NCBI GenBank assembly: GCA_963749905.1
Contig: CAVVOF010000003.1
Coordinates: 642,806-706,805, forward strand
Length of the DNA: 64,000 bases
Origin: an uncultured Actinomycetota bacterium
Lineage (GTDB): Bacteria; Actinomycetota; Actinomycetes; S36-B12
Direction of reading: 5' to 3'
Shown here: in pieces, positions 1-64,000 of the stretch
Position numbering within the stretch: the stretch's first letter is position 1
Layout of the letters: each line of letters begins with the position of its first letter
Translations under genes and position numbers: made by a program
The notes under the pieces: model-generated
Seen by the model: the letters and a program-made list of their open reading frames with translations, nothing else
What the model was told of the DNA's origin: nothing
The model's database searches: none

Positions 1-276
1 GTTGTCGGCGTCCACCGCCCGGCGCACGCGATCCCAGACCGTCGGCTCGAGCTGCCACTCGTCGATCAGGACCGGTGGCGTGCTCTGAGTGATCAGGTCG
101 GGGTTGGCCTCGGTGATCTGACGCATCGCGGGATCCGCGAGGTCGATGAAGGTCCGTGCTCGCTGCGCCGCCGTCGCCGTCTTGCCTACGGCCTTGGCGC
201 CTTCGAGCGCGATGGCCGCCAGCTCGGGAAGCAGGTCGTCGAGTGCATCGTCGATGATGCGGCGGCGGTAAGACAC
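1..276 (-). CDS. AAA-type ATPase (DUF4143-like), N-terminal fragment running off the window edge
   Basis: Minus-strand reading from GTG at 276 gives VSYRRRIIDDALDDLLPELAAIALEGAKAVGKTATA..., with a Walker-A-like GAKAVGKT. The frame stays open to position 1. Confidence 0.6.
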   Translation of the reverse strand, partial: MSYRRRIIDDALDDLLPELAAIALEGAKAVGKTATAAQRARTFIDLADPAMRQITEANPDLITQSTPPVLIDEWQLEPTVWDRVRRAVDADN

Positions 277-494
277 GGATTCAACCTAACATATGGACAG
301 TCTTTTAGTTTACAAATGGACGGAATCCAGCTTGGCAATCGGACGAACGGACGTTGACGCAGTCATCGCAGCGTCCGCAGCAGCCTCCGTAGATGCACCA
401 GGCCTGCGCTACGGGCTCGCGGATCCAGGGACTCCGCGGGATCCAGAGCCACGGCGACAACGTTCAACCCCCTTGCGGTGGCCGGTCGCCGGCG

Positions 495-1109
495 CTAGTA
501 GAGCACCTCGTACTTCGCGATCTTCAACTGCCCGTTGTCGTCAGACGTGACCGTGAAGTGCGCCAAGCCCTGCGATCCGGCGAAGTACGGGCTCGTCGGG
601 TCTGCTCCGAGCCCTTCCTTCGTCGGCACCGCCACGACGAGACTGCCAACGTCGTATGGCGGGCCTTCCGTGATCAGAATCGCGGCATCCGCGCGCCAGA
701 ACGAGCCGTTGGAGAAGCGTTCGACGCAGGCCGCCGCACCGGTACCACCGGGATCGTCGACTTGGGCATCCAGGCACCCACGCAGGTTGAAGGAGCCCTG
801 GGGCGTCATCAACGACAGCACCGCATCCGTGTCACCTGCTGTCCACGCCGTGAAGAAGTCGTCCAGCAAGGTCTCAACCTCGGTGACGATCTCCGCTGGG
901 ACGGTCGACTCGCTGACGACCTCCGGTGGGACTGCCGGCTCCTCCGCGCTCGTCACCGCGATCGGGCTGAGCGGGGCGAAGACCGCCCAGCCGACCCCGA
1001 AGCCGAGTGCAAGCGCAAGCACGGCCACCAGACCGACGATGAGCCAGCGATGCCTAGCCGGTCCGCTGCTAGGTACTGATTCGGTGGGAGTGGAAGTGGA
1101 AATGCTCAT
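495..1109 (-). CDS. membrane-anchored NTF2/SnoaL-like hypothetical protein
   Basis: 204-aa ORF with an N-terminal TM helix (WLIVGLVAVLALALGFGVGWAVF) and an LLDDFFTAWTAGDTDAV motif typical of the NTF2-like fold. Its ATG overlaps the stop of the upstream ORF (ATGA). Confidence 0.6.
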   Translation of the reverse strand: MSISTSTPTESVPSSGPARHRWLIVGLVAVLALALGFGVGWAVFAPLSPIAVTSAEEPAVPPEVVSESTVPAEIVTEVETLLDDFFTAWTAGDTDAVLSLMTPQGSFNLRGCLDAQVDDPGGTGAAACVERFSNGSFWRADAAILITEGPPYDVGSLVVAVPTKEGLGADPTSPYFAGSQGLAHFTVTSDDNGQLKIAKYEVLY

Positions 1110-1342
1110 GACATCACCTCCTCATGCACCTTCACGGTAGAAGGCCTCGCGGAAGTCGAACCAGAGTCATTTGCCCCTTCAGCGCCAGCATTTGGCGCGC
1201 CGAGGGTGGGCTTCCCGACGCGATGCGGATTGTCCGCCAGCGCACCGGTGGTGAACTCCCAGGCGGCCGCGGCAACGTGCTCAGGTAGGTCGTTCTCGAG
1301 CGCGCGTCGCGCAGGTGGCGCGACCCGGATCCGGTAGGTCAC
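1106..1342 (-). CDS. RelE/ParE-family toxin-like protein with atypical C-terminus
   Basis: The N-terminus VTYRIRVAPPARRALENDLPEHVAAAAWEFTTGALADNPHRVGKP matches the RelE/ParE pattern. The last ~35 aa are low-complexity and unlike RelE. The GTG start overlaps the antitoxin stop (GTGA). Confidence 0.5.
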   Translation of the reverse strand: MTYRIRVAPPARRALENDLPEHVAAAAWEFTTGALADNPHRVGKPTLGAPNAGAEGANDSGSTSARPSTVKVHEEVMS

Positions 1343-1605
1343 GAGCGATGACGCAGGGTGATGTCTGCAGAGTCGACGAGATCGCCCTGGGAGATGGCTC
1401 GCCGAGCCTCCTCGATGTCCGCCATCGCTGCGGGATCCGACAGGATCGCGATCGTCTCCTCGAGCGCCTCCAGGTCAGCTGGGGAGATGAGGACCGCGGC
1501 CGGCTCACCATTACGTGTGATGACGACGCGTTCGTGAGTGGTCGACACGGACTCAACGAACGCCGACAGCTGGGCCTTGACGCTTGCCAGAGATGTGACC
1601 GTCAT
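1339..1605 (-). CDS. Phd/YefM-family antitoxin
   Basis: MTVTSLASVKAQLSAFVESVSTTHERVVITRNGEPAAVLISPADLEALEETIAILSDPAAMADIEEA is the classic YefM pattern. I chose the internal ATG at 1605 rather than the long ORF start at 1713. Confidence 0.85.
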   Translation of the reverse strand: MTVTSLASVKAQLSAFVESVSTTHERVVITRNGEPAAVLISPADLEALEETIAILSDPAAMADIEEARRAISQGDLVDSADITLRHRS

Positions 1606-2136
1606 GACCAGAATTGTCGTCCCCACGTCAAGAGCGGGGCACGCTTGAACCCACGCCTCCCGCAGCACGTCCAACCTCTCGGGCAAGCACCGGACTCGAG
1701 GTGCTTCATCCATGAGCCTGCCTCCTCGTGTTCGGCGACCCTCCGGGCTGCGCGTCCATCGTCACGCTCCATTCGGGGCGCGGGTAAGGCCCCGGGTCTG
1801 CCCTGTCTTCTGCCCTTTCGCGGCGGTTTCACATGGCTCTGCCCGGCTCGGCATGGCCGAAAGTCGTTTAGTACCAACAACACCGTGAGGCGTCTGGCCA
1901 AGGAGAAGTCGGCTGAGAATCGGAAGGGCGACGGTTCGACCCCGCCCCGGCCACTCATGCTGAGGCGAACTCCCAGGCAGACGAGGTAGCCAAGGTCACC
2001 ATCAAAGCTTGGGGCCTCCTCGTGCGCACGGATGTGCCGTGACTCATCCCAATCGGCTAGTGGCTCACCAACCGGGCGCGCTGGCGAACTCAGCGGTTGA
2101 TCGGTGGCACCAATCCCGCGCTGCTAGCGTCACAAC

Positions 2137-3285
2137 GTGGCTGTTGAGACGGGGTCCTGGGCCATACGCGACGCGCGCGAGCACTTTCCCGCCACGACCA
2201 ATCTCACCTACTTCAATACGGCAGCCGTCGGCTTGGCCAGCGACGCGCTGACCGCCGCGTACCACCGGTTCGTCGACGACTGGTCGGTGAACGGTCTTGA
2301 CTTCGTCGAGGCGGAAGCCGCAGCCGAGCGATCGCGGGCAGCCGTGGCCAGCCTGCTGGGTGCCGAAGCAGTCGACATGGCACTTATCGCGTCGGTCTCA
2401 GCTGCGGCCGGACTCGTCGCAGCCCAGTTCGGCCCAGCCAATGCACGAGCGAACATTGTCATCGGCGAACGCGAGTACAGCTCGAACCACTTCCCGTGGC
2501 GACTGCTGACCGGCAAGGGCTACGACATCCGACAGGTCCCCTTCCGCAATGGCGGCTTGGAGCCGGAAGACATCGCAGCCCAGGTCGACGGTGGGACTCG
2601 ACTCATCGCCGTGAGCGCGGTTCAGACCGCATCCGGCCACCGCTCGGACCTGCCTGCCATCAGCGCGATCGCTCGAGAGGTCGGCGCACTTGTCTTCGTC
2701 GATGGCGCCCAGATCGTCGGCGCCATCGATATCTCCGGCGATCTCGCCGGCATCGACATCTTGGCGACGCCGGACCACAAGTTCCTGATGCATGCTGGGC
2801 GAGGGCTGGGCTACTGCTACCTATCCAAGCGAGCACAGGAGGAATTCACCCCCGTCAACGCCGGCTGGCGAGCCGGAGCAGAACCGTTCGCCAGCTTCTT
2901 CGGACCCGACATGCACCTGTCAGCCACCGCGTCGCGTTTCGACAACTCCGTGAGCTGGATCGCAGCCATCGGGAACGACGTCTCGCTCTCACCCTTCTCC
3001 CGGTACGGCAAGGAGGCGGTCTTCTCCCGCAATCGCGATCTCGCTGACCTGCTCCGCGCAGCGTTGGCCGATGCCGGCCATCGCCCCGTCGAACTCCCCC
3101 ACGTGAACCGCAGCACTCTCGTCGCTGTTTCCCTCGCAGGTGCCGACCCAGGTCCACGGCTAGCCGAGTTGCGGTCGAGAGGGATCATCTGCTCGGCACG
3201 TGACGGAAATCTGCGTTTCGCCGTGCACTTCTACAACCACGAGGACGACATCGACGTGCTCGTTGCCGCCCTCACCGGAGTCTGA
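2137..3285 (+). CDS. class V aminotransferase / cysteine desulfurase-like PLP enzyme
   Basis: 382 aa with YFNTAAVGL, a TPDHKF lysine region and a C-terminal LRFAVHFYNHEDDID, typical of aminotransferase class V. Confidence 0.85.
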   Translation: MAVETGSWAIRDAREHFPATTNLTYFNTAAVGLASDALTAAYHRFVDDWSVNGLDFVEAEAAAERSRAAVASLLGAEAVDMALIASVSAAAGLVAAQFGPANARANIVIGEREYSSNHFPWRLLTGKGYDIRQVPFRNGGLEPEDIAAQVDGGTRLIAVSAVQTASGHRSDLPAISAIAREVGALVFVDGAQIVGAIDISGDLAGIDILATPDHKFLMHAGRGLGYCYLSKRAQEEFTPVNAGWRAGAEPFASFFGPDMHLSATASRFDNSVSWIAAIGNDVSLSPFSRYGKEAVFSRNRDLADLLRAALADAGHRPVELPHVNRSTLVAVSLAGADPGPRLAELRSRGIICSARDGNLRFAVHFYNHEDDIDVLVAALTGV

Positions 3286-4149
3286 CTCACGGCCGACCTC
3301 CTGGGAATTGGGCAAGGGGGGCCGCACAGACGCGCAAAGACCCTGCTACCGATATTCCCTCTGCCCACTCGCCTAGGGGGCAGTGGCGGGAACCGCGCGG
3401 AACAGGCGAGTCCCGTTAGACATTGCGTCAACGGTGACAGTGGAGGGGCCCGAGCCTGCCGGCACCCGCCAGACCCGGGCGGCGGCGCCTGCGCGAGCGT
3501 TGCACGCGCCCGTCGGGACGGCGGCGAAATCGTCGTGGTGGTACAGAACCGCTTCACTTCCGTCGTCCGACTCAAGATCGGGGGGTCACCGCACTCAGCC
3601 CGCAACCGCCACTGTTCGAACGATGTTGCAGCGCAACGACTCTCGCGAGCCCACCATCCAGACTCGTTCACTAGGGAGGGAGCGCTGCCCTTTCGTGTTG
3701 GAGGCCGACTTCACGGATCCTGCGCTGCCAAGGTGGTTGGCGCCACGAATCGCGATTTGGCGGCAGACATCGGAAGGTCAGGACGCGAGCGTCAACGTTC
3801 GGACAGTCAGCCACCTGTTCGATCCCGTTGGCCAATCGCACCCCGGTGTGGACGGCTGTCCGCGATTGCGGTGGCCGGCTGAGCAGCGCCCACCACCGGC
3901 GTTCACTGCCTGCACACGCCTGGTGAGAGCGTGAGCGACGCGGATGTGAGACGAGCGGGTCCCCTCAGCACGATCCGGACTCTGCATTGGACAGGAGGTC
4001 CGTCGAGCTCGGTCGCTCCTGACGGCGCCGCCGCCGGTCTGTCCCCGTTCCGGGGGCGTGGCGCCCCAACGCGATGCATCAGCAGATCGCCCGAACTCGT
4101 GGCGTCTGGCGTTCGAGCGAGTCTGACGTGCGCCCAACGCCGAGGGAAG

Positions 4150-5160
4150 CTAGGCCGACGGGGCGTCGTCGGCGCTGCGGGCATCCTCGAACTGGGTCAC
4201 GACGTGTCGCTGGGCGGCGGTTTCGGGCAGCAGGCGCGTGACAAGCGCGAGCACGCCGGCGATGACGACGACGATGACGGCGCCCGCGACGGTGGCCCCC
4301 AGCCGCGAGCCCCCCACCTCGACTCCGGAGGTGGGCGTGAGCGCGAGAACGATGGCGAAGGCCGTCGTTGCCGCGTTGAACCACCGCGGATCCGGGACGG
4401 CGAGCGTCAGGACCAGGGCACCGAAGGCGAGGGCGTAGTCCAGCGCGGGTGCTTCGATGACCAAGCTGACCAGCCCGGCAGCGCCGACGCCAACGGCGGT
4501 GCCGACGACTCGGGCAACTGCCCGCTTCGACAGCGCCGCGCCCGGTGCCGGGATGGCCAGCAGGAATACCGTCATCGGCAACCAGTACGCGTTGTCGTTG
4601 TCCCAGTGCTGGGCGATGAAGCCGGCCAGCCCGGCGGCGATCGCGAGGCCGAAACCGCCGACTACGGCATTGCGAGGGGTCACGGTGACTGAGCCCGTGT
4701 CGGCGGGGACCCCACTACGACGGGCCAGGAGAATCGCGTAGGTGCCGGCGATCGCGGCGAACAGCAGGAGGACGAGCAGGTCGCCGGCCGGATCAGTGGG
4801 TTGGGACACCGACCAGGCGATCCCCATGAACGCGAAGGGAATCAAGAGGCCGCGCATCCCCAGCACGCCCGTGAGCAAGCCGAGAACGGCCAAGCCCGCC
4901 ACCCACCACAGCGTGCCGCTGGACATCGCCGACAGGCCGGCGGCGGCCAGTGTTGGCGCAACGAAGAAGGCCGCTCGTCGCCAGCCGGAGAACAGGGCGA
5001 GGAGGAAGGCCAGGATGGCTCCGAGCCCGGCTCCCCCTGCGGCTGTCGCGCCGCCGGCCAGGTAGGCGAGGACAACGGGCAGGACGACTGCGGCGGCAAG
5101 CGTTCCGGCGGAGGCCGCCAGCCGTCGCGCCAGCGTCGGATCCGTTCGGGGCACGGCCAT
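4150..5160 (-). CDS. FUSC-like integral membrane protein
   Basis: Polytopic membrane ORF. The ATG at 5160 is preceded by GGAGG (reverse complement of 5166-5172); the longer ORF start is at 5190. Confidence 0.6.
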   Translation of the reverse strand: MAVPRTDPTLARRLAASAGTLAAAVVLPVVLAYLAGGATAAGGAGLGAILAFLLALFSGWRRAAFFVAPTLAAAGLSAMSSGTLWWVAGLAVLGLLTGVLGMRGLLIPFAFMGIAWSVSQPTDPAGDLLVLLLFAAIAGTYAILLARRSGVPADTGSVTVTPRNAVVGGFGLAIAAGLAGFIAQHWDNDNAYWLPMTVFLLAIPAPGAALSKRAVARVVGTAVGVGAAGLVSLVIEAPALDYALAFGALVLTLAVPDPRWFNAATTAFAIVLALTPTSGVEVGGSRLGATVAGAVIVVVIAGVLALVTRLLPETAAQRHVVTQFEDARSADDAPSA

Positions 5161-5219
5161 ATCCTGCCTCCTGCCCACGCTAGCCTGCACCCCGGACGCG
5201 GCGTCGGCGATGGAGGATC

Positions 5220-6506
5220 GTGGTGAGCGACGATCAGGGCGACCTGACGGCCGGCTCGGATGACGGACCTGACGACGTCGAGACCCCCTCGATTGCTGCT
5301 GATGCGGCGCTCGGAACGGAGTCAGGCGTCACGGTCCGCCTGTCCCCCTCGAACGTGTGGCGCATCGGGCTGGTGCTGCTCGGCGTGGTCGCCTTCGGGC
5401 TGCTGATCAAGTTCCTCGTCGAGGATGGCGGCAGTGTCATCTTCACGGTGCTGATGTCGTGGTTCGCGGCGATAGCAATGGCGCCCATCGTGGACCGGCT
5501 GTCCCGCCATATGCGTCGCGGACTGGCGACCGGAATAGTGATGGCGACCGCGGTCGTGTCCGTGGCGGTGTTCTTCGTGGCGTTCGGAAGCCTGTTCGTG
5601 GACCAGTTGACCCAGTTGGTCCTGCTGATCCCCGACCTCGTGGACGGGGTCCTGTCCTGGATCAACGGCAATTTCTCCACCGCCTTGTCACGCGACGACA
5701 TTCTCGAGTCGATCAACCTGAGCCCTCAGCAGATCGCCGCCACAGCGGCCTCGTTGGGGATCAGCCTGATTGGGTTCCTCGGCTCGGTGGTGGGCAGCGT
5801 CTTCGGGCTGTTCACCTTCGCCCTGTTCGTGTTCTACCTGTCGGCGGACATGCCACGGTTCGAGCGTTGGGTCGCGGGACTCTTCCCGGCCCGGTCGCAG
5901 GGGGTGGTCGCGACCGTGTGGGTGCTGACCGCGCAGAAGACCGGCGGGTATGTCGGTGCACGCGTGATCCTCGCCGCGATCAATGCGATCACCACGGGCA
6001 TCGTGTTCGTCGTCATCGGGATGCCCTACTGGCTGCCGCTAGCGCTGTGGACGGGCATCGTCGCCCAGTTCGTCCCCACCATCGGGACCTACATCTCAAT
6101 CATCCTGCCGGTAATCGTCGGTCTGCTGAGCCCGAATCCGTGGCTCGGGGTGATCGCCCTGGCCTGGGCCATCGCCTACCAGCAGGTCGAGAACCTCACC
6201 ATCGAGCCGAAGATCAGCGCCAAGGCCGTCGACGTCAACCCCGCCGTGGCCTTCGGCGCGGTCCTTCTTGGCGCGGCGCTCTTCGGTGTGGCCGGTGCCT
6301 TCCTTGCCGTTCCCGTCGCCGCCATGCTGCTGTCCCTGCTGGACATCTACGGCCATCGGTATGAGCTGCTGCCGAATGTCCAGAAGGGGGTGGACGCGCT
6401 CGAACGGCCACCGAGGGTTGGGTGGCGGAGAAGGCGATCCGACTCAGCGGGAGATGGCAGTAGGGCGCCCGAGACCGGCGAGGATTCGGAGTCGGCAACC
6501 GACTGA
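5220..6506 (+). CDS. AI-2E family transporter (PerM-like)
   Basis: 428 aa with multiple TM segments and the region GGYVGARVILAAINAITTGIVFVVIGMPYWLPLALWTGIVAQFVPTIGTYI typical of AI-2E/PerM. GGAGGA lies upstream. Confidence 0.85.
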   Translation: MVSDDQGDLTAGSDDGPDDVETPSIAADAALGTESGVTVRLSPSNVWRIGLVLLGVVAFGLLIKFLVEDGGSVIFTVLMSWFAAIAMAPIVDRLSRHMRRGLATGIVMATAVVSVAVFFVAFGSLFVDQLTQLVLLIPDLVDGVLSWINGNFSTALSRDDILESINLSPQQIAATAASLGISLIGFLGSVVGSVFGLFTFALFVFYLSADMPRFERWVAGLFPARSQGVVATVWVLTAQKTGGYVGARVILAAINAITTGIVFVVIGMPYWLPLALWTGIVAQFVPTIGTYISIILPVIVGLLSPNPWLGVIALAWAIAYQQVENLTIEPKISAKAVDVNPAVAFGAVLLGAALFGVAGAFLAVPVAAMLLSLLDIYGHRYELLPNVQKGVDALERPPRVGWRRRRSDSAGDGSRAPETGEDSESATD

Positions 6507-6526
6507 ACGCGGACGCGCGATGTCGT

Positions 6527-7576
6527 GTGCACTGCCGTCGGCGCTACGGTTCCCGCGTGAACGAGATCACGCGCGCTGTCTCATCGGCCGACATCGCACG
6601 CATGTCCAACTCCCTCTACATCTTCGCGGGCTCCGAAGGCGAGCGCCGTGCGTCGAAGTTCTGGGTCCTGCTGATCCTCTCGGGGGTCATCGCGTCGGCA
6701 GGCGTCCTCCTCGACTCCACCGCCACGGTAATCGGGGCCATGATCGTCGCGCCGCTGATGACGCCGATCCTGGGGACCGGGTTCGCGCTCGTCCTCGCCG
6801 ACCGCCCGAATGTCCTGCGCAACGGGGGCCTCGTGCTGGGCGGTGCCCTGGTCGTCATCGCGATCGGCTTCATCATGGGACTGGGGGATCCGCTGCCCGT
6901 CGTGGCGGACACGAACGGGCAGGTCGCCTCGCGGGTGAGCCCGGGGATTGTCGACCTCATCGCAGCTCTCGCGACGGGCATCGTCGGCGCCTTCGCGGTC
7001 GTGCGCTCCGACGTCTCCGACACCCTGCCGGGAGTCGCGATCGCGATCTCGCTCGTACCACCGCTCGTCGTCGTGGGCCTCACGCTCGAATCGGGCGCCA
7101 CAAGTGAGGCGTTCGGTGCGCTCCTGCTGTTCCTGACGAATGTCGCCGCCATCATCGCGACGGCCACGGCGCTGCTATTGGTCTATCCGGTGAGGGCGGC
7201 GGCCGCGGCCGCGGGACAGCACGTGGGCCAACTGCGTGGCCGGACCCTGTTCGCGGTGGGTGCCACAGTTGTGGTCATCGCGATCCCCCTCCTGTACGGA
7301 ACGCTCACGGTGATCGCGGACAATCTCGTTGTCCGACAAGCTCAGCCGGTCGTCGACGTTTGGGCCGATGAGGCGGGATGGTTCGTGTCGGATGTCTCCT
7401 ACGCGCAGGGCCAGCTGCGACTCGTCGTCGTCGGGACGCCGCCGACGCCCACCGAGGCGAGCCTTCGCTCCGCCCTCGACGAGGCTGGACTGACCGACCT
7501 TTCCGCGGTGGTCACGCTCGTTCTGGGCGACCGGCAGGACATTGCGACCTCGCCGGCGGAGGCGCCCGCCAGTTGA
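6527..7576 (+). CDS. DUF389 domain membrane protein
   Basis: VIGAMIVAPLMTPILGTGFALV and AIAISLVPPLVVVGL motifs. The start is uncertain: GTG 6527, GTG 6557 or ATG 6602. Confidence 0.8.
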   Translation: MHCRRRYGSRVNEITRAVSSADIARMSNSLYIFAGSEGERRASKFWVLLILSGVIASAGVLLDSTATVIGAMIVAPLMTPILGTGFALVLADRPNVLRNGGLVLGGALVVIAIGFIMGLGDPLPVVADTNGQVASRVSPGIVDLIAALATGIVGAFAVVRSDVSDTLPGVAIAISLVPPLVVVGLTLESGATSEAFGALLLFLTNVAAIIATATALLLVYPVRAAAAAAGQHVGQLRGRTLFAVGATVVVIAIPLLYGTLTVIADNLVVRQAQPVVDVWADEAGWFVSDVSYAQGQLRLVVVGTPPTPTEASLRSALDEAGLTDLSAVVTLVLGDRQDIATSPAEAPAS

Positions 7577-8220
7577 AGCCAGGCAAACCCTTGGAGGAGG
7601 TGCTGACGTCTCTGGACGCCTGGTCGGAGCCGACCACCCGCACGCATCAGGACCGACAGGTCCACATCGTGTGCACTGGCCCACGGATGCGCCAGTCAGG
7701 ACGGGACCCTGCGACAAGGGCTGGTCCCCGTTGTTGCAGGAGTGGGCCGAGCCGGTCACCGGCGGCTGGGTCTGCACCCGCAGCATCCCCCGTCCCTCGG
7801 ATAACACCACGCTCGACCGGTACTCCGGCGCGCACGTTGGGTCGCGGCACCGTCACGTCGGCATCGTCTTTGCCCGCGAGGCGGTGCGCTCGCCATGTCC
7901 ACGAACTCCCTTGTCCCGCATCGCATCGTGACGGACTGGACAGACCTCTCGACGGGCCGCATATACCTGCAAGGACGCTGTTGCCGACCTGGCTTCGTTC
8001 CGAAATCGGAAGGTCGGCTGATCGACCCGTCCCCGGCCGCCACCAGGGGGGCCAACGAGGCACCAGTTGAAAGCTGGGATCGTCGCCGCTATCGACCGCG
8101 CCGCATGGGCAGCCGGATCAGGTAGCTGCGCACAGGCACCCCAAGGGCCTTCTGCGCCATGGCTCGCACTGGCGTGAGCGCCCCGGCGCCAACGAGACGA
8201 AGAGATGCAGCTGGAGGACC

Positions 8221-8883
8221 ATGAGTTCGGTGGATGACGAGGACGGCGCGGCGGGCACGGCCAGGCTCGAGCAGACTGAGCTGCTGACGAAGCGGGGCCT
8301 GCGCTTGGCCCAGTTCACAATCGGCTACAACGTCTTCGAAGGCATCGTGGCGGTCACCGCGGGCTTGGCCGCCGGTCTGGTGTCCCTCGTAGGTTTCGGG
8401 CTCGACTCCGGCATCGAGTCGATCTCCGCGATCATCGTCGCGTTCCGGCTCAGCGCCCGGCTGCGCGACGGGCACACAGACGAGGCCAAGGAGCGCGTCG
8501 CGCTGCGCGGCGTCGCGATCACGTTCTTCCTCCTAGCCGCCTACGTGACCATCGTGGGTGTCCGCGACCTGCTTGCCGGAGAGACGCCGGACACCTCGAC
8601 TGTCGGCATCGTGATCCTGGTGCTGTCCCTGATCGTCATGCCGTGGCTGGCGTGGGCCAAGACCCGCGTCGGACGGTCACTGGGCAACGACCGGCTGATC
8701 CTTGCCGACGCCGCGGAGACCAGGATCTGCGTTCTACTCAGCGCCTCGACACTGCTGGGGCTCGTCGCCTTCACGCTGACCGGACAGGCCTGGCTGGACC
8801 CGGTCGCCGGGTTCGTCATCGCTGTCTTCGCGATCCGCGAAGGCCGTGAGGCCTGGGAAGGCGAGCTCGTCGAGGAGGACTGA
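8221..8883 (+). CDS. cation-efflux (CDF-type, transmembrane domain only) transporter
   Basis: 220 aa, six TM segments, with GYNVFEGIVAVTAGL...GFGLDSGIES and LADAAETRICVLLS motifs. ATG with GGAGGA RBS. Confidence 0.75.
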   Translation: MSSVDDEDGAAGTARLEQTELLTKRGLRLAQFTIGYNVFEGIVAVTAGLAAGLVSLVGFGLDSGIESISAIIVAFRLSARLRDGHTDEAKERVALRGVAITFFLLAAYVTIVGVRDLLAGETPDTSTVGIVILVLSLIVMPWLAWAKTRVGRSLGNDRLILADAAETRICVLLSASTLLGLVAFTLTGQAWLDPVAGFVIAVFAIREGREAWEGELVEED

Positions 8884-8911
8884 CCGCTTCCTGGAACGGG
8901 ACCGGCTCCTG

Positions 8912-9601
8912 CTACGGCAGCACGAAGTCGAAGGTCGCCTCCATGGAGTCGTCGGACTGCTGGGTGACCGTGACGAGCATGGCGTCGCTGAAGATTCCGT
9001 CACTGTCGTTCTGCGGGACGTCCGGGAAGTAGAGCTGGGTGGTGTGGACCACGCCATCGGGACCGGTCACTTTCACGTGGATGTGCTCCGTCCGGCTCGG
9101 GTAGAGGCCGGGGATGACCGTCCGGAGCGTGTACCGCCCCTCCTCGTCAGTGGTCTGTGTGCCGCGCAGGTCGAAGCCCGAGTTGTCGTACACGCCGGCT
9201 CCGTCCGCCTGCCAGAAGTCAAGGACGGCTCCGGCCACCGGCGAGCACTCCGCATCGAGAACCTGCCCGGTCAGTGTCAGCGGAATCCCGACGGTGGACG
9301 CATCGCTGAGATCGGTCCGCTCGGGGGCACCCGGCGTGTAGTACGGGCCTTCGGTCTGCTCCACCAGCGCGTCCTGGCACGCCATGGCCCGACCGACCGA
9401 GCCGGCGCTCGCAGGCGCGCCACCCGTAAGGGCGGTCTCCTCGGGTGTGGGCGCGACATCGATATCTGCCTCGGTGACCGCCGGTGACGCCACGAGCCCA
9501 GGGGCCGAGGACTCCGTCTGCGTGGCGGTACCCACGCACGCGGACAAGGCTCCGGCAGCCGCAAGGCCGACGATGGCGATCAGCACGCGTCGATGGGTCA
9601 T
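8912..9601 (-). CDS. intradiol ring-cleavage dioxygenase-like lipoprotein
   Basis: Lipobox signal MTHRRVLIAIVGLAAAGALSAC. GRYTLRTVIPGLYPSRTEHIHVKV is the dioxygenase beta-sandwich signature. Confidence 0.75.
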   Translation of the reverse strand: MTHRRVLIAIVGLAAAGALSACVGTATQTESSAPGLVASPAVTEADIDVAPTPEETALTGGAPASAGSVGRAMACQDALVEQTEGPYYTPGAPERTDLSDASTVGIPLTLTGQVLDAECSPVAGAVLDFWQADGAGVYDNSGFDLRGTQTTDEEGRYTLRTVIPGLYPSRTEHIHVKVTGPDGVVHTTQLYFPDVPQNDSDGIFSDAMLVTVTQQSDDSMEATFDFVLP

Positions 9602-9909
9602 GGACCGATCCTGCGTCGTGACGTGGCGTTTCGCCAAACGGCGTCGACCATGGGCTGGACCACCCCGCGTGCCGAACCGCTGCTATGGCGGTCGCTTCAC
9701 GAGTTCTCCCGACGCAGGTGGCGAAACCCGTCCCGCCGGTGGATGCCGCTAGTCGGACTGCCGACCGCCGGCACGGGAACGCCGAAATCGCAGCGGATCG
9801 TCGTCGCCGGTCAGGCTGCGACGCAGCTGGACGGCCTCGGTGTCATCGTCGTTCGGAAGCACGGCGGCAGAGCATCCGGCTGAGATCGACGGGTCATCCG
9901 AGAAATTGC

Positions 9910-9938
9910 TTGACTTCTAGTAATTAGACTTCTAATCT
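9910..9938 (+). promoter_or_regulatory. sigma-70-like promoter (TTGACT - 17 nt - TAATCT) in an AT-rich island
   Basis: TTGACT at 9910-9915, a 17-nt spacer carrying a direct repeat of GACTTCTA, and TAATCT at 9933-9938. It lies 58 nt upstream of the 9996 start. Confidence 0.4.
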
Positions 9939-9995
9939 TCTTCCATGGGACACGGCGACGGGCCGATAGGATCCCGCTACTTGAAGGAGAATCAC

Positions 9996-10271
9996 ATGAC
10001 CACCACCGCCCTGAAGACGACGGTCGCGGACTTCGCCAGCTGGAAGTCCGTGTTCGACAGCACCGTGAATCTGCGCCGCCGGCACGGAGCCACCGGGCAC
10101 CGCGTTCTGAACAACGGCAACGACGTCCTGGTCCTAGTTGACTTCCCCGACGAGGCGTCGGCACGCGCGCTCGCGTCCGATCCCGACATTCGGGAGGGCA
10201 TGAAGCGGTCCGGAATCCAGGGCGCACCTGATCTCCTCGTGTGGGCATCCTCCGAAGAGGTCCAGTACTGA
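9996..10271 (+). CDS. small hypothetical protein (about 91 aa)
   Basis: ATG preceded by GAAGGAGA, with high third-position GC. First gene of an apparent operon with the MarR gene. Confidence 0.6.
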   Translation: MTTTALKTTVADFASWKSVFDSTVNLRRRHGATGHRVLNNGNDVLVLVDFPDEASARALASDPDIREGMKRSGIQGAPDLLVWASSEEVQY

Positions 10272-10393
10272 GCGCGAAGCGACCCGAGCCGAGACGGGGC
10301 CCCAAAGGTCGGGGCCCCGTCTCGCGCGCGTCCGAAACCGACCCCTTCCTGCAGGAGTTCCCGCACGGGAGCAAGTCGGCTGGCGCGGCACTC

Positions 10394-10852
10394 ATGGGCC
10401 TGGCGCGGCTCACCACACTCATCAGCGACGTGTTCGATCGCGGAGTCCACCGTCCCGGCCTGTCCACCACCGGCCGTCAGGCGCTCGCCGTCCTGGATGG
10501 TGCAGGACGGCCGCTTTCGCCCACTGAGATAGCCGAACGACTGCTGCTCACGACGGCCTCGATCACGTCACTGCTCAATACCCTCGAACGTCGCGGCTGG
10601 GTGCTTCGCGAAGCGGATGCACGCGATCGGCGCAAGCAGCTGATCAGCCTCACCGAGGACGGACAGCGGCTCGTGGACGACATCCTTCCGCGGATCGTTG
10701 CCCTGCAAGCCGCCATCATGCAGGACGTGCCGGAGGACGACCGCCAGGATCTGCAGCGCATCCTTGACACCATTCGCACCACGGCAAGCTCCCTTGACGC
10801 TGAGGAGGTCGCCGCGTCCGCGCCGCCGCGCGGCAAGCGGAAGCGGTCCTGA
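10394..10852 (+). CDS. MarR-family transcriptional regulator
   Basis: LSTTGRQALAVLDGAGRPLSPTEIAERLLLTTASITSLLNTLERRGWVLREADARDRRKQLISLTEDG is a winged-HTH MarR signature. The start is uncertain. Confidence 0.85.
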   Translation: MGLARLTTLISDVFDRGVHRPGLSTTGRQALAVLDGAGRPLSPTEIAERLLLTTASITSLLNTLERRGWVLREADARDRRKQLISLTEDGQRLVDDILPRIVALQAAIMQDVPEDDRQDLQRILDTIRTTASSLDAEEVAASAPPRGKRKRS

Positions 10853-10881
10853 CGTCGGCCCGTGGACCGGTGCACCGGCTC

Positions 10882-11259
10882 TCAGCCCCGGTAGTCGAGC
10901 ACCTGCTCGGGCAGTGACATGCCCTCCGCCAGGTCCATCCCGTGCACCGCGATGAGGTGGGTCCGGAACCACACGTCGAACGGCTCGGCGGACGTAGCGA
11001 GTCCGTGCAGCGCGGTGGGCAGGTCGGGCGACTCGATGAGCACGACCGCGAAGTCCCCGACGGGCGTGCTCTGGATCCAGACGGCCTCTCGGGTGATGCC
11101 GTGCCGCCGGCGCGACGCCACGTGGTCGTCCCGGCGGGTGCCTTCTCCGCAGGAGAGCATCTCCTCGCGGTCCACGTCGGTCGTGCCGGGGAGCAGAGGA
11201 GCGGCGAAGCAGACGGCCTGGGTCGCGGTGGTCGTCGGCGAGCTGATGTCGATGGTCAT
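10882..11259 (-). CDS. hypothetical protein (125 aa)
   Basis: ATG at 11259 preceded by CAGGAGGA. Coding-like codon bias. No family recognised. Confidence 0.55.
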   Translation of the reverse strand: MTIDISSPTTTATQAVCFAAPLLPGTTDVDREEMLSCGEGTRRDDHVASRRRHGITREAVWIQSTPVGDFAVVLIESPDLPTALHGLATSAEPFDVWFRTHLIAVHGMDLAEGMSLPEQVLDYRG

Positions 11260-11400
11260 GGTGTCCTCCTGTGTCGACGCCGCCGGTCGGCGGCTTGAGA
11301 GGACTCTGCTCGCGTAGGCACCCCCCGCGGATCCCTGCGGATCTGGGATCTTTCGCGCATCTGGGCACCCGCGCCCGCCCGGGAGGATCACCATGGCGCT

Positions 11401-12547
11401 ATGCAGCCGTGGACCGCCGATCGCCTGATCGACGAGGTGGAGCGTCTCGGCTCACGGGGTATGGCCTATGCGGACCTGCACGCCGAGATCGCGGTGCGCC
11501 TGCGCCACGCGTTCCCGGTGGACGCCATGTGCTGGCACGGACTGGACCCCGACACCAAGCTGCTCACTACCGCGAACCCCGTGGAGCTCATGGCAGGAGG
11601 GTTCATCACACCCGAGACGGAGGGCCAGGCCGCGAGTGCGGTCGTGACCAGCGAGTACGCACGAGACGACGTGAACACGTTCGCCAGCCTGGCTGGCCGA
11701 CGAACCCCGGTTGCGATCCTGAGCGAGACGACCCGTGGCCACCCCGAGCGCAGTGCCCGCTACGTCGAGTATCTCGCGCCGATCGGCACCCCCTTCGAGA
11801 TGCGCACCGCCATGGTCACCCGCGGCCGCGTGTGGGGTGCCGTCGTCATGCAGAACACCGGGGACACCGGGGACTTCGACCCGACTCACGCCCGCGTGAT
11901 GGCACGCCTGTCGCGCCCGATCGCCGAGGCACTGCGCGCCTCGTACCGGGTAGAGGCGGCCCGACGCCCGGACGACGAGCGGGCACCCGGGATGCTCGTG
12001 CTCGACCGTCACGACGACCTGGAGCTGATCACGCCCCCCGGCGACCAGGCTCCTGGAGCAGTTGGCGCGCGACGACCCGCAGCACCGGACCGTCCCGAGT
12101 GCGGCACTCAGCCTCGCCGCCACCGCCCGATCCCGCGCGCTGGCCGGACGGACCGCCCCGCCCCTGCACGTCCCGACCTCATCGGGATGGCTGACGTTCC
12201 ACGCCTCGCTCCCCGACGGGCCGTCGACGGGTCGCGTCGCCATCGTGGTCCAGCCGGCCGGCGAGGAGTACGCGCTACCCCTGCGGCTGGAGGCCTTCGG
12301 ACTGACGGCTCGCGAACGCGACGTGGCCACCCTCGTCGCTCGGGGCTTCGACACGGCGGCGATCGCGGAACGGCTGGTGATCTCGCCCTGGACCGTGCAG
12401 GACCACCTGAAGTCCGCCTTCGACAAGACCGGCACCCGTTCGCGCCGCGAGCTCCTCGCCCGCGTGTTCTTCCATGACCAGCTGCCGGGCATCGTGGCGC
12501 GGGACCCGCTCAACGCGGGCGGGCATCTGCAGTCGTCGCAGCGCTAG
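11401..12547 (+). pseudogene. LuxR-family regulator (GAF-like N-domain + C-terminal HTH), frameshifted
   Basis: The N-part is in the 11401 frame and the C-part (LTARERDVATLVARGFDTAAIAERLVISPWTVQDHLKSAFDKTG) is in the 12062 frame. The frames join as ...LELITPP|ATRLLEQLARDD across a C6 run at 12034-12039. The length is 1147 nt, which is 3n+1. Confidence 0.75.
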
Positions 12548-12584
12548 GCCGTCGCTTCAGGGCAGTTCGTCGTCGCGACCCGGT

Positions 12585-12613
12585 TTGACTGATCACTCTA
12601 GAGTGTTTACTCT
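12585..12613 (+). promoter_or_regulatory. promoter (TTGACT - 17 nt - TACTCT) with embedded 12-bp perfect palindrome CACTCTAGAGTG
   Basis: -35 at 12585-12590, palindrome at 12594-12605 and -10 at 12608-12613. The ATG of the TetR gene follows 6 nt later, so the transcript would be leaderless or nearly so. Confidence 0.45.
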
Positions 12614-12619
12614 ACTCAC

Positions 12620-13169
12620 ATGAAGTACGAGCCACACGACATCCTCGAGGCAGCCGTGCGGCTCATCAACCGGGACGGCGTCGGCGTCTCGATGGCCAAG
12701 GTGGCCGAGGAGGCCGGCGTCTCCAACGGGACGCTCTTCCACTACTTCGGCACCAAGCAGGACCTGCTCGACCGGCTCTACGAGTGGCTGAAGTCGGACC
12801 TGATCGCCGCCATCGGCGACGTGCCGGACGATCTCCCCGCGACCGAGCAGCTCCGCACCCTGTGGATGCGGTGGATCGAGTGGGTCCGGCGCTACCCCGC
12901 GCGGCATCGCGTCAGCCAGCTGCTCCACGGCTCCGGAATCGTCAGCCCCGCCGCCGTCGAACGCGGAGAGGGCATGTTCGCCCGCTTCCCCGGCATCCTC
13001 GCCGAGGCACAGGCCGCCGGCGCACTCTCCGACCTTCCCCTCGACCTATCTCGGCGGGAGCCTCATGGCACAGCTCGAGGTCGCCGCCCGCAGCGACCTC
13101 ACCGAGGAGCAGTGCTCCCAGGCCTTCGACCTCGCCTGGAACTCCGTACGCCCGGCCACCACCACCTGA
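12620..13169 (+). pseudogene. TetR-family regulator, frameshifted near 13037-13046
   Basis: N-terminal HTH MAKVAEEAGVSNGTLFHYFGTKQDLL. The C-terminus continues in the +1 frame as YLGGSLMAQLEVAARSDLTEEQCSQAFDLAWNSVRPATTT*, stopping at 13167-13169. The length is 550 nt, which is 3n+1. Confidence 0.8.
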
Positions 13170-13202
13170 CCCCCTCCCCAGTCCCCAACCTCAGGAGTCC
13201 CC

Positions 13203-14201
13203 ATGACCACCGTCCTCGTGACCGGAGCCTCCGGCTTCATCGCCAAGCACATCGTCCGCGAACTGCTGGAGAACGACTACACGGTCAAGGCGACCGTGCG
13301 CTCGGACCGCGGGCAGGCGCAGCTCGTCGAGCTGTTCCCCGACGCCGGCATCGACTTCGTCCGCGTGGACCTGCTCGAGGACGAGGGATGGGACGAAGCC
13401 ATGACCGGTGTCGACGTCCTGATGCATACGGCCAGCCCGTTCCCCGGCAGTGAGCCGAAGGACCCGCAGGAGCTGATCCGGCCCGCCGTGGAGGGCACGC
13501 TCCGGGCCCTGCGGGCCGCCCAGCGGGCGGGCGTCGGACGCGTCGTGCTGACCTCCAGTTGCGCCGCCATCTACAAGGATCCGTCGAAGCCCCCGATGCA
13601 GCAGCCCACGCGGGACAACTGGACCGACGCCGAAGGACCTGCCACGACCGCCTACGAGGCGTCCAAGACCCTCGCGGAGAAGGCTGCATGGGACTTCGTC
13701 GCGGAGCACCCGGAGATGAAGCTGACCACCATCAACCCCGGGGCCGTGTTCGGAGTGCCGATGGATGAGCACTACGGCACGTCACTCGCCAGCGCCGAGC
13801 GCATCCTCAACGGCACGGATCCTGTGTACCCCGACATGTCCCTGCCCGTCGTCGACGTCCGCGACGTGGCGCATATGCACGTCGCGGCGCTCGAGAACGA
13901 CACCGCGGGCCAGCGGTTCCCGGCCAACGCCGGCGCCCTGTCGCTGGTCGAGATAGCTCGAACGCTCAAGGCGGCCTACCCGGACCGGAAGATCTCCACG
14001 CGCCAGGCGCCCGATCTACTGGTCCGGGCGATGGCGCTGTTCGTTCCGCTGATGCGAACCATCGCGTCGAACCTCGGCCGCAACCTGGACGTGGACGGCT
14101 CCGATGGCCCCCGCGCGCTGGGGTTCACGTACACCCCGTCTCGCGATGCGCTGCTCGCCTCGGCCGAGTTCCTCGCCGCCAGGCCCGCGACTGCGACCTA
14201 G
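13203..14201 (+). CDS. NAD(P)-dependent extended SDR (epimerase/aldehyde reductase-like)
   Basis: VLVTGASGFIAKHIV Rossmann motif and YEASKTLAEKAAW catalytic YxxxK. RBS AGGAG. Confidence 0.85.
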   Translation: MTTVLVTGASGFIAKHIVRELLENDYTVKATVRSDRGQAQLVELFPDAGIDFVRVDLLEDEGWDEAMTGVDVLMHTASPFPGSEPKDPQELIRPAVEGTLRALRAAQRAGVGRVVLTSSCAAIYKDPSKPPMQQPTRDNWTDAEGPATTAYEASKTLAEKAAWDFVAEHPEMKLTTINPGAVFGVPMDEHYGTSLASAERILNGTDPVYPDMSLPVVDVRDVAHMHVAALENDTAGQRFPANAGALSLVEIARTLKAAYPDRKISTRQAPDLLVRAMALFVPLMRTIASNLGRNLDVDGSDGPRALGFTYTPSRDALLASAEFLAARPATAT

Positions 14202-14217
14202 GCCACGAGCGGGCAGT

Positions 14218-14235
14218 GATACGGTTTACCGTATC
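14218..14235 (+). promoter_or_regulatory. 18-bp palindrome GATACGGTTTACCGTATC (8-2-8), candidate operator
   Basis: Perfect 8-bp arms, ending 17 nt upstream of the ATG at 14253 and abutting the GAAAGGAGG RBS. Confidence 0.4.
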
Positions 14236-14252
14236 GAAAGGAGGTGACCGGC

Positions 14253-14828
14253 ATGTCGGCATCGGGCCTCCTGCGCTCCACGCGAACCAGTCACGGCCTG
14301 TCGCAGCGCGCTCTCGCGACGGCCGCCCGGGTGCGCCAGCCCGGTGTCGCAGCGGTGGAGTCCGGTAGCGAGGACGCGACGGTGAGCCGTCTCGAGCACC
14401 TGCTGAAGGAGCTCGGAAGCCAGCTCACGGTCCTCCCCACGCGGCAGCGTCCTGTGTGGGCGGCCGGCGAAGACGTACGCCGCGCACTGGACATGGATGA
14501 CGAGCGCACTGCCTGGCGCGAGGTAATCCAGCTCAACGACGATCTGCGCGGAGCCGACCGGGCCACGCGGGTGGCACTCGCGATCGCGCCACCGGGACGC
14601 ACGGGTGACCTCCGCTTCGACGCCCTCATCGCGGCCGTTACCGACTGCGCCCTCGTCGACGCCCGACTGCCCCGCCCTCACTGGCTCGATGAGGCTTCGT
14701 GGACCCTCGACGAACCGTGGGACGTCGAGGTGATCCCTTCGCTGCGCGAGGCCGCCCGCAAGGCAACACCAGCGGCGATACGCCGTCACGGCGTCTACCT
14801 CGATCGAGTTGCACTCGCAAGCGTCTGA
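14253..14828 (+). CDS. XRE-family HTH protein with uncharacterised C-terminal domain (putative antitoxin)
   Basis: LLRSTRTSHGLSQRALATAARVRQPGVAAVESG is an XRE HTH. The ATG is 8 nt after GGAGG. The stop overlaps the next start (TGATG). Confidence 0.75.
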   Translation: MSASGLLRSTRTSHGLSQRALATAARVRQPGVAAVESGSEDATVSRLEHLLKELGSQLTVLPTRQRPVWAAGEDVRRALDMDDERTAWREVIQLNDDLRGADRATRVALAIAPPGRTGDLRFDALIAAVTDCALVDARLPRPHWLDEASWTLDEPWDVEVIPSLREAARKATPAAIRRHGVYLDRVALASV

Positions 14829-15361
14829 TGTCGGCCACGCTCACGCCGGACGAGGTTCGTCAGCTTCTTGATGAGCTTGCGACTCGCCTCGATGCGGCCG
14901 GGGTTGCAGCGGGCATTCGGGTCGTCGGCGGTGCCGCCCTCTCAATCCTTGACGAGGGCCGTCGTTCTACATCCGACATCGACGCCGTGCTGGTCCCCGC
15001 CGGAGCGGCCGCCGACATCGTCGCCGCGCTTGCCATCGAGCATGGGCTACCGGACAACTGGCTCAACGACGCGGCTCTCGCCTACGTCCCACCCGTCGGA
15101 GCGGATGACTGGATCGAGGTGATGCGCCGGGGTGACGTGATCGTCTCGATCGCCTCCGTACGGCTGCTCCTAGCCATGAAGCTGCTGGCCAATCGGGGCA
15201 TCCGAGACAACGACGACATCGACTTCCTGCTCAACGCCTGCGGCGTCAGGAGTGTCGCGGACGCGCAAGAGATCTTCGAGTCCTACCACGCGCAGGACGT
15301 CCTCACGGCAAGCGCGGCGGCCCGAGTCCAGCGCTGGCTGGACCGGTGCCCCGCCAACTGA
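14828..15361 (+). CDS. minimal nucleotidyltransferase-fold protein (DUF6036/AbiEii-like)
   Basis: 177 aa. VVGGAALSILDEGRRSTSDIDAVL fits the G-x-A/S ... D-x-D NTase motif. Translationally coupled to the XRE gene. Confidence 0.6.
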   Translation: MSATLTPDEVRQLLDELATRLDAAGVAAGIRVVGGAALSILDEGRRSTSDIDAVLVPAGAAADIVAALAIEHGLPDNWLNDAALAYVPPVGADDWIEVMRRGDVIVSIASVRLLLAMKLLANRGIRDNDDIDFLLNACGVRSVADAQEIFESYHAQDVLTASAAARVQRWLDRCPAN

Positions 15362-15408
15362 CGGGGATCAGCTCGGATCCGCTTGAACCCGTTTCGTGCG
15401 GCACGTGT

Positions 15409-15759
15409 CTACTGACTCGCTCGAAGTCTGCGCACGGCCGACTCGAGCGACCCGAGGTCTGCCTCCACCGTCCGATGGATGATCGCGGGGACGACGCGGT
15501 GGTAGTGGTGACCGATCACATCGCGCATGGCGGCGATCTCGCTCCACGGCGTCTCGGGATCCGCCTCGAGGATCTCAGTTGGGACACCGTTCACGGCCTC
15601 GCCGATCACGGACAGGTTGTGCAGGATCGCCTGGAACGCGATCTGCACACCGACCTCGTCACCCAGGGACTCCGCGAGCCGTAGCCGCTGGTCCGCGACC
15701 TTCGCCCTCCTGATGCCCTCGAGCACGTCGTCCAGCCGTTCGCTCACACTGCGTGTCAC
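15409..15759 (-). CDS. hepT: HepT-like (DUF86, HEPN) toxin
   Basis: 116 aa from the GTG at 15759. The Rx4H HEPN motif lies in AAMRDVIGHHYHRV. It overlaps the MNT stop (GTGA). Confidence 0.85.
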   Translation of the reverse strand: MTRSVSERLDDVLEGIRRAKVADQRLRLAESLGDEVGVQIAFQAILHNLSVIGEAVNGVPTEILEADPETPWSEIAAMRDVIGHHYHRVVPAIIHRTVEADLGSLESAVRRLRASQ

Positions 15760-16256
15760 AGCGGCACCGCCTCTGCCAGCGCCGGCTTCCGGACTTGGTC
15801 GCGTAGCAACTCGACCGTTGTCACGTCCACGTCCCTCCCGATGATGGCGCGCACGTCGCTGCCGAAGCCGGCCAACGGCAGCACGCCGTGCTTGGCCGCG
15901 TCGAAGTCGACGAGCAGGTCGACATCCGAACGAGGAGACTCCTCCCCGCGTGCCGCCGAGCCGAACACCCGGACGTTGCGCACGCGGCGGCGACGGGCGG
16001 CATCGCGGATCTCGTCCGCGTGTGCGCGCAGTTCCTCGAGCAGCTGGCCTTGGGCGGCGGGCGCCCGTCGCACGGTGACGTGCAGCGTTGCTCCTGCCGC
16101 CCGGACGATGCGATCGAGGGTGCGAACGGAGGGCGACTTCGCCCCGGACTCGTACGCGGCAAGGGTCGGCTGGGAGGTCCCCGCAGCCTGGGCCAGTTGC
16201 GCCTGGGTGAGGCCGGCACGAGCCCGTGCCTCCTTGATCAGGGCGGCGGCGTCCAT
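15756..16256 (-). CDS. mntA: XRE-HTH fused to MNT-type nucleotidyltransferase (antitoxin)
   Basis: The N-terminus LIKEARARAGLTQAQLAQAAGTSQPTLAAYESG is an HTH. It is followed by VRVFGSAARGEESPRSDVDLLVDF (GSxxRG...DxD). Confidence 0.85.
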   Translation of the reverse strand: MDAAALIKEARARAGLTQAQLAQAAGTSQPTLAAYESGAKSPSVRTLDRIVRAAGATLHVTVRRAPAAQGQLLEELRAHADEIRDAARRRRVRNVRVFGSAARGEESPRSDVDLLVDFDAAKHGVLPLAGFGSDVRAIIGRDVDVTTVELLRDQVRKPALAEAVPL

Positions 16257-16264
16257 GCACTCAC

Positions 16265-16282
16265 CATATCTCTAGAGATATG
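16265..16282 (-). promoter_or_regulatory. 18-bp perfect palindrome CATATCTCTAGAGATATG, candidate operator of the MNT/HepT operon
   Basis: Perfect self-complement, 8 nt upstream of the ATG at 16256, in the 52-nt spacer after the ABC gene stop. Confidence 0.5.
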
Positions 16283-16308
16283 CCAGCTGCCTGGGCGGGC
16301 GGCTGTCG

Positions 16309-16946
16309 TCATGCCTCGGGCTGGATCGCCCCGTCATGCAGGTGGTAGACGCGGTCGCACATCTCCGCGAGGCTCGGATCGTTGGTCGACAGCACGACCG
16401 TGACGCCGGCGTCCGCCTCGGCGCGGAGCGCGGCGACCACCAACGCCGCGCTGGCTGCATCGAGTTCGGCCGTCGGCTCGTCCGCCACGAGCAGCCTGGC
16501 CCGCATGGCCAGCGCTCGGGCCACCGCCACTCGCTGCCGCTGCCCGCCCGACAACTCCTCGGCCAGTCGGTCGTGCAGTTCCGGGAGTCCCGCCTGAGCC
16601 AGCGCCTCTTCGGTGCGGCGCCGGGCCTCGTCACCGTCGACACCCCGCAGGAGGAGCGGAAGCTCGACGTTCTCCTTCGCCGTCAGCACTGGGAGCAGGC
16701 CGTAGCTCTGGACGACGAGGGCCGACAGGTCGAACCGGTCGTCGGGGGTGATCGATCCCGCGTCCGGCTCGATGAGCCCGGCGATGACCCACAGCAGAGT
16801 CGACTTGCCCGCACCCGAGGCCCCGGTGACCGCCGTCACGACTCCGGGTTCGGCCTCGATGTCGACATGGTCGAGGATGACTCGACCTGCTCGGGAGACG
16901 ACGAGACCTCGACCATGCACGTGCGGACCCGCGCCGGAATGAGTTG

Positions 16947-16950
<4 letters not shown>
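16309..16950 (-). CDS. ABC transporter ATP-binding protein
   Basis: Walker A GASGAGKST, signature LSGGQRQR and Walker B LLVADEPT. GTG at 16950 after GAGCAGGAGA; GTGA overlap with the upstream gene. Confidence 0.85.
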
Positions 16951-17794
<844 letters not shown>

Positions 17795-17795
<1 letters not shown>

Positions 17796-20700
17796 CACTC
17801 CTGCACCGCCCTGAGCAGATCGGGCTGGGCCAGCCGTGCAGTCCGGCGAGCGCCGATCTCGGCGACGAGGCCGAGAAGCAGCAGGACGCCGGCGGTGGTG
17901 GCGAGCACCGGAAGCCATGCGGGGCCGAACCACGGGGCCGGATAGTCCGCCGACGCCGACATCAGCAGGTTGGGCAGGGTGATCGCTGCGCCCAGCAGGC
18001 CGGCCGCTGCGCCGAGCGCCGTTCCGGTGATGGCGAGAGCGAGTTGTTCGAGCCGTCCCGAGTGCACGAGGACGTGGTGGTCCGCGCCGAGGGAGCGCAT
18101 CGCCGCGAGCTCGTAGGCCCGCCGCCGCGCCGTGATGTAGGTGCCGGCAAGCACGGTTCCCGCGGCGATCAGGAGCGCGACGAGGGCGGCGGCGGCGAAC
18201 AGGCGCAACGCCAGTGCGGCGCTGTCACGGCCGAGCACGCTCAGTCGCTCGTCGACGGAGTCGACCGCCACCACCTCGAAACCGTCGGCCTCGAGTGCCG
18301 CGCGGATGGACGAGGGGGCGTCGGCGGACAGCCAGACCTGGTAGTCGAGCAGCGTGGGCGCGCCGCCCATCACCGCGAGCGCGAACGGGAAGTCGGCCAG
18401 CACCCCCATCCGCAGCTTGCGCGGGAGCACGCCCGACCCGAGAAGCTGGGCGGGGACGGCGCGGCCGTCGAGGTTGGTGATCTTGGTGACCGCGCTCGAC
18501 CCTTCGCCCACCAGCGCCTCACTGCCGACGAAGACCGGAAGCTCCGTGGGATGGTCGGCAACCTCGATGGCCGCACTCGCGCCCTCGAGATCGAAGGACG
18601 TCACGAGTCCTCCTGGCTCCTCGACCGAGAGGACGGCCACGGGCGGGATGGGGACGAGTATCGACGTGGCACCGCTCCGCCACCCCGCCGGACCGGCCGA
18701 CGTCAGGTCGACATCGCCGCCGGCATCCTCGGCGCCCGAGATGGTCACGGTGCCTGCCACCGACGACGCGAGGGGCGACGGGGTGAAGATGAAGGACTCG
18801 AGATCGCAGGCAGCGCTGGCGCACATGGGCAGGTCCGCACTCACGGTCGAGGTCCCGGGCCGGAGTTCACCGAAGTCGATCGTGTGTGCGAGCCCACCGG
18901 CGTCCCGCACGGCCACGTCCAACGCCAGCGCGCCCGAACTCTCGGCCTGCTCATAGGCGACGTCGAGCGACAGGTTGCCTTGAAGCGGAATCGGGACGGC
19001 CGCCTGATCTGGGTGCAGCTGCGCGCCGATGTCGTCGCGCGAACTGCCCGTCCACGCAGGATCCCAGGCCGCGACGGCGCCGATCCGGGAGGCGTCGATC
19101 GCGATGAGGCCACCGTTGGCCCCGGCCGTGCTGGCGACGGCGGCCAGCGCCTGAGTGCCGCTGGGGTCCGCGTCGCGCACGGCCGTCAGCAGCGAGCCGG
19201 GCGAGTACGACCGCACGTGGAGCACCTGCCATCCTCCGACCTCGGCAGGGGCGACGTCGTTGCGGTTCGCCGAGGCCACCGCCCAGCCGTCCACGGCGAA
19301 CACCGTCAAGCCCACTGCCAGCGACAGCAGGATGACCGTGCGGAGTCCACTGGGCCGCCGGGCGATGTTGGACGCGGCCAGGAACGCGGCGACGCGGCGC
19401 GACCCGCGCGTACGTGCCACCGCGAGGCGCGCGACCCGGGGTACGACGCGCACCGCGAGCAGGCCCATCGTCAGCGCCAGGAGGGCAGGCGTCAGCAGTG
19501 CGAGCACATCCGAGCCGCCGCGCCGGAGTTGGTAGATGCCGGCGGCCAGCAGCGCGATCGCGAACGCGTCGACCGCGACTGACCGCGCCAGCCGCGCTCT
19601 GCGGCCGCCCGTGCGACGCAGTTGCTCGATGACGGGTGCGGTGAGAATGCGACGGGACGCCAGCGCCGCGGCAACGACGCCGCCGAGGAAGCCGACGGCC
19701 AGGGCGACCAGCGCGGATGCGGTGACACCCGTGTCCGTGCCGGGGGCCATCACGATGCCGACGATGAACGCGTTGATGGCGTAGGCGACGGCGAGCCCGA
19801 CCGGCACCGCGGCGAGCAGCAGCAGGAGCGGCTCCGCGAGGCCGAACATGAACGTCGACCGAGCGTCCATGCCGCGCAGCTTCGCGAGCGCCACCTCCCC
19901 CGACCTCTCCTCGCTCGTCGCGGAGACGACCAGGAACAGGGCGAACCACGCGAGGAGCACGAGAGCCGCGGTGACGGCGAAGGATGCTGCGGCCACGTCG
20001 GCGAGGTCGGGGTCGAGGGCATCCAGGAACGACGGCAACCCGGACGTCGCCACGGACTGCGGACCGGCGTCGGCCGAGGCAGCGGTGGTGGCGACCGCGG
20101 CCTCGACGGCGCGGCGGAGGTCCGGGACCTCGGATGCGTGCACGGTCGTCGCGTCCAGCGCCCTGAAGCTCGTTGCCGCGACGTCGCCGCTGCTGCTGAG
20201 CAGCGTCCCCTCGTCCACGACGATCTCGTCGAGGCGGTCCGGTCCGTCCGGGGTCTGCGCGGGCAGGAACCGGGCAGGTGAGACCGGTCCCCACACCGCC
20301 GGGTCCGCCGTGGCCGCGTCGTAGGTGCCGACCACCTCGACCTGATCGGTCGCGACGTCGGCGCTGATGCCGAGCCGCATCGGATCGCCCAGCGCGATGT
20401 CGAACTGCTCAGCCATCCGGTCGGAGATCATCGCCTCGCCCGGATCCTCGGGGCACTCGCCGGACGTCAGCTCGACGGCGCCGCACTGACCCCGGTGCCA
20501 GCCGATCATCGCCACGCCGATCGGGCTGTCCCCGAGCTTCGGCGCGCCGCTGACCACGGTCAGCGCGAGCGTTCCGGGCTCGTACCACGGATCCAGCGCG
20601 GGGTCGGCGGCCCGCTCCGAGACGGCGTCGAGCAGGTCACCGGGAGTGAACTGTCCCTGACCCGCGCGCTGCGCGCGCACCTGCACACCGGTCGACACGG

Positions 20701-20914
20701 GAGCGGCCTCCGCCAGGCCCTCGCGGACCAGGGAGTCGGCGGCACTGCTCGCGTACAGCGGACCGAGGACCGCACCGACCATGGCGACGACGGCCACCAG
20801 CGCCACCGCGATCGAACTGACCATGCGCCAGCGGAGACCGCGCATGACCAGGCCGAGGAAGGTCACCACGGATGCACCTCGACGCCGTGATCGACGAGCG
20901 GTCGCGTGGTTCAC
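17795..20914 (-). CDS. large FtsX/MacB-type ABC permease (two FtsX modules, about 1039 aa)
   Basis: Two TM clusters separated by a long extracytoplasmic region. The uninterrupted 3.1-kb ORF is co-directional and coupled with the two ATPase genes. Confidence 0.85.
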
Positions 20915-20981
20915 GTCCGCAGCCTAGGCGCGCCTGTCCTGCGTCGACGCGCCCATCCACACCCGCGTCGGACTGTCGGGC

Positions 20982-23900
20982 TCAGGTGTGGCGGGCCTGG
21001 TGCGCGAGGAGGTCCTCCAGCGTGCCGCGCATGAACTCCAGGGTGACCCGGTCGTCTGACAGGCCTGGCCCGCACTCGCCCTCGAGGGCCCTCGCTGGCT
21101 CGGCTACCAGGAGCCGCCACCCGGGCGCATCCAGCAGGGGGCTGGCCCTTGAGGTAGCCGAGAACCGCAGCCCCCTCGGCGTTCCGGCCGGTGGCCGCCA
21201 TCATCGTGACGAACTCGATGCAGTCCATCATGGCCGCCTGCATGTTGTCGCTGTCGAGAAGCTCGTCGATGTGGTCCCGGAGGATGCGAAAGGCTCGGTT
21301 CTGCTCGCCTCGTCGGAACGCGGCACGCGCCTTGAGCGGCTCGGACGGCGTGTGCGTCCGCGGAGGCAGTTCGATCTCGACCCCTTCAGAGAAGCAGGAG
21401 TCCGCCATCTCTGCGTCCTCTCGGAACAGTGCGGAGTAGCCGCGGAGCAGGAGCGCCCAGTTGAGGAAGGTGGGCGGACCCTGCTGACGGAACCGCTCGA
21501 GGAGCCTGTCCAGCTCGAGATCGGCCTCATCGAGCCTGCCAAGGTTGAGCCACGCAGTCGCCATGTTGATCTCCGCCCGCTGCGCAAGAAGGGCGTCGCC
21601 CCGATCCTGGAACTCGGACGCCGCGACAGGCGCCCACGTCGCCATCAGGTCGTAGTCCTCCGTCGCCACGGCGCGCGCGTGGTGCACAAGGGCGTCGTCG
21701 GGTTCGCCGTAGCGAGCCACCGAGTTCCTCGTAGGCGGCCGGATCCTGCGTCATGGAGTACCGGTGGGCGGCGGCGTACAAGCCGAGAACGCGACTGTCC
21801 TCATCCTCCGGCGGCGCCACGGCCAGCAGCCGCTCACCCCAATCCCCCAGTTCGTTCGCACTGCGAACGACGATCTCGGAGAGGATCGGCCACAGAAGGC
21901 TCCTCGCCAGCTCAAGGTGCCCGCTCGCACACGCCCAGTCGAAGGCCGCGCGGAGGTTGGGCCAGAGCTCCGCGAGTCGGGCAACCCCCTCGGCCTCCTG
22001 CCAGCCCTGCAACTGCCGGTGGATGCCGACGACCTCGCACCAGCACCAGCGAGCGTGCCGTTCGGCCAGCTGATCCACGGTCCCGGCGTCCGCGAGCCGC
22101 TCCTTGCCGAACTCCCGGACCGGCTCCAGCAGTCGGAAGCGTCTGCCCAGTGGGCCTGACTCGACCACCACCAGGGACTGCTCGGCGAGGCGACCCACGG
22201 CATTCGCCACGCCGTCGATGCCGTCCTCGCCGGCCACCCATTCTGCGGCGGCCAGGTCGAAAGGTCCGGTGAAGGCAGCGAGGCAACTGAACACCCTGCG
22301 CTCCTCGGGGGTCAGCAGGTCGTACGACCAGGAGATGGCTGACCACAAGGTGCGATGCCGTTCGGTGCCGCTGCGCCGAGAGCCGTCGAGGACGTGCATC
22401 CGTTGGTTGAGCCGTTGGCGCAAGTCGCCGATGTCCATGCTCGCCGCCCGCCCGGATGCGAGCTCGATGGCCAGCGGAATGCCGTCGAGTCGTTCGCAGA
22501 TCTCCACCACTGCTGCCTGCTGAGCCTCGAAATCGAACGACGAGTCGATCGCACCTGCCCGCTCTGCGAACAGCTGCGCGGCTGCGGCGGTCGGCAGTGG
22601 CGGCACAGTGATGACCCGCTCGCCCGTGATGCCGAGGCGCTCCCGCGACGTGGCCAGGATTCGGACGTCCGGACAGACCCCTCATCACGGTCGCCACGAG
22701 ATCCGCCACGGCGTCCACGACGTGCTCGCAGTTGTCCAGAATGAGCAGAGCACGTCTGGACCGCAGGTGCTCCACGATGCGATCAGTGAGGTCCGTGCCC
22801 TGTCGTTCCTTGACACCGAGGACCTCCGCCACGGCCCTCGGAACGTCGGTGGGGGCCTGCACGGTGGCCAGCTCGACCAGCCATCCGTCTCGTGGCGACA
22901 GCCGGCGCGCCACCGCCAAGGCAAGGCTCGTCTTCCCGATGCCGCCCATCCCGACCAGGGTCACGAGTCGGTACGACTCGAAGGCCGAGGTCAGCCCGGT
23001 CGGACTCCTCATCACGCCCCACCAAGCGATTGAGGCTGATCGGGGATGTTGCCGCGATGCCGGTCCTCTGCCGCCAATGGTGCGTACGTGCCGGCGCCGA
23101 TCTGCAGGATCCGGACCTCGGAGACCACGCCCTCGAGGGCCCAACGACCGAGGTCGACGTGCGTTCCCTCGATCAGCCCTGCTGTCGACTCCGATGCGAG
23201 GGTCTGACCACCGCTGCCGACAGCAGCCAGCCGCGACGCCACGTGGACGGCGGCGCCGAAGTAGGTCCCGTCATGCTGCTCCGCGTCTCCCGTGTGGATC
23301 CCGATGCGGAACCGAAGATCGCGACCCGCGACCTGGCATGCCTGCGCTCCGTGCACGTCAGCAGCCCAAGCCGTCGCCTGCACTGCGCTGGCGAACGCGA
23401 TCCCGTAGGAATCGCCAACGTGGGTGAACACCGTGCCGCCATGACGATCGGTGAGTTCACTGACTCGAGCATGATGGTCGACCATCTCCGTGGCCATCGC
23501 CGTCGCGTCTCGCGACCAATGGCCAGGCGCGTCCTCGACATCAACGAACGCGAAGGTGACGGTTCCGGTGGGTAGTGCCGGCTGTCTCCCGGTCGGCCGC
23601 ACGACAGTCGGGGAAAGGCCGGGGTCCTGCCGCAGGATGCGCCCGTGGAGGTCCTGCAACCGGCTCCCCGGTTCGACACCCAGGGCGTCGGCCAGCCGAT
23701 CACGTGCGACCCGATACGACGCCAGGGCATCAGCCTGCCGGCCGACCCGGTACAGCGCCGTCATGAGGAGTGCCCACAGGCCCTCTCGGAACGGATACGT
23801 CGTCGTCAACGAACTCAACTGAGCCACGCATGCGGCCGGGTCCGAGTCGACGCGCGACTCCAGGTCCTGTTCAACGGCGGCGAGCCACCGCTCGGTCAGC

Positions 23901-24334
23901 CGCACGCGCGCGAACTCGAGTCCCGGCGCCTCCAGCCCAGCAAAGGGTTCGCCGGCCCACTCGGAGACCGCGCCCTCGATGTCGCCCTCGTCGAGGCGGC
24001 GCTCGAAGCGGAACACGTCGACCGACTCGGGAGGCAGGGTCAGTCGGTAGGCACCGGGCGCGCGGTCGATGGAGCCTGAGCCAAGCGCCCCGCGCAGTCT
24101 GGCCAGATAGGACTGCAGGGTCCGCTCGGCAGTGCGGGGCGGATCCTCACCCCAGATCGCATCGATGAGGTGTGGGACTGGGGTCGGTGACCCGACGTTG
24201 AGCGCCAGGGCCGCGAGGGCGATCTGGCACTTGGCTGGGCCGACGTCCAGCACCGAGCCGTCCGCGCCCAGTGCCTGCACCCCGCCAAGCAACCGGATGC
24301 GGGCCACCGGAGAGGGCCCAGGTCCTTCGGCCAT
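20982..24334 (-). pseudogene. SARP(BTAD)-adenylate/guanylate cyclase-NB-ARC-TPR regulator, five frameshifts
   Basis: The domains read consecutively across four ORF-track frames plus two untracked stretches. BTAD: RIRLLGGVQALG...YRVGRQADALASYRVARDRLADALGVEPG. Cyclase: TVTFAFVDVED...RIGIHTGDAE. P-loop: LVTLVGMGGIGKTSLA, with LILDNCEHV. The TPR tail ends LEDLLAHQARHT*. Frame changes lie near 23017-23020, 22995-23000, 22678-22681, 21720-21724 and 21137-21141. The length is 3353 nt, which is 3n+5. Confidence 0.75.
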
Positions 24335-24493
24335 CGGTCCACGGTAACGCTCGCGGCGTGCCGCGGCGAGGCGATCGGGCCATTCCTTCGTGCGCCTCGC
24401 GACGGCGCAGGGCGAACACAACGAACGCTCGACAGCGGCACAACACGGCTGAGCCACGGTAGGGGAACCAACCACCAGCTGAGGAGATTCCAC

Positions 24494-25457
24494 ATGCAAG
24501 CCCTCGCCCACGACACCTACGGACCGCCCCAGAGCCTGCTCATGCGGGGCGAGCCCGACCCCTCGGTGGACGCCGACAGCGTCCTCATTCAGGTTCGCGC
24601 AGCAGGTGTGAACCGCGGCGACGCCCTCGCGGCAGAGGGCATCCCCTACGCCACACGGCTGACATCCGGACTCGTCCGACCCAAGAAGACTCGGCTCGGG
24701 GCGGACGTCTCCGGCATCGTCGCGGCCGTCGGGAACGCCGTCACCGATCTCAGGCCCGGCGACCCGGTGCTCGGCTGGGCCGACGGGGCCTTTGCCGAGC
24801 TCGCCGTCGCGCGACCGGAGATGCTGATCCGAAAGCCCGACGCGGTCACCTTCGAGCAGGCCGCGGCGATCCCCACCGCTGCGGTCACCGCCTGGCAAGC
24901 GCTGAAGAAGGCGCGGGACATCGCCGACCAGCGGGTCCTCGTCCTGGGCGCATCCGGCGGGGTCGGCACGTTCACCGTGCAGATCGCCAAGGCGCTCGGT
25001 GCCGACGTCACCGCGGTGGCCAGTTCACGCAACCTCGAGCTCCTTCGCTCCATCGGCGCGGACCACGTGCTCGACTACACCCGAGAGGACGTGACCGGGC
25101 GGGCCGCCGCGTTCGACGTGGTCATCGACCTCGTCGGCCGAGAGCCCCTGATGAGCGCTCGGCGGGCCCTCCGGCCCAAGGGCACCTTCGTGGTCGTGGG
25201 CGGACCGAACCCGCGGTCCCTCACCGGCGCGGGGCGGTTCGCGCGGGCGGCGCTGCTGTCCCCGCTGGTGCCCCAGCGGCTGCACGCCCCTGTTCGCCAC
25301 GCAGGATCGCGCCGCACTCAGGGACGTGATGAACCTCGTTGCTTCCGGGCAGGTCGTCCCCGTCATCGATGCCACGTACGACCTGCGCGACGCACCGGTC
25401 GCCCTGCAGTACGTCTCCGCGGGACATGCCCGTGGCCGCGTCGTCCTCACCGCCTAG
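24494..25457 (+). pseudogene. zinc-type alcohol dehydrogenase / quinone oxidoreductase (MDR family), frameshifted
   Basis: VLVLGASGGVGTFTVQIAKALGADV Rossmann motif. After a C4 run at 25287-25290 the sequence continues in the +1 frame as PLFATQDRAALRDVMNLVASGQVVPVIDATYDLRDAPVALQYVSAGHARGRVVLTA*. Confidence 0.8.
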
Positions 25458-25505
25458 ATCACTCCCCGCACTCCCCACATCCCATCCCCGAGAAGGAGCA
25501 GCACG

Positions 25506-26295
25506 ATGCACACGTCTACTCAACCCGGTACCTCATCCGACGCCTCAGCTCGCACAGCCAGTCCGACAGGCAGGGACCAGGCTGCGACGACTCACCCGGT
25601 TCGCAGGCGTCCTGTATCTGGCCATCTTCGTCATCTATCCGCTGGCGACCATGGTCAGGTCGATGCTCGTCGTTCCAGGCGACGCGGCCACCACCGCCGC
25701 GAACATCGCGGACAGCGAGGCCCTGTTCCGCTGGGGCCTGGCCGGTGAGGCCACCATCGTCGTGATCGAGATCGTCCTGGCGGGACTGCTGTACGCCCTC
25801 TTCCGACCCGTGAGCCGGGCCGTATCGATGGCCGCCGCGCTGGCCCGGGCGGGCGAGGGCGTGGTCATGGCGGCCGGCAACCTCGTCACCGGCGTGCTGA
25901 CCCTCGTCATGGTCGGCGGCGCCGGCTACCTCACCGCCTTCGGGATCGAGCAGCGCGACGCCCTCGCGCTCGCATACCAGGAAGCCAATGACAGCATCGT
26001 GCTGCTCTGGGGCCTGTTCTTCGGCATCCACCTGGTGCTGCTCGGCTGGCTCGTCGTCAAGTCGGGGTTCTTCCCTCGCGTGATCGGCGTGCTCCTGTTC
26101 CTCGCCGGTATCGGCTACCTCGCGCAGAGCTTCGGCGTCCTGGTCGCACCAGGACTCGCGGGGGGCTTCGAGATCGTGGTCCTGATCCTGGCCGTGCCGG
26201 GCGAACTCGCGTTCGCAGCGTGGCTCCTCATCAAGGGCGTCAACGTCGACGCGTGGATGCGGCGCGCGGCCGCGTCCCGCGACTCGCAGCTGTGA
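25506..26295 (+). pseudogene. DUF4386 membrane protein, frameshifted near 25573-25575
   Basis: An ATG with GAAGGAG RBS opens frame 0. The conserved body (RLTRFAGVLYLAIFVIYPLA...) is in frame +1. The length is 790 nt, which is 3n+1. Confidence 0.7.
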
Positions 26296-26305
26296 GGGCG
26301 CACTG

Positions 26306-27732
26306 ATGGCGAGAATGCTGGCCTTCGCCCGCACGCTGGCTGCCCTGGTGGCGGTAGCCAGCGTGGCGGTCCTCGGCTTGGCGCTGCATGCAGCGGCGGC
26401 GCTCCTCAGCTTCCCGGTGGGTGGCGTCATCACCGAGGAAGGCCAGTGGGGCACCTCAGCCACATCTCTCGTCCCACCTGACCGTCAGTGGGTCGGAATG
26501 CGCCGGCTGCCGGCCGAGGGCAACGGGCCCGGGCTCACCGTCTGGTATCCGTCCATGGCTCCGCATCCTGATGCTGCAGGCAGGCTGAGAGCCGGGGTGC
26601 GATACGCGTACGGCATCGCCGCACTGTCGCCGGGAACAACGACGACGCTGGCCAGCTATGGGGGCCGGGCCATCCCCGGAGGGCCGGCCGACGCCGCCTC
26701 GGAGCCGTATCCCGTTGTCGTTCTGTCACCGGGCTTCGCGATCGGCTCTGCCAGCTACGGATGGCTGGCCGAGCACCTCGCCTCGCACGGATTCGTCGTC
26801 GCCGCCGTGCAGCACCTCGAGTCACTGGATCCCACGACTCTCTGGATGGCGACAGCCGACCGACCGAGGGACGTATCCGACGCCTTGGATCGGATCGCGG
26901 AGGAGGCGATGCCCAGCGGACTGCTGGCCGGACTGGTGGACCTCGAACGGGTGGGCGTGCTCGGGCACAGCTTCGGAGGCTATGCCGCACTTGCGGCGGG
27001 GGAGCGCACCTGAACACAGCGGAGCTGCTCGAGGCATGCGCGTCCGACGGCGCCCCTGACGGACCGCTGACACTGCAATGTGACGGGATGACCCCCTACC
27101 TCGCTGAGCTCGCGCAACGCTGGGGACTCTCTGAGGTTCCCGCTGGTGCCTGGCCGTCACGAGCGGATTCGCGGGTCGACGCCGTCGTGGCCCTGGCCGC
27201 AGACGCTGTCATGTTCGGAGCGGAGGGCCTTGCGAGTCTCGACGTCCCCCTGCTGGCGATCGGAGGCACGGCCGACGCCGATGCCCCCTTCCAGTGGGGA
27301 ACCCGGGCGGCCTTCGAGCACGCGTCGAGCGACCGCAAGGCCGAAGTGTCACTCGTCGGTGCCGAGCACCTGGTGTTCGCCGGAGGTTGCGAAACGCCGC
27401 GGCTCGCGCTCTCCCTGATCGGCACTCCCTTCTGCTCCGATCCTGCCTGGGGCAGCGTCGCGGCCCACGAGGTCATCGCCCGTTACACGACGGCCTTTCT
27501 GCGCGCAGAATTGACGGGCGACACCAGCGCGCGCACACGTCTTGGCCCCCATTCGGAGCCGCTGAACCCATCGGTGGCGGATGCAGGGGAACGAGTCGCA
27601 TACGGACGTCACCGGTGGCAAGGACGAGCTGACCAACCGGGTCTCCGAGATCGTCGACATCGCCCCCGCCAACCCGCCCGGACAAGGCTGGGAGTACTCG
27701 AATCGTCAACTACCAGATCCTCGGCCGCCTGA
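26306..27732 (+). pseudogene. alpha/beta hydrolase (PAF-acetylhydrolase/dienelactone hydrolase-like), frameshifted; 3' end uncertain
   Basis: Signal/TM N-terminus and nucleophile elbow GVLGHSFGGYAALAAG. The frame changes by -1 inside a G5 run at 26998-27002 and continues AHLNTAELLEAC...VSLVGAEHLVFAG. Beyond about 27560 the ORF overlaps the serine-hydrolase remnant. Confidence 0.65.
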
Positions 27733-28587
27733 TCGAGGTCGTGAGCGGGCAGGACTACCAGGCGTACGTCGACGGCCAACATCCTCGAGCCGGTGGGCAT
27801 GAAGAACAGCTTCGTCTCCGACGGCGAGGTCCATGAGTCGATGGCGACCGGGCACACGTCCTGGTTCACCACCAAGCGAGCGTTGGCCGAGAACGCGACC
27901 GACCGCGGAACGGCGCCGCAGGGCGGCATCGTCGCGAGCGCGACGGATCTGGCGCGGTACATGGCAATGATGATGAACGGCGAGGACGACGTGCTGAGCG
28001 CCGAGGGCAAGGCGATGATGATGCGCCCGGCGAGCGCGGCATCGCCCTCCTACGGCTTCGGCTGGTTCCTTGAGCCCGACGGGGGCGTGTGGCACACCGG
28101 GACGAGCCCGGGCTTCGAGTCGCTGGCATGGATGTTCCCCGCACAGGACAAGGGAGCCGTCGTCCTCGTCAACGGTGGCAGCGGCGTCGGCTTCGGCGAG
28201 ACGACCGAGCTTCGCACCGGCATCGCCGCCGTGGCGTTGGGCGTCGACTACGACGGCGAGGGCTCCCGTTGGACCCAGAAGGCGCTGTTCATCGGCCTGG
28301 TCCTCCTGCCCTTCGTCTACCTGCTCAGCATGGTCTGGGCATGGCGTCACCGCGCCGCCATCCGCGCCAAGTCAGGTCCCGCCGGCCTGTTCAGCCTGTG
28401 GTTCCCGCTGCTCACCACCCTTGCCGCGGCGTGGGTGATCCTCGTCCTGGTGCCGAGCATGTTCGGTGCACCGCTGGCCACCGTCCGGCTGTTCCAGCCC
28501 GACCTCGTTCTGGTGCTCGTCGCATCGGCGGTGACCGGCGTGCTGTGGGCCGTGTTCAGGCTCGCGGTGGCCTACACGAGAAGGTGA
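27581..28587 (+). pseudogene. serine hydrolase (beta-lactamase/PBP4* family) remnant, N-terminally truncated and frameshifted
   Basis: It starts around the Y-S-N motif (GQGWEYSN), with no SxxK region upstream. Two +1 shifts lie near 27704 and 27778. The intact C-terminal 264 aa (27793-28587) has GFGWF...HTGTSPGF and C-terminal TM helices. Confidence 0.65.
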
Positions 28588-28739
28588 GGGCGGCCGCGGT
28601 GGAGTCGCGTCCCGCTAACAGCACATGTCCAGCAGGTTAAATTGAACAATTCTTGACTCGATTGCATCCATGGGCCCCTCTGCCCCGGAAGTGTTGAGTG
28701 AGAGCCCCTCACCACACCACCGACCTATGGAGACCCACG

Positions 28740-29339
28740 ATGAAGAAGATCACGATCGCCGCGGTCGCCGCGGCCGCGGTATTGACCCTCGCCGCCTGCA
28801 GCAGCTCTAGCGACGAGTCCAGCGCGGCAGCCGAGGCCCCCGCCGCGTCGTCCGCCGCCGCCGAGGAGTCGGCGATGGAAGAAGAAGGCGAAATGGCGGA
28901 GGAGCCGGCCGGCGACATCGTCGAGATCGCCAGCGGGACCGACGGGTTCGCCACCCTGACCGCCGCTGTGACGGCAGCCGGACTGGTCGAGACCCTGCAG
29001 GGTGAAGGTCCGTTCACCGTCTTCGCGCCCACGGACGATGCCTTCGCGGCCCTGCCCGCCGGTGTCCTCGACGCGCTCCTGCTGCCCGAGAACAAGGACG
29101 TCCTGACCCAGATCCTCACCTACCACGCGGTGGCCGGCAACGTGATGGCTGCGGACGTGACTGACGGCGACGTGCCGACGGTCGAGGGCCAGACGGTCAC
29201 GCTGTCCACCGCCGACGGGGTCACCGTCAACGGCGCCAACGTGATCCAGGCCGACATCGTCGCCTCGAACGGCGTCATCCACGTCATCGATGCGGTGCTG
29301 CTGCCGCCGGACGTCGACGTCGACGCGCTGCTCGGCTAG
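28740..29339 (+). CDS. fasciclin (FAS1) domain lipoprotein
   Basis: Lipobox [23 protein letters not shown]1 motifs [11 protein letters not shown] and [13 protein letters not shown]. Confidence 0.9.
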
Positions 29340-29349
29340 GACCAACGCG

Positions 29350-29410
29350 CCGAGACCTGCTGGTACCCACACCAACGCACGTGGTTGGGGTAGGTGCCAG
29401 CAGGTCTCGG
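29350..29410 (+). repeat. 61-nt imperfect palindromic repeat, copy 1
   Basis: CCGAGACCTGCTGGTACCCACACCAAC-GCACGT-GGTTGGGGTAGGTGCCAGCAGGTCTCGG. Starts 10 nt after the fasciclin stop and ends 49 nt before the ATG at 29460. Confidence 0.9.
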
Positions 29411-29459
29411 CCGTTTTGGCGTTAACGGGTCCGTAACGGGGGCCGACTAGCGTCGCCGG

Positions 29460-31289
29460 ATGCACCCGGCGGCCCCGAATCCGATCATTCGGCTCCTCGA
29501 CGAGGTGTACGCCGAGGTGCAGGGCCTCGACGGCGGCGAGGTCGCGACGTACATCCCGGAGCTGGCGAAGGCCGACCCGTCCGTCTGCGGGCTCGCCGTC
29601 GCCACGCTCGACGGCCACGTCTACACCGCGGGCGATCTCGTCCCCTTCACCATCCAGTCGGTGTCCAAGCCGTTCGTCTACGCGCTCGCGCTCGCCGACA
29701 GCGGCCCGGAGGCCGTGCTCGCCAAGGTCGGCGCCGAGCCGACCGGCGACCCGTTCAACACCATCAGCCTCGACGACGTCACCATTCGCGCGCACAATCC
29801 GATGGTCAACGCGGGCGCCATCGTCACGACGAGCCTGGTCGCCGGCGCGACGCGCGAGGAGCAGTTCGAGCGGCTGCTGAGCGGGCTGTCCGCCTTCGCG
29901 GGCCGCGCGCTCACCGTCGATGAGAGCGTCTTCCAGTCGGAGAGCTCCACGGGCGACCGCAACCGGGCCATCGCCTACCTCATGCGCTCGGCCGGCCTGC
30001 TGGACGAGGACGTCGAGCAGCAGATCGCCAACTACTTCCGGCAGTGCTCCGTCGTCGTCACCGCCCGGGACCTCGCGGTGATGACGGCGACCCTCGCGAA
30101 CGCCGGCGTCAACCCGCTGACCGGCGTCGAGGTCATCCCTCGCGACGTCGTCGCCTCCGTCCTCACCGTCATGGCGACGTGTGGCATGTACGACTACTCC
30201 GGCGAGTGGCTCTACCGGGTGGGCCTGCCCGCCAAGAGCGGGGTGAGCGGTGCGGTCGGCGCCGTCCTGCCCGGGCAGCTGGGACTCGCGGCCCACAGCC
30301 CGCGACTGGATCCGCAGGGCAACAGCGTGCGCGGCGTCACCGCCTGCGAGCTCATCTCCGAGCGACTCGGGCTGCACCTGCTCCTGCCGGGCGAGCGGGT
30401 CCGCTCGAGCCTGCGACGCACCTACCGCGGCGACACCGTCCGCTCGCGGCGCCTGCGAAACCAGGCCCAGCGCGCGGTCCTCGACACCCACGGAGCCGAG
30501 ATCGTCGCCTACGAGCTCGGCGGCGACGAGGCGTTCGCGGCCGTCGAGCCGCTGGTGCGCGTCGTGCTCGAGGACGACCAGGCTCGCTGGGTGGTGATCG
30601 ACATGCGGCGGGTGACCCGCATCGACCGGGCCGCCCTCGCGCTCATGGACGGGCTCATCGCGCAGCTGGCCAGTGATGGCAGCGTCGTCGCCATCGTCGA
30701 GCCCCGGGCGCAGAGTCCCCGGGTGGCCGTGCGCGACCTCGCTCCGCGATGCCCGCGGTTCTCCGACGCGGACGGCGCCCTCGAGTGGGCCGAGACGCAG
30801 TTGCTGCACGAGCACGGGCTTGACGACGCGCTGCCGGAGGAGCTCGTGCCACTCGCCGAGCAGGATCTCCTGCGGGGACTGCCCCAGGAGATCGTCACCG
30901 CGATCGAGGACCGCGTCATGACCAAGGTCTTCCACGCCGGGACCGTGGTGTTCGAGGAGGGTGACGAGTCCGACGGGCTGTACTTCGTCGGCGCGGGTCA
31001 GGTCGCCGCCGACGTGCGGCTCGCCGGCCGCGGCGGGCGCAGGCGACTGAGCACCATCGCCAGCGGAGCGGTCTTCGGCGAGCTGGCCCTCGTCGACGGT
31101 CGACCGCGGTCGACCCGGATCGTCGCGATCGAGCCCACCATCTGCTTCGTGCTCTCCCCCGAGGCGTTCCGCGAGCTGTGGGACACGGCCCCCGAGGCCT
31201 GCGCCAGCCTGGCGATGGCCATCGCTCGCAGCCTCTCCGAGCGCCTGCGCTACTCCACTGCCGACGTCGCCGCCCTCGAGCAGGTCTGA
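29460..31289 (+). CDS. glsA: glutaminase A fused to STAS and cyclic-nucleotide-binding domains
   Basis: Glutaminase core FTIQSVSKPFVYALAL...NPMVNAGAI...VSGAVGAVLPGQLGLAAHSPRLD. Then a STAS-like segment (RWVVIDMRRVTRIDRAALALM) and a cNMP domain (FGELALVDGRPRSTRIVA). Confidence 0.9.
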   Translation: MHPAAPNPIIRLLDEVYAEVQGLDGGEVATYIPELAKADPSVCGLAVATLDGHVYTAGDLVPFTIQSVSKPFVYALALADSGPEAVLAKVGAEPTGDPFNTISLDDVTIRAHNPMVNAGAIVTTSLVAGATREEQFERLLSGLSAFAGRALTVDESVFQSESSTGDRNRAIAYLMRSAGLLDEDVEQQIANYFRQCSVVVTARDLAVMTATLANAGVNPLTGVEVIPRDVVASVLTVMATCGMYDYSGEWLYRVGLPAKSGVSGAVGAVLPGQLGLAAHSPRLDPQGNSVRGVTACELISERLGLHLLLPGERVRSSLRRTYRGDTVRSRRLRNQAQRAVLDTHGAEIVAYELGGDEAFAAVEPLVRVVLEDDQARWVVIDMRRVTRIDRAALALMDGLIAQLASDGSVVAIVEPRAQSPRVAVRDLAPRCPRFSDADGALEWAETQLLHEHGLDDALPEELVPLAEQDLLRGLPQEIVTAIEDRVMTKVFHAGTVVFEEGDESDGLYFVGAGQVAADVRLAGRGGRRRLSTIASGAVFGELALVDGRPRSTRIVAIEPTICFVLSPEAFRELWDTAPEACASLAMAIARSLSERLRYSTADVAALEQV

Positions 31290-31366
31290 GGGGGTTCGTT
31301 CGGGTAGACCTCGGGACGGCCTCGGCAGAGAATGACCCGACCGAACCGACCGAGAGGAACTGCGCC

Positions 31367-32035
31367 ATGGACAAGGACCTCGTCGACCAGGTGATCGACG
31401 CCGCGCAACGTGTCGTCGCAAGCGGCGCCATCTCGGCGAACGGTCACGGCAACATCAGCATCCGGGTCCCGGGGGCCGAGGAGATGTACTTCACGGCGGC
31501 GCCCTCGTTGCGTGATCATCCCCGGTCCGCCGTCGTCCGAGTCGGCCTCGACGGCACTCTGCTGGAAGGGGACCTGCCACCTATCCAAGGCGCCGTGGTG
31601 GCCATGCACACGGCGATGTACGCCGACAACGCCGAGGTCGGCTGCGTCCTGCATACGCACTCGCCGTATGCCACGGCGTTCGCCGTCGCTCATCGGCCGA
31701 TCGGCTGCTGGAACGAGGCGCTGGCCATGTTCGGGCTTCCCTCCGGGGTGCCGGTCGCGGGCTACGGTCCCCGCGGATCCGACGAGGCGGTCGCGAACAT
31801 CCGCGCCGCGGTCGTGCCCGGAGTGCCGGCGGTCCTGCTCGCTAACCACGGCGTCCTCGTCTTCCACAAGAACCCGGACCTCGCGATCGTCGTCGGCGGC
31901 GTCGTCGAGGAGGCGGCGCAGGCGGGCATCAACGCCGCGGCCATCGGTGGGCCGGTGGACATCCCCGAATCCATGAGGGCCGCGGCACTGCAGCGGGCCA
32001 TGACCTTCGACGCGGCGGGCACGAGGCACGCCTAG
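31367..32035 (+). CDS. class II aldolase/adducin-family protein
   Basis: NGHGNISIRV, CVLHTHSPYATAFA and LLANHGVLVF motifs. RBS GAGAGGA. Confidence 0.85.
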   Translation: MDKDLVDQVIDAAQRVVASGAISANGHGNISIRVPGAEEMYFTAAPSLRDHPRSAVVRVGLDGTLLEGDLPPIQGAVVAMHTAMYADNAEVGCVLHTHSPYATAFAVAHRPIGCWNEALAMFGLPSGVPVAGYGPRGSDEAVANIRAAVVPGVPAVLLANHGVLVFHKNPDLAIVVGGVVEEAAQAGINAAAIGGPVDIPESMRAAALQRAMTFDAAGTRHA

Positions 32036-32142
32036 CTGCTCCGGGGTCCCCGCCGTTCCCTGCACCGATCAATCGGCCGCGACCGGTGTACTCGCTCGCG
32101 GATCGGGTCCATGATGGAGAAGGTCCAACGAGAGGAATGCGC

Positions 32143-32349
32143 ATGAGCGTCTACCGAGTGGTCGATGTCATCGGCACGAGCGAAACATCCTGGGAGGACG
32201 CGGCCGCTGAGGCGATCGCCACCGCGTCAGGGTCCCTGCGGGACATCCGGATCGCGGAGGTCGCCAAGCAGGACGTCGTGATCGCGGACGGCGGGACGCT
32301 GCTCTACCGCACCCGGCTGCAGCTGTCGTTCAAGTACGAGGCCGAGTAG
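32143..32349 (+). CDS. dodecin-family flavin-binding protein
   Basis: 68 aa: MSVYRVVDVIGTSETSWEDAAAEAIATASGSLRDIRIAEV... is the dodecin pattern. Confidence 0.85.
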   Translation: MSVYRVVDVIGTSETSWEDAAAEAIATASGSLRDIRIAEVAKQDVVIADGGTLLYRTRLQLSFKYEAE

Positions 32350-32360
32350 CCCTCCCCGCA

Positions 32361-32421
32361 CCGAGACCTGCTGGCACGGACACCAACCGCGGAACTAGGT
32401 GTCGGTGCGAGCAGGTCTCGG
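32361..32421 (+). repeat. 61-nt imperfect palindromic repeat, copy 2
   Basis: CCGAGACCTGCTGGCACGGACACCAACCGCGGAACTAGGTGTCGGTGCGAGCAGGTCTCGG, flanked by complementary CCCTCCCCGC / GCGGGAGGG. It lies 11 nt after the dodecin stop and 36 nt before the GTG at 32458. Confidence 0.9.
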
Positions 32422-32457
32422 CGGGAGGGTGGGGCGGCGCTGCTGTACCGTCCAGAG

Positions 32458-34131
32458 GTGACTGACCCCGACGCCACCTTCACGTCCCTGGGCCTGCGGC
32501 CCGAATTGTTGAGCACGCTGCAGGCACTGGGCTACGAGGAGCCGACGCCGATCCAGGCCGCCACCATCCCCGTCCTCGTCAGTGGCGCCGACCTGCTCGG
32601 GCAGGCCGCGACGGGCACCGGCAAGACCGCGGCCTTCGCGCTGCCCATCCTCGAGCGGCTCGACCGTGGCGAGCGCGGTCGGGAGCCGTCGGCGCTGGTC
32701 CTGGTCCCGACCCGCGAGCTCGCGCTCCAGGTGTCCCAGGCGTTCCACAGCTACGGGCGTCAGCTCGGCGCTCGGCTCGTGGCCATCTACGGCGGAGCCC
32801 CGGCGCGCCATCAGATCGACGCCCTGCGGCGCGGCGTCGACGTCGTGGTCGCGACTCCGGGGCGGGCGCTGGACCTCATCAACCGCGGTGTGCTCCGCCT
32901 CGACAAGGTGGACACCGTGGTTCTCGACGAGGCCGACGAGATGCTGGAGATGGGCTTCGTCGAGGACATCGAGACGATCCTGGCCCTCACCCCCGACAGC
33001 CGGCAGACAGTCCTGTTCTCGGCGACCATGCCCAAGCGCATCGACAAGCTCGCCAGCCGACACCTGCGCGACCCCGAGCGAGTGTCCATCCGTGCCCGCC
33101 AGACCGCCGAGGGCGAGGTGCCGCTCGTGCGGCAGGCCGCCTACATCGTGCCCCGGCGCAACAAGGCATCCGCGCTCGGTCGCATCCTCGACGCCGAGGA
33201 CCCGGTGGCCGCCATCGTGTTCTGCCGCACCCGGGGGGCCGTCGACGAGCTCACCGACCTGCTCGTCGCGAGCGGGTACCAGGCCGAGGCCCTGCACGGC
33301 GGCCTCACCCAGGACCAGCGCGATCGCGTCATGGGTCGGCTGCGATCGGCGACCACCGAGCTCCTCGTCGCCACCGACGTCGCCGCCCGCGGGCTCGACA
33401 TCGACCAGCTGACGCACATCGTCAACTACGACCTGCCGATGAGCCCGGAGGCCTACGTCCATCGCATCGGGCGGGTGGGGCGTGCGGGTCGCGAGGGGGT
33501 GGCGCTGAGCCTGGTCGATCCGCGTGAGCGGCGCATGCTCTCGTCGATCGAGAAGTTGATCGGGAAGACGATCCCCGTCGAGCGGGTGCCGACGGCCGCC
33601 ACGGTTCGCGGCATGCGGCTCCAACGCAGCGTCAAGGCCCTCGAGGACGTGCTCGACGGCGAGCCCGACCACCTCGACCGCTACCGCGAGGTCGTCGAGG
33701 GCATGTTCGACGTGCGCGATCCCCGCGACGTCGCGCTCGCCGCGTTCGCCTTGCTGCACGAGGCGACGCAGGGGACCGCCCGCGACGACGATGACCGGGA
33801 TCTCTCCGCACCCGACGAGGGCCACGGCCGGGCCACCGGCAGGCACGAGGAGAGGCCGGCCGGATCCCCGCGCAAGGCCAGGAAGCTGAGCGGCCCGGCC
33901 AGCCGACTGTTCGTCTCGGTAGGACGCAAGGCCGGAGTGACGCCCGGGGACATCGTCGGCGCGATCACCGGCGAGGCGGGCGTCAAGGGCAAGGACATCG
34001 GCGCGATCACCGTGCACGAGATGTACTCGCTGGTCGAGGTGCCGGAGGACAAGGCCCGCAAGATCGCCAAGGCGATGAACCACTGCACCATCCGCGGGCG
34101 CAAGGTGTCCGTCCGCCTCGACCGCGGCTGA
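32458..34131 (+). CDS. DEAD-box ATP-dependent RNA helicase with DbpA-type C-terminal RNA-binding domain
   Basis: Q-motif FTSLGL...PTPIQ, Walker A AATGTGKT, plus DEAD (VLDEADEM), SAT and HRIGRVGRAG. Confidence 0.9.
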   Translation: MTDPDATFTSLGLRPELLSTLQALGYEEPTPIQAATIPVLVSGADLLGQAATGTGKTAAFALPILERLDRGERGREPSALVLVPTRELALQVSQAFHSYGRQLGARLVAIYGGAPARHQIDALRRGVDVVVATPGRALDLINRGVLRLDKVDTVVLDEADEMLEMGFVEDIETILALTPDSRQTVLFSATMPKRIDKLASRHLRDPERVSIRARQTAEGEVPLVRQAAYIVPRRNKASALGRILDAEDPVAAIVFCRTRGAVDELTDLLVASGYQAEALHGGLTQDQRDRVMGRLRSATTELLVATDVAARGLDIDQLTHIVNYDLPMSPEAYVHRIGRVGRAGREGVALSLVDPRERRMLSSIEKLIGKTIPVERVPTAATVRGMRLQRSVKALEDVLDGEPDHLDRYREVVEGMFDVRDPRDVALAAFALLHEATQGTARDDDDRDLSAPDEGHGRATGRHEERPAGSPRKARKLSGPASRLFVSVGRKAGVTPGDIVGAITGEAGVKGKDIGAITVHEMYSLVEVPEDKARKIAKAMNHCTIRGRKVSVRLDRG

Positions 34132-34143
34132 CCCCCCTTTCCG

Positions 34144-34204
34144 CCGAGACCTGCTGGTACCGACACCAACCAGCGCGGTTGGTGTAGGTACCACTAGGTC
34201 TCGG
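34144..34204 (+). repeat. 61-nt imperfect palindromic repeat, copy 3
   Basis: CCGAGACCTGCTGGTACCGACACCAACCAGCGCGGTTGGTGTAGGTACCACTAGGTCTCGG. It lies 12 nt after the helicase stop and 14 nt before the stop of the convergent gene at 34219. Confidence 0.9.
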
Positions 34205-34218
34205 CGGAAGTGGGTCCG

Positions 34219-37030
34219 CTAGGCGGGCTCGACGCACGCTTGGTACGTCGGATCCCACCAGGAGCCGGGCGGACAGGTGGGCACCACGGGTGTCGGCGTC
34301 GATGTCGGGTCGGCGCCGACGGCGAGGTTGACCCGCGCGAGCGCTGACGTGGTGCCGTCGGATCCGGTGATCGTGAAGGCGGTCTGGCTGAGCGTGGCGA
34401 CGGGGGTGCCGCTGATCACGCCCGTCTCGGTGTCGAGGGACAGTCCGCTGGGCAGGACGGGGCTGATCGAGTAGGTCACCGGACCGGTGAACCCGAACTC
34501 AGCGAGCACGGCCGTGGTGATGGGCGTCCCGACATCGACCTTCACGGTCTGCGGCGTCGGGGCGAGCCTCGCCTGCACTGCGGTCGGCCCATGGCAGGTC
34601 GCGGGGTCACCAAGCGTGAGGTCCCAGTAGTAGGCGAAGGCCTGCTGCTGGTTCGGGGACAGGTCCGACGGCACGAACGTGTCGGAGTACGGCATCGCGT
34701 ACACGCCGGACGGCTTCGGCGCTCCCGGTGCGGGAAGGCTGTAGTCGCTGTTGGACGCGGCGCGGATCACGTCGTCGTACACGTTCCACGCGTACTGCCC
34801 GGTCTTCGTCGGGTACGTCGGCTGCGCGGCCGCGTACGCGTCCGTGAGCGGGTTGCGAGTGAAGTTGACGCCCGACGCCCCGGTGTCGTTGCCGTAGGCG
34901 GAGCCCCAGTAGCCGTAGGAGAACGCCGCGATGAAGTCGCGGTAGATCGTCTTGGTCACCGTGGTCCAGCCGGTGCCGGTGAGCGCAGATCCGTTGGACC
35001 ACCCGAGCCACGCCTTGCCGGGAAGCTGCACATTGAACGGACCGTCCTGCCCGTACAGGCCGTACCCAGTGCCGCCGCGCGTGCCGGGACCATAGAGACC
35101 GGCTTGCTCAACTCGCAGGGTCGGTCCGGGCTGACCGCCGCTGACGGTGCCCGCCAGCGTCCACACTCCGCCGCTGAGGGTCGCGGTGTAGTCGAAGGCC
35201 CCGTTGCCGTACTGGGGATCCTTCTTCGTCGAGGTGACGCCGACGCTGTCCTGGACGGTCAGCGGGCCGGTAACGCTGGTCGCGTACGTCTCGACGCTCG
35301 GGTACGGCGTGGGGTACTTGGACGCACCGACGAGCCCGATCCACGTGCTGCCCCCGTCGCTCACGTCATTCAGGTCGTCGAGGGTCCATGTGCCCGGCGC
35401 CGGGGTGCTCGTCGGCAGCGTGCCGGTGTACTTCATGACCCCGCCCGTGTTCGTGCCCGTCGCCTGGTCGAACACGTACGGCGACATGTCCACTCCGGTC
35501 AGCGACAAGCCGTTGACGATGTCGACGAGGCAGCCGGTGTCGCGGTAGGAGCCGGGGATGGCGCTCTGGGACTGGTCCTTGAGGACCTGCGACATGGTGA
35601 CACCGACCTGGTCGATCATCGTGAAGTCCACGTCAAGACCGGACGCGTCGTAGGTGAACTCCGCGAACCCGTAGCGGATCGTCGACGTGGCCGGGTCCGG
35701 CGGGGCGCCGGTGAGGCTCGCATTCGAGAAGTACAGGTTCCCGGACTCGACCGGCGGGGTCAGGGTGAGCGTGGCGGAGTGGGTAGCTGCGTCGTAGCCC
35801 GGCAGTGACGTGAAGGCGGCACTGGTCAAGGTGGATCCGTTCACGCCGGTGATCCCGCCGACCGCTCCCCCACCCGAGACGTCCGCCATCACCGACAGGT
35901 ACAGGTCCCCGTCTGCGATGCCGGACGTGGCGGAGTTCGTGACCGTGACGGGAATCGCTCCCTGATACGGGGGCAGGAATGTGAAGCCCCCGGACGGGGG
36001 AACGGATGCGACCGTGTAGCCCGCAGGTCGGGAGCCCTTCTTCGGCAACGTGATGACCACGGCGCACGACGATGCGGGCACGTTCGGGACCTGGAACGAG
36101 ATGCTGGACCCGTTCGCTGCCGGCTTCAGGTTCAAGGCCGGGTACGTGGCGGTCGGATTGTCGGCCGGGCAGTAGGCGAACGTGACTGCGGTCGCCGTGT
36201 TGAGCCCACTCCCGGTAGCCGTCACCCACTGCGGATCCGTCACCTGCGTCTGTGCCCCCTCTGCTGGGGACAATGCGATGGCCGGCACCCTCGCCGCGGT
36301 ATCCACCCACACCCCGCTCGGGGTCAACGCCGTCGTATCGACGGTGTTCCCGGATGGCAGCGTGAAGGTGACGATGCACGAGGTTCCCGCCGGGACGGTG
36401 GCGAGCGTGGCGGCATCGGGGGTGACAGTCGCGCGGCTCGCAGGACTCGAGCCGATCGCGGCCACCGTCGCGGGCACCGTTACCGCACCGCAGGACAAGG
36501 ACGCGGCCGTGACGCCCGAGAACCCGGCGACATCACCCGGGCTCCGTCGGATTCGCGGTCGAGCCGATCACCATGAATGAGGCATCCCCACCCGAGACCG
36601 GCAGGATCGACGGCGCTGCACCAATGGGGGTCAGGTACGCCACGTCGGTCGCGCTGTAGGTGATCTGGCCGACGAGCAGACCCGGGGTGGTCGGCTTGGT
36701 GCGCGTGGTCACGTACAGGTCACACGTCGACGGCTCGAACGGTCCGAGCTCCGCCGTCAGTGTTCCCGCCGCCGCGTCCACCGTGACGCCGGTGACGGAC
36801 CCGGATCCGGCCACGGGCGTCCCCGAGCTCTCGCAGCCCTGAATCGTCACCGCGCTCCTGGCGACCAGTCCCGCAGCGGTGACGGTGACCTGCGTCGTGT
36901 ATCCACCCACCGCGACGATGGTGGTCGGCGAGACACTCGGCGACGGTGCCGCATGCACTGCCTGCGGCAGCGCTACCCCTCCGGCGATGAGGGCCACCGT
37001 GGCGGCGATGGCGGCAAGCACGCGGGTCAC
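34219..37030 (-). pseudogene. secreted multidomain surface protein (signal peptide, Ig-like repeats, GH64 beta-1,3-glucanase-like core, He_PIG-type Ig domain), single frameshift at 36533-36541
   Basis: The upstream ORF (signal VTRVLAAIAATVALIAGGVALPQAVHA|AP) ends ...TANPTEPG* at CCCGGGTGA. The next frame is open from there (PGDVAGFSGVTAASLSCGAVTV...) for 759 aa. 2812 nt is 3n+1. The GH64-like call rests on the LYFSN...FAEFTY...DVDFTMIDQVG and YAMPYSDTF patterns and comes from memory of the family. Confidence 0.6.
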
Positions 37031-37122
37031 GGGCACTCCTCGGACGGCATCGGACGGTAGCTGGCCCTGCAGGTCAGGTATCGGATGGCGTCGAAGCATC
37101 TCACCCGCGTGCCCCATTTCCG

Positions 37123-37183
37123 CCGAGACCTGCTGCTACCGACACCAACCAGCGCGGTTGGTGTAGGTACCACTAGGTCTCGG
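37123..37183 (+). repeat. 61-nt imperfect palindromic repeat, copy 4
   Basis: Differs from copy 3 at one base (CTGCTGCTACC versus CTGCTGGTACC). With flanks, 70/71 nt are identical. It ends 22 nt before the GTG at 37206. Confidence 0.9.
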
Positions 37184-37205
37184 CGGACGGGGCACCTACG
37201 ATCAC

Positions 37206-38282
37206 GTGATGACGTACATTGCCGCTGCGCACGGCGTGGTCGGCCCCTTCGGGTACCCGCAGGACGTCATCACCGAGGCTTTCGCCACCGTCGTCGCCCC
37301 CGACGGCGAGCAGAGACCGCTCATCGAGCGCATCCACAAGGCCACCGGGGTGCAGCACCGCAACCTGGCCATCCCACTGGAGGCCTACGCGCACCTCGCC
37401 GACTTCGGGGCGGCCAACGACGAGTTCATCCGGGTGGGCGTCGACCTCGGCGCTGAGGCGATCGAGGGGGCACTGGCCGCCGCGCACCTCGATGCCACCG
37501 ACGTCGACATGATCCTGTCCACGTCCGTCACCGGCATCGCCGCACCCTCCCTCGAGGCCATGCTCGTGCCGCGGATCGGCCTGCGGGCGGACGTCAAGCG
37601 AGTGCCGGTCTTCGGTCTCGGCTGCGTGGCCGGTGCCGCCGGGATCGCGCGACTGCACGACTACCTCGTCGGGCACCCCGACGACGTGGCCGTGCTCCTG
37701 TCCGTCGAGCTGTGCTCCCTGACCGTCCAGCGCGACGACGTGTCCATGCCCAACATCGTGGCCAGCGGCCTGTTCGGCGACGGCGCCGCCGCGGTAGTCA
37801 TGGTGGGCGACAACCGCGCCGCCCGCATGGGCCTGACCGGCCCGCGCGTGGTGGCCTCCCGCAGCCGGCTCTACCCGGACACCGAGAAGACGATGGGCTG
37901 GGACATCGGCGGCAGCGGATTCCGCATCGTGCTGTCCGCTGGCGTCGCGGATGTCATCAACCAGTACCTCGGCGACGACGTGGGCGATTTCCTGGCCGAC
38001 CACGACCTCACGACCACCGACGTGTCGCGCTGGGTGTGCCATCCGGGCGGACCACGGGTGCTGGAGGCTATGGAGTCCGCGCTGGACCTCCATGACGGTC
38101 AGCTCGACGTCACCTGGCGATCACTCGCGGCCATCGGCAATCTGTCGTCGGCCTCGGTCCTGCATGTGCTGTGCGACACCCTCGACGGGTCAGTGGACGG
38201 TGCGCCGGAGCCAGGGACCGCCGGCCTGCTGATGGCGATGGGCCCGGGCTTCTGCGCCGAGCTCGTGCTGCTGGAATGGTGA
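37206..38282 (+). CDS. type III polyketide synthase (chalcone synthase superfamily)
   Basis: The catalytic triad contexts are all present: FGLGCVAGAAG (Cys), VCHPGGPRVL (His) and IGNLSSASVL (Asn). Confidence 0.9.
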   Translation: MMTYIAAAHGVVGPFGYPQDVITEAFATVVAPDGEQRPLIERIHKATGVQHRNLAIPLEAYAHLADFGAANDEFIRVGVDLGAEAIEGALAAAHLDATDVDMILSTSVTGIAAPSLEAMLVPRIGLRADVKRVPVFGLGCVAGAAGIARLHDYLVGHPDDVAVLLSVELCSLTVQRDDVSMPNIVASGLFGDGAAAVVMVGDNRAARMGLTGPRVVASRSRLYPDTEKTMGWDIGGSGFRIVLSAGVADVINQYLGDDVGDFLADHDLTTTDVSRWVCHPGGPRVLEAMESALDLHDGQLDVTWRSLAAIGNLSSASVLHVLCDTLDGSVDGAPEPGTAGLLMAMGPGFCAELVLLEW

Positions 38283-38286
38283 GCCG

Positions 38287-38808
38287 ATGACCGGCTTCGT
38301 CCTGTTCACGATCCTGATCGCCCTCGTCGCGGTCGAGCGCGTGGTGGAGCTCGTCGTGTCGAAGCGCAACCTGCGCTGGAGCGCGGAGCACGGCGGCGTC
38401 GAGTACGGCCGGTCCCACTACCCGTACATGGTGGCGCTGCACGTGTTCCTGCTCGTCGGGGCGCTCGTCGAGGTATGGGTGTGGCAGAAGCCGCTCATCC
38501 CCGCACTGTCCTGGACGATGTTCGTGCTCGTCCTCGCGTCGCAGGCTCTGCGGTGGTGGTGCATCACCACTCTGGGCAAGCGCTGGAACACCCTCGTGGT
38601 GATCGTCCCCGGCATGCCTCGCGTCACCGGCGGCCCATACCGCTGGCTGAGCCATCCGAACTACGTGGCCGTCGTCATCGAGGGCATCGCGCTGCCGATG
38701 GTCGGGTTCGCCTGGGTCACCGCCCTGGTGTTCACCGTCCTGAACATCCCGCTGCTCGCCGTCCGCCTGCGCACGGAGAACGCCGCGCTCGCCACCCTCC
38801 CGCGATGA
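38287..38808 (+). CDS. isoprenylcysteine carboxyl methyltransferase (ICMT)-family membrane methyltransferase
   Basis: 173 aa with 4-5 TM segments and the GPYRWLSHPNYVAVVIEGIALP motif. Starts 4 nt after the PKS stop. Confidence 0.8.
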   Translation: MTGFVLFTILIALVAVERVVELVVSKRNLRWSAEHGGVEYGRSHYPYMVALHVFLLVGALVEVWVWQKPLIPALSWTMFVLVLASQALRWWCITTLGKRWNTLVVIVPGMPRVTGGPYRWLSHPNYVAVVIEGIALPMVGFAWVTALVFTVLNIPLLAVRLRTENAALATLPR

Positions 38809-39824
38809 TCGACCTGATCGTCGCGGGCGGCGGGCCCATCGGCCTGATGACCGCCATCCGTGCGCGCCTGGGCGGCCTGGACGTCACCATCGTCGAGCCG
38901 CGCACTGGACCGATCGACAAGGCCTGCGGCGAGGGCCTGATGCCCGACGCACTCGCGCGGCTGAACGCCGTCGGCGTGGATCCCGCAGGCCGTGACTTCC
39001 ACGGCATCCGCTACGTGGCACCGGGCGCGGTCGCCGAGGCGCGGTTCCGATCCGGGACCGGTCGGGGGGTCCGGCGGCTCGAGCTGCAGTCGGCCTTGCA
39101 GCGACGGGCCGAGGAGCTCGGCGTGGGCTTCGTCAGCGGCCGCGTTGATTCGATCTCGCAGGGCGACGGATGGATCGAGGCCGGGGGCCTTCGCGCGCGA
39201 TACCTCGTGGGGGCTGACGGCCTGCACTCCGCGGTGCGCCGCGCGCTCGGACTCGGCTTGCAGTCGTCCGGCGAGCAACGGTTCGGCATCCGCCAGCACT
39301 TCGCGGTGCGGCCGTGGACGGACCTCGTCGAGGTCTACTGGCTCGACGACGCTGAGCTCTACGTGACGCCGGTGAGCGACTCGACGGTGGGCGTGGCCGT
39401 GCTTGGCCGTGCACCCTTGGACCTCGACCGCGCGATCGTTCGCGTCCCGTCCCTCGCGTCCCGCCTCGAGTCGGCGCCTCGGGCGAGCGAGTCCCGCGGC
39501 GCCGGTCCACTCCGGCAGAACGTGGCGGCACGATCCGTTGGGCGGGCGCTGCTCGTCGGCGACGCGGCCGGCTACGTGGACGCGCTCACCGGCGAGGGGC
39601 TGCGCGTCGGCTTCGTCGAGGCCGAGGCAGTCGTGCGGGCGGTGCTCGCGGACGATCCCGACCGCTACGAGGCGGACTGGCGGCGCATCACCCGCTCGTA
39701 CCGCTGGCTGACCGGGGGGCTGCTGTGGGCGGCATCCCGTCGTCGGGTGCGGCCGATGATCGTGCCCGCCGCACGGGCGCTCCCACCGGTGTTCGGCCGG
39801 ATCGTGGACTCGCTGGCCGCGTAG
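38805..39824 (+). CDS. FAD-dependent oxidoreductase (geranylgeranyl reductase/aromatic hydroxylase-like)
   Basis: MIDLIVAGGGPIGLMTAI dinucleotide fold, plus KACGEGL and LVGDAAGYVDALTGEGL. ATGA overlap with the methyltransferase gene. Confidence 0.85.
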   Translation: MIDLIVAGGGPIGLMTAIRARLGGLDVTIVEPRTGPIDKACGEGLMPDALARLNAVGVDPAGRDFHGIRYVAPGAVAEARFRSGTGRGVRRLELQSALQRRAEELGVGFVSGRVDSISQGDGWIEAGGLRARYLVGADGLHSAVRRALGLGLQSSGEQRFGIRQHFAVRPWTDLVEVYWLDDAELYVTPVSDSTVGVAVLGRAPLDLDRAIVRVPSLASRLESAPRASESRGAGPLRQNVAARSVGRALLVGDAAGYVDALTGEGLRVGFVEAEAVVRAVLADDPDRYEADWRRITRSYRWLTGGLLWAASRRRVRPMIVPAARALPPVFGRIVDSLAA

Positions 39825-39830
39825 GCGGCG

Positions 39831-40658
39831 TCAGCCCACCCGATCGCCGAGAACCGCGGTGACGATCACGAGCACCGCGACGTCGACCGCGACCATCGCC
39901 ACGATCGCCTGGAACATCGCGGCCCGACGCTGCGATCGGGAGCCGAGGACGAGCGCAGCAAGGAAGACCACGATGACGAGCAGGGCCAGCCACCGGCTGA
40001 CCTCGGCCGTGACCACGGCCAGGATCCCACTCCCAACGGCCAGCAGCACCCAGCACAGGACGATGGACCGGCGGGCGCCGAGGCGGACGACCAGTCCGCC
40101 GACTCCCGCGGCCCGGTCCGACTCGACGTCAGGCAGGGCGTTGGCCAGGTGCGCGCTCACGCCGACGATGGCGAACACGGCGACGGACCACGGTGTCGGC
40201 GGCTCCCCGTCCAGGCCGAGGGACAGGAAGGCCGGCATCGCCCCGAAGGCCAGGGCGTACGGGAGCCAGGACCACGCCGTGCGCGAGAGCCGCACGTTGT
40301 AGAGCCAGGCCATCAGGATGGCGAAGACGTGGAACGAGCCGCCCAGCCAGCCGGCCACCGCCCAGCTGAGCACGCAGGCCGCGGCGAGCGCCGTCGTGGC
40401 CGAGATCCACAGCGCCCGCGGCGACACGGCCTGAGCGACCGTCGGCTTGCTCGCCCGGCCGACGCGCGCGTCCAGGGCGGCGTCGAACGCGTCGTTGCTC
40501 CACCCCACCGACAGCTGGCCGAGGAAGATCGCGGCGAACACCGTCGCGAGTGGCCACCCCGACCAGCCCAGGCTCCACGCGAAGGCGGTGATGACCAGCG
40601 AGACGGCCAGCGTCGGCAGCGCGTGGGCAGCCGTGACGAAACCGCGGAGCCGACGCAT
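39831..40658 (-). CDS. UbiA-family aromatic prenyltransferase
   Basis: Polytopic membrane protein with the Asp-rich motif GWSNDAFDAALD. I chose the ATG at 40658 because the longer TTG start at 40706 lies inside repeat copy 5. Confidence 0.8.
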   Translation of the reverse strand: MRRLRGFVTAAHALPTLAVSLVITAFAWSLGWSGWPLATVFAAIFLGQLSVGWSNDAFDAALDARVGRASKPTVAQAVSPRALWISATTALAAACVLSWAVAGWLGGSFHVFAILMAWLYNVRLSRTAWSWLPYALAFGAMPAFLSLGLDGEPPTPWSVAVFAIVGVSAHLANALPDVESDRAAGVGGLVVRLGARRSIVLCWVLLAVGSGILAVVTAEVSRWLALLVIVVFLAALVLGSRSQRRAAMFQAIVAMVAVDVAVLVIVTAVLGDRVG

Positions 40659-40680
40659 GCCGTGAGCCTCCCACTCCGCG

Positions 40681-40741
40681 TCGAGACCTGCTGGCAACCA
40701 CACCAACCGGCGAACTAGTTGTCGGTTTCAGCAGGTCTCGG
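40681..40741 (+). repeat. 61-nt imperfect palindromic repeat, copy 5
   Basis: TCGAGACCTGCTGGCAACCACACCAACCGGCGAACTAGTTGTCGGTTTCAGCAGGTCTCGG, flanked by complementary CCCACTCCGCG / CGGGAGTGGG. It sits in the divergent region between the starts at 40658 (-) and 40766 (+). Confidence 0.9.
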
Positions 40742-40765
40742 CGGGAGTGGGTGGGAGGGTGAGGC

Positions 40766-41653
40766 ATGACCGTGGACGTGGGTGTCGTCATCCGACCGCA
40801 GGTACCGCCGGAGATCATGCGGGGCCTGTTTCAGCACGCGGAGTCCGTCGGGCTCGAGCAGGTGTGGCTGTGGGAGGACTGCTTCCTCGAGGGCGGCGTG
40901 TCGTCCGCGGCCACCGCGCTGGCCGACACCGAGCGGCTCGCCGTCGGGATCGGGCTGCTGCCGGTCCCCCTGCGCAACGTCGCCGCGACCGCCATGGAGA
41001 TCGCGACCCTGGACCGCCTGCACGGTCAACGGCTGCGGGTTGCGGTCGGGCACGGCGTGCAGGAGTGGATGGGCCAGGTCGGCGCCCGCGCCGAATCGCC
41101 CCTGACGCTCATGCGCGAGTACCTCAGCGCCCTGCGCCGCCTGCTCGCGGGCGAAACCGTCAGCACCGACGGGACGTACGTCCGGCTCGACCACGTGGCG
41201 CTCGACTGGCCGCCATCCGAGCCGACGCGGATCCTGATGGGCGCGGCCGGCCCGAAGTCCCTGAGCCTGGCTGGCGAGCTCGCCGACGGCGTCGTCCTGA
41301 TGGAGGACACCTCGCCGGACGCGCTCGCGTCCGCGCTCGCGGCCATTCAGGAGGGTCGCGAGAAGGGGCATCGACGGGACGCCTTCGACGTCGTCGTGTA
41401 CCTGCGTGCCTACCGGGGTCCCGATGCCCAGGAGAAGCTGCGCCGCGACGCCAAGTACCCGACCGGCAACTTCGGCATCGAGCTCACCGCATCCGCGGTC
41501 GGGCAGGCCGTGGCCGACCTGGCCGGCGCGGGTGCGACGACAGTGGTCCTCGTGCCCGCCGGCGACGAGGACTCCGTGCCGGCCTACCTCGACCAGGCCG
41601 CGGGCATCATCGGCGAGATCCAGCCGACGACGCCCACGGCCCCGCAGGGGTAG
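40766..41653 (+). CDS. LLM-class (luciferase-like) F420-dependent oxidoreductase
   Basis: 295 aa with VWLWEDCF, VGIGLLPVPLRNV and ILMGAAGPKSLSLAGELADGVVL patterns. Confidence 0.85.
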   Translation: MTVDVGVVIRPQVPPEIMRGLFQHAESVGLEQVWLWEDCFLEGGVSSAATALADTERLAVGIGLLPVPLRNVAATAMEIATLDRLHGQRLRVAVGHGVQEWMGQVGARAESPLTLMREYLSALRRLLAGETVSTDGTYVRLDHVALDWPPSEPTRILMGAAGPKSLSLAGELADGVVLMEDTSPDALASALAAIQEGREKGHRRDAFDVVVYLRAYRGPDAQEKLRRDAKYPTGNFGIELTASAVGQAVADLAGAGATTVVLVPAGDEDSVPAYLDQAAGIIGEIQPTTPTAPQG

Positions 41654-41654
41654 A

Positions 41655-42146
41655 TCAGGCCTGGACCTCCACCAGCCGGCCGGTGGCGACGTCGAAGACG
41701 AAGCCGCGTACCTGGTCGGTGTGGGGGATGAAGGCACTGGACGTGATCCGCCTGATCGAGCGGCGCACGTCCTCCTCCACGTCATCGAACGCCTCGGCCG
41801 ACCACTCGGGCTTCAGTCCGGTCTCGTCGGCGATTCCCTCGCGGAACTCGTCGTCCGTGAAGGTGAGCATTCCGCAGTCGGTGTGGTGGATGAGGATGAT
41901 CTCTCGCGTGCCCAGCAGTCGCTGGCTGATGGCCAGCGACCGGATCTCGTCGGCGGTGACGACGCCACCCGCGTTGCGGATCACGTGCGCCTCGCCCTCC
42001 TTGATCCCCAGCACGGCGGCGACGTCGAGGCGAGCATCCATGCAGGCGACGACGGCCACGCCCCGCGAGGGCGGCAGCGGCAGCGGTCCCTCGAACGTCT
42101 CGGCGTAGGTCGCGTTGTTCGACAGGTACTCGTCGGTGACGGTCAT
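41655..42146 (-). CDS. beta-class carbonic anhydrase
   Basis: Zinc ligand contexts VVACMDARLD and IHHTDCGM. ATG at 42146 after AGGACGAGGA. Confidence 0.9.
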   Translation of the reverse strand: MTVTDEYLSNNATYAETFEGPLPLPPSRGVAVVACMDARLDVAAVLGIKEGEAHVIRNAGGVVTADEIRSLAISQRLLGTREIILIHHTDCGMLTFTDDEFREGIADETGLKPEWSAEAFDDVEEDVRRSIRRITSSAFIPHTDQVRGFVFDVATGRLVEVQA

Positions 42147-42295
42147 TCCTCGTCCTTTCGGGGGACATGCCCCATTCGCAGTTACGATCGGTCCGCAGAG
42201 GATTTCCCAGTCGTCGCGCAGCCCGGCCACCCCCCTCGTCAGTTGCAAGGGCTGGGCAGATGACGACTCGTTGCGCGACCTGACCCGAAGCGGAG

Positions 42296-42727
42296 GTGAC
42301 GGTGAACGATCCCCAATCGGCTGGCCCCGCAGACCCGGGACCGTTCTTCCACGGCACCAAGGCCGCACTGCAGATCGGGGATCGGCTGGTGGCCGGCAAC
42401 GACTCCAACTTCGGCGCCGGCGCGACGGCGAACTTCGTCTACCTCACCGCCACGCTCGACGCGGCGGTCTGGGGAGCGGAGCTGGCGCTGGGTGACGAGC
42501 CGGGCCGCATCTACGTGGTCGAGCCCACCGGTCCGTTCGAGGACGATCCGAACCTGACCGACAAGAAGTTCCCGGGCAACCCCACGCGGTCGTACCGGAC
42601 CAGAGCCCCTCTGGTGGTGGTCGGCGAGGTCGAGGAGTGGGAGGGCCACCCCGCGGAGGTGCTCACCGCGATGCTCGACCATCTCGCGGAGCTCAAGCGC
42701 CAAGGCATCGAAGCCATCAACGACTAG
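42296..42727 (+). CDS. arr: NAD(+)-rifampin ADP-ribosyltransferase
   Basis: GPFFHGTKAALQIGD, AVWGAELA, IYVVEPTGPFEDDPNLTDKKFPGNPTRSYRT and VEEWEGHP align closely with my memory of Arr-ms. Confidence 0.9.
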   Translation: MTVNDPQSAGPADPGPFFHGTKAALQIGDRLVAGNDSNFGAGATANFVYLTATLDAAVWGAELALGDEPGRIYVVEPTGPFEDDPNLTDKKFPGNPTRSYRTRAPLVVVGEVEEWEGHPAEVLTAMLDHLAELKRQGIEAIND

Positions 42728-42747
42728 GACGGGCCTAGGATCCCGCC

Positions 42748-43302
42748 ATGGCGACTAACCCCGATCGCGCGAGCTATTTCCCCGCCATCGAGAAGAAGTA
42801 CGGGCAGCCGATGTCCTACTGGTTCGACCAGATGGAGCAGATCTCCGACCGCAAGTACCCCGAGCAGATCGCGTTCCTCAGGGAGAACCACGGCTTCAGC
42901 CAGGCGCATGCCAACGCGCTGGTGATGTACTCCCGCGGGTCGACGAGCGCGCACCGCGTGCACACCCTCGACGAGTACCTCGCCCCCCATGACGAGACCA
43001 AGCGGGCAACGGTCGCGGCGATCTTCGCGGCCATCACGTCGAAGTACCCGAGGATGGAGATCGTCATCGCGTGGAACCAGCCGATGCTCAAGCTCGACGG
43101 GCAGTACGTCTTCGGCGTCTCCGTGCTGACGAACCACATCCTGATCGCCCCCTGGGGCTCGGGCATCATCGACCAGTTCCGGCCGCGGCTCACCGACTAC
43201 AAGGTGAACAAGAAGACCATCCAGGTGCCCGTCGACTGGAAGCCGGACGCCGCGCTCCTGCGCGACATGGTGGCGGCGCGGATCGACGAGATCTCGGGCT
43301 GA
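42748..43302 (+). CDS. DUF4287 + DUF1801 (YdhG-like) domain protein
   Basis: SYFPAIEKKYGQPMSYWFDQM (DUF4287) followed by IAWNQPMLKLDGQYVFG (DUF1801). Confidence 0.8.
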   Translation: MATNPDRASYFPAIEKKYGQPMSYWFDQMEQISDRKYPEQIAFLRENHGFSQAHANALVMYSRGSTSAHRVHTLDEYLAPHDETKRATVAAIFAAITSKYPRMEIVIAWNQPMLKLDGQYVFGVSVLTNHILIAPWGSGIIDQFRPRLTDYKVNKKTIQVPVDWKPDAALLRDMVAARIDEISG

Positions 43303-43393
43303 GCGGACAACTGCCGCCAGCGCGCATCACCACCGTCGGAGGATGAGACTGGTGGAGTGCCGTCGTGCTGCGGCACTGAGTGAGGAGGTTCCC

Positions 43394-43555
43394 ATGACCC
43401 ATTCCGAGGAACTGCTGAATCACCCGCCCGCCATGGCGGAGATGGCCGGTAGCGCGCTGGACTCCGAGAGCCACGCCGCGTCACCCGTTCATCCCGGACA
43501 TCCCGAGGAAGTGCCACTGGGCATGGCGCAGATCGAGACCGAGACGCAGGAGTAG
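43394..43555 (+). CDS. small acidic hypothetical protein (53 aa)
   Basis: ATG preceded by GAGGAGG. Short, with no family recognised. Confidence 0.35.
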   Translation: MTHSEELLNHPPAMAEMAGSALDSESHAASPVHPGHPEEVPLGMAQIETETQE

Positions 43556-43582
43556 CGCCAGAGCTCAACAGGCGTCGACTCG

Positions 43583-43918
43583 CTAGAACATCTCGCGACG
43601 GTAGCGGCGCGCCTCGCGCCACCGCTCCCACCACGTCATCTCCGAGCGTTCCTGGGTGACCTTGGACCGCAGTCGCCGCATTTCGCCGTCGAGGGCGTGC
43701 TCGGCCTCCAGACGGCGACGCTCCTCGAGAGCCCCGTGCCACTCGGCTGTCGCCTGGGCGAGCAGATCGTCCGCATCCGCGCGGCGCGCGGGATCGTGCG
43801 CCACGGAGCCGTCGGACATCATGAGTTCGTGCGTCAGGCTCGCAACGGTGGCCTGGCAGGTCTGCTCACGCAGGATCGCGCGCGCCAGCGCGGCCGGGGG
43901 ACGTTGCTCGTGATGCAC
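43583..43918 (-). CDS. hypothetical coiled-coil protein
   Basis: 111-aa ORF, Arg/Glu-rich and helical. Start uncertain; weak evidence. Confidence 0.4.
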   Translation of the reverse strand: MHHEQRPPAALARAILREQTCQATVASLTHELMMSDGSVAHDPARRADADDLLAQATAEWHGALEERRRLEAEHALDGEMRRLRSKVTQERSEMTWWERWREARRYRREMF

Positions 43919-43964
43919 GCTGAAGACTGTAACTTCCCGGAGCGGCGATCCCGCGCAGGCTGAG

Positions 43965-44835
43965 CTACCGGAAACTCGCGTCGAGGGCCGCCTTCACGTC
44001 CGCGAGGTAGTCGACGTGGGCCGCGATCGCGGGCAGTCCCACCTTCTCCGTGAGCACACAGACTCCCGTACCGCCCGCCACCTGCCAGCGCACCGCGGTG
44101 TCCACGACGTCCTTCGCGGACCGCGCACGGGTGAGGATGAGCTCGAGCCCGAACCCGTCCTCACTCCGACCGGCCTCCCGGAGGTGGTATCGCACCCGCG
44201 CCAAGCCCTCGATCGCCGAGTCGACGTCGCCCGCGAAGGAGTAGCCGTCCCCGAGGGTTCCCCCACGCCGATAGGCGGGCTCGCTGAACCCACCCACCCA
44301 GATCGGGATCTGCCGCGTCGGCCGGGGGTTGATGCAGCAGCGCTCGAGGTGGTGGAACTGTCCCTGGTACGTCACCAACGGCTCGGCCCACAGCAGTCGC
44401 AGCACCTCGATCTGCTCGTCCAGGCGCGGACCCCGGGTCGCGAAGTCCTCGCGCAGGGCGTCGTACTCGACCCAGTTCCAGCCGGTCCCCACACCGAGAC
44501 GAAGCCGGCCGCCCGAGAGCAGGTCCGCGTCGGCCGCCTGCTGGGCGACCAGGGCGGTCTGCCTCTGCGGCAGGATCAGGACGCCGGTGGCGAGCTCGAT
44601 CCGCTCGGTGATGCCGGCGAGGTAGCCGAACGCGACGAACGGATCGTGGAACGAGTCGTCGCTCGGTGTACGGACCCCACAGCGGCGGCTCACGGTCGGC
44701 GTGCTCGGCACCGACCACGTGGTCGTAGAACAGCAGGCTGTCGAAGCCGAGTTCGTCGACGGCCAGGCCGAGGTCGCGAAGCGCCGCGGGATCGCCGTGC
44801 GTCTCGTTCTGCGGGTAGACGACGCCGAACTTCAC
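43965..44835 (-). pseudogene. LLM-class F420-dependent oxidoreductase, frameshifted near 44660-44665
   Basis: The N-part VKFGVVYPQNETHGDPAALRDLGLAVDELGFDSLLFYDHVV...PLWGPYT continues in the next frame as SDDSFHDPFVAFGYLAGITERIELATGVLILPQR. 871 nt is 3n+1. Confidence 0.75.
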
Positions 44836-45281
44836 TGCTTGGCCCTGCGCGGATTCACCACTCCACCGTCACGGCGCGGCTCGATGCCAGCCTCCAGCAC
44901 CCGACGTTCCCGGATCCGCCACGTGCCGTCGATGAGTTCCCACCGGTCGTGGTACTCGCCCCAGAGGATCATGTCCGGCTTGCTGCGGTCGAGGAATCGG
45001 TGCCACGCGCGCACATAGCTGATGGCGGTGGCGTCCGTCTCGCTCGTGAAGGTGACGGCGATGTTCGAGATGAGGTGCTGCGTCGCCTCGAACTGCGCCA
45101 GGACCCGGCTCATCCAGTCGACGACCGCGTCCACGCCGTGAATGTCACCACTGTGCGGTGAGGCGAAGACGCACGCCTTCGCGAAGACGTCCCGGTGGTT
45201 CTCCGGCTCGAACCAGTCGGTGGCTCGCGCGTAGCGGAACATCTGGTCGGCGATGGCCGCCCGATCCTCGAGTCGATCCAT
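44832..45281 (-). CDS. SnoaL-like (NTF2 superfamily) protein
   Basis: MDRLEDRAAIADQMFRYARATD...HLISNIAVTF...WGEYHDRWELIDGTWRI. GTGA overlap with the downstream LLM gene. Confidence 0.8.
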   Translation of the reverse strand: MDRLEDRAAIADQMFRYARATDWFEPENHRDVFAKACVFASPHSGDIHGVDAVVDWMSRVLAQFEATQHLISNIAVTFTSETDATAISYVRAWHRFLDRSKPDMILWGEYHDRWELIDGTWRIRERRVLEAGIEPRRDGGVVNPRRAKQ

Positions 45282-45413
45282 GGGTGCCCCTCTGGTCGGT
45301 GCTCGTCTGGCCAGCACTCAGCCTGCCGTCCGGGCAGAGTAGCGGCCGCTGCGAGCAGGCGGCTATTGCCCGCCGCCCGCGACTCCGCGGACCGGCCGAC
45401 CTACCGTGGAGTC

Positions 45414-46400
45414 ATGGTCACCGTCGTTACCGGGGCCGCAGGACACGTCGGCGTCAACCTGGTCCGGGCACTCCTCGACGAGGACCGGGACGTCCGCGTG
45501 GTCGACATCATCGATCCTCGGCCGTTGGTCGGTCCCGGCGTCGACTGGGTCAAGGCCGACGTGCGCGACGAGGACGCCATGCGCGCCGCGCTCACCGGTG
45601 CCTCGACGGTCTTCCACCTCGCAGCAGTGATCTCGGTCGCCGGGTCCCGCGGTGGACTGGTCGAGAGCGTGAACGTCGGTGGGGTGCGCGCGACCTCGCG
45701 GGGCGCGTTGCGCGCGGGGGTCTCGCGATTCGTGCACTGCTCGTCCGTGCATGCCTTCGACCTGATGGCCTGTCGCGATCGGGTCGTGGACGAGCGATCC
45801 CCTCGGGCAACGGATCCCGGCCTGCCGATCTACGACCGCTCGAAGGCGGCCGGCGAGCGCATGCTGGGCGAGGCGGTGCGGGACGGACTGCCCGCGGTCA
45901 TCGTCAACCCCAGCGGGATCATCGGGCCGATCGACGTCGGTCCGTCGCGCATGGCCGAGGTCCTTCGGGCCGCTGCCCGCGGGCGGCTCCCGGCGACGGT
46001 GACGGGGAGCTTCGACTGGGTGGATGTTCGCGACGTGGTCTCCGCTCTGCTGGCGGCCGAAAGCCGCGGAGCGGTCGGCGAGAACCACCTCCTAGGCGGT
46101 CGATCCGCGACGCTGTCCGAGCTCGCGGCACTCGCATGTGACGCGACTGGCGCTCGCCGCCCGTTGGCAGACCTGCCCCTGTGGTTCGCGAAGATCTGGT
46201 CTCCCGCGGCCACCTCACTCGCGTCGCGCAGTCGCAACCCGCTGCTCTACACCTTTGACTCACTGCACGCACTCGAGAGCCGGCCACGCATAGATCACAG
46301 CAAGGCCACTGCGACCCTGGGGTTCCACCCACGCCCGCTGGAGCAGACGGTCTCGGACCTGATCACGGCCGAGTCGCTCGTGCGGGCCCCCGCTCGGTGA
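45414..46400 (+). CDS. NAD-dependent epimerase/dehydratase-family SDR
   Basis: MVTVVTGAAGHVGVNLVRAL and YDRSKAAGE (YxxxK). Confidence 0.85.
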   Translation: MVTVVTGAAGHVGVNLVRALLDEDRDVRVVDIIDPRPLVGPGVDWVKADVRDEDAMRAALTGASTVFHLAAVISVAGSRGGLVESVNVGGVRATSRGALRAGVSRFVHCSSVHAFDLMACRDRVVDERSPRATDPGLPIYDRSKAAGERMLGEAVRDGLPAVIVNPSGIIGPIDVGPSRMAEVLRAAARGRLPATVTGSFDWVDVRDVVSALLAAESRGAVGENHLLGGRSATLSELAALACDATGARRPLADLPLWFAKIWSPAATSLASRSRNPLLYTFDSLHALESRPRIDHSKATATLGFHPRPLEQTVSDLITAESLVRAPAR

Positions 46401-46410
46401 AGGGTCGGGA

Positions 46411-47169
46411 TCAGTCGCTGCGGCCGGAACCCGACTCGATGGTCACCAACGCCTCCAACGCGGTGCGCGCCTCGGACAGTCGCTGGCGCGTCTCCGCGAC
46501 CCGACTGACAGCCTGCTGCTCGGCGTCGAGGGCCCCTTGCAGGGACTGTTCGAGCTCCGCGACCTCGAGTTCCGCTGCCTGCACCTCGGTGTTCAGGACC
46601 ACCATGGCGGGCGAGAGCGCCGGCTCCTCCTCGACGGCGGCCGGCTCCTCGTCGAACACCGGCTCGGGCAGGTAGACCGGCTCGGGCGCGCGCGCGGGCT
46701 CCGGGGCCTGCATTCGGACGTCCTCGGACAGCAGCGCACGGCTGCTCTCGAGGTCTCCCGACACCTCCGAGTCCGGCTCCAGGTCCGTCCAGACCAGCGC
46801 GGGCTCTGGACCGGCGTCGCCCGACCGACCAGCGCTGGACGCGGTGGACTCGAACTCGAGCTCCGGGGCGTCCGGAAGGTCCTCCTTCATGAACCAGTCG
46901 GCGTCGAACTCGAAAACCTCGAGCAGAGCCGCGCCAAGCTCCTCAGCAGAGACCGGCCTCACTACCGGCGGGGCGCCCTCGGCACTGGGCGGTGCGCCAG
47001 GCTCCGAATCGGTGTGGATGATCGTGTAGCGCTTCATCAACTCGTCGGTGACCCGGGTCAGGTGCTCCCGCTGCTCGTCACTCAGCCCGGGACCCTTGGT
47101 GCTGAACTCGTCCTCATGACCTGGGATGAGGCGTCGCCAACCGCCTGCCCTCGACTCGGGGGGTGCCAT
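46411..47169 (-). CDS. acidic hypothetical protein with C-terminal coiled coil
   Basis: 252 aa from the ATG at 47169, with Glu/Pro-rich repeats (PEPARAPEPVYLPEPVFDEEP). No family recognised. Confidence 0.5.
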   Translation of the reverse strand: MAPPESRAGGWRRLIPGHEDEFSTKGPGLSDEQREHLTRVTDELMKRYTIIHTDSEPGAPPSAEGAPPVVRPVSAEELGAALLEVFEFDADWFMKEDLPDAPELEFESTASSAGRSGDAGPEPALVWTDLEPDSEVSGDLESSRALLSEDVRMQAPEPARAPEPVYLPEPVFDEEPAAVEEEPALSPAMVVLNTEVQAAELEVAELEQSLQGALDAEQQAVSRVAETRQRLSEARTALEALVTIESGSGRSD

Positions 47170-47251
47170 GGCTCTCCGTTCTCTCAAGGCGAGTATCGGC
47201 TCCTCTGCCGTCACACGCCACCTCGACGCGGATCCGTCGTACTCTCGCCGC

Positions 47252-47491
47252 ATGTGCCGCAGCATCAAGACCCTCCGACCTCCGTTCACCGACGACGTCA
47301 CTCCGGATGACGTCCACGCGGCGGCCCTGCAGTACGTGCGGAAGATCAGCGGCTTCCGGGCGCCCGCCGCGCACAACCGCGAGGCGTTCGACCACGCCGT
47401 CGACGCCGTGGCGGAGGCGACTCGGGAGTTGCTCGAACTGCTGACCGTCCGAGGTCAGCAGGCACGAAGCGGAACAGGCACCCGTGCCTGA
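47252..47491 (+). CDS. DUF2277 domain protein
   Basis: MCRSIKTLRPPFTDDVTPDDVHAAALQYVRKISGFRAPAAHN is the conserved DUF2277 N-terminus. Confidence 0.8.
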   Translation: MCRSIKTLRPPFTDDVTPDDVHAAALQYVRKISGFRAPAAHNREAFDHAVDAVAEATRELLELLTVRGQQARSGTGTRA

Positions 47492-47509
47492 TGGTCGCGG
47501 GGCAGTCGG

Positions 47510-47902
47510 CTAGCGCGCGTCCTCGTCCGGCTGGTGGATGCCGAAGGTGTTGCCCTCGGTGTCGAGGTAGTAGCCCTGCCAGGCCATGCCGACCAGAGGC
47601 ATCTTCGGCAGCGCGACCTGTCCGCCGGCCCCGAGGATCCGCTCCTCGGTGGCGTCGTAGTCATCGACCTCAATCGTGCAGATGAACGCATTCGACCCGG
47701 ATCCGGCCGCGGCGGGGATGGGCCGCTGGAGCAGCCCACCGTCGATGCCCGCCTCGTCGGACGGTCCGGTGCTGATTCCCCAGTACGTCGAGTCGACGAC
47801 CTCGCCCCAGTCCTGGAACTGCCAGTCGAACGCCGCGGCGTAGAACGCCTTGGCTCGTTCGACGTCGTCGGCGTGGATCTCGAAGTGAACGACACGGGAC
47901 AT
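47510..47902 (-). CDS. VOC (glyoxalase/bleomycin-resistance) family protein
   Basis: MSRVVHFEIHADDVERAKAFYAAAFDWQF...YLDTEGNTFGIHQ. GGAGG RBS. Confidence 0.85.
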   Translation of the reverse strand: MSRVVHFEIHADDVERAKAFYAAAFDWQFQDWGEVVDSTYWGISTGPSDEAGIDGGLLQRPIPAAAGSGSNAFICTIEVDDYDATEERILGAGGQVALPKMPLVGMAWQGYYLDTEGNTFGIHQPDEDAR

Positions 47903-47975
47903 CTGTGCCTCCGGGTTCCCTAGTGGCGTGACACGATCAGCGTCCCACCGCCGGGGTCCGCACGGAAGGGGAGCC

Positions 47976-48929
47976 ATGAGCAGCCCGACCAGGCTCCGCC
48001 CGGACCCCGCTCGCACCGGTGGTCCGTGGCGTCGAGGAATCGCACTGCTCGTGTGCCTTGCCGCGCTAGCGGCAGGTACCCATTCGGCGCGAGCCGAGCC
48101 AGCCGAGGACGTGCGGCTGCGCCCCGAGTACGCAACGGTCGCGGGCACGACGATCGCGTGGGCCGCGGTCGGGCAGGGACCCTCGATCCTGTTGCTCAAC
48201 GGCACGGCCTCGCCCATGAACGAGTGGGACCCGGCCTTCCTCGGCGCCCTTGCGCGGGGTCACCGCGTCATCGTCTTCGACTATCCCGGGCTTGGGTTGT
48301 CAGGTGCTGCCCCCGGTCCCTGGCGCTTCGAGCGTGCCGCTGACTGGGTGGCCGCACTGCTCGACGAGATCGCACCGGGCGAGTCCGTGGACGTGCTCGG
48401 CTGGTCGATGGGCGGATTCATCGCCCAGCGTCTCGCCGTTCAGCATCCCGATCGCATCCGCCGGCTCGTCCTCGCGGGCACCAACCCGGGCGGCGACGCC
48501 ACCGTCCTCGGACCGCGCTGGGTTCAGGCGGCCGACAGCTCGGGAGCGGATGACGCCTACCTGCGCACCAACTACCCGGCGGACGGCCGGGCTGCCGGCG
48601 AGCGCTTCCTCAGCCGACTGGACCGGGCCCTCGACAGCGGGCGATACCCGGAGGAGTCGGTGCCGTCACGGACACGACGGGCAATGGTCCGCGCGGAGGA
48701 TCCGTGGCTGCGGAGCAACACCAACCTCCGCGAGCTCGCGTCGGTGACGATCCCGACGCTGGTCATCACTGGAGCCGACGATGTCATCACGCCGCCGGCC
48801 AACAGCCGCGCCATCGCGCGCGCCCTGCCGGCTGCCGACCTGCGCCTCGTCCCGGACGCCGGTCACTCCTTCCTGTTCCAGCAGCCGGTGCGGATGGCCC
48901 GGGTGATCGACCGCTTCCTGAGTCCTTGA
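47976..48929 (+). CDS. secreted alpha/beta hydrolase
   Basis: Signal RRGIALLVCLAALAAGTHSARA, nucleophile elbow VLGWSMGGFIA, and a C-terminal DAGHSFLF. Confidence 0.85.
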   Translation: MSSPTRLRPDPARTGGPWRRGIALLVCLAALAAGTHSARAEPAEDVRLRPEYATVAGTTIAWAAVGQGPSILLLNGTASPMNEWDPAFLGALARGHRVIVFDYPGLGLSGAAPGPWRFERAADWVAALLDEIAPGESVDVLGWSMGGFIAQRLAVQHPDRIRRLVLAGTNPGGDATVLGPRWVQAADSSGADDAYLRTNYPADGRAAGERFLSRLDRALDSGRYPEESVPSRTRRAMVRAEDPWLRSNTNLRELASVTIPTLVITGADDVITPPANSRAIARALPAADLRLVPDAGHSFLFQQPVRMARVIDRFLSP

Positions 48930-48944
48930 CGACCTGAGGCGGCG

Positions 48945-49346
48945 TCAGCCGCCCAGGAACGACAGCCGCACGTGCCGCCTCGGGTTGTCTGCGTTCGGGT
49001 CGACGAGCACGACGCTCTGCCACGTCCCCAGCTGCAGTCGACCGCCCACGACCGGAATGGTGAGACTCGGCGCCACCAGCGCCGGCAGGACGTGATCCCG
49101 GCCATGCCCCGGAGACCCATGCCGGTGCCGATAGGCCGCGTCCCTCGGCAGCAGCGACTCCAGCGCCAGCTCGAGGTCGGCCTCGGTACCGCTCCCCGTT
49201 TCGAACAGCGCCACCCCTGCGGTCGCGTGCGGGACGAACACGTTGCACAGCCCGTCACCGAGTGGACGGCAGAACTCCGCCACCTCCGTCGTGATGTCCG
49301 TGGCCAGTCGGTCGCCGGTGGTGACGTCGATCAGTCGTGAGTCCAT
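48945..49346 (-). CDS. YjbQ/UPF0047 family (secondary thiamine-phosphate synthase) protein
   Basis: CNVFVPHATAGVALFE...HGRDHVLPALV...LGTWQSVVLVD pattern. Confidence 0.85.
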   Translation of the reverse strand: MDSRLIDVTTGDRLATDITTEVAEFCRPLGDGLCNVFVPHATAGVALFETGSGTEADLELALESLLPRDAAYRHRHGSPGHGRDHVLPALVAPSLTIPVVGGRLQLGTWQSVVLVDPNADNPRRHVRLSFLGG

Positions 49347-49436
49347 GGCTGGATTGTGTCGAAGGACGGCACGCGACCGCCCGGCCGCGGGTCACCCTGC
49401 GCGGCGCGTCCCTGGTTCGGCCCTAGGGTTCCGAGC

Positions 49437-50237
49437 GTGAGGCAGACGAAGGCTCAGGTTGCGGGCGATGTCGCCGTCGGCGGCGGCGTCGGCGTGTTCT
49501 CGGGCGCCTTCGGAGTCGGCGGCGGACTGATGCTCGTCCCCTACCTGGTCCTGGTCCGGCACCTGCCACAGAAGACCGCGCAGGCCACCTCCCTGGTGAT
49601 GGTCGCGATGGCCGCGTTGGCCGGGGCGGCTCGGTACACCCTCGGCGACTCGGTGGCCTGGCTGCCGGCCCTCGTCATCACGGTCGGCGGACTGGTCGGT
49701 GCCTATGCGGGTGCCCACATCGTTCAGCGCTCGAGGAACGCCGTGCTCCAGGCACTGTTCGGCGCCCTGGTGGTGATCGCCGGGGTGCGCATGCTGTGGC
49801 CCCAGGCCCCGACGTCCGCCTCGGCTGCGAACCTGCCGGAGCTCACCGTCACCACAATGGCCGCGTATGTCGCCGCCGGGCTGGGGATGGGGCTGCTCTC
49901 GGCGCTCTTCGGCATCGGCGGCGGGATCCTGCTCGTCCCGGTGCTCGTCGCCGCGTTCGGCTTCAGTCAGCAGCTCGCCGCCGGCACCTCGTTGGCCGTC
50001 ATGGTGCCCATCTCCATCGTCGGCGCGATCCGGCTGACCAAGCCCGGACTCACCGACTGGCCACAGGGCTTCCAGTTCGGTCTCGGCGCGATCGTCGGTG
50101 CGGTGGTGGGTGCATCGATCGCGTTGGCGGTGAGCGGCTCTGCGTTGCGGATCGGCTTCGCGGTCCTGATGTTCATCGTCGGCGGACGGATGGCGTGGAC
50201 GGCGATGCGAGCGGCCCGGCCCGGGCAGGAGCCCTGA
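49437..50237 (+). CDS. TauE/SafE-family sulfite/anion exporter
   Basis: FGVGGGLMLVPYLV and FGIGGGILLVPVLV repeats. The start is uncertain (GTG 49437, or the ORF start at 49356). Confidence 0.8.
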   Translation: MRQTKAQVAGDVAVGGGVGVFSGAFGVGGGLMLVPYLVLVRHLPQKTAQATSLVMVAMAALAGAARYTLGDSVAWLPALVITVGGLVGAYAGAHIVQRSRNAVLQALFGALVVIAGVRMLWPQAPTSASAANLPELTVTTMAAYVAAGLGMGLLSALFGIGGGILLVPVLVAAFGFSQQLAAGTSLAVMVPISIVGAIRLTKPGLTDWPQGFQFGLGAIVGAVVGASIALAVSGSALRIGFAVLMFIVGGRMAWTAMRAARPGQEP

Positions 50238-51410
50238 CTAGGGCAGGGGCAGCCAGGCGACGCGACCACCGGCGGGCGTGACGCCCTCGGGCACGATCGC
50301 GAACCCGCGCGACTGCGCCAGGCCGCGGAGCATCGCCGACCCGCCATAGGGCGACAGCGTGAAGCAGCCGTCCTGCAGCACGCCAGCGATCAGCCGGGTG
50401 TGCCCGCTGGGCGCACGAAGCTCCTCCACGGTCGGCACCCGTGACAGCTGCGCGGCCGTGCGTCCGAGCATGGCGTCGATCACGGGAGCGGCCAGGGTGG
50501 CGAAGCCCACGACAGCGGAATGCGGGTTGCCTGGCAGGCCCACCAACGGAACGGAACCAGCGCCCACCGGAAGGCTGGCCAGCAGCATCGGGTGCCCGGG
50601 CCGTACCGCCACGTGATCCACGACCAGCTGACCACCGAGAGCGTCGATCGCACCGCGTACGTGATCGCGCGGGCCCTCAGCCGTTCCACCGGTCGTGATG
50701 ATGAGGTCGGCTCGTCCCGCGGCCAGCGCGAACGCTGCGATGACGTCGTCGAGTCGATCCCCCACCCGACGATGCTCGTGGGCCTGCGCCCCCGAACGGT
50801 CCAGCCACCCGGGCAGTTGCGGTCCCAGCGAGTCGCGGACCCGACCGTCGCGGGGGATGCCGCGCTCCTGCAGCTCGTCGCCGAGGAGGATGAGTTCGAC
50901 ACGCGGTCGTCGCGTGACCGCCACGGTGTCGTGCCCGGTGGCGGCGAGGAATCCGGACATCGCCGGGGTGACCTCGGTGCCCGCCAGGGCGATCAGCTCG
51001 CCGGTGCGGCACTCCTCCCCGCGTCGACGGATGTCCCCGCCGTCCGCGACGGGACCGGTGACGACGCCGTCCGCGACGTCGGCCGCCTCCCACCGCAGGA
51101 CACCGCGGGTGCCCTCGGGGACCACTGCCCCGGTCGCGATGCGTGCGCAGGTGCCCGGCTCGAGTCGACCGGGCAGCGGACTCCCCGCCGCGATGTCGCC
51201 CACGATCCGCCAGGGTCCGTCACCTGCCAGCGCCCAGCCATCCATCGCCGAGGTGTCGAAGTTGGGCAGGTCGCACAGGGCCAGCACATCCTCCGCGAGG
51301 ACGCGCCGATCGCTCGCGGCCACGTCCACGGACTCGGGCTCGAGCACTCGTCCCAGGCTTGCGGCCGCGGAATGCGCGGCCCACCAGTCCGCCTCGTGCA
51401 GGGCCGTCAT
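50238..51410 (-). CDS. moeA: molybdopterin molybdotransferase MoeA
   Basis: FDTSAMDGWA, IITTGGTAEGPRDHV and VRPGHPMLL...GLPGNPHSA motifs. Confidence 0.9.
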   Translation of the reverse strand: MTALHEADWWAAHSAAASLGRVLEPESVDVAASDRRVLAEDVLALCDLPNFDTSAMDGWALAGDGPWRIVGDIAAGSPLPGRLEPGTCARIATGAVVPEGTRGVLRWEAADVADGVVTGPVADGGDIRRRGEECRTGELIALAGTEVTPAMSGFLAATGHDTVAVTRRPRVELILLGDELQERGIPRDGRVRDSLGPQLPGWLDRSGAQAHEHRRVGDRLDDVIAAFALAAGRADLIITTGGTAEGPRDHVRGAIDALGGQLVVDHVAVRPGHPMLLASLPVGAGSVPLVGLPGNPHSAVVGFATLAAPVIDAMLGRTAAQLSRVPTVEELRAPSGHTRLIAGVLQDGCFTLSPYGGSAMLRGLAQSRGFAIVPEGVTPAGGRVAWLPLP

Positions 51411-51458
51411 GCCGCTGACCTCGATCCGCCTACGCGGGCGGCGCCCGCACCCGTGAGA

Positions 51459-52424
51459 CTACTTCGGGGAATCCGCGGGCTCCGAGTCACGCTTGATCTC
51501 GCCGCCCGTCGTATCGAAGTCGGCGAGCGGCTCCTTGGCCGGCCAGCGGATCAGCAGGGTGATGCCCACGACGAGGATGATCACGCCGGCGATGACCTCG
51601 ATCAGCTGGATGGCCGAGCCCTGCGCGAACTCGACGATGCTCCCGCCGACCTCCTGGATCAGGATGAAGAACGCCATGACGAGCACGAACCACCCGAAGC
51701 CCTTGCGGAGCCGATCCGGATGCACCCGGCCGGAGATCACCGCGCCGATCACCGCACCGATCACCGCGAACACGGTGACCAGGAGCGTGACCGTCCAGTT
51801 GATCTCGGTCTCCGGGTTCATCGCCACCAGTCCACTGGGGCCGCCGAAGGAGACCGCGTAGCCGACGAAGCCGGCGCTGGACTTCATCATGACGACGAGG
51901 AGTGACGTGCCGACCGCCGCCTGCATCGGCAGGCCGCCGAGCAGCACCAGCGCTGGCACCACGAGGAAGCCGCCGCCCGCGCCCACGATCCCCGTCACCA
52001 GGCCGACGATGAATCCGTCGAGCAGGATGCGGAAGAGCGGCAGTCCGGCGTGCGCCTTGCCCTCGACCTTCTTCCGCCCGCGGATCATCGCGATCGCGGT
52101 GGCGCCCATCATCACGGCGAACGCGGCCAGCAGGAGGGCGCCCGGCAGCCGGGCACCGATCTGTCCGCCCGTGAAGGCACCCACCATGCCGGCCGCACCG
52201 AAGATCAGGCCGGTCCGCCAACGGACCCGGCCGGCACGCGCATGCTGGATCAACCCGAAAGCCGACGTCACCGCCACCACGAACAGGCTGGCCGCGATCG
52301 CCTGCTTGGGATCGAAGTCCATGACGTACACGAGCATCGGCGTCGTGAGGATGGATCCGCCGCCGCCGAGCAGGCCGACGGCCATGCCGATCACGATGGA
52401 GAGCGCGGCGGCGAGCCAGAGCAT
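51459..52424 (-). CDS. TauE/SafE-family exporter
   Basis: 321 aa with [16 protein letters not shown] and [15 protein letters not shown] repeats. Confidence 0.85.
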
Positions 52425-52466
52425 CAGTTCAGTCCGTTCGGGTCGAGGGGAAGTGGCAGGGGACGC

Positions 52467-55361
52467 CTACTGCTGGGGGAACTGGCCGTCGACGTAGTAG
52501 GCCTGCAGCTGCGGCATGACGGGGCGCATCATGAACATCGGTCGACGCAGGCCGTCCTTGTTCGGTCCGGGACGCGTCCACGACATCCACTCGCGGTAGA
52601 CCTCGCGCGACTTGGCCGTGTCGACGACGACGTCGCCGTACTTGTCCTCCTCGTGCGCCTTCTCGACCTTGACCCGCTGATGCCAGCAGTGCATTCCGGA
52701 CTGGGTGTCCGGATGGACGGGGAAGGCCAGGTTCTGGTGAACGCCCGGGTCCTCCCAGGTGATGCGCATCGAGTCGGCGTCGTCGCTCACGAACGGGCGC
52801 ACGCCCTCCTTGTAGCGCAGGCGCCATCGCCCGTCGTCCATCTTGCTGACGTCGACCTTGCCGGACACCCAGCGGCTGCCGGCGTCGTCCGTCGTGCGCC
52901 ACCGCCCCATGTGGTGGGACAGCGCGATCACGCCGGGCTTGATGCCCTCGGTCGCCCAGATGCGGGCCACGAAATAGCCGATGTCCGTGTTGACGCGGAC
53001 CATGTCGCCGGTCTGCAGGCCGAGGCGCTTGGCGTCGACGTTGTTCATCCACACCGGGTGCTTGTTGCTGATCTCGTTCAGGTACTTGGCGTTGCCCGAG
53101 CGCGTGTGGATGAGGGTCGGCAGCCGGAACGTCGGCACCAGCGCCATCTCGCCCTTGCTGTGATCCATGTCGTGGTGGATGACATGGCTCGGGATGTAGC
53201 AGGGGATCGCGTACTCCGGCCAGCCGAACTCGGCGATCGACGGAGAGTAGAGCTCGAGCTTGCGCGACGGCGTGAGCCACCCGGCCACCTCGGAACCGTC
53301 CTCCAGCACGACGCCCACGGCGCCGGCCTCGCCGACCAGCGGCTTCTGGGTCTCCCCCGTCACCGGCTTGCGCAGGACGCCGTTCTCGTCGGCGACCGCT
53401 CCCTCGCGCTCGGCAGGGGTGAGCGGGCGCTCGTCCTGGCGGTAGAGGTTGTTGACGATCTCCACCGCGCCGTACTTGCGCATGTACTCGAGCGGGGTCA
53501 GGCCCTCCTTCGCCGCCTTGTCGGGCAGACCGGGCACCTGGTTCTCGAAGATCCAGCCGTAGTACTCGTCCACGGTGACCTTCTTGCCGGGCTCACCCGG
53601 AGTCTCGAAGTACTTGCGGATGCCGAGGGAGCCGTCGGGATCGATTCGCCAGGACAACTCGATCCAGAACTCGGTCTCCTCCCAGACCTCCCCCGGGTTG
53701 GACTCCCGGGTGTCGGTGATGTTCTCGCCCATCTTGTTGAGCGCCACCCGACGGACCGGCTGACGGAAGCCGAGCCACTTGCCCGCGTACTGCTCGTACG
53801 ACTGCGTGTCGTGGCGCTCCGTGCTGTGACCGAAGGGCAGCACGTAGTCGGCGAAGATCGCGGTCTCGTTCCACGTCGGCGTCATCGCCACGTGGCAGCC
53901 GACCAGGTTCTCGTCGGACAGCGCCTCGATCCACGTGAAGCCGTCCGGGTTGGTCCACACGGGGTTGTAGACGCGCGAGAAGTAGGTGTCGATCTTGCCT
54001 CGGCCGTCAAGCAGGAAGTGCGGAAGCAGGATGGACAGCTCGTTGGTGGACATCGGGAACTCGGACGGCCAGAGCAGCTCGTTCCACGAGTTGTGACCGC
54101 CCGGCATGCTCGGGCCGTGCGGGATGAACTTGTTCCAGCCGTTGGGGCTGGTGCCGCCCTTCTCGCCCACACTGCCGGTGAGGACGGTCAGGAAGAACAG
54201 CGCGCGGGCGACGGCCCAGCCGCCGAGGTTGCCGGCGGTGGCGGAGCGCCACGTGTGCGCAGCGAGCTTGCGGTCGCAGCCCGCGACGATCTCGGCCACC
54301 CGCTCGATCTGCGCGGCCGGCACGCGGCACTCGTCGGCCGCGAACTCGAACGTGTACTGCTGGTAGTCCGCGGTGAGTGCAGCCTTGAAGGCGTCGAAGT
54401 CCTTCGGGTCCTGGTCGGGGTGCAGGGCCTCCATGTAGGTGGACCAGTTCACCCAGCGGCGCAGGTAGTCCCACTGCACAGCGTCGGTGCGCATGAGGTA
54501 CGCGGCGATCGCCAGCAGCATCGCTGCCTCGGTGCCCGGCCAGGGCGACACCCACTCGTCGGCGTGCGATGCGGTGTTCGACAGCCGCGGATCGACGACG
54601 ACCAGCCGGGCGCCGCCGTGGACCTTGGCGTCCATGATGCGCTGGGCGTGCGGGTTGAAGTAGTGACCCGACTCGAGGTGAGCGGACAGCAGCAGGATCA
54701 CCTTCGCGTTGGCGTGGTCCGGCGATGGGCGGTCGTAGCCGCCCCACACCGAGTAACCGAAGCGGGCACCGCCTGAGCAGATGTTCGTGTGCGTGTTGTT
54801 GCCGTCGACGCCCCAGGTGAGCAGGACGCGCTCGATGAAGCCGTCCTCACCGTGGCGGCCGACGTGGTACATGACCTCGTTGCGACGGTCCTCCTGGATG
54901 GCCTTGCGGATCCGGCCGGCGATGTCGTCCATCGCGTCGTCCCAGGACACCCGCTCGAACTTCGCCTCGCCGCGCTTGCCGGCCCGCTTCAGCGGGTACA
55001 GGATGCGCTCCGGGTCGGAGGTCTGGTTGATCGTGGCCGGGCCCTTGGCGCAGTTGCGACCGCGCGAACCGGGATGCGCCGGGTTGCCCTCGACCTTCAC
55101 GACCTCCTTGGTCTCCTTGTCCACGTACGCCAGCAGGCCGCACGCCGACTCGCAGTTGAAGCAGGTGGTGGGGACGAGCATGTAGTGCTTCTCGACCTTG
55201 CGGGGGTGCGCCTTGGCGTCGTACATGACGACGTCGTCCCAGGTGTCGACCGGCGGGTAGTTGGAGACCGTCTCCCGGATCCGAAGGCCGTGGGCCTCCG
55301 GTCGATCCGCGGCGACCGGAGTCGCGGCGGGCCCGCGGGAGGGAGTGGAGCTCTTGGACAT
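52467..55361 (-). CDS. molybdopterin (bis-MGD) oxidoreductase catalytic subunit, Psr/Phs/Soe-type, no Tat signal
   Basis: 964 aa with the N-terminal FeS motif [11 protein letters not shown]...GRNCAKG. There is no twin-arginine motif in the first 60 aa. The ORF is intact over 2.9 kb. Confidence 0.9.
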
Positions 55362-55401
55362 CTGCTGGCGTCCTTTCCTGGACGGTGCGTCGGGGACGGT
55401 C

Positions 55402-56944
55402 TTAGGAGAGCGGCGGATCCTGGCCAGCCATCACGAAGACCCGCTCGTGCAGCACCAGGGCGGGCTGGACGATCAGGCCGGCGATGATCGCCAGGCCGCT
55501 GGCCGCGCCGAGGCCGGTGGCCAGGGCGAGCGCGCCGCCGATGAGCGGACAGCAGAACGGACCCGAACCAGAAGGTCTTCGAGTAGCGACCGCTGGTGAT
55601 CGCGTGCGCGGCCACTTCAGCGTTCCGGGTCGAGTGCTTGCCGCCGAACTCCACCGCGGTGATGAGCAGGTGCGCCACCACGCCGGCGACGAGCGCCCAC
55701 GACAGCCAGGTGACGGTGGCATCGTCGGGCTGGAAGATCGGCGACAGCAGGAGCAGCACGCCCGCGCCGACCATGACGGCCTGCGCCTGCAGGTGCCAGA
55801 ACAGGACCGGCGACTGCCAGAGATCCCGGCCCTCTGCCTGCCCGAAGAGGAAGGCGGTGTAGCCCGCCAGCATCACGGCGGACGGGATGGCGAGCCAGGC
55901 CAGGACCGTCAGGGCGGACGCGAAGTCGCCCATCTCGAGCTCGGTGGCCACGCCGGCGAGGAACCACAGCCCCCCGACGATGGCGGCGATGGTCAGGAAG
56001 ATGCCGCCGATCGCCAGCCACGATCTCCTGTTGATCATCGCCGGGTTGAAGAGGAACCAGAACCGGTCCGGGCGCTTGAGGTCCCAGATCAGGAGAACCG
56101 CGGTGACGAGCAGGAAGAGCTCGGTCAGGAAGGGCGCCACCGCGGTGACGAGCAGGGTTCGATCTGTCGTCAGCAGGAGCAGCAGGGCGCCGATGAGGAG
56201 GGTGCCCGCCGCGATGGACTTCGTCCACAGGTAGGTCCAGACCTTCCAGCCCCACGGCCGCGGGTGCGCGGTGTTGTAGGTCAGCCGGGCGCCGGACACC
56301 GGGTCGCCCGGCAGCTCGGCGGCGGTCTCGAGGCGCAGCGGGTCCGCGTTGGCCCACAGGTAGGTGCCCTCGACCGGCGCCGCGAGCGGATCCAGCACGG
56401 TCTGGTCCGCGCCGACGTAGTACACGTTCGGCCGGGTGCCCTGCTCGGGCGTCCGCACGTTGATCGGCGTGATGCTCAGGAACTTGCTGATACCGCTTGT
56501 CGGGTCGTCGATGTCGCCCATCCAGATGGACTGGGTGGGGCACACCTGGACGCACGCCGGTTCGAGGCCGACGTCGATGCGGTGCGCGCAGAAGTTGCAC
56601 TTCGCGGCGGTATGGGTGTCGTCATCGATGTAGATCGCGTCGTACGGACAGGCCTGCATGCACGTCTTGCAGCCGATGCATCGCTCATTGTCGAAGTCCA
56701 CGATGCCGTCGTCGCGGATGAACAACGCCTGCGTCGGGCATGCCTTGACGCAGGGCGCGTTCGTGCAGTGATTGCACCGCATGACGCCCATCTCGCGGGT
56801 CGTGGTCGGGTACTCGCCCTTCTCCACGTACTTGACCCACGTACGGAACTTGCCGACTGGAACGTTGTGCTCGGTCTTGCAGGCGACGGTGCAGGCGTGG
56901 CAGCCGATGCACGTCCTCTGATCAATGGCGAAGCCATATCGCAC
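55402..56944 (-). pseudogene. 4Fe-4S ferredoxin subunit fused to NrfD/PsrC-type membrane anchor, frameshifted near 55541-55552
   Basis: N-terminal CIGCHACTVACK, CNHCTNAPCVKACP and CIGCKTCMQACP clusters, then about 8 TM helices. The last ~50 aa (LIGGALALATGLGAASGLAIIAGLIVQPALVLHERVFVMAGQDPPLS*) are in the next frame. 1543 nt is 3n+1. Confidence 0.8.
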
Positions 56945-56950
56945 TGAGGA

Positions 56951-57181
56951 TCACTTCTTCCTGATGTAGAACTTCAGAACGTTGCCCTCTTCACTCGATT
57001 CAAGCAGTTCGTTTCCGGTTTGGCTCGCCCACGCGGGGATGTCCGAGCGGGCGCCGGCGTCAGTGGCCATGACGAGCATGACGTCGCCGGTGGTGAGCTG
57101 CTTCGCGGCCTTCGCCGTCATGAGCACGGGCATCGGGCAGCTCTTGCCGGTCGCGTCGACCGTGGTCGTGACGTTCTCCAT
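56951..57181 (-). CDS. tusA: TusA/SirA-family sulfurtransferase
   Basis: 76 aa with the active-site motif DATGKSCPMPVL. AGGAGG RBS. Confidence 0.85.
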   Translation of the reverse strand: MENVTTTVDATGKSCPMPVLMTAKAAKQLTTGDVMLVMATDAGARSDIPAWASQTGNELLESSEEGNVLKFYIRKK

Positions 57182-57210
57182 TGTTCCTCCTGGTGGATGG
57201 TGAGGCCGAG

Positions 57211-57708
57211 CTAGATGAACAGGCTGATCTGGGACTTGGACATCTTTCCGAGGGCGGTGGCGGCACCGACCGGCTCACCGAGGTCGGGCAGCATCTGGTC
57301 GGCGCGGATGCCGAGGAGGTCCATGGTCATCTGACAGGGCCAGAGCTTGACGCCCATCTCCTGGCACATCTCGAACAGGTCCTCCGGCGGCAGCAGGCCG
57401 TTCTTGTTGGCCACCTTGCGCATCATCCAGCGCCCCATGCCGCCCATGTTCATCTTGGAGAGCTTGGCCTTCTTGAAGCCGGGCGGGTTCATCCCGCCCA
57501 GCATCTTGGTCATCGCGTCGTGGCCGATCTTCTCCCCGTCGCGCACGAGGGGGAAGAGCCCCCAGAAGGTGAAGAAGACGGTGACGTCCATTCCGCTGGC
57601 GGCCGCGGTCGAACTCAGGATCATCGTCGGCCACAGCTTGTCGAGATCTCCGCTGAACGCGATGATCGTCATGGACTCTTCTGGCGACTCAGGCATCGCG
57701 TCTGACAT
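57211..57708 (-). CDS. DsrE/DsrF-like family protein
   Basis: MTIIAFSGDLDKLWPTMILSSTAAASGMDVTVFFTFWGL...KLWPCQMTMDL. ATG at 57708 after GGAAGGGG. Confidence 0.8.
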   Translation of the reverse strand: MSDAMPESPEESMTIIAFSGDLDKLWPTMILSSTAAASGMDVTVFFTFWGLFPLVRDGEKIGHDAMTKMLGGMNPPGFKKAKLSKMNMGGMGRWMMRKVANKNGLLPPEDLFEMCQEMGVKLWPCQMTMDLLGIRADQMLPDLGEPVGAATALGKMSKSQISLFI

Positions 57709-57758
57709 GGGAACCCCTTCCGGCTCTCGGAACCGTAGAGGCTTGAGCACTTCCAATC

Positions 57759-57782
57759 AAGGGTTTTCCGCGAAAAACCCTT
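57759..57782. promoter_or_regulatory. 24-bp near-perfect palindrome AAGGGTTTTCCGCGAAAAACCCTT
   Basis: 11 of 12 symmetric pairs, flanked by TTCCAATC / TTCCCAATC direct repeats. It lies in the 184-nt divergent region between the dsrE-like and rhodanese-MBL genes. Confidence 0.45.
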
Positions 57783-57818
57783 CCCAATCCTCAATTTGTG
57801 CATTAGCGTCCGCGAATA

Positions 57819-57855
57819 TGTCGATCTGCGCATCGACAGATGGATACCCATCCAT
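57819..57855. promoter_or_regulatory. two adjacent small palindromes TGTCGAT-N6-ATCGACA and ATGGAT-N4-ATCCAT
   Basis: At 57819-57838 and 57840-57855, in the lower-GC divergent promoter region. The second ends 37 nt upstream of the ATG at 57893. Confidence 0.35.
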
Positions 57856-57892
57856 TCCGATAGGAAAGCAGTTCCGCCGACCAGGAGGCACG

Positions 57893-59029
57893 ATGGCACG
57901 AGTAATCACGTCCCGTGATCTGTACGACGAGATCGAGGCCGGCACGGTGCCGTTCATCCTCGATGTCCGCAACCAGGACGAGTTCGCCGCCTGGCAGATC
58001 GAGGGGCCGAAGCCGGTCGAGATGAAGAACCTGCCCATCTGGATGGCCGTGGAGCAGATCGAGGACCTGGCGCAGGAGATGCCGGACGGCTCGGTGGTCG
58101 TATGCGCTCACGGCAACGGCAGCGACCTGCTCATCGACATGCTCGAGGACGAGGGCAAGTCCGTGCGGAACCTGGACGGCGGCACAGCGGCCTGGGCTGA
58201 GCTCCTGGTGCCTCGGCGGCTGCCCGACCTGCCAGACGGACTGATCGCCTGGCAGGTGCAGCGTCCGTCGAAGGCGTGCATCTCCTACGTGATCGGCGTG
58301 CCCGGGCGCAACGCCATCGTCGTGGACCCCGCGCGCTTCCCCCAGCCGTACATCGATCTCGCGGCGAGCGAGGGCATGACGATCACGCACGTCATCGACA
58401 CCCATGTGCACGCGGACCACATCACCGGCGGCCCGGAGCTGGCCGAGGCGGCCGGCGCCACCTACCACGTCCCGATCGAGGACACCGGCAAGGCGCCCAC
58501 CCCCTTCGCCAACGAGCCACTGGCCGACGGAGCGGAGATCGACCTCGGCGACGCCACGGTCCATGTGCTGTCCATCAAGATGCCGGGCCACACGCCTGGA
58601 TCGACGTGCATCAACCTGCCCGGCAGCTTCCTGCTCACCGGCGACACCGTCTTCGTGCGCGGCGTGGGGCGACCAGACCTCACGGGCCGGGCGGAGGAAC
58701 TGGCGACCGAGCTCTACCACACCGTGCATGAGCGGCTCCAGCCGCTCGATCCGGCCACCATGGTGCTGCCCGCGCACTGGTCGTTCCCGAACGAGATCGG
58801 CGAGGACGGCCTGGTGCGCACGGACCTCGGGACCGTGTTCGAGAACACCCTGCTCAGCGAGGCGGACATGGCCAAGTTCATCCAGGAGGTCATCACCTCG
58901 CTGCCCAGTGCGCCGGACACCTACGACACCATCCGACTGGTGAACTCGGGCCGCAAGGACGCCACCGCAGACGAGATCGAGTTCCTCGAGATCGGCAAGA
59001 ACCAGTGCGCGGCCTCCACCACCACCTGA
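57893..59029 (+). CDS. rhodanese domain fused to MBL-fold persulfide dioxygenase-like hydrolase
   Basis: N-terminal rhodanese with VVVCAHGNGS. The MBL motif is VIDTHVHADHITGG, with MPGHTPGS. AGGAGG RBS. Confidence 0.85.
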   Translation: MARVITSRDLYDEIEAGTVPFILDVRNQDEFAAWQIEGPKPVEMKNLPIWMAVEQIEDLAQEMPDGSVVVCAHGNGSDLLIDMLEDEGKSVRNLDGGTAAWAELLVPRRLPDLPDGLIAWQVQRPSKACISYVIGVPGRNAIVVDPARFPQPYIDLAASEGMTITHVIDTHVHADHITGGPELAEAAGATYHVPIEDTGKAPTPFANEPLADGAEIDLGDATVHVLSIKMPGHTPGSTCINLPGSFLLTGDTVFVRGVGRPDLTGRAEELATELYHTVHERLQPLDPATMVLPAHWSFPNEIGEDGLVRTDLGTVFENTLLSEADMAKFIQEVITSLPSAPDTYDTIRLVNSGRKDATADEIEFLEIGKNQCAASTTT

Positions 59030-59103
59030 CGAGTGGGGGCGCGCACGTCCCCGGCTGGACAACGTAGGGTCATGGCGGACCTGAGCAGCGGAAGGGAGGG
59101 CCA

Positions 59104-59448
59104 GTGGACCGAGAGACGTCGCTCGAACTGCACGAGCTGCACGCACGGATCTGCAAGGCGATCGCCGATCCGAAGCGACTGCTGATCATCAGCGAACTCC
59201 GCGACGGTCCCAAGACCGTGGGCGAGCTGGCTGTCGACCTCGAGCTGTCCCAGTCCAACACCAGCCAGCACCTGGCGATCCTGCGCGAGCGGGGGCTGGT
59301 GGAGGCCACCAAGGACGGGTCCAGCGTGTACTACTCGCTCACCAGCAAGAAGGTGGTCAAGGCGATCGACCTGCTCCGGGAGTTCATGGTCGACCAGCTC
59401 GGCGACCAGAGCCGCCTGGGTCGGGCGGCCACGCGCGCAGCGCGATAG
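59104..59448 (+). CDS. ArsR/SmtB-family transcriptional regulator
   Basis: ICKAIADPKRLLIISELRDGPKTVGELAVDLELSQSNTSQHLAILRERGLV. Only one Cys (C17). Confidence 0.85.
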   Translation: MDRETSLELHELHARICKAIADPKRLLIISELRDGPKTVGELAVDLELSQSNTSQHLAILRERGLVEATKDGSSVYYSLTSKKVVKAIDLLREFMVDQLGDQSRLGRAATRAAR

Positions 59449-59473
59449 GCGGAAGCGTCAGCCCTGGGGGGTG

Positions 59474-59854
59474 TCAGCCCTTGGGGGGCTCGCCGATGAC
59501 GACCCCCTGGATCACGTCGCCCGCGCCCGGCGCCGGCTCGGCGCCGTCCTGCGCGTCGAGGTAGTCCTCGGCGCTGGAGAGCAGGGCGGCCACGGCCATC
59601 GCGGCCAGGGCGAGGTCGTCCGCGATGCCGAACGGGCCGAGCAGCAGCTCAGGCAGGACGTCCACGGGTGAGACGACGTAGGCGATGCCCAGGACCCCGG
59701 CGAGGATGCGCCCACGAGGCGCCCCCGGCCACCGACCGGTGACGGTGTCCCTCAGCATCGGGATGACGGCGCGCAGGCGCTGGGTCAGCGGATGCCGGCC
59801 GTTGCTGGCCCGCACCGCACTCGCCACCGTGGTGGCTCCACGAATCACGCCCAC
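59474..59854 (-). CDS. DUF1232 (YkvA-like) membrane protein
   Basis: ILAGVLGIAYVVSPVDVLPELLLGPFGIADDLALAAMAV is the DUF1232 core. Confidence 0.8.
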   Translation of the reverse strand: MGVIRGATTVASAVRASNGRHPLTQRLRAVIPMLRDTVTGRWPGAPRGRILAGVLGIAYVVSPVDVLPELLLGPFGIADDLALAAMAVAALLSSAEDYLDAQDGAEPAPGAGDVIQGVVIGEPPKG

Positions 59855-60029
59855 GTGAGTCTCCTTCGTCGCCGGGCACGTCTCTCGGTGTCAACCCGCG
59901 GGACGCGCACGACATTCCGACGCGGCTGGCTCCCCGGCCGTTCCCGACAGCGACGAGGCATGGCAGCGAGGAATGGCGTCCGCGACCGGGACAACTGCGC
60001 GATCCGCCCCCTCTCCCGGCCCCGGATTG

Positions 60030-60060
60030 CTCGTTTCTCCCGCAATGCGGGACAAACGAG
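60030..60060 (-). terminator. 31-nt hairpin CTCGTTTCTCCCGCAATGCGGGACAAACGAG (possible terminator, no U-tail)
   Basis: 15-bp arms with one mismatch, about 65 nt downstream of the stop at 60125. Confidence 0.3.
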
Positions 60061-60124
60061 TGAAGACGGGGTGGATTGGGGGGCGGATCGCGTGGTTGTC
60101 CCAGAGTTGCCGAGAGTCCGAGCG

Positions 60125-60769
60125 TCAGCTCGTGCTGGAGGGGGTGGGCTCGCTCTCCGTCAACGGCCCGGTGCCGTCCTGCTCGCCGTAGCCGCGGCCC
60201 TGACCTTGGCCCTGGCCGAAGCCCTGACCCGGGCCCTGGCCCTGGCCGAAGCCCTGACCGCCCTCGGAGTGCCGGCCCTCACGACCGCCGCCCAAGCCCT
60301 GCTGGCCGTCCTGGTGACCCGGCCGAGCGCCCTGGCCGCCACCGAAGCCCTGCTGGCCGTCCTGTTCGCCTTCACGTCCACCGCCCTGGCGTCCGCCCTG
60401 GCCTGGCCCGACCGGGCCGCCGGCCTCGGGGCCCTCGCCCCACTGCTGCGCGGACCGATCCATCCGCCAGTCGTCGCCGTCACCGCCCGTTGCGTGACCC
60501 ACGGCGAATCCGACGGCGCCGGCGACCACGATCATGCCGGCGGCGACCACGCCGCCGACCACCTCGAGGATCGTCCGGGTGTGGTTCGGATGCGACGTGG
60601 CCGACGCGGAGGCCGGCACCGCGGCCGACCCGACCGGCGGGGAGGCCACCGTCGGCTCGTCAGCCGCCACGGGCTGCTGGTCCGCGAGCTGCAGGGCCTC
60701 GGTGGGCGTGCTGTCGGGGTTCCCGGTGCCCTCGGGCTGATCGTTCTGCGGGGTGGTCTCGTCACTCAT
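60125..60769 (-). CDS. membrane-anchored Gly/Gln-rich low-complexity protein
   Basis: Acidic/Pro-rich N-terminus, one TM helix (ILEVVGGVVAAGMIVVAGAVGFAVG), then GQGFGQGQGPGQGFGQGQGQGRG-type repeats encoded by tandem GCCCTGGCC/GCCCTGACC units. Confidence 0.6.
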   Translation of the reverse strand: MSDETTPQNDQPEGTGNPDSTPTEALQLADQQPVAADEPTVASPPVGSAAVPASASATSHPNHTRTILEVVGGVVAAGMIVVAGAVGFAVGHATGGDGDDWRMDRSAQQWGEGPEAGGPVGPGQGGRQGGGREGEQDGQQGFGGGQGARPGHQDGQQGLGGGREGRHSEGGQGFGQGQGPGQGFGQGQGQGRGYGEQDGTGPLTESEPTPSSTS

Positions 60770-60852
60770 CGTGGCTCCTCAGTCATCTGTATCGACGGTG
60801 CCACTGTGCCCGGGCAACGTCAGCGGTCGATGTCGCTGATGTTCGGGAATGG

Positions 60853-61410
60853 TCAGGTCGCCGGGCAGGCACCCCAGCGACCGACCAGGCCGGCTCGTGC
60901 CGCGGACTCCGCGGCCGCGAACTCGGGCTGCCAGGCGAACCGGCTCGAGCCGTACTGCCGCTCCTCGGCGTACCCGCCGACGATCGCCTCCAGGTTGAAC
61001 AGTCGCAAGGTGCCGTCCGGAAGCTCGCGCCAGACGTAGGCCAACGCGCGGTCGTAGGCATCTGTGCGCCCCTGCGAGTCGTCGAACTCGAGCGTCACCG
61101 TTGCGCCACTCAGCAGGTCCTTGGCGAAGTCGGACGCCTCGGGGCCGAAGCACTCGACCGGAGCGTCCTGCTTGACGGTCTCCGGGGTGTCGATCCCGAT
61201 CATCCGGACGCTCACGCTCTCGCCGTCGATCCAGACGCGCACGGTGTCCCCGTCGACGACGCGGTCGACGCGCAGGTTGGCCGAAGTATCGCCGCGCGGA
61301 GCGAGCGACGGATCGACGGACGGTGCCGCCACCTCGGTCGCGCCACCGCCGCACGCTGACGCCGACAGCACTACGAGAAGCGCACTGGCGAGGGTCCTGC
61401 GCGTGGTCAT
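60853..61410 (-). CDS. thermonuclease (staphylococcal nuclease-like) lipoprotein
   Basis: Lipobox LLVVLSASAC. VVDGDTVRV...IGIDTPET...DRALAYV SNase motifs. Confidence 0.85.
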   Translation of the reverse strand: MTTRRTLASALLVVLSASACGGGATEVAAPSVDPSLAPRGDTSANLRVDRVVDGDTVRVWIDGESVSVRMIGIDTPETVKQDAPVECFGPEASDFAKDLLSGATVTLEFDDSQGRTDAYDRALAYVWRELPDGTLRLFNLEAIVGGYAEERQYGSSRFAWQPEFAAAESAARAGLVGRWGACPAT

Positions 61411-61427
61411 AGCCGCACGCTAGTGCG

Positions 61428-62375
61428 ATGAATGTCGGGCTCATGAGGCGAGAAGGGTCCTGTGGATGCCAGACTCTCGCTGTGGCGAAGAAGCACAAGG
61501 ATCCGCATCGGCGATCGAGTGACCTGCCCAAGCGCATGCCCAAGCCCCTGTACGAGAAGGAGCTCTACCGGCTGCAAGCCGAGCTGGTGAAGCTCCAGGA
61601 GTGGGTGCGGCTCGAGGGCGTGCGCGTGGTCATCCTGTTCGAGGGACGGGACGCAGCCGGAAAGGGCTCGACGATCAAGCGGGTGACCGAGTACCTCAAC
61701 CCGCGCGTCGCCAGCATCGTCGCGCTCCCGGCTCCCACCGAACGCCAGCGCACGCAGTGGTACTTCCAGCGGTATGTCGAGCACCTGCCGGCCGCCGGCG
61801 AGATGCGGCTGTTCGACCGGTCCTGGTACAACCGCGCCGGCGTCGAGCGGGTCATGGGGTTCTGCACGCCCGACGAGTACCGACGGTTCCTGCACCAGAC
61901 GCCCATCTTCGAGCGACTGCTCGTCGAGGACGGCATCATCCTGCGCAAGTACTGGTTCAGCGTCAGTGACGCCGAGCAGGAGCGCCGGTTCGCTTCGCGC
62001 CTCCAGGACCCGATGCGCCAGTGGAAGCTCTCCCCGATGGACCTCGAGTCCATCACGCGGTGGGAGGACTACTCACGCGCCAAGGACGAGATGCTCGTGC
62101 ACACGGACATCCCCGAGGCGCCCTGGTACGTGGTCGAGGCCGACGACAAGCGACGGGCGCGGATCAACATGATCCACCACCTGCTCTCGACCGTCCCGTA
62201 CTACGCGGCCACCCGTGCGCCGCTCGCTCTGCCCACCCGCCCGGCCCCGAAGGGCTACGAACGGCCACCGCGAGAACTCAGCCACTACATCCCGGACCAC
62301 GCTGCCACCGTCCTCGGGGAGCCCACACGCACGCCTGACACGCCGTTCAGCGTGGCGCCGCACACCCCGATCTAG
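61428..62375 (+). CDS. ppk2: polyphosphate kinase 2
   Basis: FEGRDAAGKGSTIKRV, FDRSWYNRAGVERVMGF and WKLSPMDLES motifs. The start is ATG 61428 or 61443. Confidence 0.9.
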   Translation: MNVGLMRREGSCGCQTLAVAKKHKDPHRRSSDLPKRMPKPLYEKELYRLQAELVKLQEWVRLEGVRVVILFEGRDAAGKGSTIKRVTEYLNPRVASIVALPAPTERQRTQWYFQRYVEHLPAAGEMRLFDRSWYNRAGVERVMGFCTPDEYRRFLHQTPIFERLLVEDGIILRKYWFSVSDAEQERRFASRLQDPMRQWKLSPMDLESITRWEDYSRAKDEMLVHTDIPEAPWYVVEADDKRRARINMIHHLLSTVPYYAATRAPLALPTRPAPKGYERPPRELSHYIPDHAATVLGEPTRTPDTPFSVAPHTPI

Positions 62376-62396
62376 GCGCGCCTCCCGAACGGTGGT

Positions 62397-62936
62397 CTAG
62401 TTCCAGCGCTCGCCGGTGATGTCCGTCAGGTGGTGGACCGGGTCGTGGACGATGTAACGGGCGAACGACTCGACGGTGAAGGATGATCCGTCGCCTCGAC
62501 GCCCCGGCCGAGACCACGCATCGTCGGGGACGGCCTCGAGATCCGCAGCGAAGGCCTCGGCCGCACGGACCATCTGCTCCGTGGCGACCGCCGGATCCTG
62601 GTGGTAGTAGTCGTCCTCGATGGCCGCGGCGTCCGGGTCCCAGTTGGCGTACAGAGGATCGTCCTCGGTGAGCATTCGCTCAACCCGCATGCAGGCAAGG
62701 TCGTAGACGTCGCGCACGTGGCAGGTGTACTCGGACGGCGACCACACCGCGGGCCGGGGACGCTCCGTGGGCGCCGAGTGCTCGGCCATCGCCCCCGCCC
62801 AGCGGTCGGCGACCTCGCGGATGATGGCGGACAGCTCTGCGCGATCCGGCGATCGGGTGTCGAAGCCGCACTCGGGACACGCCTCCCCCAGCACCCAGGT
62901 CCAGTCCTTCGTGTCCGGCTCAGGCTGCTCAACCAT
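62397..62936 (-). CDS. DinB-family protein
   Basis: 179 aa from the ATG at 62936, with a C-terminal FARYIVHDPVHHLTDI. The longer ORF-track extension to 63722 is antisense to the SulP gene. Confidence 0.8.
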   Translation of the reverse strand: MVEQPEPDTKDWTWVLGEACPECGFDTRSPDRAELSAIIREVADRWAGAMAEHSAPTERPRPAVWSPSEYTCHVRDVYDLACMRVERMLTEDDPLYANWDPDAAAIEDDYYHQDPAVATEQMVRAAEAFAADLEAVPDDAWSRPGRRGDGSSFTVESFARYIVHDPVHHLTDITGERWN

Positions 62937-62972
62937 CCGCCAAATGTAGGTCCTCAGCCCTACCGTGGTGCC

Positions 62973-64000
62973 GTGACGAGCCACATCGGGGTGCAGCGCC
63001 TGCTGCACTATGACCGTCGCGACCTGCGCGGCGACCTGCTCGGAGCAGTCACGGTCACCGCGTATCTCATCCCACAGGTCATGGCCTACTCGGCGCTCGC
63101 CGGCCTCCCCCCGCAGACCGGCCTCGTCGTCATCGTCGTCGCGATGATCATCTACGCGTTGATCGGCTCGTCGCGCCTGCTGTCGGTCGGACCTGAATCC
63201 ACGACCGCACTGATGACCGCAGCGGTGCTGGCGCCGATCGCCGCCGGAAGCGCCTCGCAGTACGCGGGCTACGCGGCGTTGCTGGCGCTGCTGGTCGGCG
63301 GCTTCGCGCTGCTGTCCGGACTGCTCAAGCTCGGATTCATCGGAGACCTGCTCTCGAGGCCGGTGCTCATCGGCTACATGGCCGGCGTCGGCGTGATCAT
63401 GATCACCAGCCAGCTGGAGAAGATCACCGGCGTCGACGTCGCGGGCAACACCTTCCTCGAGGACGTCAGCTCGTTCGCGCGTGGCGTCGCATCGGGCGAC
63501 GGCAACTGGCAGACCCTGGTCCTCGGCCTCAGCGTCGCCGGACTGCTGCTGTTCTTCACGCCGCGGTACCCCAAGCTGCCCGTGCCATTGTTCGTGATGC
63601 TGCTGGCAACGCTCGTCGTGGCGGTCTTCGACCTGGCGCGATTCGGGGTCGAGACGGTCGGAGAGATCTCCATCACCGGACTCCAGCTCGGGCTGCCCGC
63701 GATGGATCTCGACGCCCTGCAATTGCTCCTGCTACCGGCGCTCGGCATCTTCGTCGTCGGGTACACCGACAACGTGCTCACCGCGCGTGCCTTCGCCACC
63801 CGCACCGGTACCAGCGTGCACAACAACCAGGAGTTCCTCGCGATGGGATCCGCGAACGTGGGCTCGGCCCTCGTCGGCGGCTTCCCCGTCAGCTCCAGTG
63901 CCAGCAGGACCGTCATCGCCGAGGCAAGCGGTGCCCGCTCGCAGGTGTATTCGCTGGTGTCCGCAGCGCTCGTCGTCGTCTCCGTCCTGGTGTTCGCCAG
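62973..64000 (+). CDS. SulP-family anion transporter, 5' part (runs off the window)
   Basis: My own translation gives LRGDLLGAVTVTAYLIPQVMAYSALAGLPPQTGL...GPESTTALM...FPVSSSASRTVI, the canonical SulP motifs. It is absent from the ORF track because no stop falls in the window. Confidence 0.85.
   Translation, partial: MTSHIGVQRLLHYDRRDLRGDLLGAVTVTAYLIPQVMAYSALAGLPPQTGLVVIVVAMIIYALIGSSRLLSVGPESTTALMTAAVLAPIAAGSASQYAGYAALLALLVGGFALLSGLLKLGFIGDLLSRPVLIGYMAGVGVIMITSQLEKITGVDVAGNTFLEDVSSFARGVASGDGNWQTLVLGLSVAGLLLFFTPRYPKLPVPLFVMLLATLVVAVFDLARFGVETVGEISITGLQLGLPAMDLDALQLLLLPALGIFVVGYTDNVLTARAFATRTGTSVHNNQEFLAMGSANVGSALVGGFPVSSSASRTVIAEASGARSQVYSLVSAALVVVSVLVFA

What the first reader, a model, noticed from the sequence alone, without database searches (positions are those of the whole stretch)
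29350..40741. Five copies of an exactly 61-nt imperfect palindrome in intergenic spacers
The cores lie at 29350-29410, 32361-32421, 34144-34204, 37123-37183 and 40681-40741. They share the termini (C/T)CGAGACCTGCTG ... AGGTCTCGG. They also share an inner box ACACCAACC, which is paired with GGTTGGTGT or GGTTGGGGT in three copies. Each copy can therefore fold into a stem of about 24-28 bp.

Outside the core every copy carries its own, different, complementary extension. Examples are CCCTCCCCGC/GCGGGAGGG at copy 2, CCCACTCCGCG/CGGGAGTGGG at copy 5 and CTTTCCG/CGGAAG at copy 3. Pairing is kept while the sequence changes.

Three copies start 10-12 nt after a plus-strand stop codon (29339, 32349, 34131). 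Four end 22-49 nt before a plus-strand start codon (29460, 32458, 37206, 40766). Two lie in divergent promoter regions, so a plain terminator role does not explain the family.

All copies have the same orientation. Two subtypes are visible: copies 2 and 5 share a GAACTAG centre, and copies 3 and 4 share a CAGCGCGG centre. No transposase or RAYT-like gene is in the window, and I do not recognise the sequence as a named repeat family.

It could be a REP/MITE-like element, a structured 5'UTR or terminator RNA module, or a protein-binding cruciform site.
Basis: partly seen in the sequence, partly recalled or inferred. Interest (0 to 1): 0.7.

Follow-up and report, generated by a model that had tools for sequence, protein, structure and literature searches.

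The report
Clustered palindromic intergenic repeat family
Five copies of an ~85-base hairpin-forming repeat fill five consecutive gene spacers in an uncultured actinobacterium; it behaves like a small, locally spreading REP/MITE-type selfish element from an uncatalogued family, not like a dedicated regulatory RNA.

Summary
Five same-orientation copies of a 61-nt imperfect palindrome lie at the stated coordinates (0 expected by chance).

It is an ~85-nt hairpin: the 61-nt core plus ~11-nt outer arms. The outer arms are homologous between copies, not unique flanks.

The copies fill every spacer over 60 nt between 29.3 and 40.8 kb. None lies in the other 52 kb of the window.

A related metagenomic genome (locus L126) has four more copies in the same neighbourhood:
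- Two are orthologous to c1 and c5. One of these still folds although its terminal motif has mutated; the other has lost the hairpin.
- The core is exactly 61 nt in 8 of 10 copies.
- Base pairing is kept through changes on both arms (13 pairs).

Within-genome copies are more alike than orthologues, and c3 and c4 differ by 1 nt. This points to recent local copying.

I found no target-site duplications, no transposase, RAYT or integrase in the window, no Rfam, literature, phage or plasmid match, and no U-tract except at c1.

Best reading: a new family of REP/MITE-like palindromic elements, with incidental RNA-hairpin or ribosome-binding-site effects. A cassette-boundary or recombination-site role is unlikely but not excluded.

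Interest is moderate.

The parts
29340..29420 (+). Copy c1. The 61-nt core is 29350-29410. It lies between fasciclin-domain gene (28698-29339, +) and glutaminase/cNMP-binding gene (29460-31289, +). It is the only copy followed by a T run (CCGTTTTGG).
   Evidence: Its orthologue in L126 has homologous flanks on both sides.
32349..32435 (+). Copy c2. The core is 32361-32421. It lies between the dodecin gene (32086-32349, +) and the DEAD/DbpA RNA helicase gene (32458-34131, +). The outer arms are CCCTCCCC and GGGAGGG, and it belongs to the GAACTAG-centre subtype.
34130..34216 (+). Copy c3. The core is 34144-34204. It fills the whole 87-nt spacer between two convergent stop codons: the helicase gene (+) and a secreted glucanase-like gene (34219-36498, -).
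37109..37195 (+). Copy c4. The core is 37123-37183 and differs from c3 by 1 nt. It lies between a secreted 194-aa ORF (-) and the type III PKS gene (+, ATG at 37209). Homology of the PKS upstream region to L126 begins right after its right outer arm, at ACCTACGATC.
40667..40754 (+). Copy c5. The core is 40681-40741. It lies between the UbiA prenyltransferase gene (39831-40658, -) and a luciferase-like monooxygenase gene (40766-41653, +). Its orthologue in L126 lies upstream of the same luciferase-like gene.

Best explanation
The five copies belong to a lineage-restricted family of small, non-autonomous palindromic repeats of the REP/MITE kind. Each element is about 85 nt: an exactly 61-nt core with conserved termini (C/T)CGAGACCTGC...GCAGGTCTCGG, a variable centre, and ~11-nt C/T-rich left and G/A-rich right outer arms.

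Shown: the family predates the split between the window genome and the L126 genome, because two sites are orthologous. Shown: within each lineage, copies near the two old copies are more similar to them than the orthologues are.

Inferred: new copies were therefore made locally after the split (c1-like to c3 to c4; c5-like to c2).

Inferred: the DNA is copied as a single-strand hairpin by a trans-acting enzyme, or by a replication or repair template switch. It lands only in intergenic spacers, or survives only there. Arm symmetry is kept by selection for the hairpin during copying, by intramolecular template switching between arms, or by both.

Inferred: when transcribed, the hairpin has secondary effects. 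It can act as a stable 3'-end structure after stop codons. The purine-rich right arm can supply a Shine-Dalgarno sequence, as at the luciferase-like gene in L126. These effects are by-products, not the reason the family exists.
For: Copy number and structure:
- Five copies against 0 expected.
- Every copy is a long hairpin, z -7 to -10.6 as RNA and on both strands as DNA.

Distribution:
- A covariance-model search of the whole window with filters off finds only these five.
- All five lie in consecutive spacers of 87-120 nt that they nearly fill. My crude gene calls leave 23 further gaps of 60 nt or more with none, though some of those hold uncalled genes.
- All ten copies are intergenic.

Related genomes:
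- L126 has four further copies in 9.2 kb and none in the next 12 kb.
- L097 has one copy sharing 16+15 nt of the termini.
- Five other loci centred on orthologues of the PKS or glutaminase gene have none; L129 shares L126's gene order.

Age and copying:
- c1 and L126_a are orthologous, with homologous flanks on both sides.
- c5 and L126_b share the luciferase side.
- Core differences are 1-16 within the window, 15-19 within L126 and 15-27 between genomes. c3-c4 differ by 1, c1-c3 by 9, c2-c5 by 10.

No site-level constraint on sequence:
- L126_b has lost its hairpin (z 0.21).
- L126_a has mutated the otherwise invariant terminal motif.

Pairing:
- 77.6% of cells are paired, against 35-47% in slid registers.
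- 13 pairs changed on both sides.
- The covariation score is 0.231 against 0.144 in shuffles (0 of 500 reach it).
- Template switching can create and maintain such symmetry (PMC8794818, PMC8604942).

No catalogued match: Rfam, literature, plasmids and phages.
Against: - No mobilising enzyme was identified. There is no Y1 transposase (RAYT), DDE transposase or integrase domain in about 75 window ORFs. The rest of the genome could not be reached.
- There are no target-site duplications and no common flanking tetranucleotide.
- Genome-wide copy number is unknown. In the 64-kb window the family is confined to 11.4 kb, unlike classical REPs that are scattered in hundreds of copies.
- The orthologous pair c1/L126_a keeps a -60 kcal/mol hairpin through changes on both arms. 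This could instead reflect selection for the structure at that site.
- G.U pairs on the + strand outnumber A.C pairs 19 to 8, and the + strand folds better in 9 of 10 copies. This hints that one strand matters, possibly as RNA.
Confidence: 0.55

Rival explanations
1. The element is a host-selected RNA hairpin module. Transcribed in the + orientation, it defines or protects mRNA 3' ends after stop codons and insulates neighbouring transcription units. This would be analogous to the TRIT hairpins of Mycobacterium, or to REP hairpins that stabilise upstream mRNA. On this reading the dispersal is secondary.
For: - The hairpin starts 0-12 nt after stop codons in c1, c2, c3 and L126_a. It fits exactly between convergent stops in c3 and L126_d.
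- In all three tandem contexts it has the same orientation as the genes.
- G.U outnumbers A.C pairs 19 to 8 on the + strand, and the + strand folds better in 9 of 10 copies.
- The orthologous pair c1/L126_a keeps its pairing although both arms changed.
- c1 is followed by TTTT.
- TRIT is a precedent for a sequence-conserved hairpin at gene ends in actinobacteria (PMC3152330).
Against: - Three of ten copies (c4, c5, L126_b) lie between divergent genes, where no 3' end is expected.
- No U-tract follows any copy except c1, and the terminator scan found none at the copies.
- The orthologue L126_b has lost the hairpin without losing its place.
- The family is absent from about 23 other gaps of 60 nt or more in the window (some hold uncalled genes). 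It is also absent from a locus with L126's gene order in a related genome (L129).
- Compensatory change is also produced by template switching, without selection (PMC8794818).
Confidence: 0.2
2. The element is a hairpin recombination site that delimits mobile gene blocks. On this reading the region is an array of cassettes captured next to a resident copy by an unidentified hairpin-specific recombinase, in the manner of integron attC sites.
For: - Five same-orientation copies delimit four segments in an array.
- The four-gene block from PKS to UbiA lies between DUF2277 and the SNase-PPK2 genes in L126 and L129; L128 shows the same left side. In the window it lies between c4 and c5.
- Homology to L126 stops at the outer arms on both sides of that block.
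- Between the glutaminase and luciferase-like genes, L126 has one gene and the window has four element-bounded segments.
- The termini are conserved while the centre varies.
Against: - No recombinase was found in the window or in L126.
- The segments hold one to four genes, on both strands.
- There are no attC R boxes (RYYYAAC/GTTRRRY) at the ends.
- The copy-specific outer arms of c3 and c4 pair within each copy, not across copies (GTGCCCC with GGGGCAC in c4). Junctions made by reciprocal recombination between two copies would pair across copies.
- The vacated PKS site holds a different hairpin, not a family copy.
- Other synteny breakpoints in the same region carry no copy.
- c1 and c5 stayed in place across the split.
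Confidence: 0.07
3. The element is a cruciform or double-strand binding site for a nucleoid-associated protein or regulator that coordinates the neighbouring genes.
For: - The termini are invariant in nine of ten copies.
- The core length is fixed at 61 nt.
- Both DNA strands can fold, so a cruciform is possible.
- Copies lie close to four start codons.
Against: - The flanking genes are functionally unrelated: glutaminase, RNA helicase, secreted glucanase-like protein, PKS operon and luciferase-like oxidoreductase.
- A 61-85-nt palindrome is far longer than known operators.
- Orthologous copies lose the terminal motif or the hairpin.
- No candidate regulator gene lies next to the cluster.
Confidence: 0.05

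Closest known systems
REP / REPIN elements (repetitive extragenic palindromes mobilised by RAYT Y1 transposases; mainly Proteobacteria)
   Same: - Strictly intergenic, imperfect palindromes that form hairpins.
- The termini are conserved more than the centre.
- Subfamilies exist within one genome.
- Pairing is kept by compensatory change.
- Copies lie just after stop codons and between convergent genes.
- No target-site duplication.
   Different: - The hairpin is 61-85 nt, against 20-40 nt per REP.
- There is no conserved GTAG-type flanking tetranucleotide.
- No RAYT gene was seen.
- Copies are confined to an 11-kb cluster in 64 kb, not scattered at high density.
- The host is an uncultured actinobacterium. 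I found no paper linking RAYT or REPIN with actinobacteria.
TRIT (Tuberculosis Rho-independent terminator motif) of Mycobacterium (Gardner et al. 2011, PMC3152330)
   Same: - An actinobacterial, sequence-conserved and structure-conserved palindromic hairpin at gene ends.
- No canonical U-tract.
- Mostly bidirectional because it is palindromic.
- Restricted to one lineage.
   Different: - TRIT is reported only in Mycobacterium, with 147 copies spread over the genome and positioned around -8 relative to stop codons.
- This family begins 0-12 nt after stops and also occupies divergent spacers.
- It is locally clustered.
- It has no match in Rfam.
- No TRIT model was available, so sequence membership could not be tested directly.
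MITEs (miniature inverted-repeat transposable elements, e.g. Correia, RUP, Nezha)
   Same: - Small, non-coding and dispersed.
- Inverted termini.
- Presence or absence differs between related genomes.
- Can supply ribosome-binding or other expression signals to neighbouring genes.
   Different: - No target-site duplications.
- No parent IS with matching ends was found.
- The whole element is one continuous hairpin, not two short terminal inverted repeats around an unrelated core.
- It is at the lower end of the MITE size range.
Integron attC sites
   Same: - Imperfect palindromes of 57-141 nt with conserved ends and variable centres.
- One orientation.
- One site per gene segment in an array.
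   Different: - No R''/R' boxes.
- No intI gene.
- Multi-gene segments on both strands.
- The outer arms pair within each copy.
- By my recollection, integrons are not known in Actinomycetota; I did not check this here.

Membership tests
REP/REPIN (RAYT-associated) | Short imperfect palindrome, strictly extragenic, in many copies | tested here: inconclusive
   All ten copies are extragenic and palindromic. The unit is 61-85 nt. Only five copies occur in 64 kb, all within 11.4 kb. Genome-wide copy number could not be obtained.
REP/REPIN (RAYT-associated) | A RAYT (Y1 transposase, IS200-like) gene in the genome, typically flanked by REPs | not testable with these tools
   None was found among about 75 window ORFs.
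REP/REPIN (RAYT-associated) | Conserved flanking tetranucleotide (GTAG-type) at the cleavage site | tested here: not met
   The flanks of the eight gapless copies share no common tetranucleotide outside the outer arms.
MITE | Terminal inverted repeats | tested here: met
   The termini CCGAGACCTGC and GCAGGTCTCGG are inverted and conserved.
MITE | Target-site duplications flanking the element | tested here: not met
   No direct repeats of 3-6 nt were found consistently at any boundary offset from 0 to 18 nt.
MITE | Parent IS or transposase with matching ends | not testable with these tools
   None lies in the window or in L126. L127 carries rve and TnpB genes but no family copy.
TRIT (Mycobacterium) | Match to the TRIT sequence and structure consensus, in the genus Mycobacterium | not tested
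   No TRIT model was available. Rfam gave no hit at gathering threshold and only chance hairpin hits at E<5. The paper reports TRIT only in Mycobacterium. The best named protein relatives here are Nanopelagicales- or Frankiales-type MAGs.
Canonical intrinsic terminator | GC-rich hairpin followed directly by a U-tract | tested here: not met
   The consensus scan found no terminator at any copy. Only c1 has four T's after the stem.
Integron attC | R''/R' boxes (RYYYAAC ... GTTRRRY) at the ends, and a nearby intI gene | tested here: not met
   The ends are CCGAGACC and GGTCTCGG. No integrase domain was found in the window or in L126.
Known Rfam RNA family | Score at or above a family's gathering threshold | tested here: not met
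   There were 0 matches at gathering threshold over 64 kb. Sub-threshold hits are generic long hairpins such as miRNA precursors and mraW at 22 bits against a threshold of 50.

The most novel reading that the evidence does not exclude
The hairpins are recognition sites of an undescribed hairpin-specific recombination or transposition system in uncultured Actinomycetota. This system would move whole gene blocks into an array next to resident copies. The PKS-to-UbiA block, now sitting exactly between c4 and c5, would be one example. It would be an integron-like cassette system in a phylum where, to my knowledge, none is known. A milder version: the conserved 11-nt terminal stem and the fixed 61-nt length are read by a dedicated hairpin-binding protein.
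Probability: 0.08. Interest if true: 0.8.

Novelty: new member of a known kind. Interest (0 to 1): 0.4.

Why it matters
If the main reading is right, this adds an uncatalogued palindromic repeat family to a poorly sampled actinobacterial lineage.

It also provides a compact natural case for studying such elements. Two genomes share orthologous old copies next to young local copies. The data therefore separate three things: what is conserved by copying (the termini and the 61-nt length), what is conserved by palindrome symmetry (the pairing), and what decays at a given site.

The family marks a plasticity zone downstream of the glutaminase gene, where gene order differs in every related genome examined.

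For annotation, these hairpins should not be read as riboswitches, sRNAs or terminators without transcript data.

If the minority reading is right, and the elements are recombination sites that move gene blocks, this would be a new gene-capture mechanism in Actinomycetota.

Tried and rejected
Searches that led nowhere:
- My first scan of the genome collection (GAGACCTGCTG-N28-50-AGGTCTC) was too loose. Only L097 is a convincing relative.
- A stricter pattern found no family member in JGI metagenomes. The five hits are unrelated or coding sequences, and L121/L122 are at best doubtful. It found nothing in viral contigs.
- BLAST against plasmids and phages found nothing.
- Rfam found nothing real.
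- A literature search for the terminal motif returned only mammalian KiSS-1 primers. There were no papers on RAYT or REPIN in actinobacteria.
- Exact look-ups of window proteins failed, so the rest of the source contig could not be read.
- Helicase relatives at 84-89% identity do not share gene order with the window and carry no copies.

Ideas rejected:
- An integron attC site: no R boxes and no intI.
- A canonical terminator: no U-tracts.
- A promoter inside the element: no sigma-70-like site and, by eye, no TANNNT hexamer.
- c3 and c4 as the two junctions of a reciprocal recombination: their copy-specific outer arms pair within each copy.
- Unique complementary flanks created by insertion into pre-existing hairpins: the outer arms are homologous among copies. 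Only the outermost 2-3 bp are copy-specific, and that could be chance.
- L071 as a family member: its terminal match is within chance expectation for a hairpin of that kind.

Full report
**1. The observation**

The pattern CGAGACCTGCTG-N30-45-AGGTCTCG matches these five places and nowhere else, against 0.00 expected in 100 shuffles. Every core is exactly 61 nt.

The window has about 70% G+C. The five copies are its longest inverted repeats. As RNA they fold at -58 to -69 kcal/mol, with z-scores of -7 to -10.6. As DNA, both strands fold.

A covariance model built from the five copies and run over the whole window with filters off finds only these five. Each scores 24-43 bits higher on the + strand, so all share one orientation. 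A second model gave the same result.

**2. The unit is longer than 61 nt**

When the copies are aligned with their flanks, similarity continues for about 11 nt on each side. The consensus is CCCnCTnCGCG-core-CGGnAGTGGG. They are C/T-rich on the left and G/A-rich on the right. Only the outermost 2-3 bp are truly copy-specific (GA...TC in c3, GTG...CAC in c4), and that little could be chance.

**3. Genomic setting**

Pfam scans give this map:

| Position | Feature |
|---|---|
| 28698-29339 + | fasciclin-domain gene |
| | **c1** |
| 29460-31289 + | glutaminase with cNMP-binding domain |
| 31178-32035 + | class II aldolase |
| 32086-32349 + | dodecin |
| | **c2** |
| 32458-34131 + | DEAD/DbpA RNA helicase |
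| | **c3** |
| 34219-36498 - | secreted glucanase-like protein |
| 36533-37117 - | secreted 194-aa ORF |
| | **c4** |
| 37209-38282 + | type III PKS |
| 38287-38808 + | ICMT methyltransferase |
| 38475-39824 + | FAD monooxygenase |
| 39831-40658 - | UbiA prenyltransferase |
| | **c5** |
| 40766-41653 + | luciferase-like oxidoreductase |

So two copies lie between tandem genes, one between convergent genes and two between divergent genes. Each spacer is 87-120 nt and is almost filled by the element.

Every spacer over 60 nt between 29.3 and 40.8 kb holds a copy. My crude gene calls leave 23 further gaps of 60 nt or more elsewhere in the window, some of which hold uncalled genes, and none holds a copy. 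For five random points on 64 kb, the probability that all fall within 11.4 kb is about 0.004 (my calculation).

About 75 window ORFs show no transposase, RAYT or integrase domain. There are no tRNA genes.

**4. Relatives**

The source genome is an uncultured actinobacterium. The window's own proteins are on record from a 1,047,739-bp contig. The best named relatives are MAGs labelled Actinomycetes, Nanopelagicales or Frankiales, at 66-71% identity. I could not fetch the rest of the source contig.

My first pattern scan of the genome collection was too loose and was wasted. It did reveal one convincing relative, L097 (MAG UBA10649). That copy is a 62-nt core between convergent genes. It shares CGCCGAGACCTGCTGG and CAGCAGGTCTCGGCG with the window copies.

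A stricter pattern found no members in JGI metagenomes or viral contigs. Plasmid and phage BLAST, Rfam and the literature gave nothing.

The useful relatives came from gene neighbours. L126 is a 522-kb contig whose PKS is 85% and whose glutaminase is 94% identical to the window's. It carries four copies in its first 9.2 kb and none in the next 12 kb:

| L126 copy | Position | Relation to window |
|---|---|---|
| a | between the fasciclin and glutaminase genes | orthologue of c1 |
| b | upstream of the luciferase-like gene | orthologue of c5 |
| c | between convergent genes | no counterpart |
| d | between convergent genes, opposite orientation | no counterpart |

Five other loci have no copies. 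They are centred on orthologues of the PKS gene (L127, L128, L129, and L130-132, which are one place in three assemblies) or of the glutaminase gene (L133, L134). L129 shares L126's gene order. The core is exactly 61 nt in 8 of the 10 copies.

**5. Evolution of the copies**

c1 and L126_a are orthologous beyond doubt. Both flanks align, through the stop codon on the left and through GCGTTAAC...CCGTAACGGGGG to the glutaminase start on the right.

In L126_a the terminal motif, invariant elsewhere, has changed on both arms: GAGACCTGC became GACACGAGC, and GCAGGTCTC became GCGTTGTGC. A hairpin of -60 kcal/mol remains.

c5 and L126_b share the right flank and the luciferase-like gene. L126_b no longer folds better than shuffled sequence (z 0.21). 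Its right outer arm, GAGTGGGAGG, lies 8-10 nt before the start codon and serves as the Shine-Dalgarno sequence.

Core differences:

| Comparison | Differences in the 61-nt core |
|---|---|
| within the window | 1-16 |
| within L126 | 15-19 |
| between the two genomes | 15-27 |
| c3 vs c4 | 1 |
| c1 vs c3 | 9 |
| c2 vs c5 | 10 |
| c5 vs its orthologue L126_b | 15 |

The simplest history has two old copies, at sites 1 and 5, that predate the split. Later local copying in each lineage followed, with c3 and c4 the youngest copies.

**6. Pairing**

I tested the simple palindromic register on the gapless 8 x 89 alignment:
- 77.6% of cells pair, against 35-47% for slid registers.
- 13 of 38 pairs show changes on both sides (12 of 500 shuffles reach this).
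- The covariation score is 0.231 against 0.144 in shuffles (0 of 500 reach this).

A 10-bp segment is almost completely different between c2 (CTGGCACGGA / TCGGTGCGAG) and L126_d (CACCAATCGG / CCGGTTGGTG), yet it pairs in both.

G.U cells on the + strand outnumber A.C cells 19 to 8. The + strand folds better in 9 of 10 copies.

This shows that symmetry is maintained, but it does not show why. Template switching between the arms of an inverted repeat copies a change from one arm to the other. It can also extend the arms without any selection (PMC8794818, PMC8604942, PMC13100816).

**7. Rearrangements**

In L126 and L129 the order is DUF1232(-), DUF2277, PKS, ICMT, FAD, UbiA(-), a ~140-aa gene(-), SNase(-), PPK2. 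L128 shows the same left side, DUF1232(-), DUF2277, PKS, ICMT, before its contig ends.

The window differs in three ways:
- DUF1232, the ~140-aa homologue, SNase and PPK2 lie at 59.5-62.4 kb without the PKS block.
- DUF2277 lies at 47252-47455.
- The PKS-to-UbiA block lies between c4 and c5. Homology to L126 stops at the outer arms: ACCTACGATC to the right of c4 and GACGCATGCC to the left of c5.

The vacated site holds a different, single-copy 111-nt perfect hairpin at 59990-60100 (-88 kcal/mol).

Downstream of the glutaminase gene, every related genome has different genes. This looks like a plasticity zone and invites a cassette model, but four results argue against that model:
- No recombinase was found.
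- Other breakpoints in the region carry no copy.
- The segments hold several genes on both strands.
- The copy-specific outer arms of c3 and c4 pair within each copy, not across copies. Junctions made by reciprocal recombination would pair across copies.

**8. Other tests**

- No target-site duplications and no common flanking tetranucleotide.
- No sigma-70-like promoter and no hairpin-plus-U-tract terminator at any copy. Only c1 has TTTT after the stem.
- The weak model hits in L071 and L121/L122 are probably chance or coding sequence.

**9. Conclusion**

The best-supported reading (about 0.55) is a new family of REP/MITE-like, non-autonomous palindromic elements. It is restricted to a lineage of uncultured Actinomycetota, is old enough to have orthologous copies in two genomes, and has been copied locally since.

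Its hairpin is kept by constraints of the copying process, by template switching, or by both. Its effects on transcripts are by-products: a stable hairpin directly after stop codons and a purine-rich arm that can serve as a ribosome-binding site.

The main rival (about 0.2) is a host-selected RNA hairpin comparable to TRIT of Mycobacterium (PMC3152330). A role as a recombination site or cassette boundary (about 0.07) is the most novel reading left open. A protein-binding cruciform site is rated at about 0.05.

The mobilising mechanism and the genome-wide copy number remain unknown. Both need the complete genomes.

Noticed in passing
window 59990-60100: An unrelated, single-copy, nearly perfect 111-nt hairpin (GACAACTGCGCGATCCGCCCCC ... 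GGGGGGCGGATCGCGTGGTTGTC; -88 kcal/mol, z -9.5). It lies exactly where the PKS-to-UbiA block is found in related genomes but is missing here. No other copy exists in the window or in any fetched locus.
   Followed up: partly
window 37209-40658, compared with L126 10001-13465 and L129 10001-13440: The four-gene block of type III PKS, ICMT methyltransferase, FAD monooxygenase and UbiA prenyltransferase has moved about 20 kb from its conserved position between DUF2277 and the SNase-PPK2 genes. By my recollection this gene set resembles the mycobacterial polyketide-quinone and alkylresorcinol clusters. DUF2277 itself now lies at 47252-47455.
   Followed up: partly
window 31290-40765, compared with L126 2437-3247, L133 4488 onward and L134 11840 onward: The region downstream of the glutaminase gene holds different genes in each of the four related genomes. 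This suggests a local hotspot of gene-order change.
   Followed up: partly
L126 3228-3247 and window 40742-40765: The purine-rich right outer arm of the element (GAGTGGGAGG) supplies the Shine-Dalgarno sequence of the luciferase-like gene in L126. In the window this stretch is partly duplicated (GTGGGTGGGAGGG). The left outer arms (CCCTCCC, CTCCCTCCCTTTCG) resemble the anti-Shine-Dalgarno end of 16S rRNA; that resemblance is from memory and was not tested.
   Followed up: no
window 42296-42727: A rifampin ADP-ribosyltransferase gene (Arr-ms, Pfam E 2e-48) lies next to a DUF4287/DUF1801 gene. The order of the two genes is swapped relative to L126.
   Followed up: no
window 14699-16260: A possible nucleotidyltransferase (DUF6036) and HepT-like RNase pair, which looks like a toxin-antitoxin module.
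   Followed up: no
window 20911-24898 (- strand): Several overlapping ORFs with BTAD, guanylate cyclase, AAA/NB-ARC and MalT-like TPR domains. This may be one large regulator gene, as in L134 at 14620-18384, that is split here by frameshifts or assembly errors.
   Followed up: no
L127 13524-14051 and 15552-16772: In the relative at 87% PKS identity, an rve-domain integrase fragment and a TnpB (OrfB_IS605) gene flank the UbiA gene. This is a different kind of mobile DNA at the same boundary of the PKS block. That locus holds no copy of the palindromic family.
   Followed up: no

Follow-up and report, generated by a model that had tools for sequence, protein, structure and literature searches.

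ORF reading and Pfam searches of the 64-kb window, the whole stretch of DNA that was analysed and which comes from a lake actinobacterium, located every gene that the initial annotation had named, and at the same positions (Table 1). On the minus strand, the DsrE2-like gene is the first gene of an operon which continues with tusA, a gene for a ferredoxin domain fused to an NrfD membrane domain, the gene for the catalytic subunit of a bis-MGD molybdoenzyme, tauE and, as the last gene, moeA, whose final position is kept in the relatives L001 and L006. Homologues of the DsrE2-like protein are 163-169 aa long, and 6 nt separate the end of tusA from the start of the fusion gene. The tauE gene directly 3' of the catalytic gene is kept in L001, L006 and L007, and the second tauE is convergent on moeA and abuts its stop codon. 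The intergenic region between the DsrE2-like gene and the divergent gene for a rhodanese-MBL fusion is presumed to be a candidate pair of ArsR-controlled promoters.

Table 1. Genes and other features of the cluster, with their positions in the window
Feature	Position	Strand	Basis
Second tauE (TauE/SafE-family anion exporter)	49356-50237	+	Pfam PF01925, E = 1e-46
moeA (molybdopterin molybdotransferase)	50238-51410	-	Pfam MoeA_N, MoCF_biosynth, MoeA_C
tauE (TauE/SafE-family anion exporter)	51459-52424	-	Pfam PF01925, E = 8.5e-49
Catalytic subunit, bis-MGD molybdoenzyme of 964 aa	52467-55361	-	Pfam Molybdop_Fe4S4 PF04879, Molybdopterin PF00384, Molydop_binding PF01568
Fused FeS and NrfD gene, two frames in the assembly	55402-56944	-	Pfam Fer4_11, NrfD
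One additional base within the NrfD-coding part (+1 frame switch)	55541-55552		Alignment with L006, L007, L008 and L001
tusA	56951-57181	-	Pfam PF01206, E = 1.8e-23, 82.6 bits against a cut-off of 28.6
DsrE2-like gene	57211-57708 (to 57756 from an upstream TTG start)	-	Pfam PF13686, E = 3e-45
Divergent intergenic region, dsrE-like / rhodanese-PDO	57709-57892		GC dip to 0.62-0.63; gene boundaries inferred
Rhodanese-MBL fusion, 378 aa	57893-59029	+	Pfam Rhodanese, Lactamase_B
arsR (ArsR/SmtB family)	59104-59448	+	Pfam HTH_5

The catalytic subunit has the bis-MGD domain set, the N-terminal FeS0 motif (CFNCESAC, of the CxxCxxxC type, at residues 67-74) and the predicted Cys ligand to Mo of a complex iron-sulfur molybdoenzyme (CISM), the NrfD-anchored type within the MopB/DMSO-reductase superfamily. 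This Cys, in HTNICSGG, aligns with a position which we take to be that of the Mo-ligand Cys of PsrA and ArrA. Direct reading of the N-terminus found neither an RRxFLK motif nor a hydrophobic leader, which bears out the absence of a Tat signal as first described, and only about 23 open codons lie 5' of the start. The best match among PDB sequences is the polysulfide reductase PsrA (2vpw, E = 2.9e-31), and no NCBIfam equivalog cut-off was reached in the profile search, the second-best match, PhsA, scoring far under its cut-off of 694.

In the fused subunit, 16 Cys in four CxxCxxCxxxC-type motifs would account for four clusters in the ferredoxin domain, which is joined to the N-terminus of an NrfD domain with 8 predicted helices; these are the four-cluster ferredoxin module and the NrfD-type membrane module of a CISM enzyme. 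The FeS domain has TtrB as its best NCBIfam match (203 bits, with the cut-off of 416 not reached), and intact homologues of the whole protein are 513 and 506 aa long. The fusion of electron-transfer and membrane subunits, noted earlier as atypical, is real and is no local oddity, being kept in 24 of 24 loci surveyed.

The initial annotation had also pointed to an apparent frameshift in this gene, and alignment of the DNA with the four relatives listed in Table 1 confirms one extra base, at about 55547-55552. The assembly does contain this base, and outside any homopolymer, as would be expected if the frameshift were genuine, the fusion gene a pseudogene and the complex non-functional, but we consider this distinctly unlikely. 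The +1 frame switches number 66 per Mb in this genome, compared with 11 per Mb in control loci totalling 440 kb, and since this is about six times the control rate, the extra base is probably an artefact of assembly, a verdict that is statistical and draws on the excess of switches and on the four relatives. The excess amounts to about 180 switches in the genome, some of them in ordinary housekeeping-type genes, and three more ordinary genes are broken in the window. Moreover, the conserved C-terminus (...ERVFVMAGQDPPLS) can still be read in the downstream frame, the rest of the cluster's genes are intact, and close relatives with intact fusion genes have catalytic subunits that share up to 94% identity with the present one. 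With an error the most likely origin of the extra base, the gene would probably be intact in the organism and a non-functional complex is unlikely.

The N-terminus of the fused subunit is, like that of the catalytic subunit, without a Tat signal. All 14 Lys/Arg residues of the NrfD loops are located on the FeS side (14 versus 0), compared with 3 versus 5 in the periplasmic ArxC taken as a control. From the absence of a signal on either subunit, the attachment of the FeS domain to an NrfD domain of 8 helices and the strong bias in loop charge, the redox subunits are predicted to be on the cytoplasmic side, in agreement with the orientation first proposed. A folded four-cluster domain attached to a polytopic protein could hardly hitch-hike through Tat, which also supports the cytoplasmic side. 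The orientation of PsrC in the membrane, known from its structure, is the opposite one, and the anchor of the present enzyme would thus be inverted relative to PsrC, placing the redox subunits in the cytoplasm.

The accessory proteins are in line with a sulfur-related context. TusA has the fold and the CPxP cysteine (in GKSCPMP) that define this type of protein, with an NCBIfam equivalog score of 55.8 bits that is under the cut-off of 78, while the DsrE2-like protein belongs to the broader PF13686 family and is not a DsrE2 equivalog (80.6 bits, cut-off 210). The rhodanese-MBL fusion contains the rhodanese Cys (CAHGNGS) and an HxHxDH motif, and its best PDB matches are persulfide dioxygenases (3tp9, 4ysb, CstB 3r2u, ETHE1 4chl and PRF 5ve3), ahead of glyoxalase II entries. 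It is predicted to be of the persulfide dioxygenase (PDO) type, nearer to PDOs than to glyoxalase II, as initially supposed. The persulfide sensors BigR and SqrR have a conserved Cys pair that forms a di- or tetrasulfide link. The ArsR protein of the cluster, in contrast, has one Cys (HARICKA), which is the sole conserved Cys in seven of seven cluster-linked homologues, and both this and an NCBIfam BigR score of 55.6 bits (cut-off 155) reject a repressor of the BigR/SqrR type; the single Cys is as the initial annotation had it.

The molybdoenzyme had been described as SoeABC-type, and by descent this description fails. SoeA of Allochromatium warmingii, whose sister species A. vinosum is the characterised one, served as the reference (identified by its size, absent Tat signal and A-B-C synteny and not by accession). 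The BLASTP match to it scored 121 bits and was confined to the N-terminal 265 residues, whereas ArxA aligned end to end with 361 bits; the subunit shares 30% identity over its full length with ArxA-like proteins from Azoarcus KH32C and A. humboldtianum. In a maximum-likelihood tree, which leaves out Aquifex SreA/SoeA, SrdA, Thermus PsrA and Shewanella ArrA, the family forms a clade of its own (support 100/100) on a long stem of 0.91 substitutions per site, with the Arx-like (Arx/Arr-type) clade as its sister (99/97) and PsrA, PhsA and TtrA outside this sister group. A clade of the family with SoeA was rejected by the AU test (p = 0.006), and together with the short N-terminal match and the separate branch this rules out a SoeA orthologue. 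The B and C modules agree with this, their matches ranking Sulfurovum, Arx, Phs and then Soe; ArxB and PhsB both match better than SoeB, and for SoeC no match was obtained. Membership of the ArrA/ArxA family is likewise rejected, given an NCBIfam ArrA score of 105 bits against a cut-off of 1600, the absence of a Tat signal and a locus without ars/arx neighbours, even though ArrA (6cz7) is the top Foldseek match of a low-confidence model of the subunit. The data point to an uncharacterised lineage which is sister to the Arx/Arr-type oxyanion oxidoreductases and distinct from SoeABC, and a search of a literature library found no paper on this molybdoenzyme family. For the initial annotation, which had counted a grouping with non-sulfur enzymes against its proposal, the result is mixed: the enzyme does not group with SoeA and its nearest characterised clade handles arsenic, which comes close to such a grouping, but the family stands apart as a clade with a long stem, and its gene neighbourhood is consistently a sulfur one.

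The cluster layout recurs in Nanopelagicales MAGs and in Rhodococcus, and since gene order is kept at 91-94% protein identity in the MAGs and at 71% in Rhodococcus, the arrangement is not due to chance. The core pair, in which the catalytic gene comes after the fused FeS-NrfD gene, was found in 39 of 401 sampled Actinomycetota genomes and also in Thermomicrobium and haloarchaea. We surveyed the gene context in 24 loci from Actinomycetota classes, Thermomicrobium and Natrinema, and in all 24 the two core genes are adjacent. Frequent neighbours are ArsR or ArsR-rhodanese proteins (17 loci), PDO (at least 10), SulP with a STAS domain (10), the DsrE2-like protein (9), type II SQR (7; PDB SQOR match, E = 8e-103) and TusA (at least 5), as well as TauE anion transporters and CstR-like regulators. 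In several loci (e.g. L119, L123, L122, L111 and L112) SulP is encoded just beyond a NarJ-like gene that adjoins the catalytic gene, and the Thermomicrobium operon lies 3' of a gene for a CsoR-family regulator with the x-C-x-C fingerprint, which is CstR-like. Beside sulfur-related and transporter genes the 24 loci contain no recurrent neighbour family, and no arsB/acr3- or arsC-like cluster.

Sulfite oxidation is proposed as the function because SQR, PDO and an anion exporter are present and the conversion of sulfite to sulfate is the only step left unfilled. We hold it about evenly balanced that the enzyme, with its fusion gene intact, is an independently evolved sulfite:menaquinone oxidoreductase in a unit for the detoxification or oxidation of persulfide and sulfite. 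Judged from sequence, the sulfite-oxidising role first suggested would still be the best functional guess, with the enzyme as an analogue and not a member of SoeABC. The rhodanese domain, TusA and the DsrE2-like protein would serve as carriers of sulfane sulfur, which the persulfide dioxygenase domain would convert to sulfite; sulfite would be oxidised to sulfate by oxo-transfer at the molybdoenzyme, the electrons reaching menaquinone at the NrfD domain by way of five FeS clusters, and the anion would be exported by TauE here or by SulP in many relatives. The single-Cys ArsR protein may keep the divergent promoters repressed, with repression lifted once a sulfur species modifies the protein.

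Three observations fit less well with a sulfite oxidoreductase: its nearest characterised relatives act on arsenic and not on sulfur, TauE is annotated as a sulfite exporter and would remove the substrate rather than the product, and free sulfite needs neither TusA nor DsrE, yet both genes lie directly 5' in the operon. The last point suggests that the substrate could be carrier-bound sulfur, with TusA and the DsrE2-like protein delivering persulfide or thiosulfonate to the Mo site for oxidation or for a Psr-like reductive cleavage, and the quinone pool as redox partner. In this cluster, as in Rhodococcus, L106 and L108, the dsrE2-like and tusA genes are found immediately 5' of the core genes in one operon, and in L111, L112 and L122 they adjoin the enzyme genes. 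The match to PsrA is also in line with such a substrate. We regard this as rather unlikely, since the carriers look accessory: the DsrE2-like protein is encoded in just 9 of the 24 loci and TusA in at least 5, and in Thermomicrobium and Natrinema neither was found up to a distance of about 7 kb from the core genes. In addition, the conversion of sulfane sulfur to sulfite involves six electrons and three oxygen atoms, which is not a single oxo-transfer at Mo, and a PDO that already performs it is usually present. It is unlikely, too, that the molybdoenzyme is no sulfite dehydrogenase but the core of a third cytoplasmic route of sulfur oxidation beside reverse Dsr and sHdr. In such a route the Mo site would receive protein-bound sulfane sulfur or thiosulfonate from TusA and the DsrE2-like protein, and electrons would reach menaquinone through the fused anchor.

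PDO-rhodanese fusions such as CstB and the PRF enzymes yield thiosulfate, and a cytoplasmic enzyme that converts thiosulfate or tetrathionate could use the thiosulfate made by rhodanese from sulfite and persulfide. The NCBIfam matches to TtrB and PhsA are what such an enzyme might give, but the scores are far under the cut-offs, the sister group in the tree includes neither TtrA nor PhsA, and nothing thiosulfate-specific is found in the gene context, which makes this function very unlikely. The presence of ArxA in the sister clade and of an ArsR/SmtB-family regulator would also be compatible with oxidation or reduction of a non-sulfur oxyanion (arsenite, selenite or tellurite), the sulfur genes being neighbours for some other reason. 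This is highly improbable, considering that sulfur genes accompany the enzyme across deep divergences with no arsenic cluster among the loci, that the ArxA-type regulatory genes beside the Azoarcus enzyme are absent here, and that arsenate made in the cytoplasm would presumably be harmful.

SoeABC is the sulfite:quinone oxidoreductase of Allochromatium vinosum and Aquifex aeolicus (PMC8076601, PMC4378227). The present enzyme resembles it in a molybdopterin subunit without Tat signal and with an N-terminal FeS motif, a four-cluster FeS module with a haem-less NrfD-type anchor, redox subunits on the (here predicted) cytoplasmic side, a sulfur-oxidation setting and the same proposed reaction, but SoeABC has separate subunits in the order soeA-soeB-soeC (A-B-C in the Allochromatium locus), whereas here B and C are one gene 5' of A. 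With Arx/Arr it shares the Cys ligand and, as in arx clusters, the order FeS, NrfD, catalytic; those enzymes, however, carry Tat signals, face the periplasm, have separate B and C subunits and occur in an arsenic context (arxXSR-like regulators, arsB) instead of a sulfur one. PsrABC and PhsABC are likewise CISM enzymes of three modules, anchored by NrfD or PsrC, but are Tat-dependent, face the periplasm and have shorter catalytic subunits of about 760 aa.

A persulfide- or sulfite-responsive repressor, a PDO-rhodanese fusion, TusA/DsrE-type carriers and a TauE exporter are also combined in the cst operon of Staphylococcus aureus and the BigR operon of Xylella and Agrobacterium. The present cluster has all these components in common with them, and differs in its molybdoenzyme, which those clusters lack.

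Unfused B-C-A homologues from Campylobacterota and metagenomes (on a Sulfurovum mangrovi plasmid, P0127 and P0166) fall within the same 100/100 clade and are uncharacterised members of it. They have the same gene order and share with this enzyme an N-terminal (Y/F)PPxExW motif ahead of the FeS motif, but their B and C genes are separate and are accompanied downstream by a TorD-type chaperone and an extra FeS protein. Unlike the present enzyme, P0127, P0166 and P0160 carry twin-arginine signals.

The genes of the cluster, in a window with a G+C content of about 70%, are listed in the table together with neighbouring features, and every gene named in the initial annotation was recovered by ORF listing and by Pfam and NCBIfam scans. 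The catalytic subunit carries the CxxCxxxC motif, read as CFNCESAC, and no twin-arginine leader, as had been noted before, and the FeS and NrfD parts do lie in one gene, which adjoins the catalytic gene in all 24 loci compared. In the fusion protein the first cluster motif stands at the very N-terminus (MRYGFAIDQRTCIGCHAC); the four motifs together hold 16 Cys, and the NrfD domain comes after them. The reading of the MBL fusion as persulfide dioxygenase-like is supported by PDB comparison, in which its nearest relatives are known persulfide dioxygenases (PDO).

Features of the cluster, its surroundings and frame-switch candidates (window positions)
Feature	Position	Strand	Basis or remark
dsrE2-like gene	57211-57708	minus	PF13686
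tusA	56951-57181	minus	ORF listing, Pfam and NCBIfam scans
FeS and NrfD gene	55402-56944	minus	ORF listing, Pfam and NCBIfam scans
bis-MGD catalytic subunit, 964 aa	52467-55361	minus	ORF listing, Pfam and NCBIfam scans
tauE	51459-52424	minus	ORF listing, Pfam and NCBIfam scans
moeA	50238-51410	minus	ORF listing, Pfam and NCBIfam scans
Rhodanese-MBL fusion	57893-59029	plus	ORF listing, Pfam and NCBIfam scans
arsR	59104-59448	plus	ORF listing, Pfam and NCBIfam scans
Second tauE	49356-50237	plus	abuts stop of moeA
PPK2 gene	61428-62375		precedes SulP gene
SulP-family sulfate permease gene	62601-64000	plus	runs off window end; about 3 kb past arsR
+1 frame switch in TetR regulator	near 13039		eye inspection of scan candidates
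+1 frame switch in Zn-dependent dehydrogenase or quinone oxidoreductase	near 25289		eye inspection of scan candidates
+1 frame switch in luciferase-like F420-type oxidoreductase	near 44661		eye inspection of scan candidates

The initial annotation took the enzyme for a SoeABC-type sulfite dehydrogenase; the architecture and the likely role stand, but the enzyme family does not, as judged by the tree and the AU test. No curated SoeA model or named SoeA sequence was reached by similarity in the NCBIfam scan or the homologue searches: the word-index search returned close relatives only (identity of at least 68%), the plasmid collection gave no SoeA-like record, and the representative-sequence search for SoeA gave mostly fragments and unnamed clusters. 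A Caballeronia match was rejected as SoeA, being a stand-alone 732-aa enzyme. Reference sequences were instead obtained from Chromatiaceae genomes located with a Chromatium HiPIP sequence, four of which were searched with the window protein. In each of the four a single gene codes for a protein of about 975 aa that lacks a Tat signal; in A. warmingii an FeS gene and a NrfD gene come after it, a gene set that matches SoeABC as described (PMC8076601, PMC4378227). The window catalytic protein aligns to this SoeA only in the N-terminal 265 residues (121 bits, 30% identity), and to the Tat-bearing ArxA-like protein of the purple sulfur bacterium Allochromatium humboldtianum with 361 bits over 892 residues. 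The latter protein (898 aa) is encoded in an arx-like cluster (4800-9138 of the locus examined) together with an FeS gene, a NrfD gene and a TorD-like gene; no match of this strength came from the search of the remaining three Chromatiaceae genomes.

A phylogeny of the catalytic subunit had been proposed as a check of the SoeABC-type assignment, and it argues against it. In a maximum-likelihood tree of 30 sequences (LG+C20), which includes SoeA, PhsA, TtrA and Arx, the proteins from Actinomycetota, Thermomicrobium and Natrinema form a group with 100/100 support, nested in a clade, also at 100/100, whose other members are four metagenomic proteins, three of them with and one without a Tat signal; one of the four (P0127, Tat-bearing) visibly resembles the unfused homologue of Sulfurovum mangrovi. 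This clade is sister to the Arx-containing clade with 99/97 support, and SoeA, PhsA and TtrA fall outside both. A tree forced to unite the clade with SoeA is worse by 27.6 log-likelihood units (AU p = 0.006). For the FeS and NrfD modules the matches rank in the order Sulfurovum, Arx, Phs and Soe, and the module comparison gave no match to SoeC. Foldseek placed ArrA at the top for the catalytic model (pLDDT 62), which may lend a little weight to the tree placement. By sequence, the SoeA score, the tree, the AU test and the module ranking put the enzyme outside the SoeABC family, to which its likeness is limited to topology and setting. A cytoplasmic bSreA/SoeA lineage has been described (Wells et al. 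2023, PMC10100899), and on our own tree, in which SoeA but not bacterial SreA is represented, the present family is separate from SoeA.

A (Y/F)PPxExW(D/K) motif is conserved across the whole clade, in Tat-less and Tat-bearing members (window residues about 34-42, roughly 20-30 residues ahead of the FeS motif), and is absent from ArxA, SoeA and PhsA. Selenocysteine in the relatives was dismissed, the flagged in-frame TGA being a plain stop codon. At 5114-11025 the Sulfurovum mangrovi plasmid NZ_CP087125.1 carries unfused FeS, NrfD and catalytic genes of the same clade, and downstream of them a TorD chaperone and a further FeS protein are encoded; its catalytic gene, missing from the plasmid gene table, falls into two frames that overlap (7031-8044 and 7986-10199).

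Both polypeptides lack a signal peptide. The NrfD domain has 8 helices by hydropathy, and its 14 loop Lys/Arg are all located on the face that also carries the N-terminal FeS domain, with 0 on the opposite side, by a crude method which for the periplasmic Arx anchor gives 3 versus 5, with no such bias, and for SoeC 13 versus 3. A model of the fused subunit predicted from its single sequence (pLDDT 43) serves as a helix count only. The cofactor-loaded FeS domain, fused as it is to a polytopic protein, would have no Tat signal on which to hitch-hike for export. The lack of a signal peptide, the charge bias and the fusion together point to a cytoplasmic FeS domain, in agreement with the cytoplasm-facing enzyme first proposed.

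An apparent frameshift in the fusion gene had been reported near 55541-55552. The minus-strand frame does move by +1 at about 55547-55552, with the conserved C-terminus (...ERVFVMAGQDPPLS) encoded by the frame downstream of the switch, and when aligned as DNA with four relatives the window carries a single additional base. Scanning of the genome (3.28 Mb, 7 contigs) for same-strand frame switches by codon log-likelihoods gave 302 candidates, and the predominance of +1 (218) over +2 (84) speaks for an assembly affected by systematic insertion errors. The same scan of 440 kb of control loci from other high-GC genomes gave 5 candidates of the +1 and 6 of the +2 type (25 per Mb), and the +1 class is about six-fold enriched in the host genome. 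Three more candidates in the window, judged by eye, break ordinary genes. The frame is uninterrupted in the four relatives, one of them with a catalytic subunit 94% identical, which led us to reject a programmed +1 frameshift. An assembly artefact from systematic single-base insertion errors is the most economical explanation of the extra base, and a genuinely dead fusion gene is its less probable rival.

The gene neighbourhood was compared over 24 loci, comprising 19-kb regions of 20 diverse Actinomycetota homologues and the window, Rhodococcus, Thermomicrobium and Natrinema loci, with the ORFs clustered and representatives compared with Pfam and PDB. An ArsR or ArsR-rhodanese gene is present in 17 loci, a PDO-type MBL in at least 10, a SulP permease with STAS domain in 10, a DsrE2-like gene in 9, a type II sulfide:quinone reductase (SQR; human SQOR homologue, E = 8e-103) in 7, a NarJ/TorD-like chaperone also in 7, and TusA in at least 5. 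In several loci the NarJ-like gene adjoins the catalytic gene and SulP lies just past it.

The best explanation, to which we give an even chance, is that the enzyme oxidises sulfite to sulfate. SQR would turn sulfide into persulfide, PDO would oxidise the persulfide to sulfite, and the molybdoenzyme would take sulfite to sulfate, this last being the step left without an enzyme since SQR, PDO and an anion exporter are all present. Here a pyramidal oxyanion undergoes a two-electron oxo-transfer, and the chemistry parallels arsenite oxidation by the Arx sister clade. A metalloid substrate is an unlikely rival reading, and the 24 loci hold no recurrent arsenic genes. Conversion of thiosulfate or tetrathionate is another rival of low probability, and PhsA and TtrA fall outside the two sister clades of the tree. 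The tight dsrE-tusA linkage in the window would fit an enzyme acting on TusA- or DsrE-bound sulfur, but the pair is missing from most loci, including those sampled in Thermomicrobium and Natrinema. We rejected the idea that the enzyme replaces SQR, because a type II SQR gene lies beside it in 7 loci and the host genome has an SQR-like gene. The latter, on contig C4 outside the window, encodes a flavoprotein of 415 aa with 30% identity to a type II SQR homologue, and may supply the persulfide that the cluster handles; a 104-aa ORF directly after it, in the same stretch (748303-749878), resembles a DsrC/TusE-family protein.

The single Cys of the ArsR regulator, noted from the start, lies in HAR(I/L/V)CKA at the beginning of the helix before the DNA-binding motif. 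It is kept in all seven cluster-linked homologues, none of which has a second Cys, and ArsR is therefore not a sensor of the BigR/SqrR type, for which a Cys pair is characteristic; the NCBIfam BigR score is also under the cut-off.

The closest catalytic homologues (91-94% identity) are from Nanopelagicales-type MAGs, with unchanged gene order and an intact fusion gene of 513 aa. In Rhodococcus opacus and R. jostii RHA1 (plasmid pRHL3) the order is dsrE-tusA-fusion (506 aa)-catalytic followed by a Mrp/NBP35 gene, with a divergent rhodanese-MBL gene and more ArsR and MBL genes close by; in Natrinema the fusion gene (607 aa) is accompanied by the catalytic gene and Mrp. In Thermomicrobium roseum the two enzyme genes follow that of a CsoR-family regulator with Cys at both sensing positions and no His, a CstR-like x-C-x-C fingerprint. 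In an even sample the enzyme occurs in 39 of 401 Actinomycetota genomes and 31 of 249 genera. Among the papers covered by the literature search, none treats this cluster, enzyme family or FeS-NrfD fusion.

Quinone-coupled cytoplasmic sulfite oxidation is now credited to SoeABC, and metagenomic surveys use SoeABC markers. If a separate lineage does the same job, a capacity for sulfite and sulfide detoxification would have been overlooked in about a tenth of the sampled Actinomycetota genomes, including the abundant freshwater Nanopelagicales, as well as in Thermomicrobium, haloarchaea and soil genera such as Rhodococcus and Nocardioides. Kinship with the Tat-exported B-C-A enzymes (FeS, NrfD and catalytic subunits) is supported by the tree, which does not fix the direction of change, and the family would be a clear evolutionary case of a periplasmic, exported form with separate B, C and A versus a cytoplasm-facing form showing signal loss, opposite anchor charge bias and a B-C fusion, the last being possible only once export is abandoned.

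The presence of the cluster on pRHL3 makes its function directly testable in R. jostii RHA1. In this locus (1-16800) the cluster copy is flanked by three rhodanese/MBL genes and two ArsR genes, one of the latter being long enough to include a rhodanese domain, a fusion annotated in its R. opacus homologue. The region also holds thioredoxin, an MFS transporter and two DUF202 genes, and by gene content it resembles a sulfur-stress island carried by a mobilizable linear plasmid.
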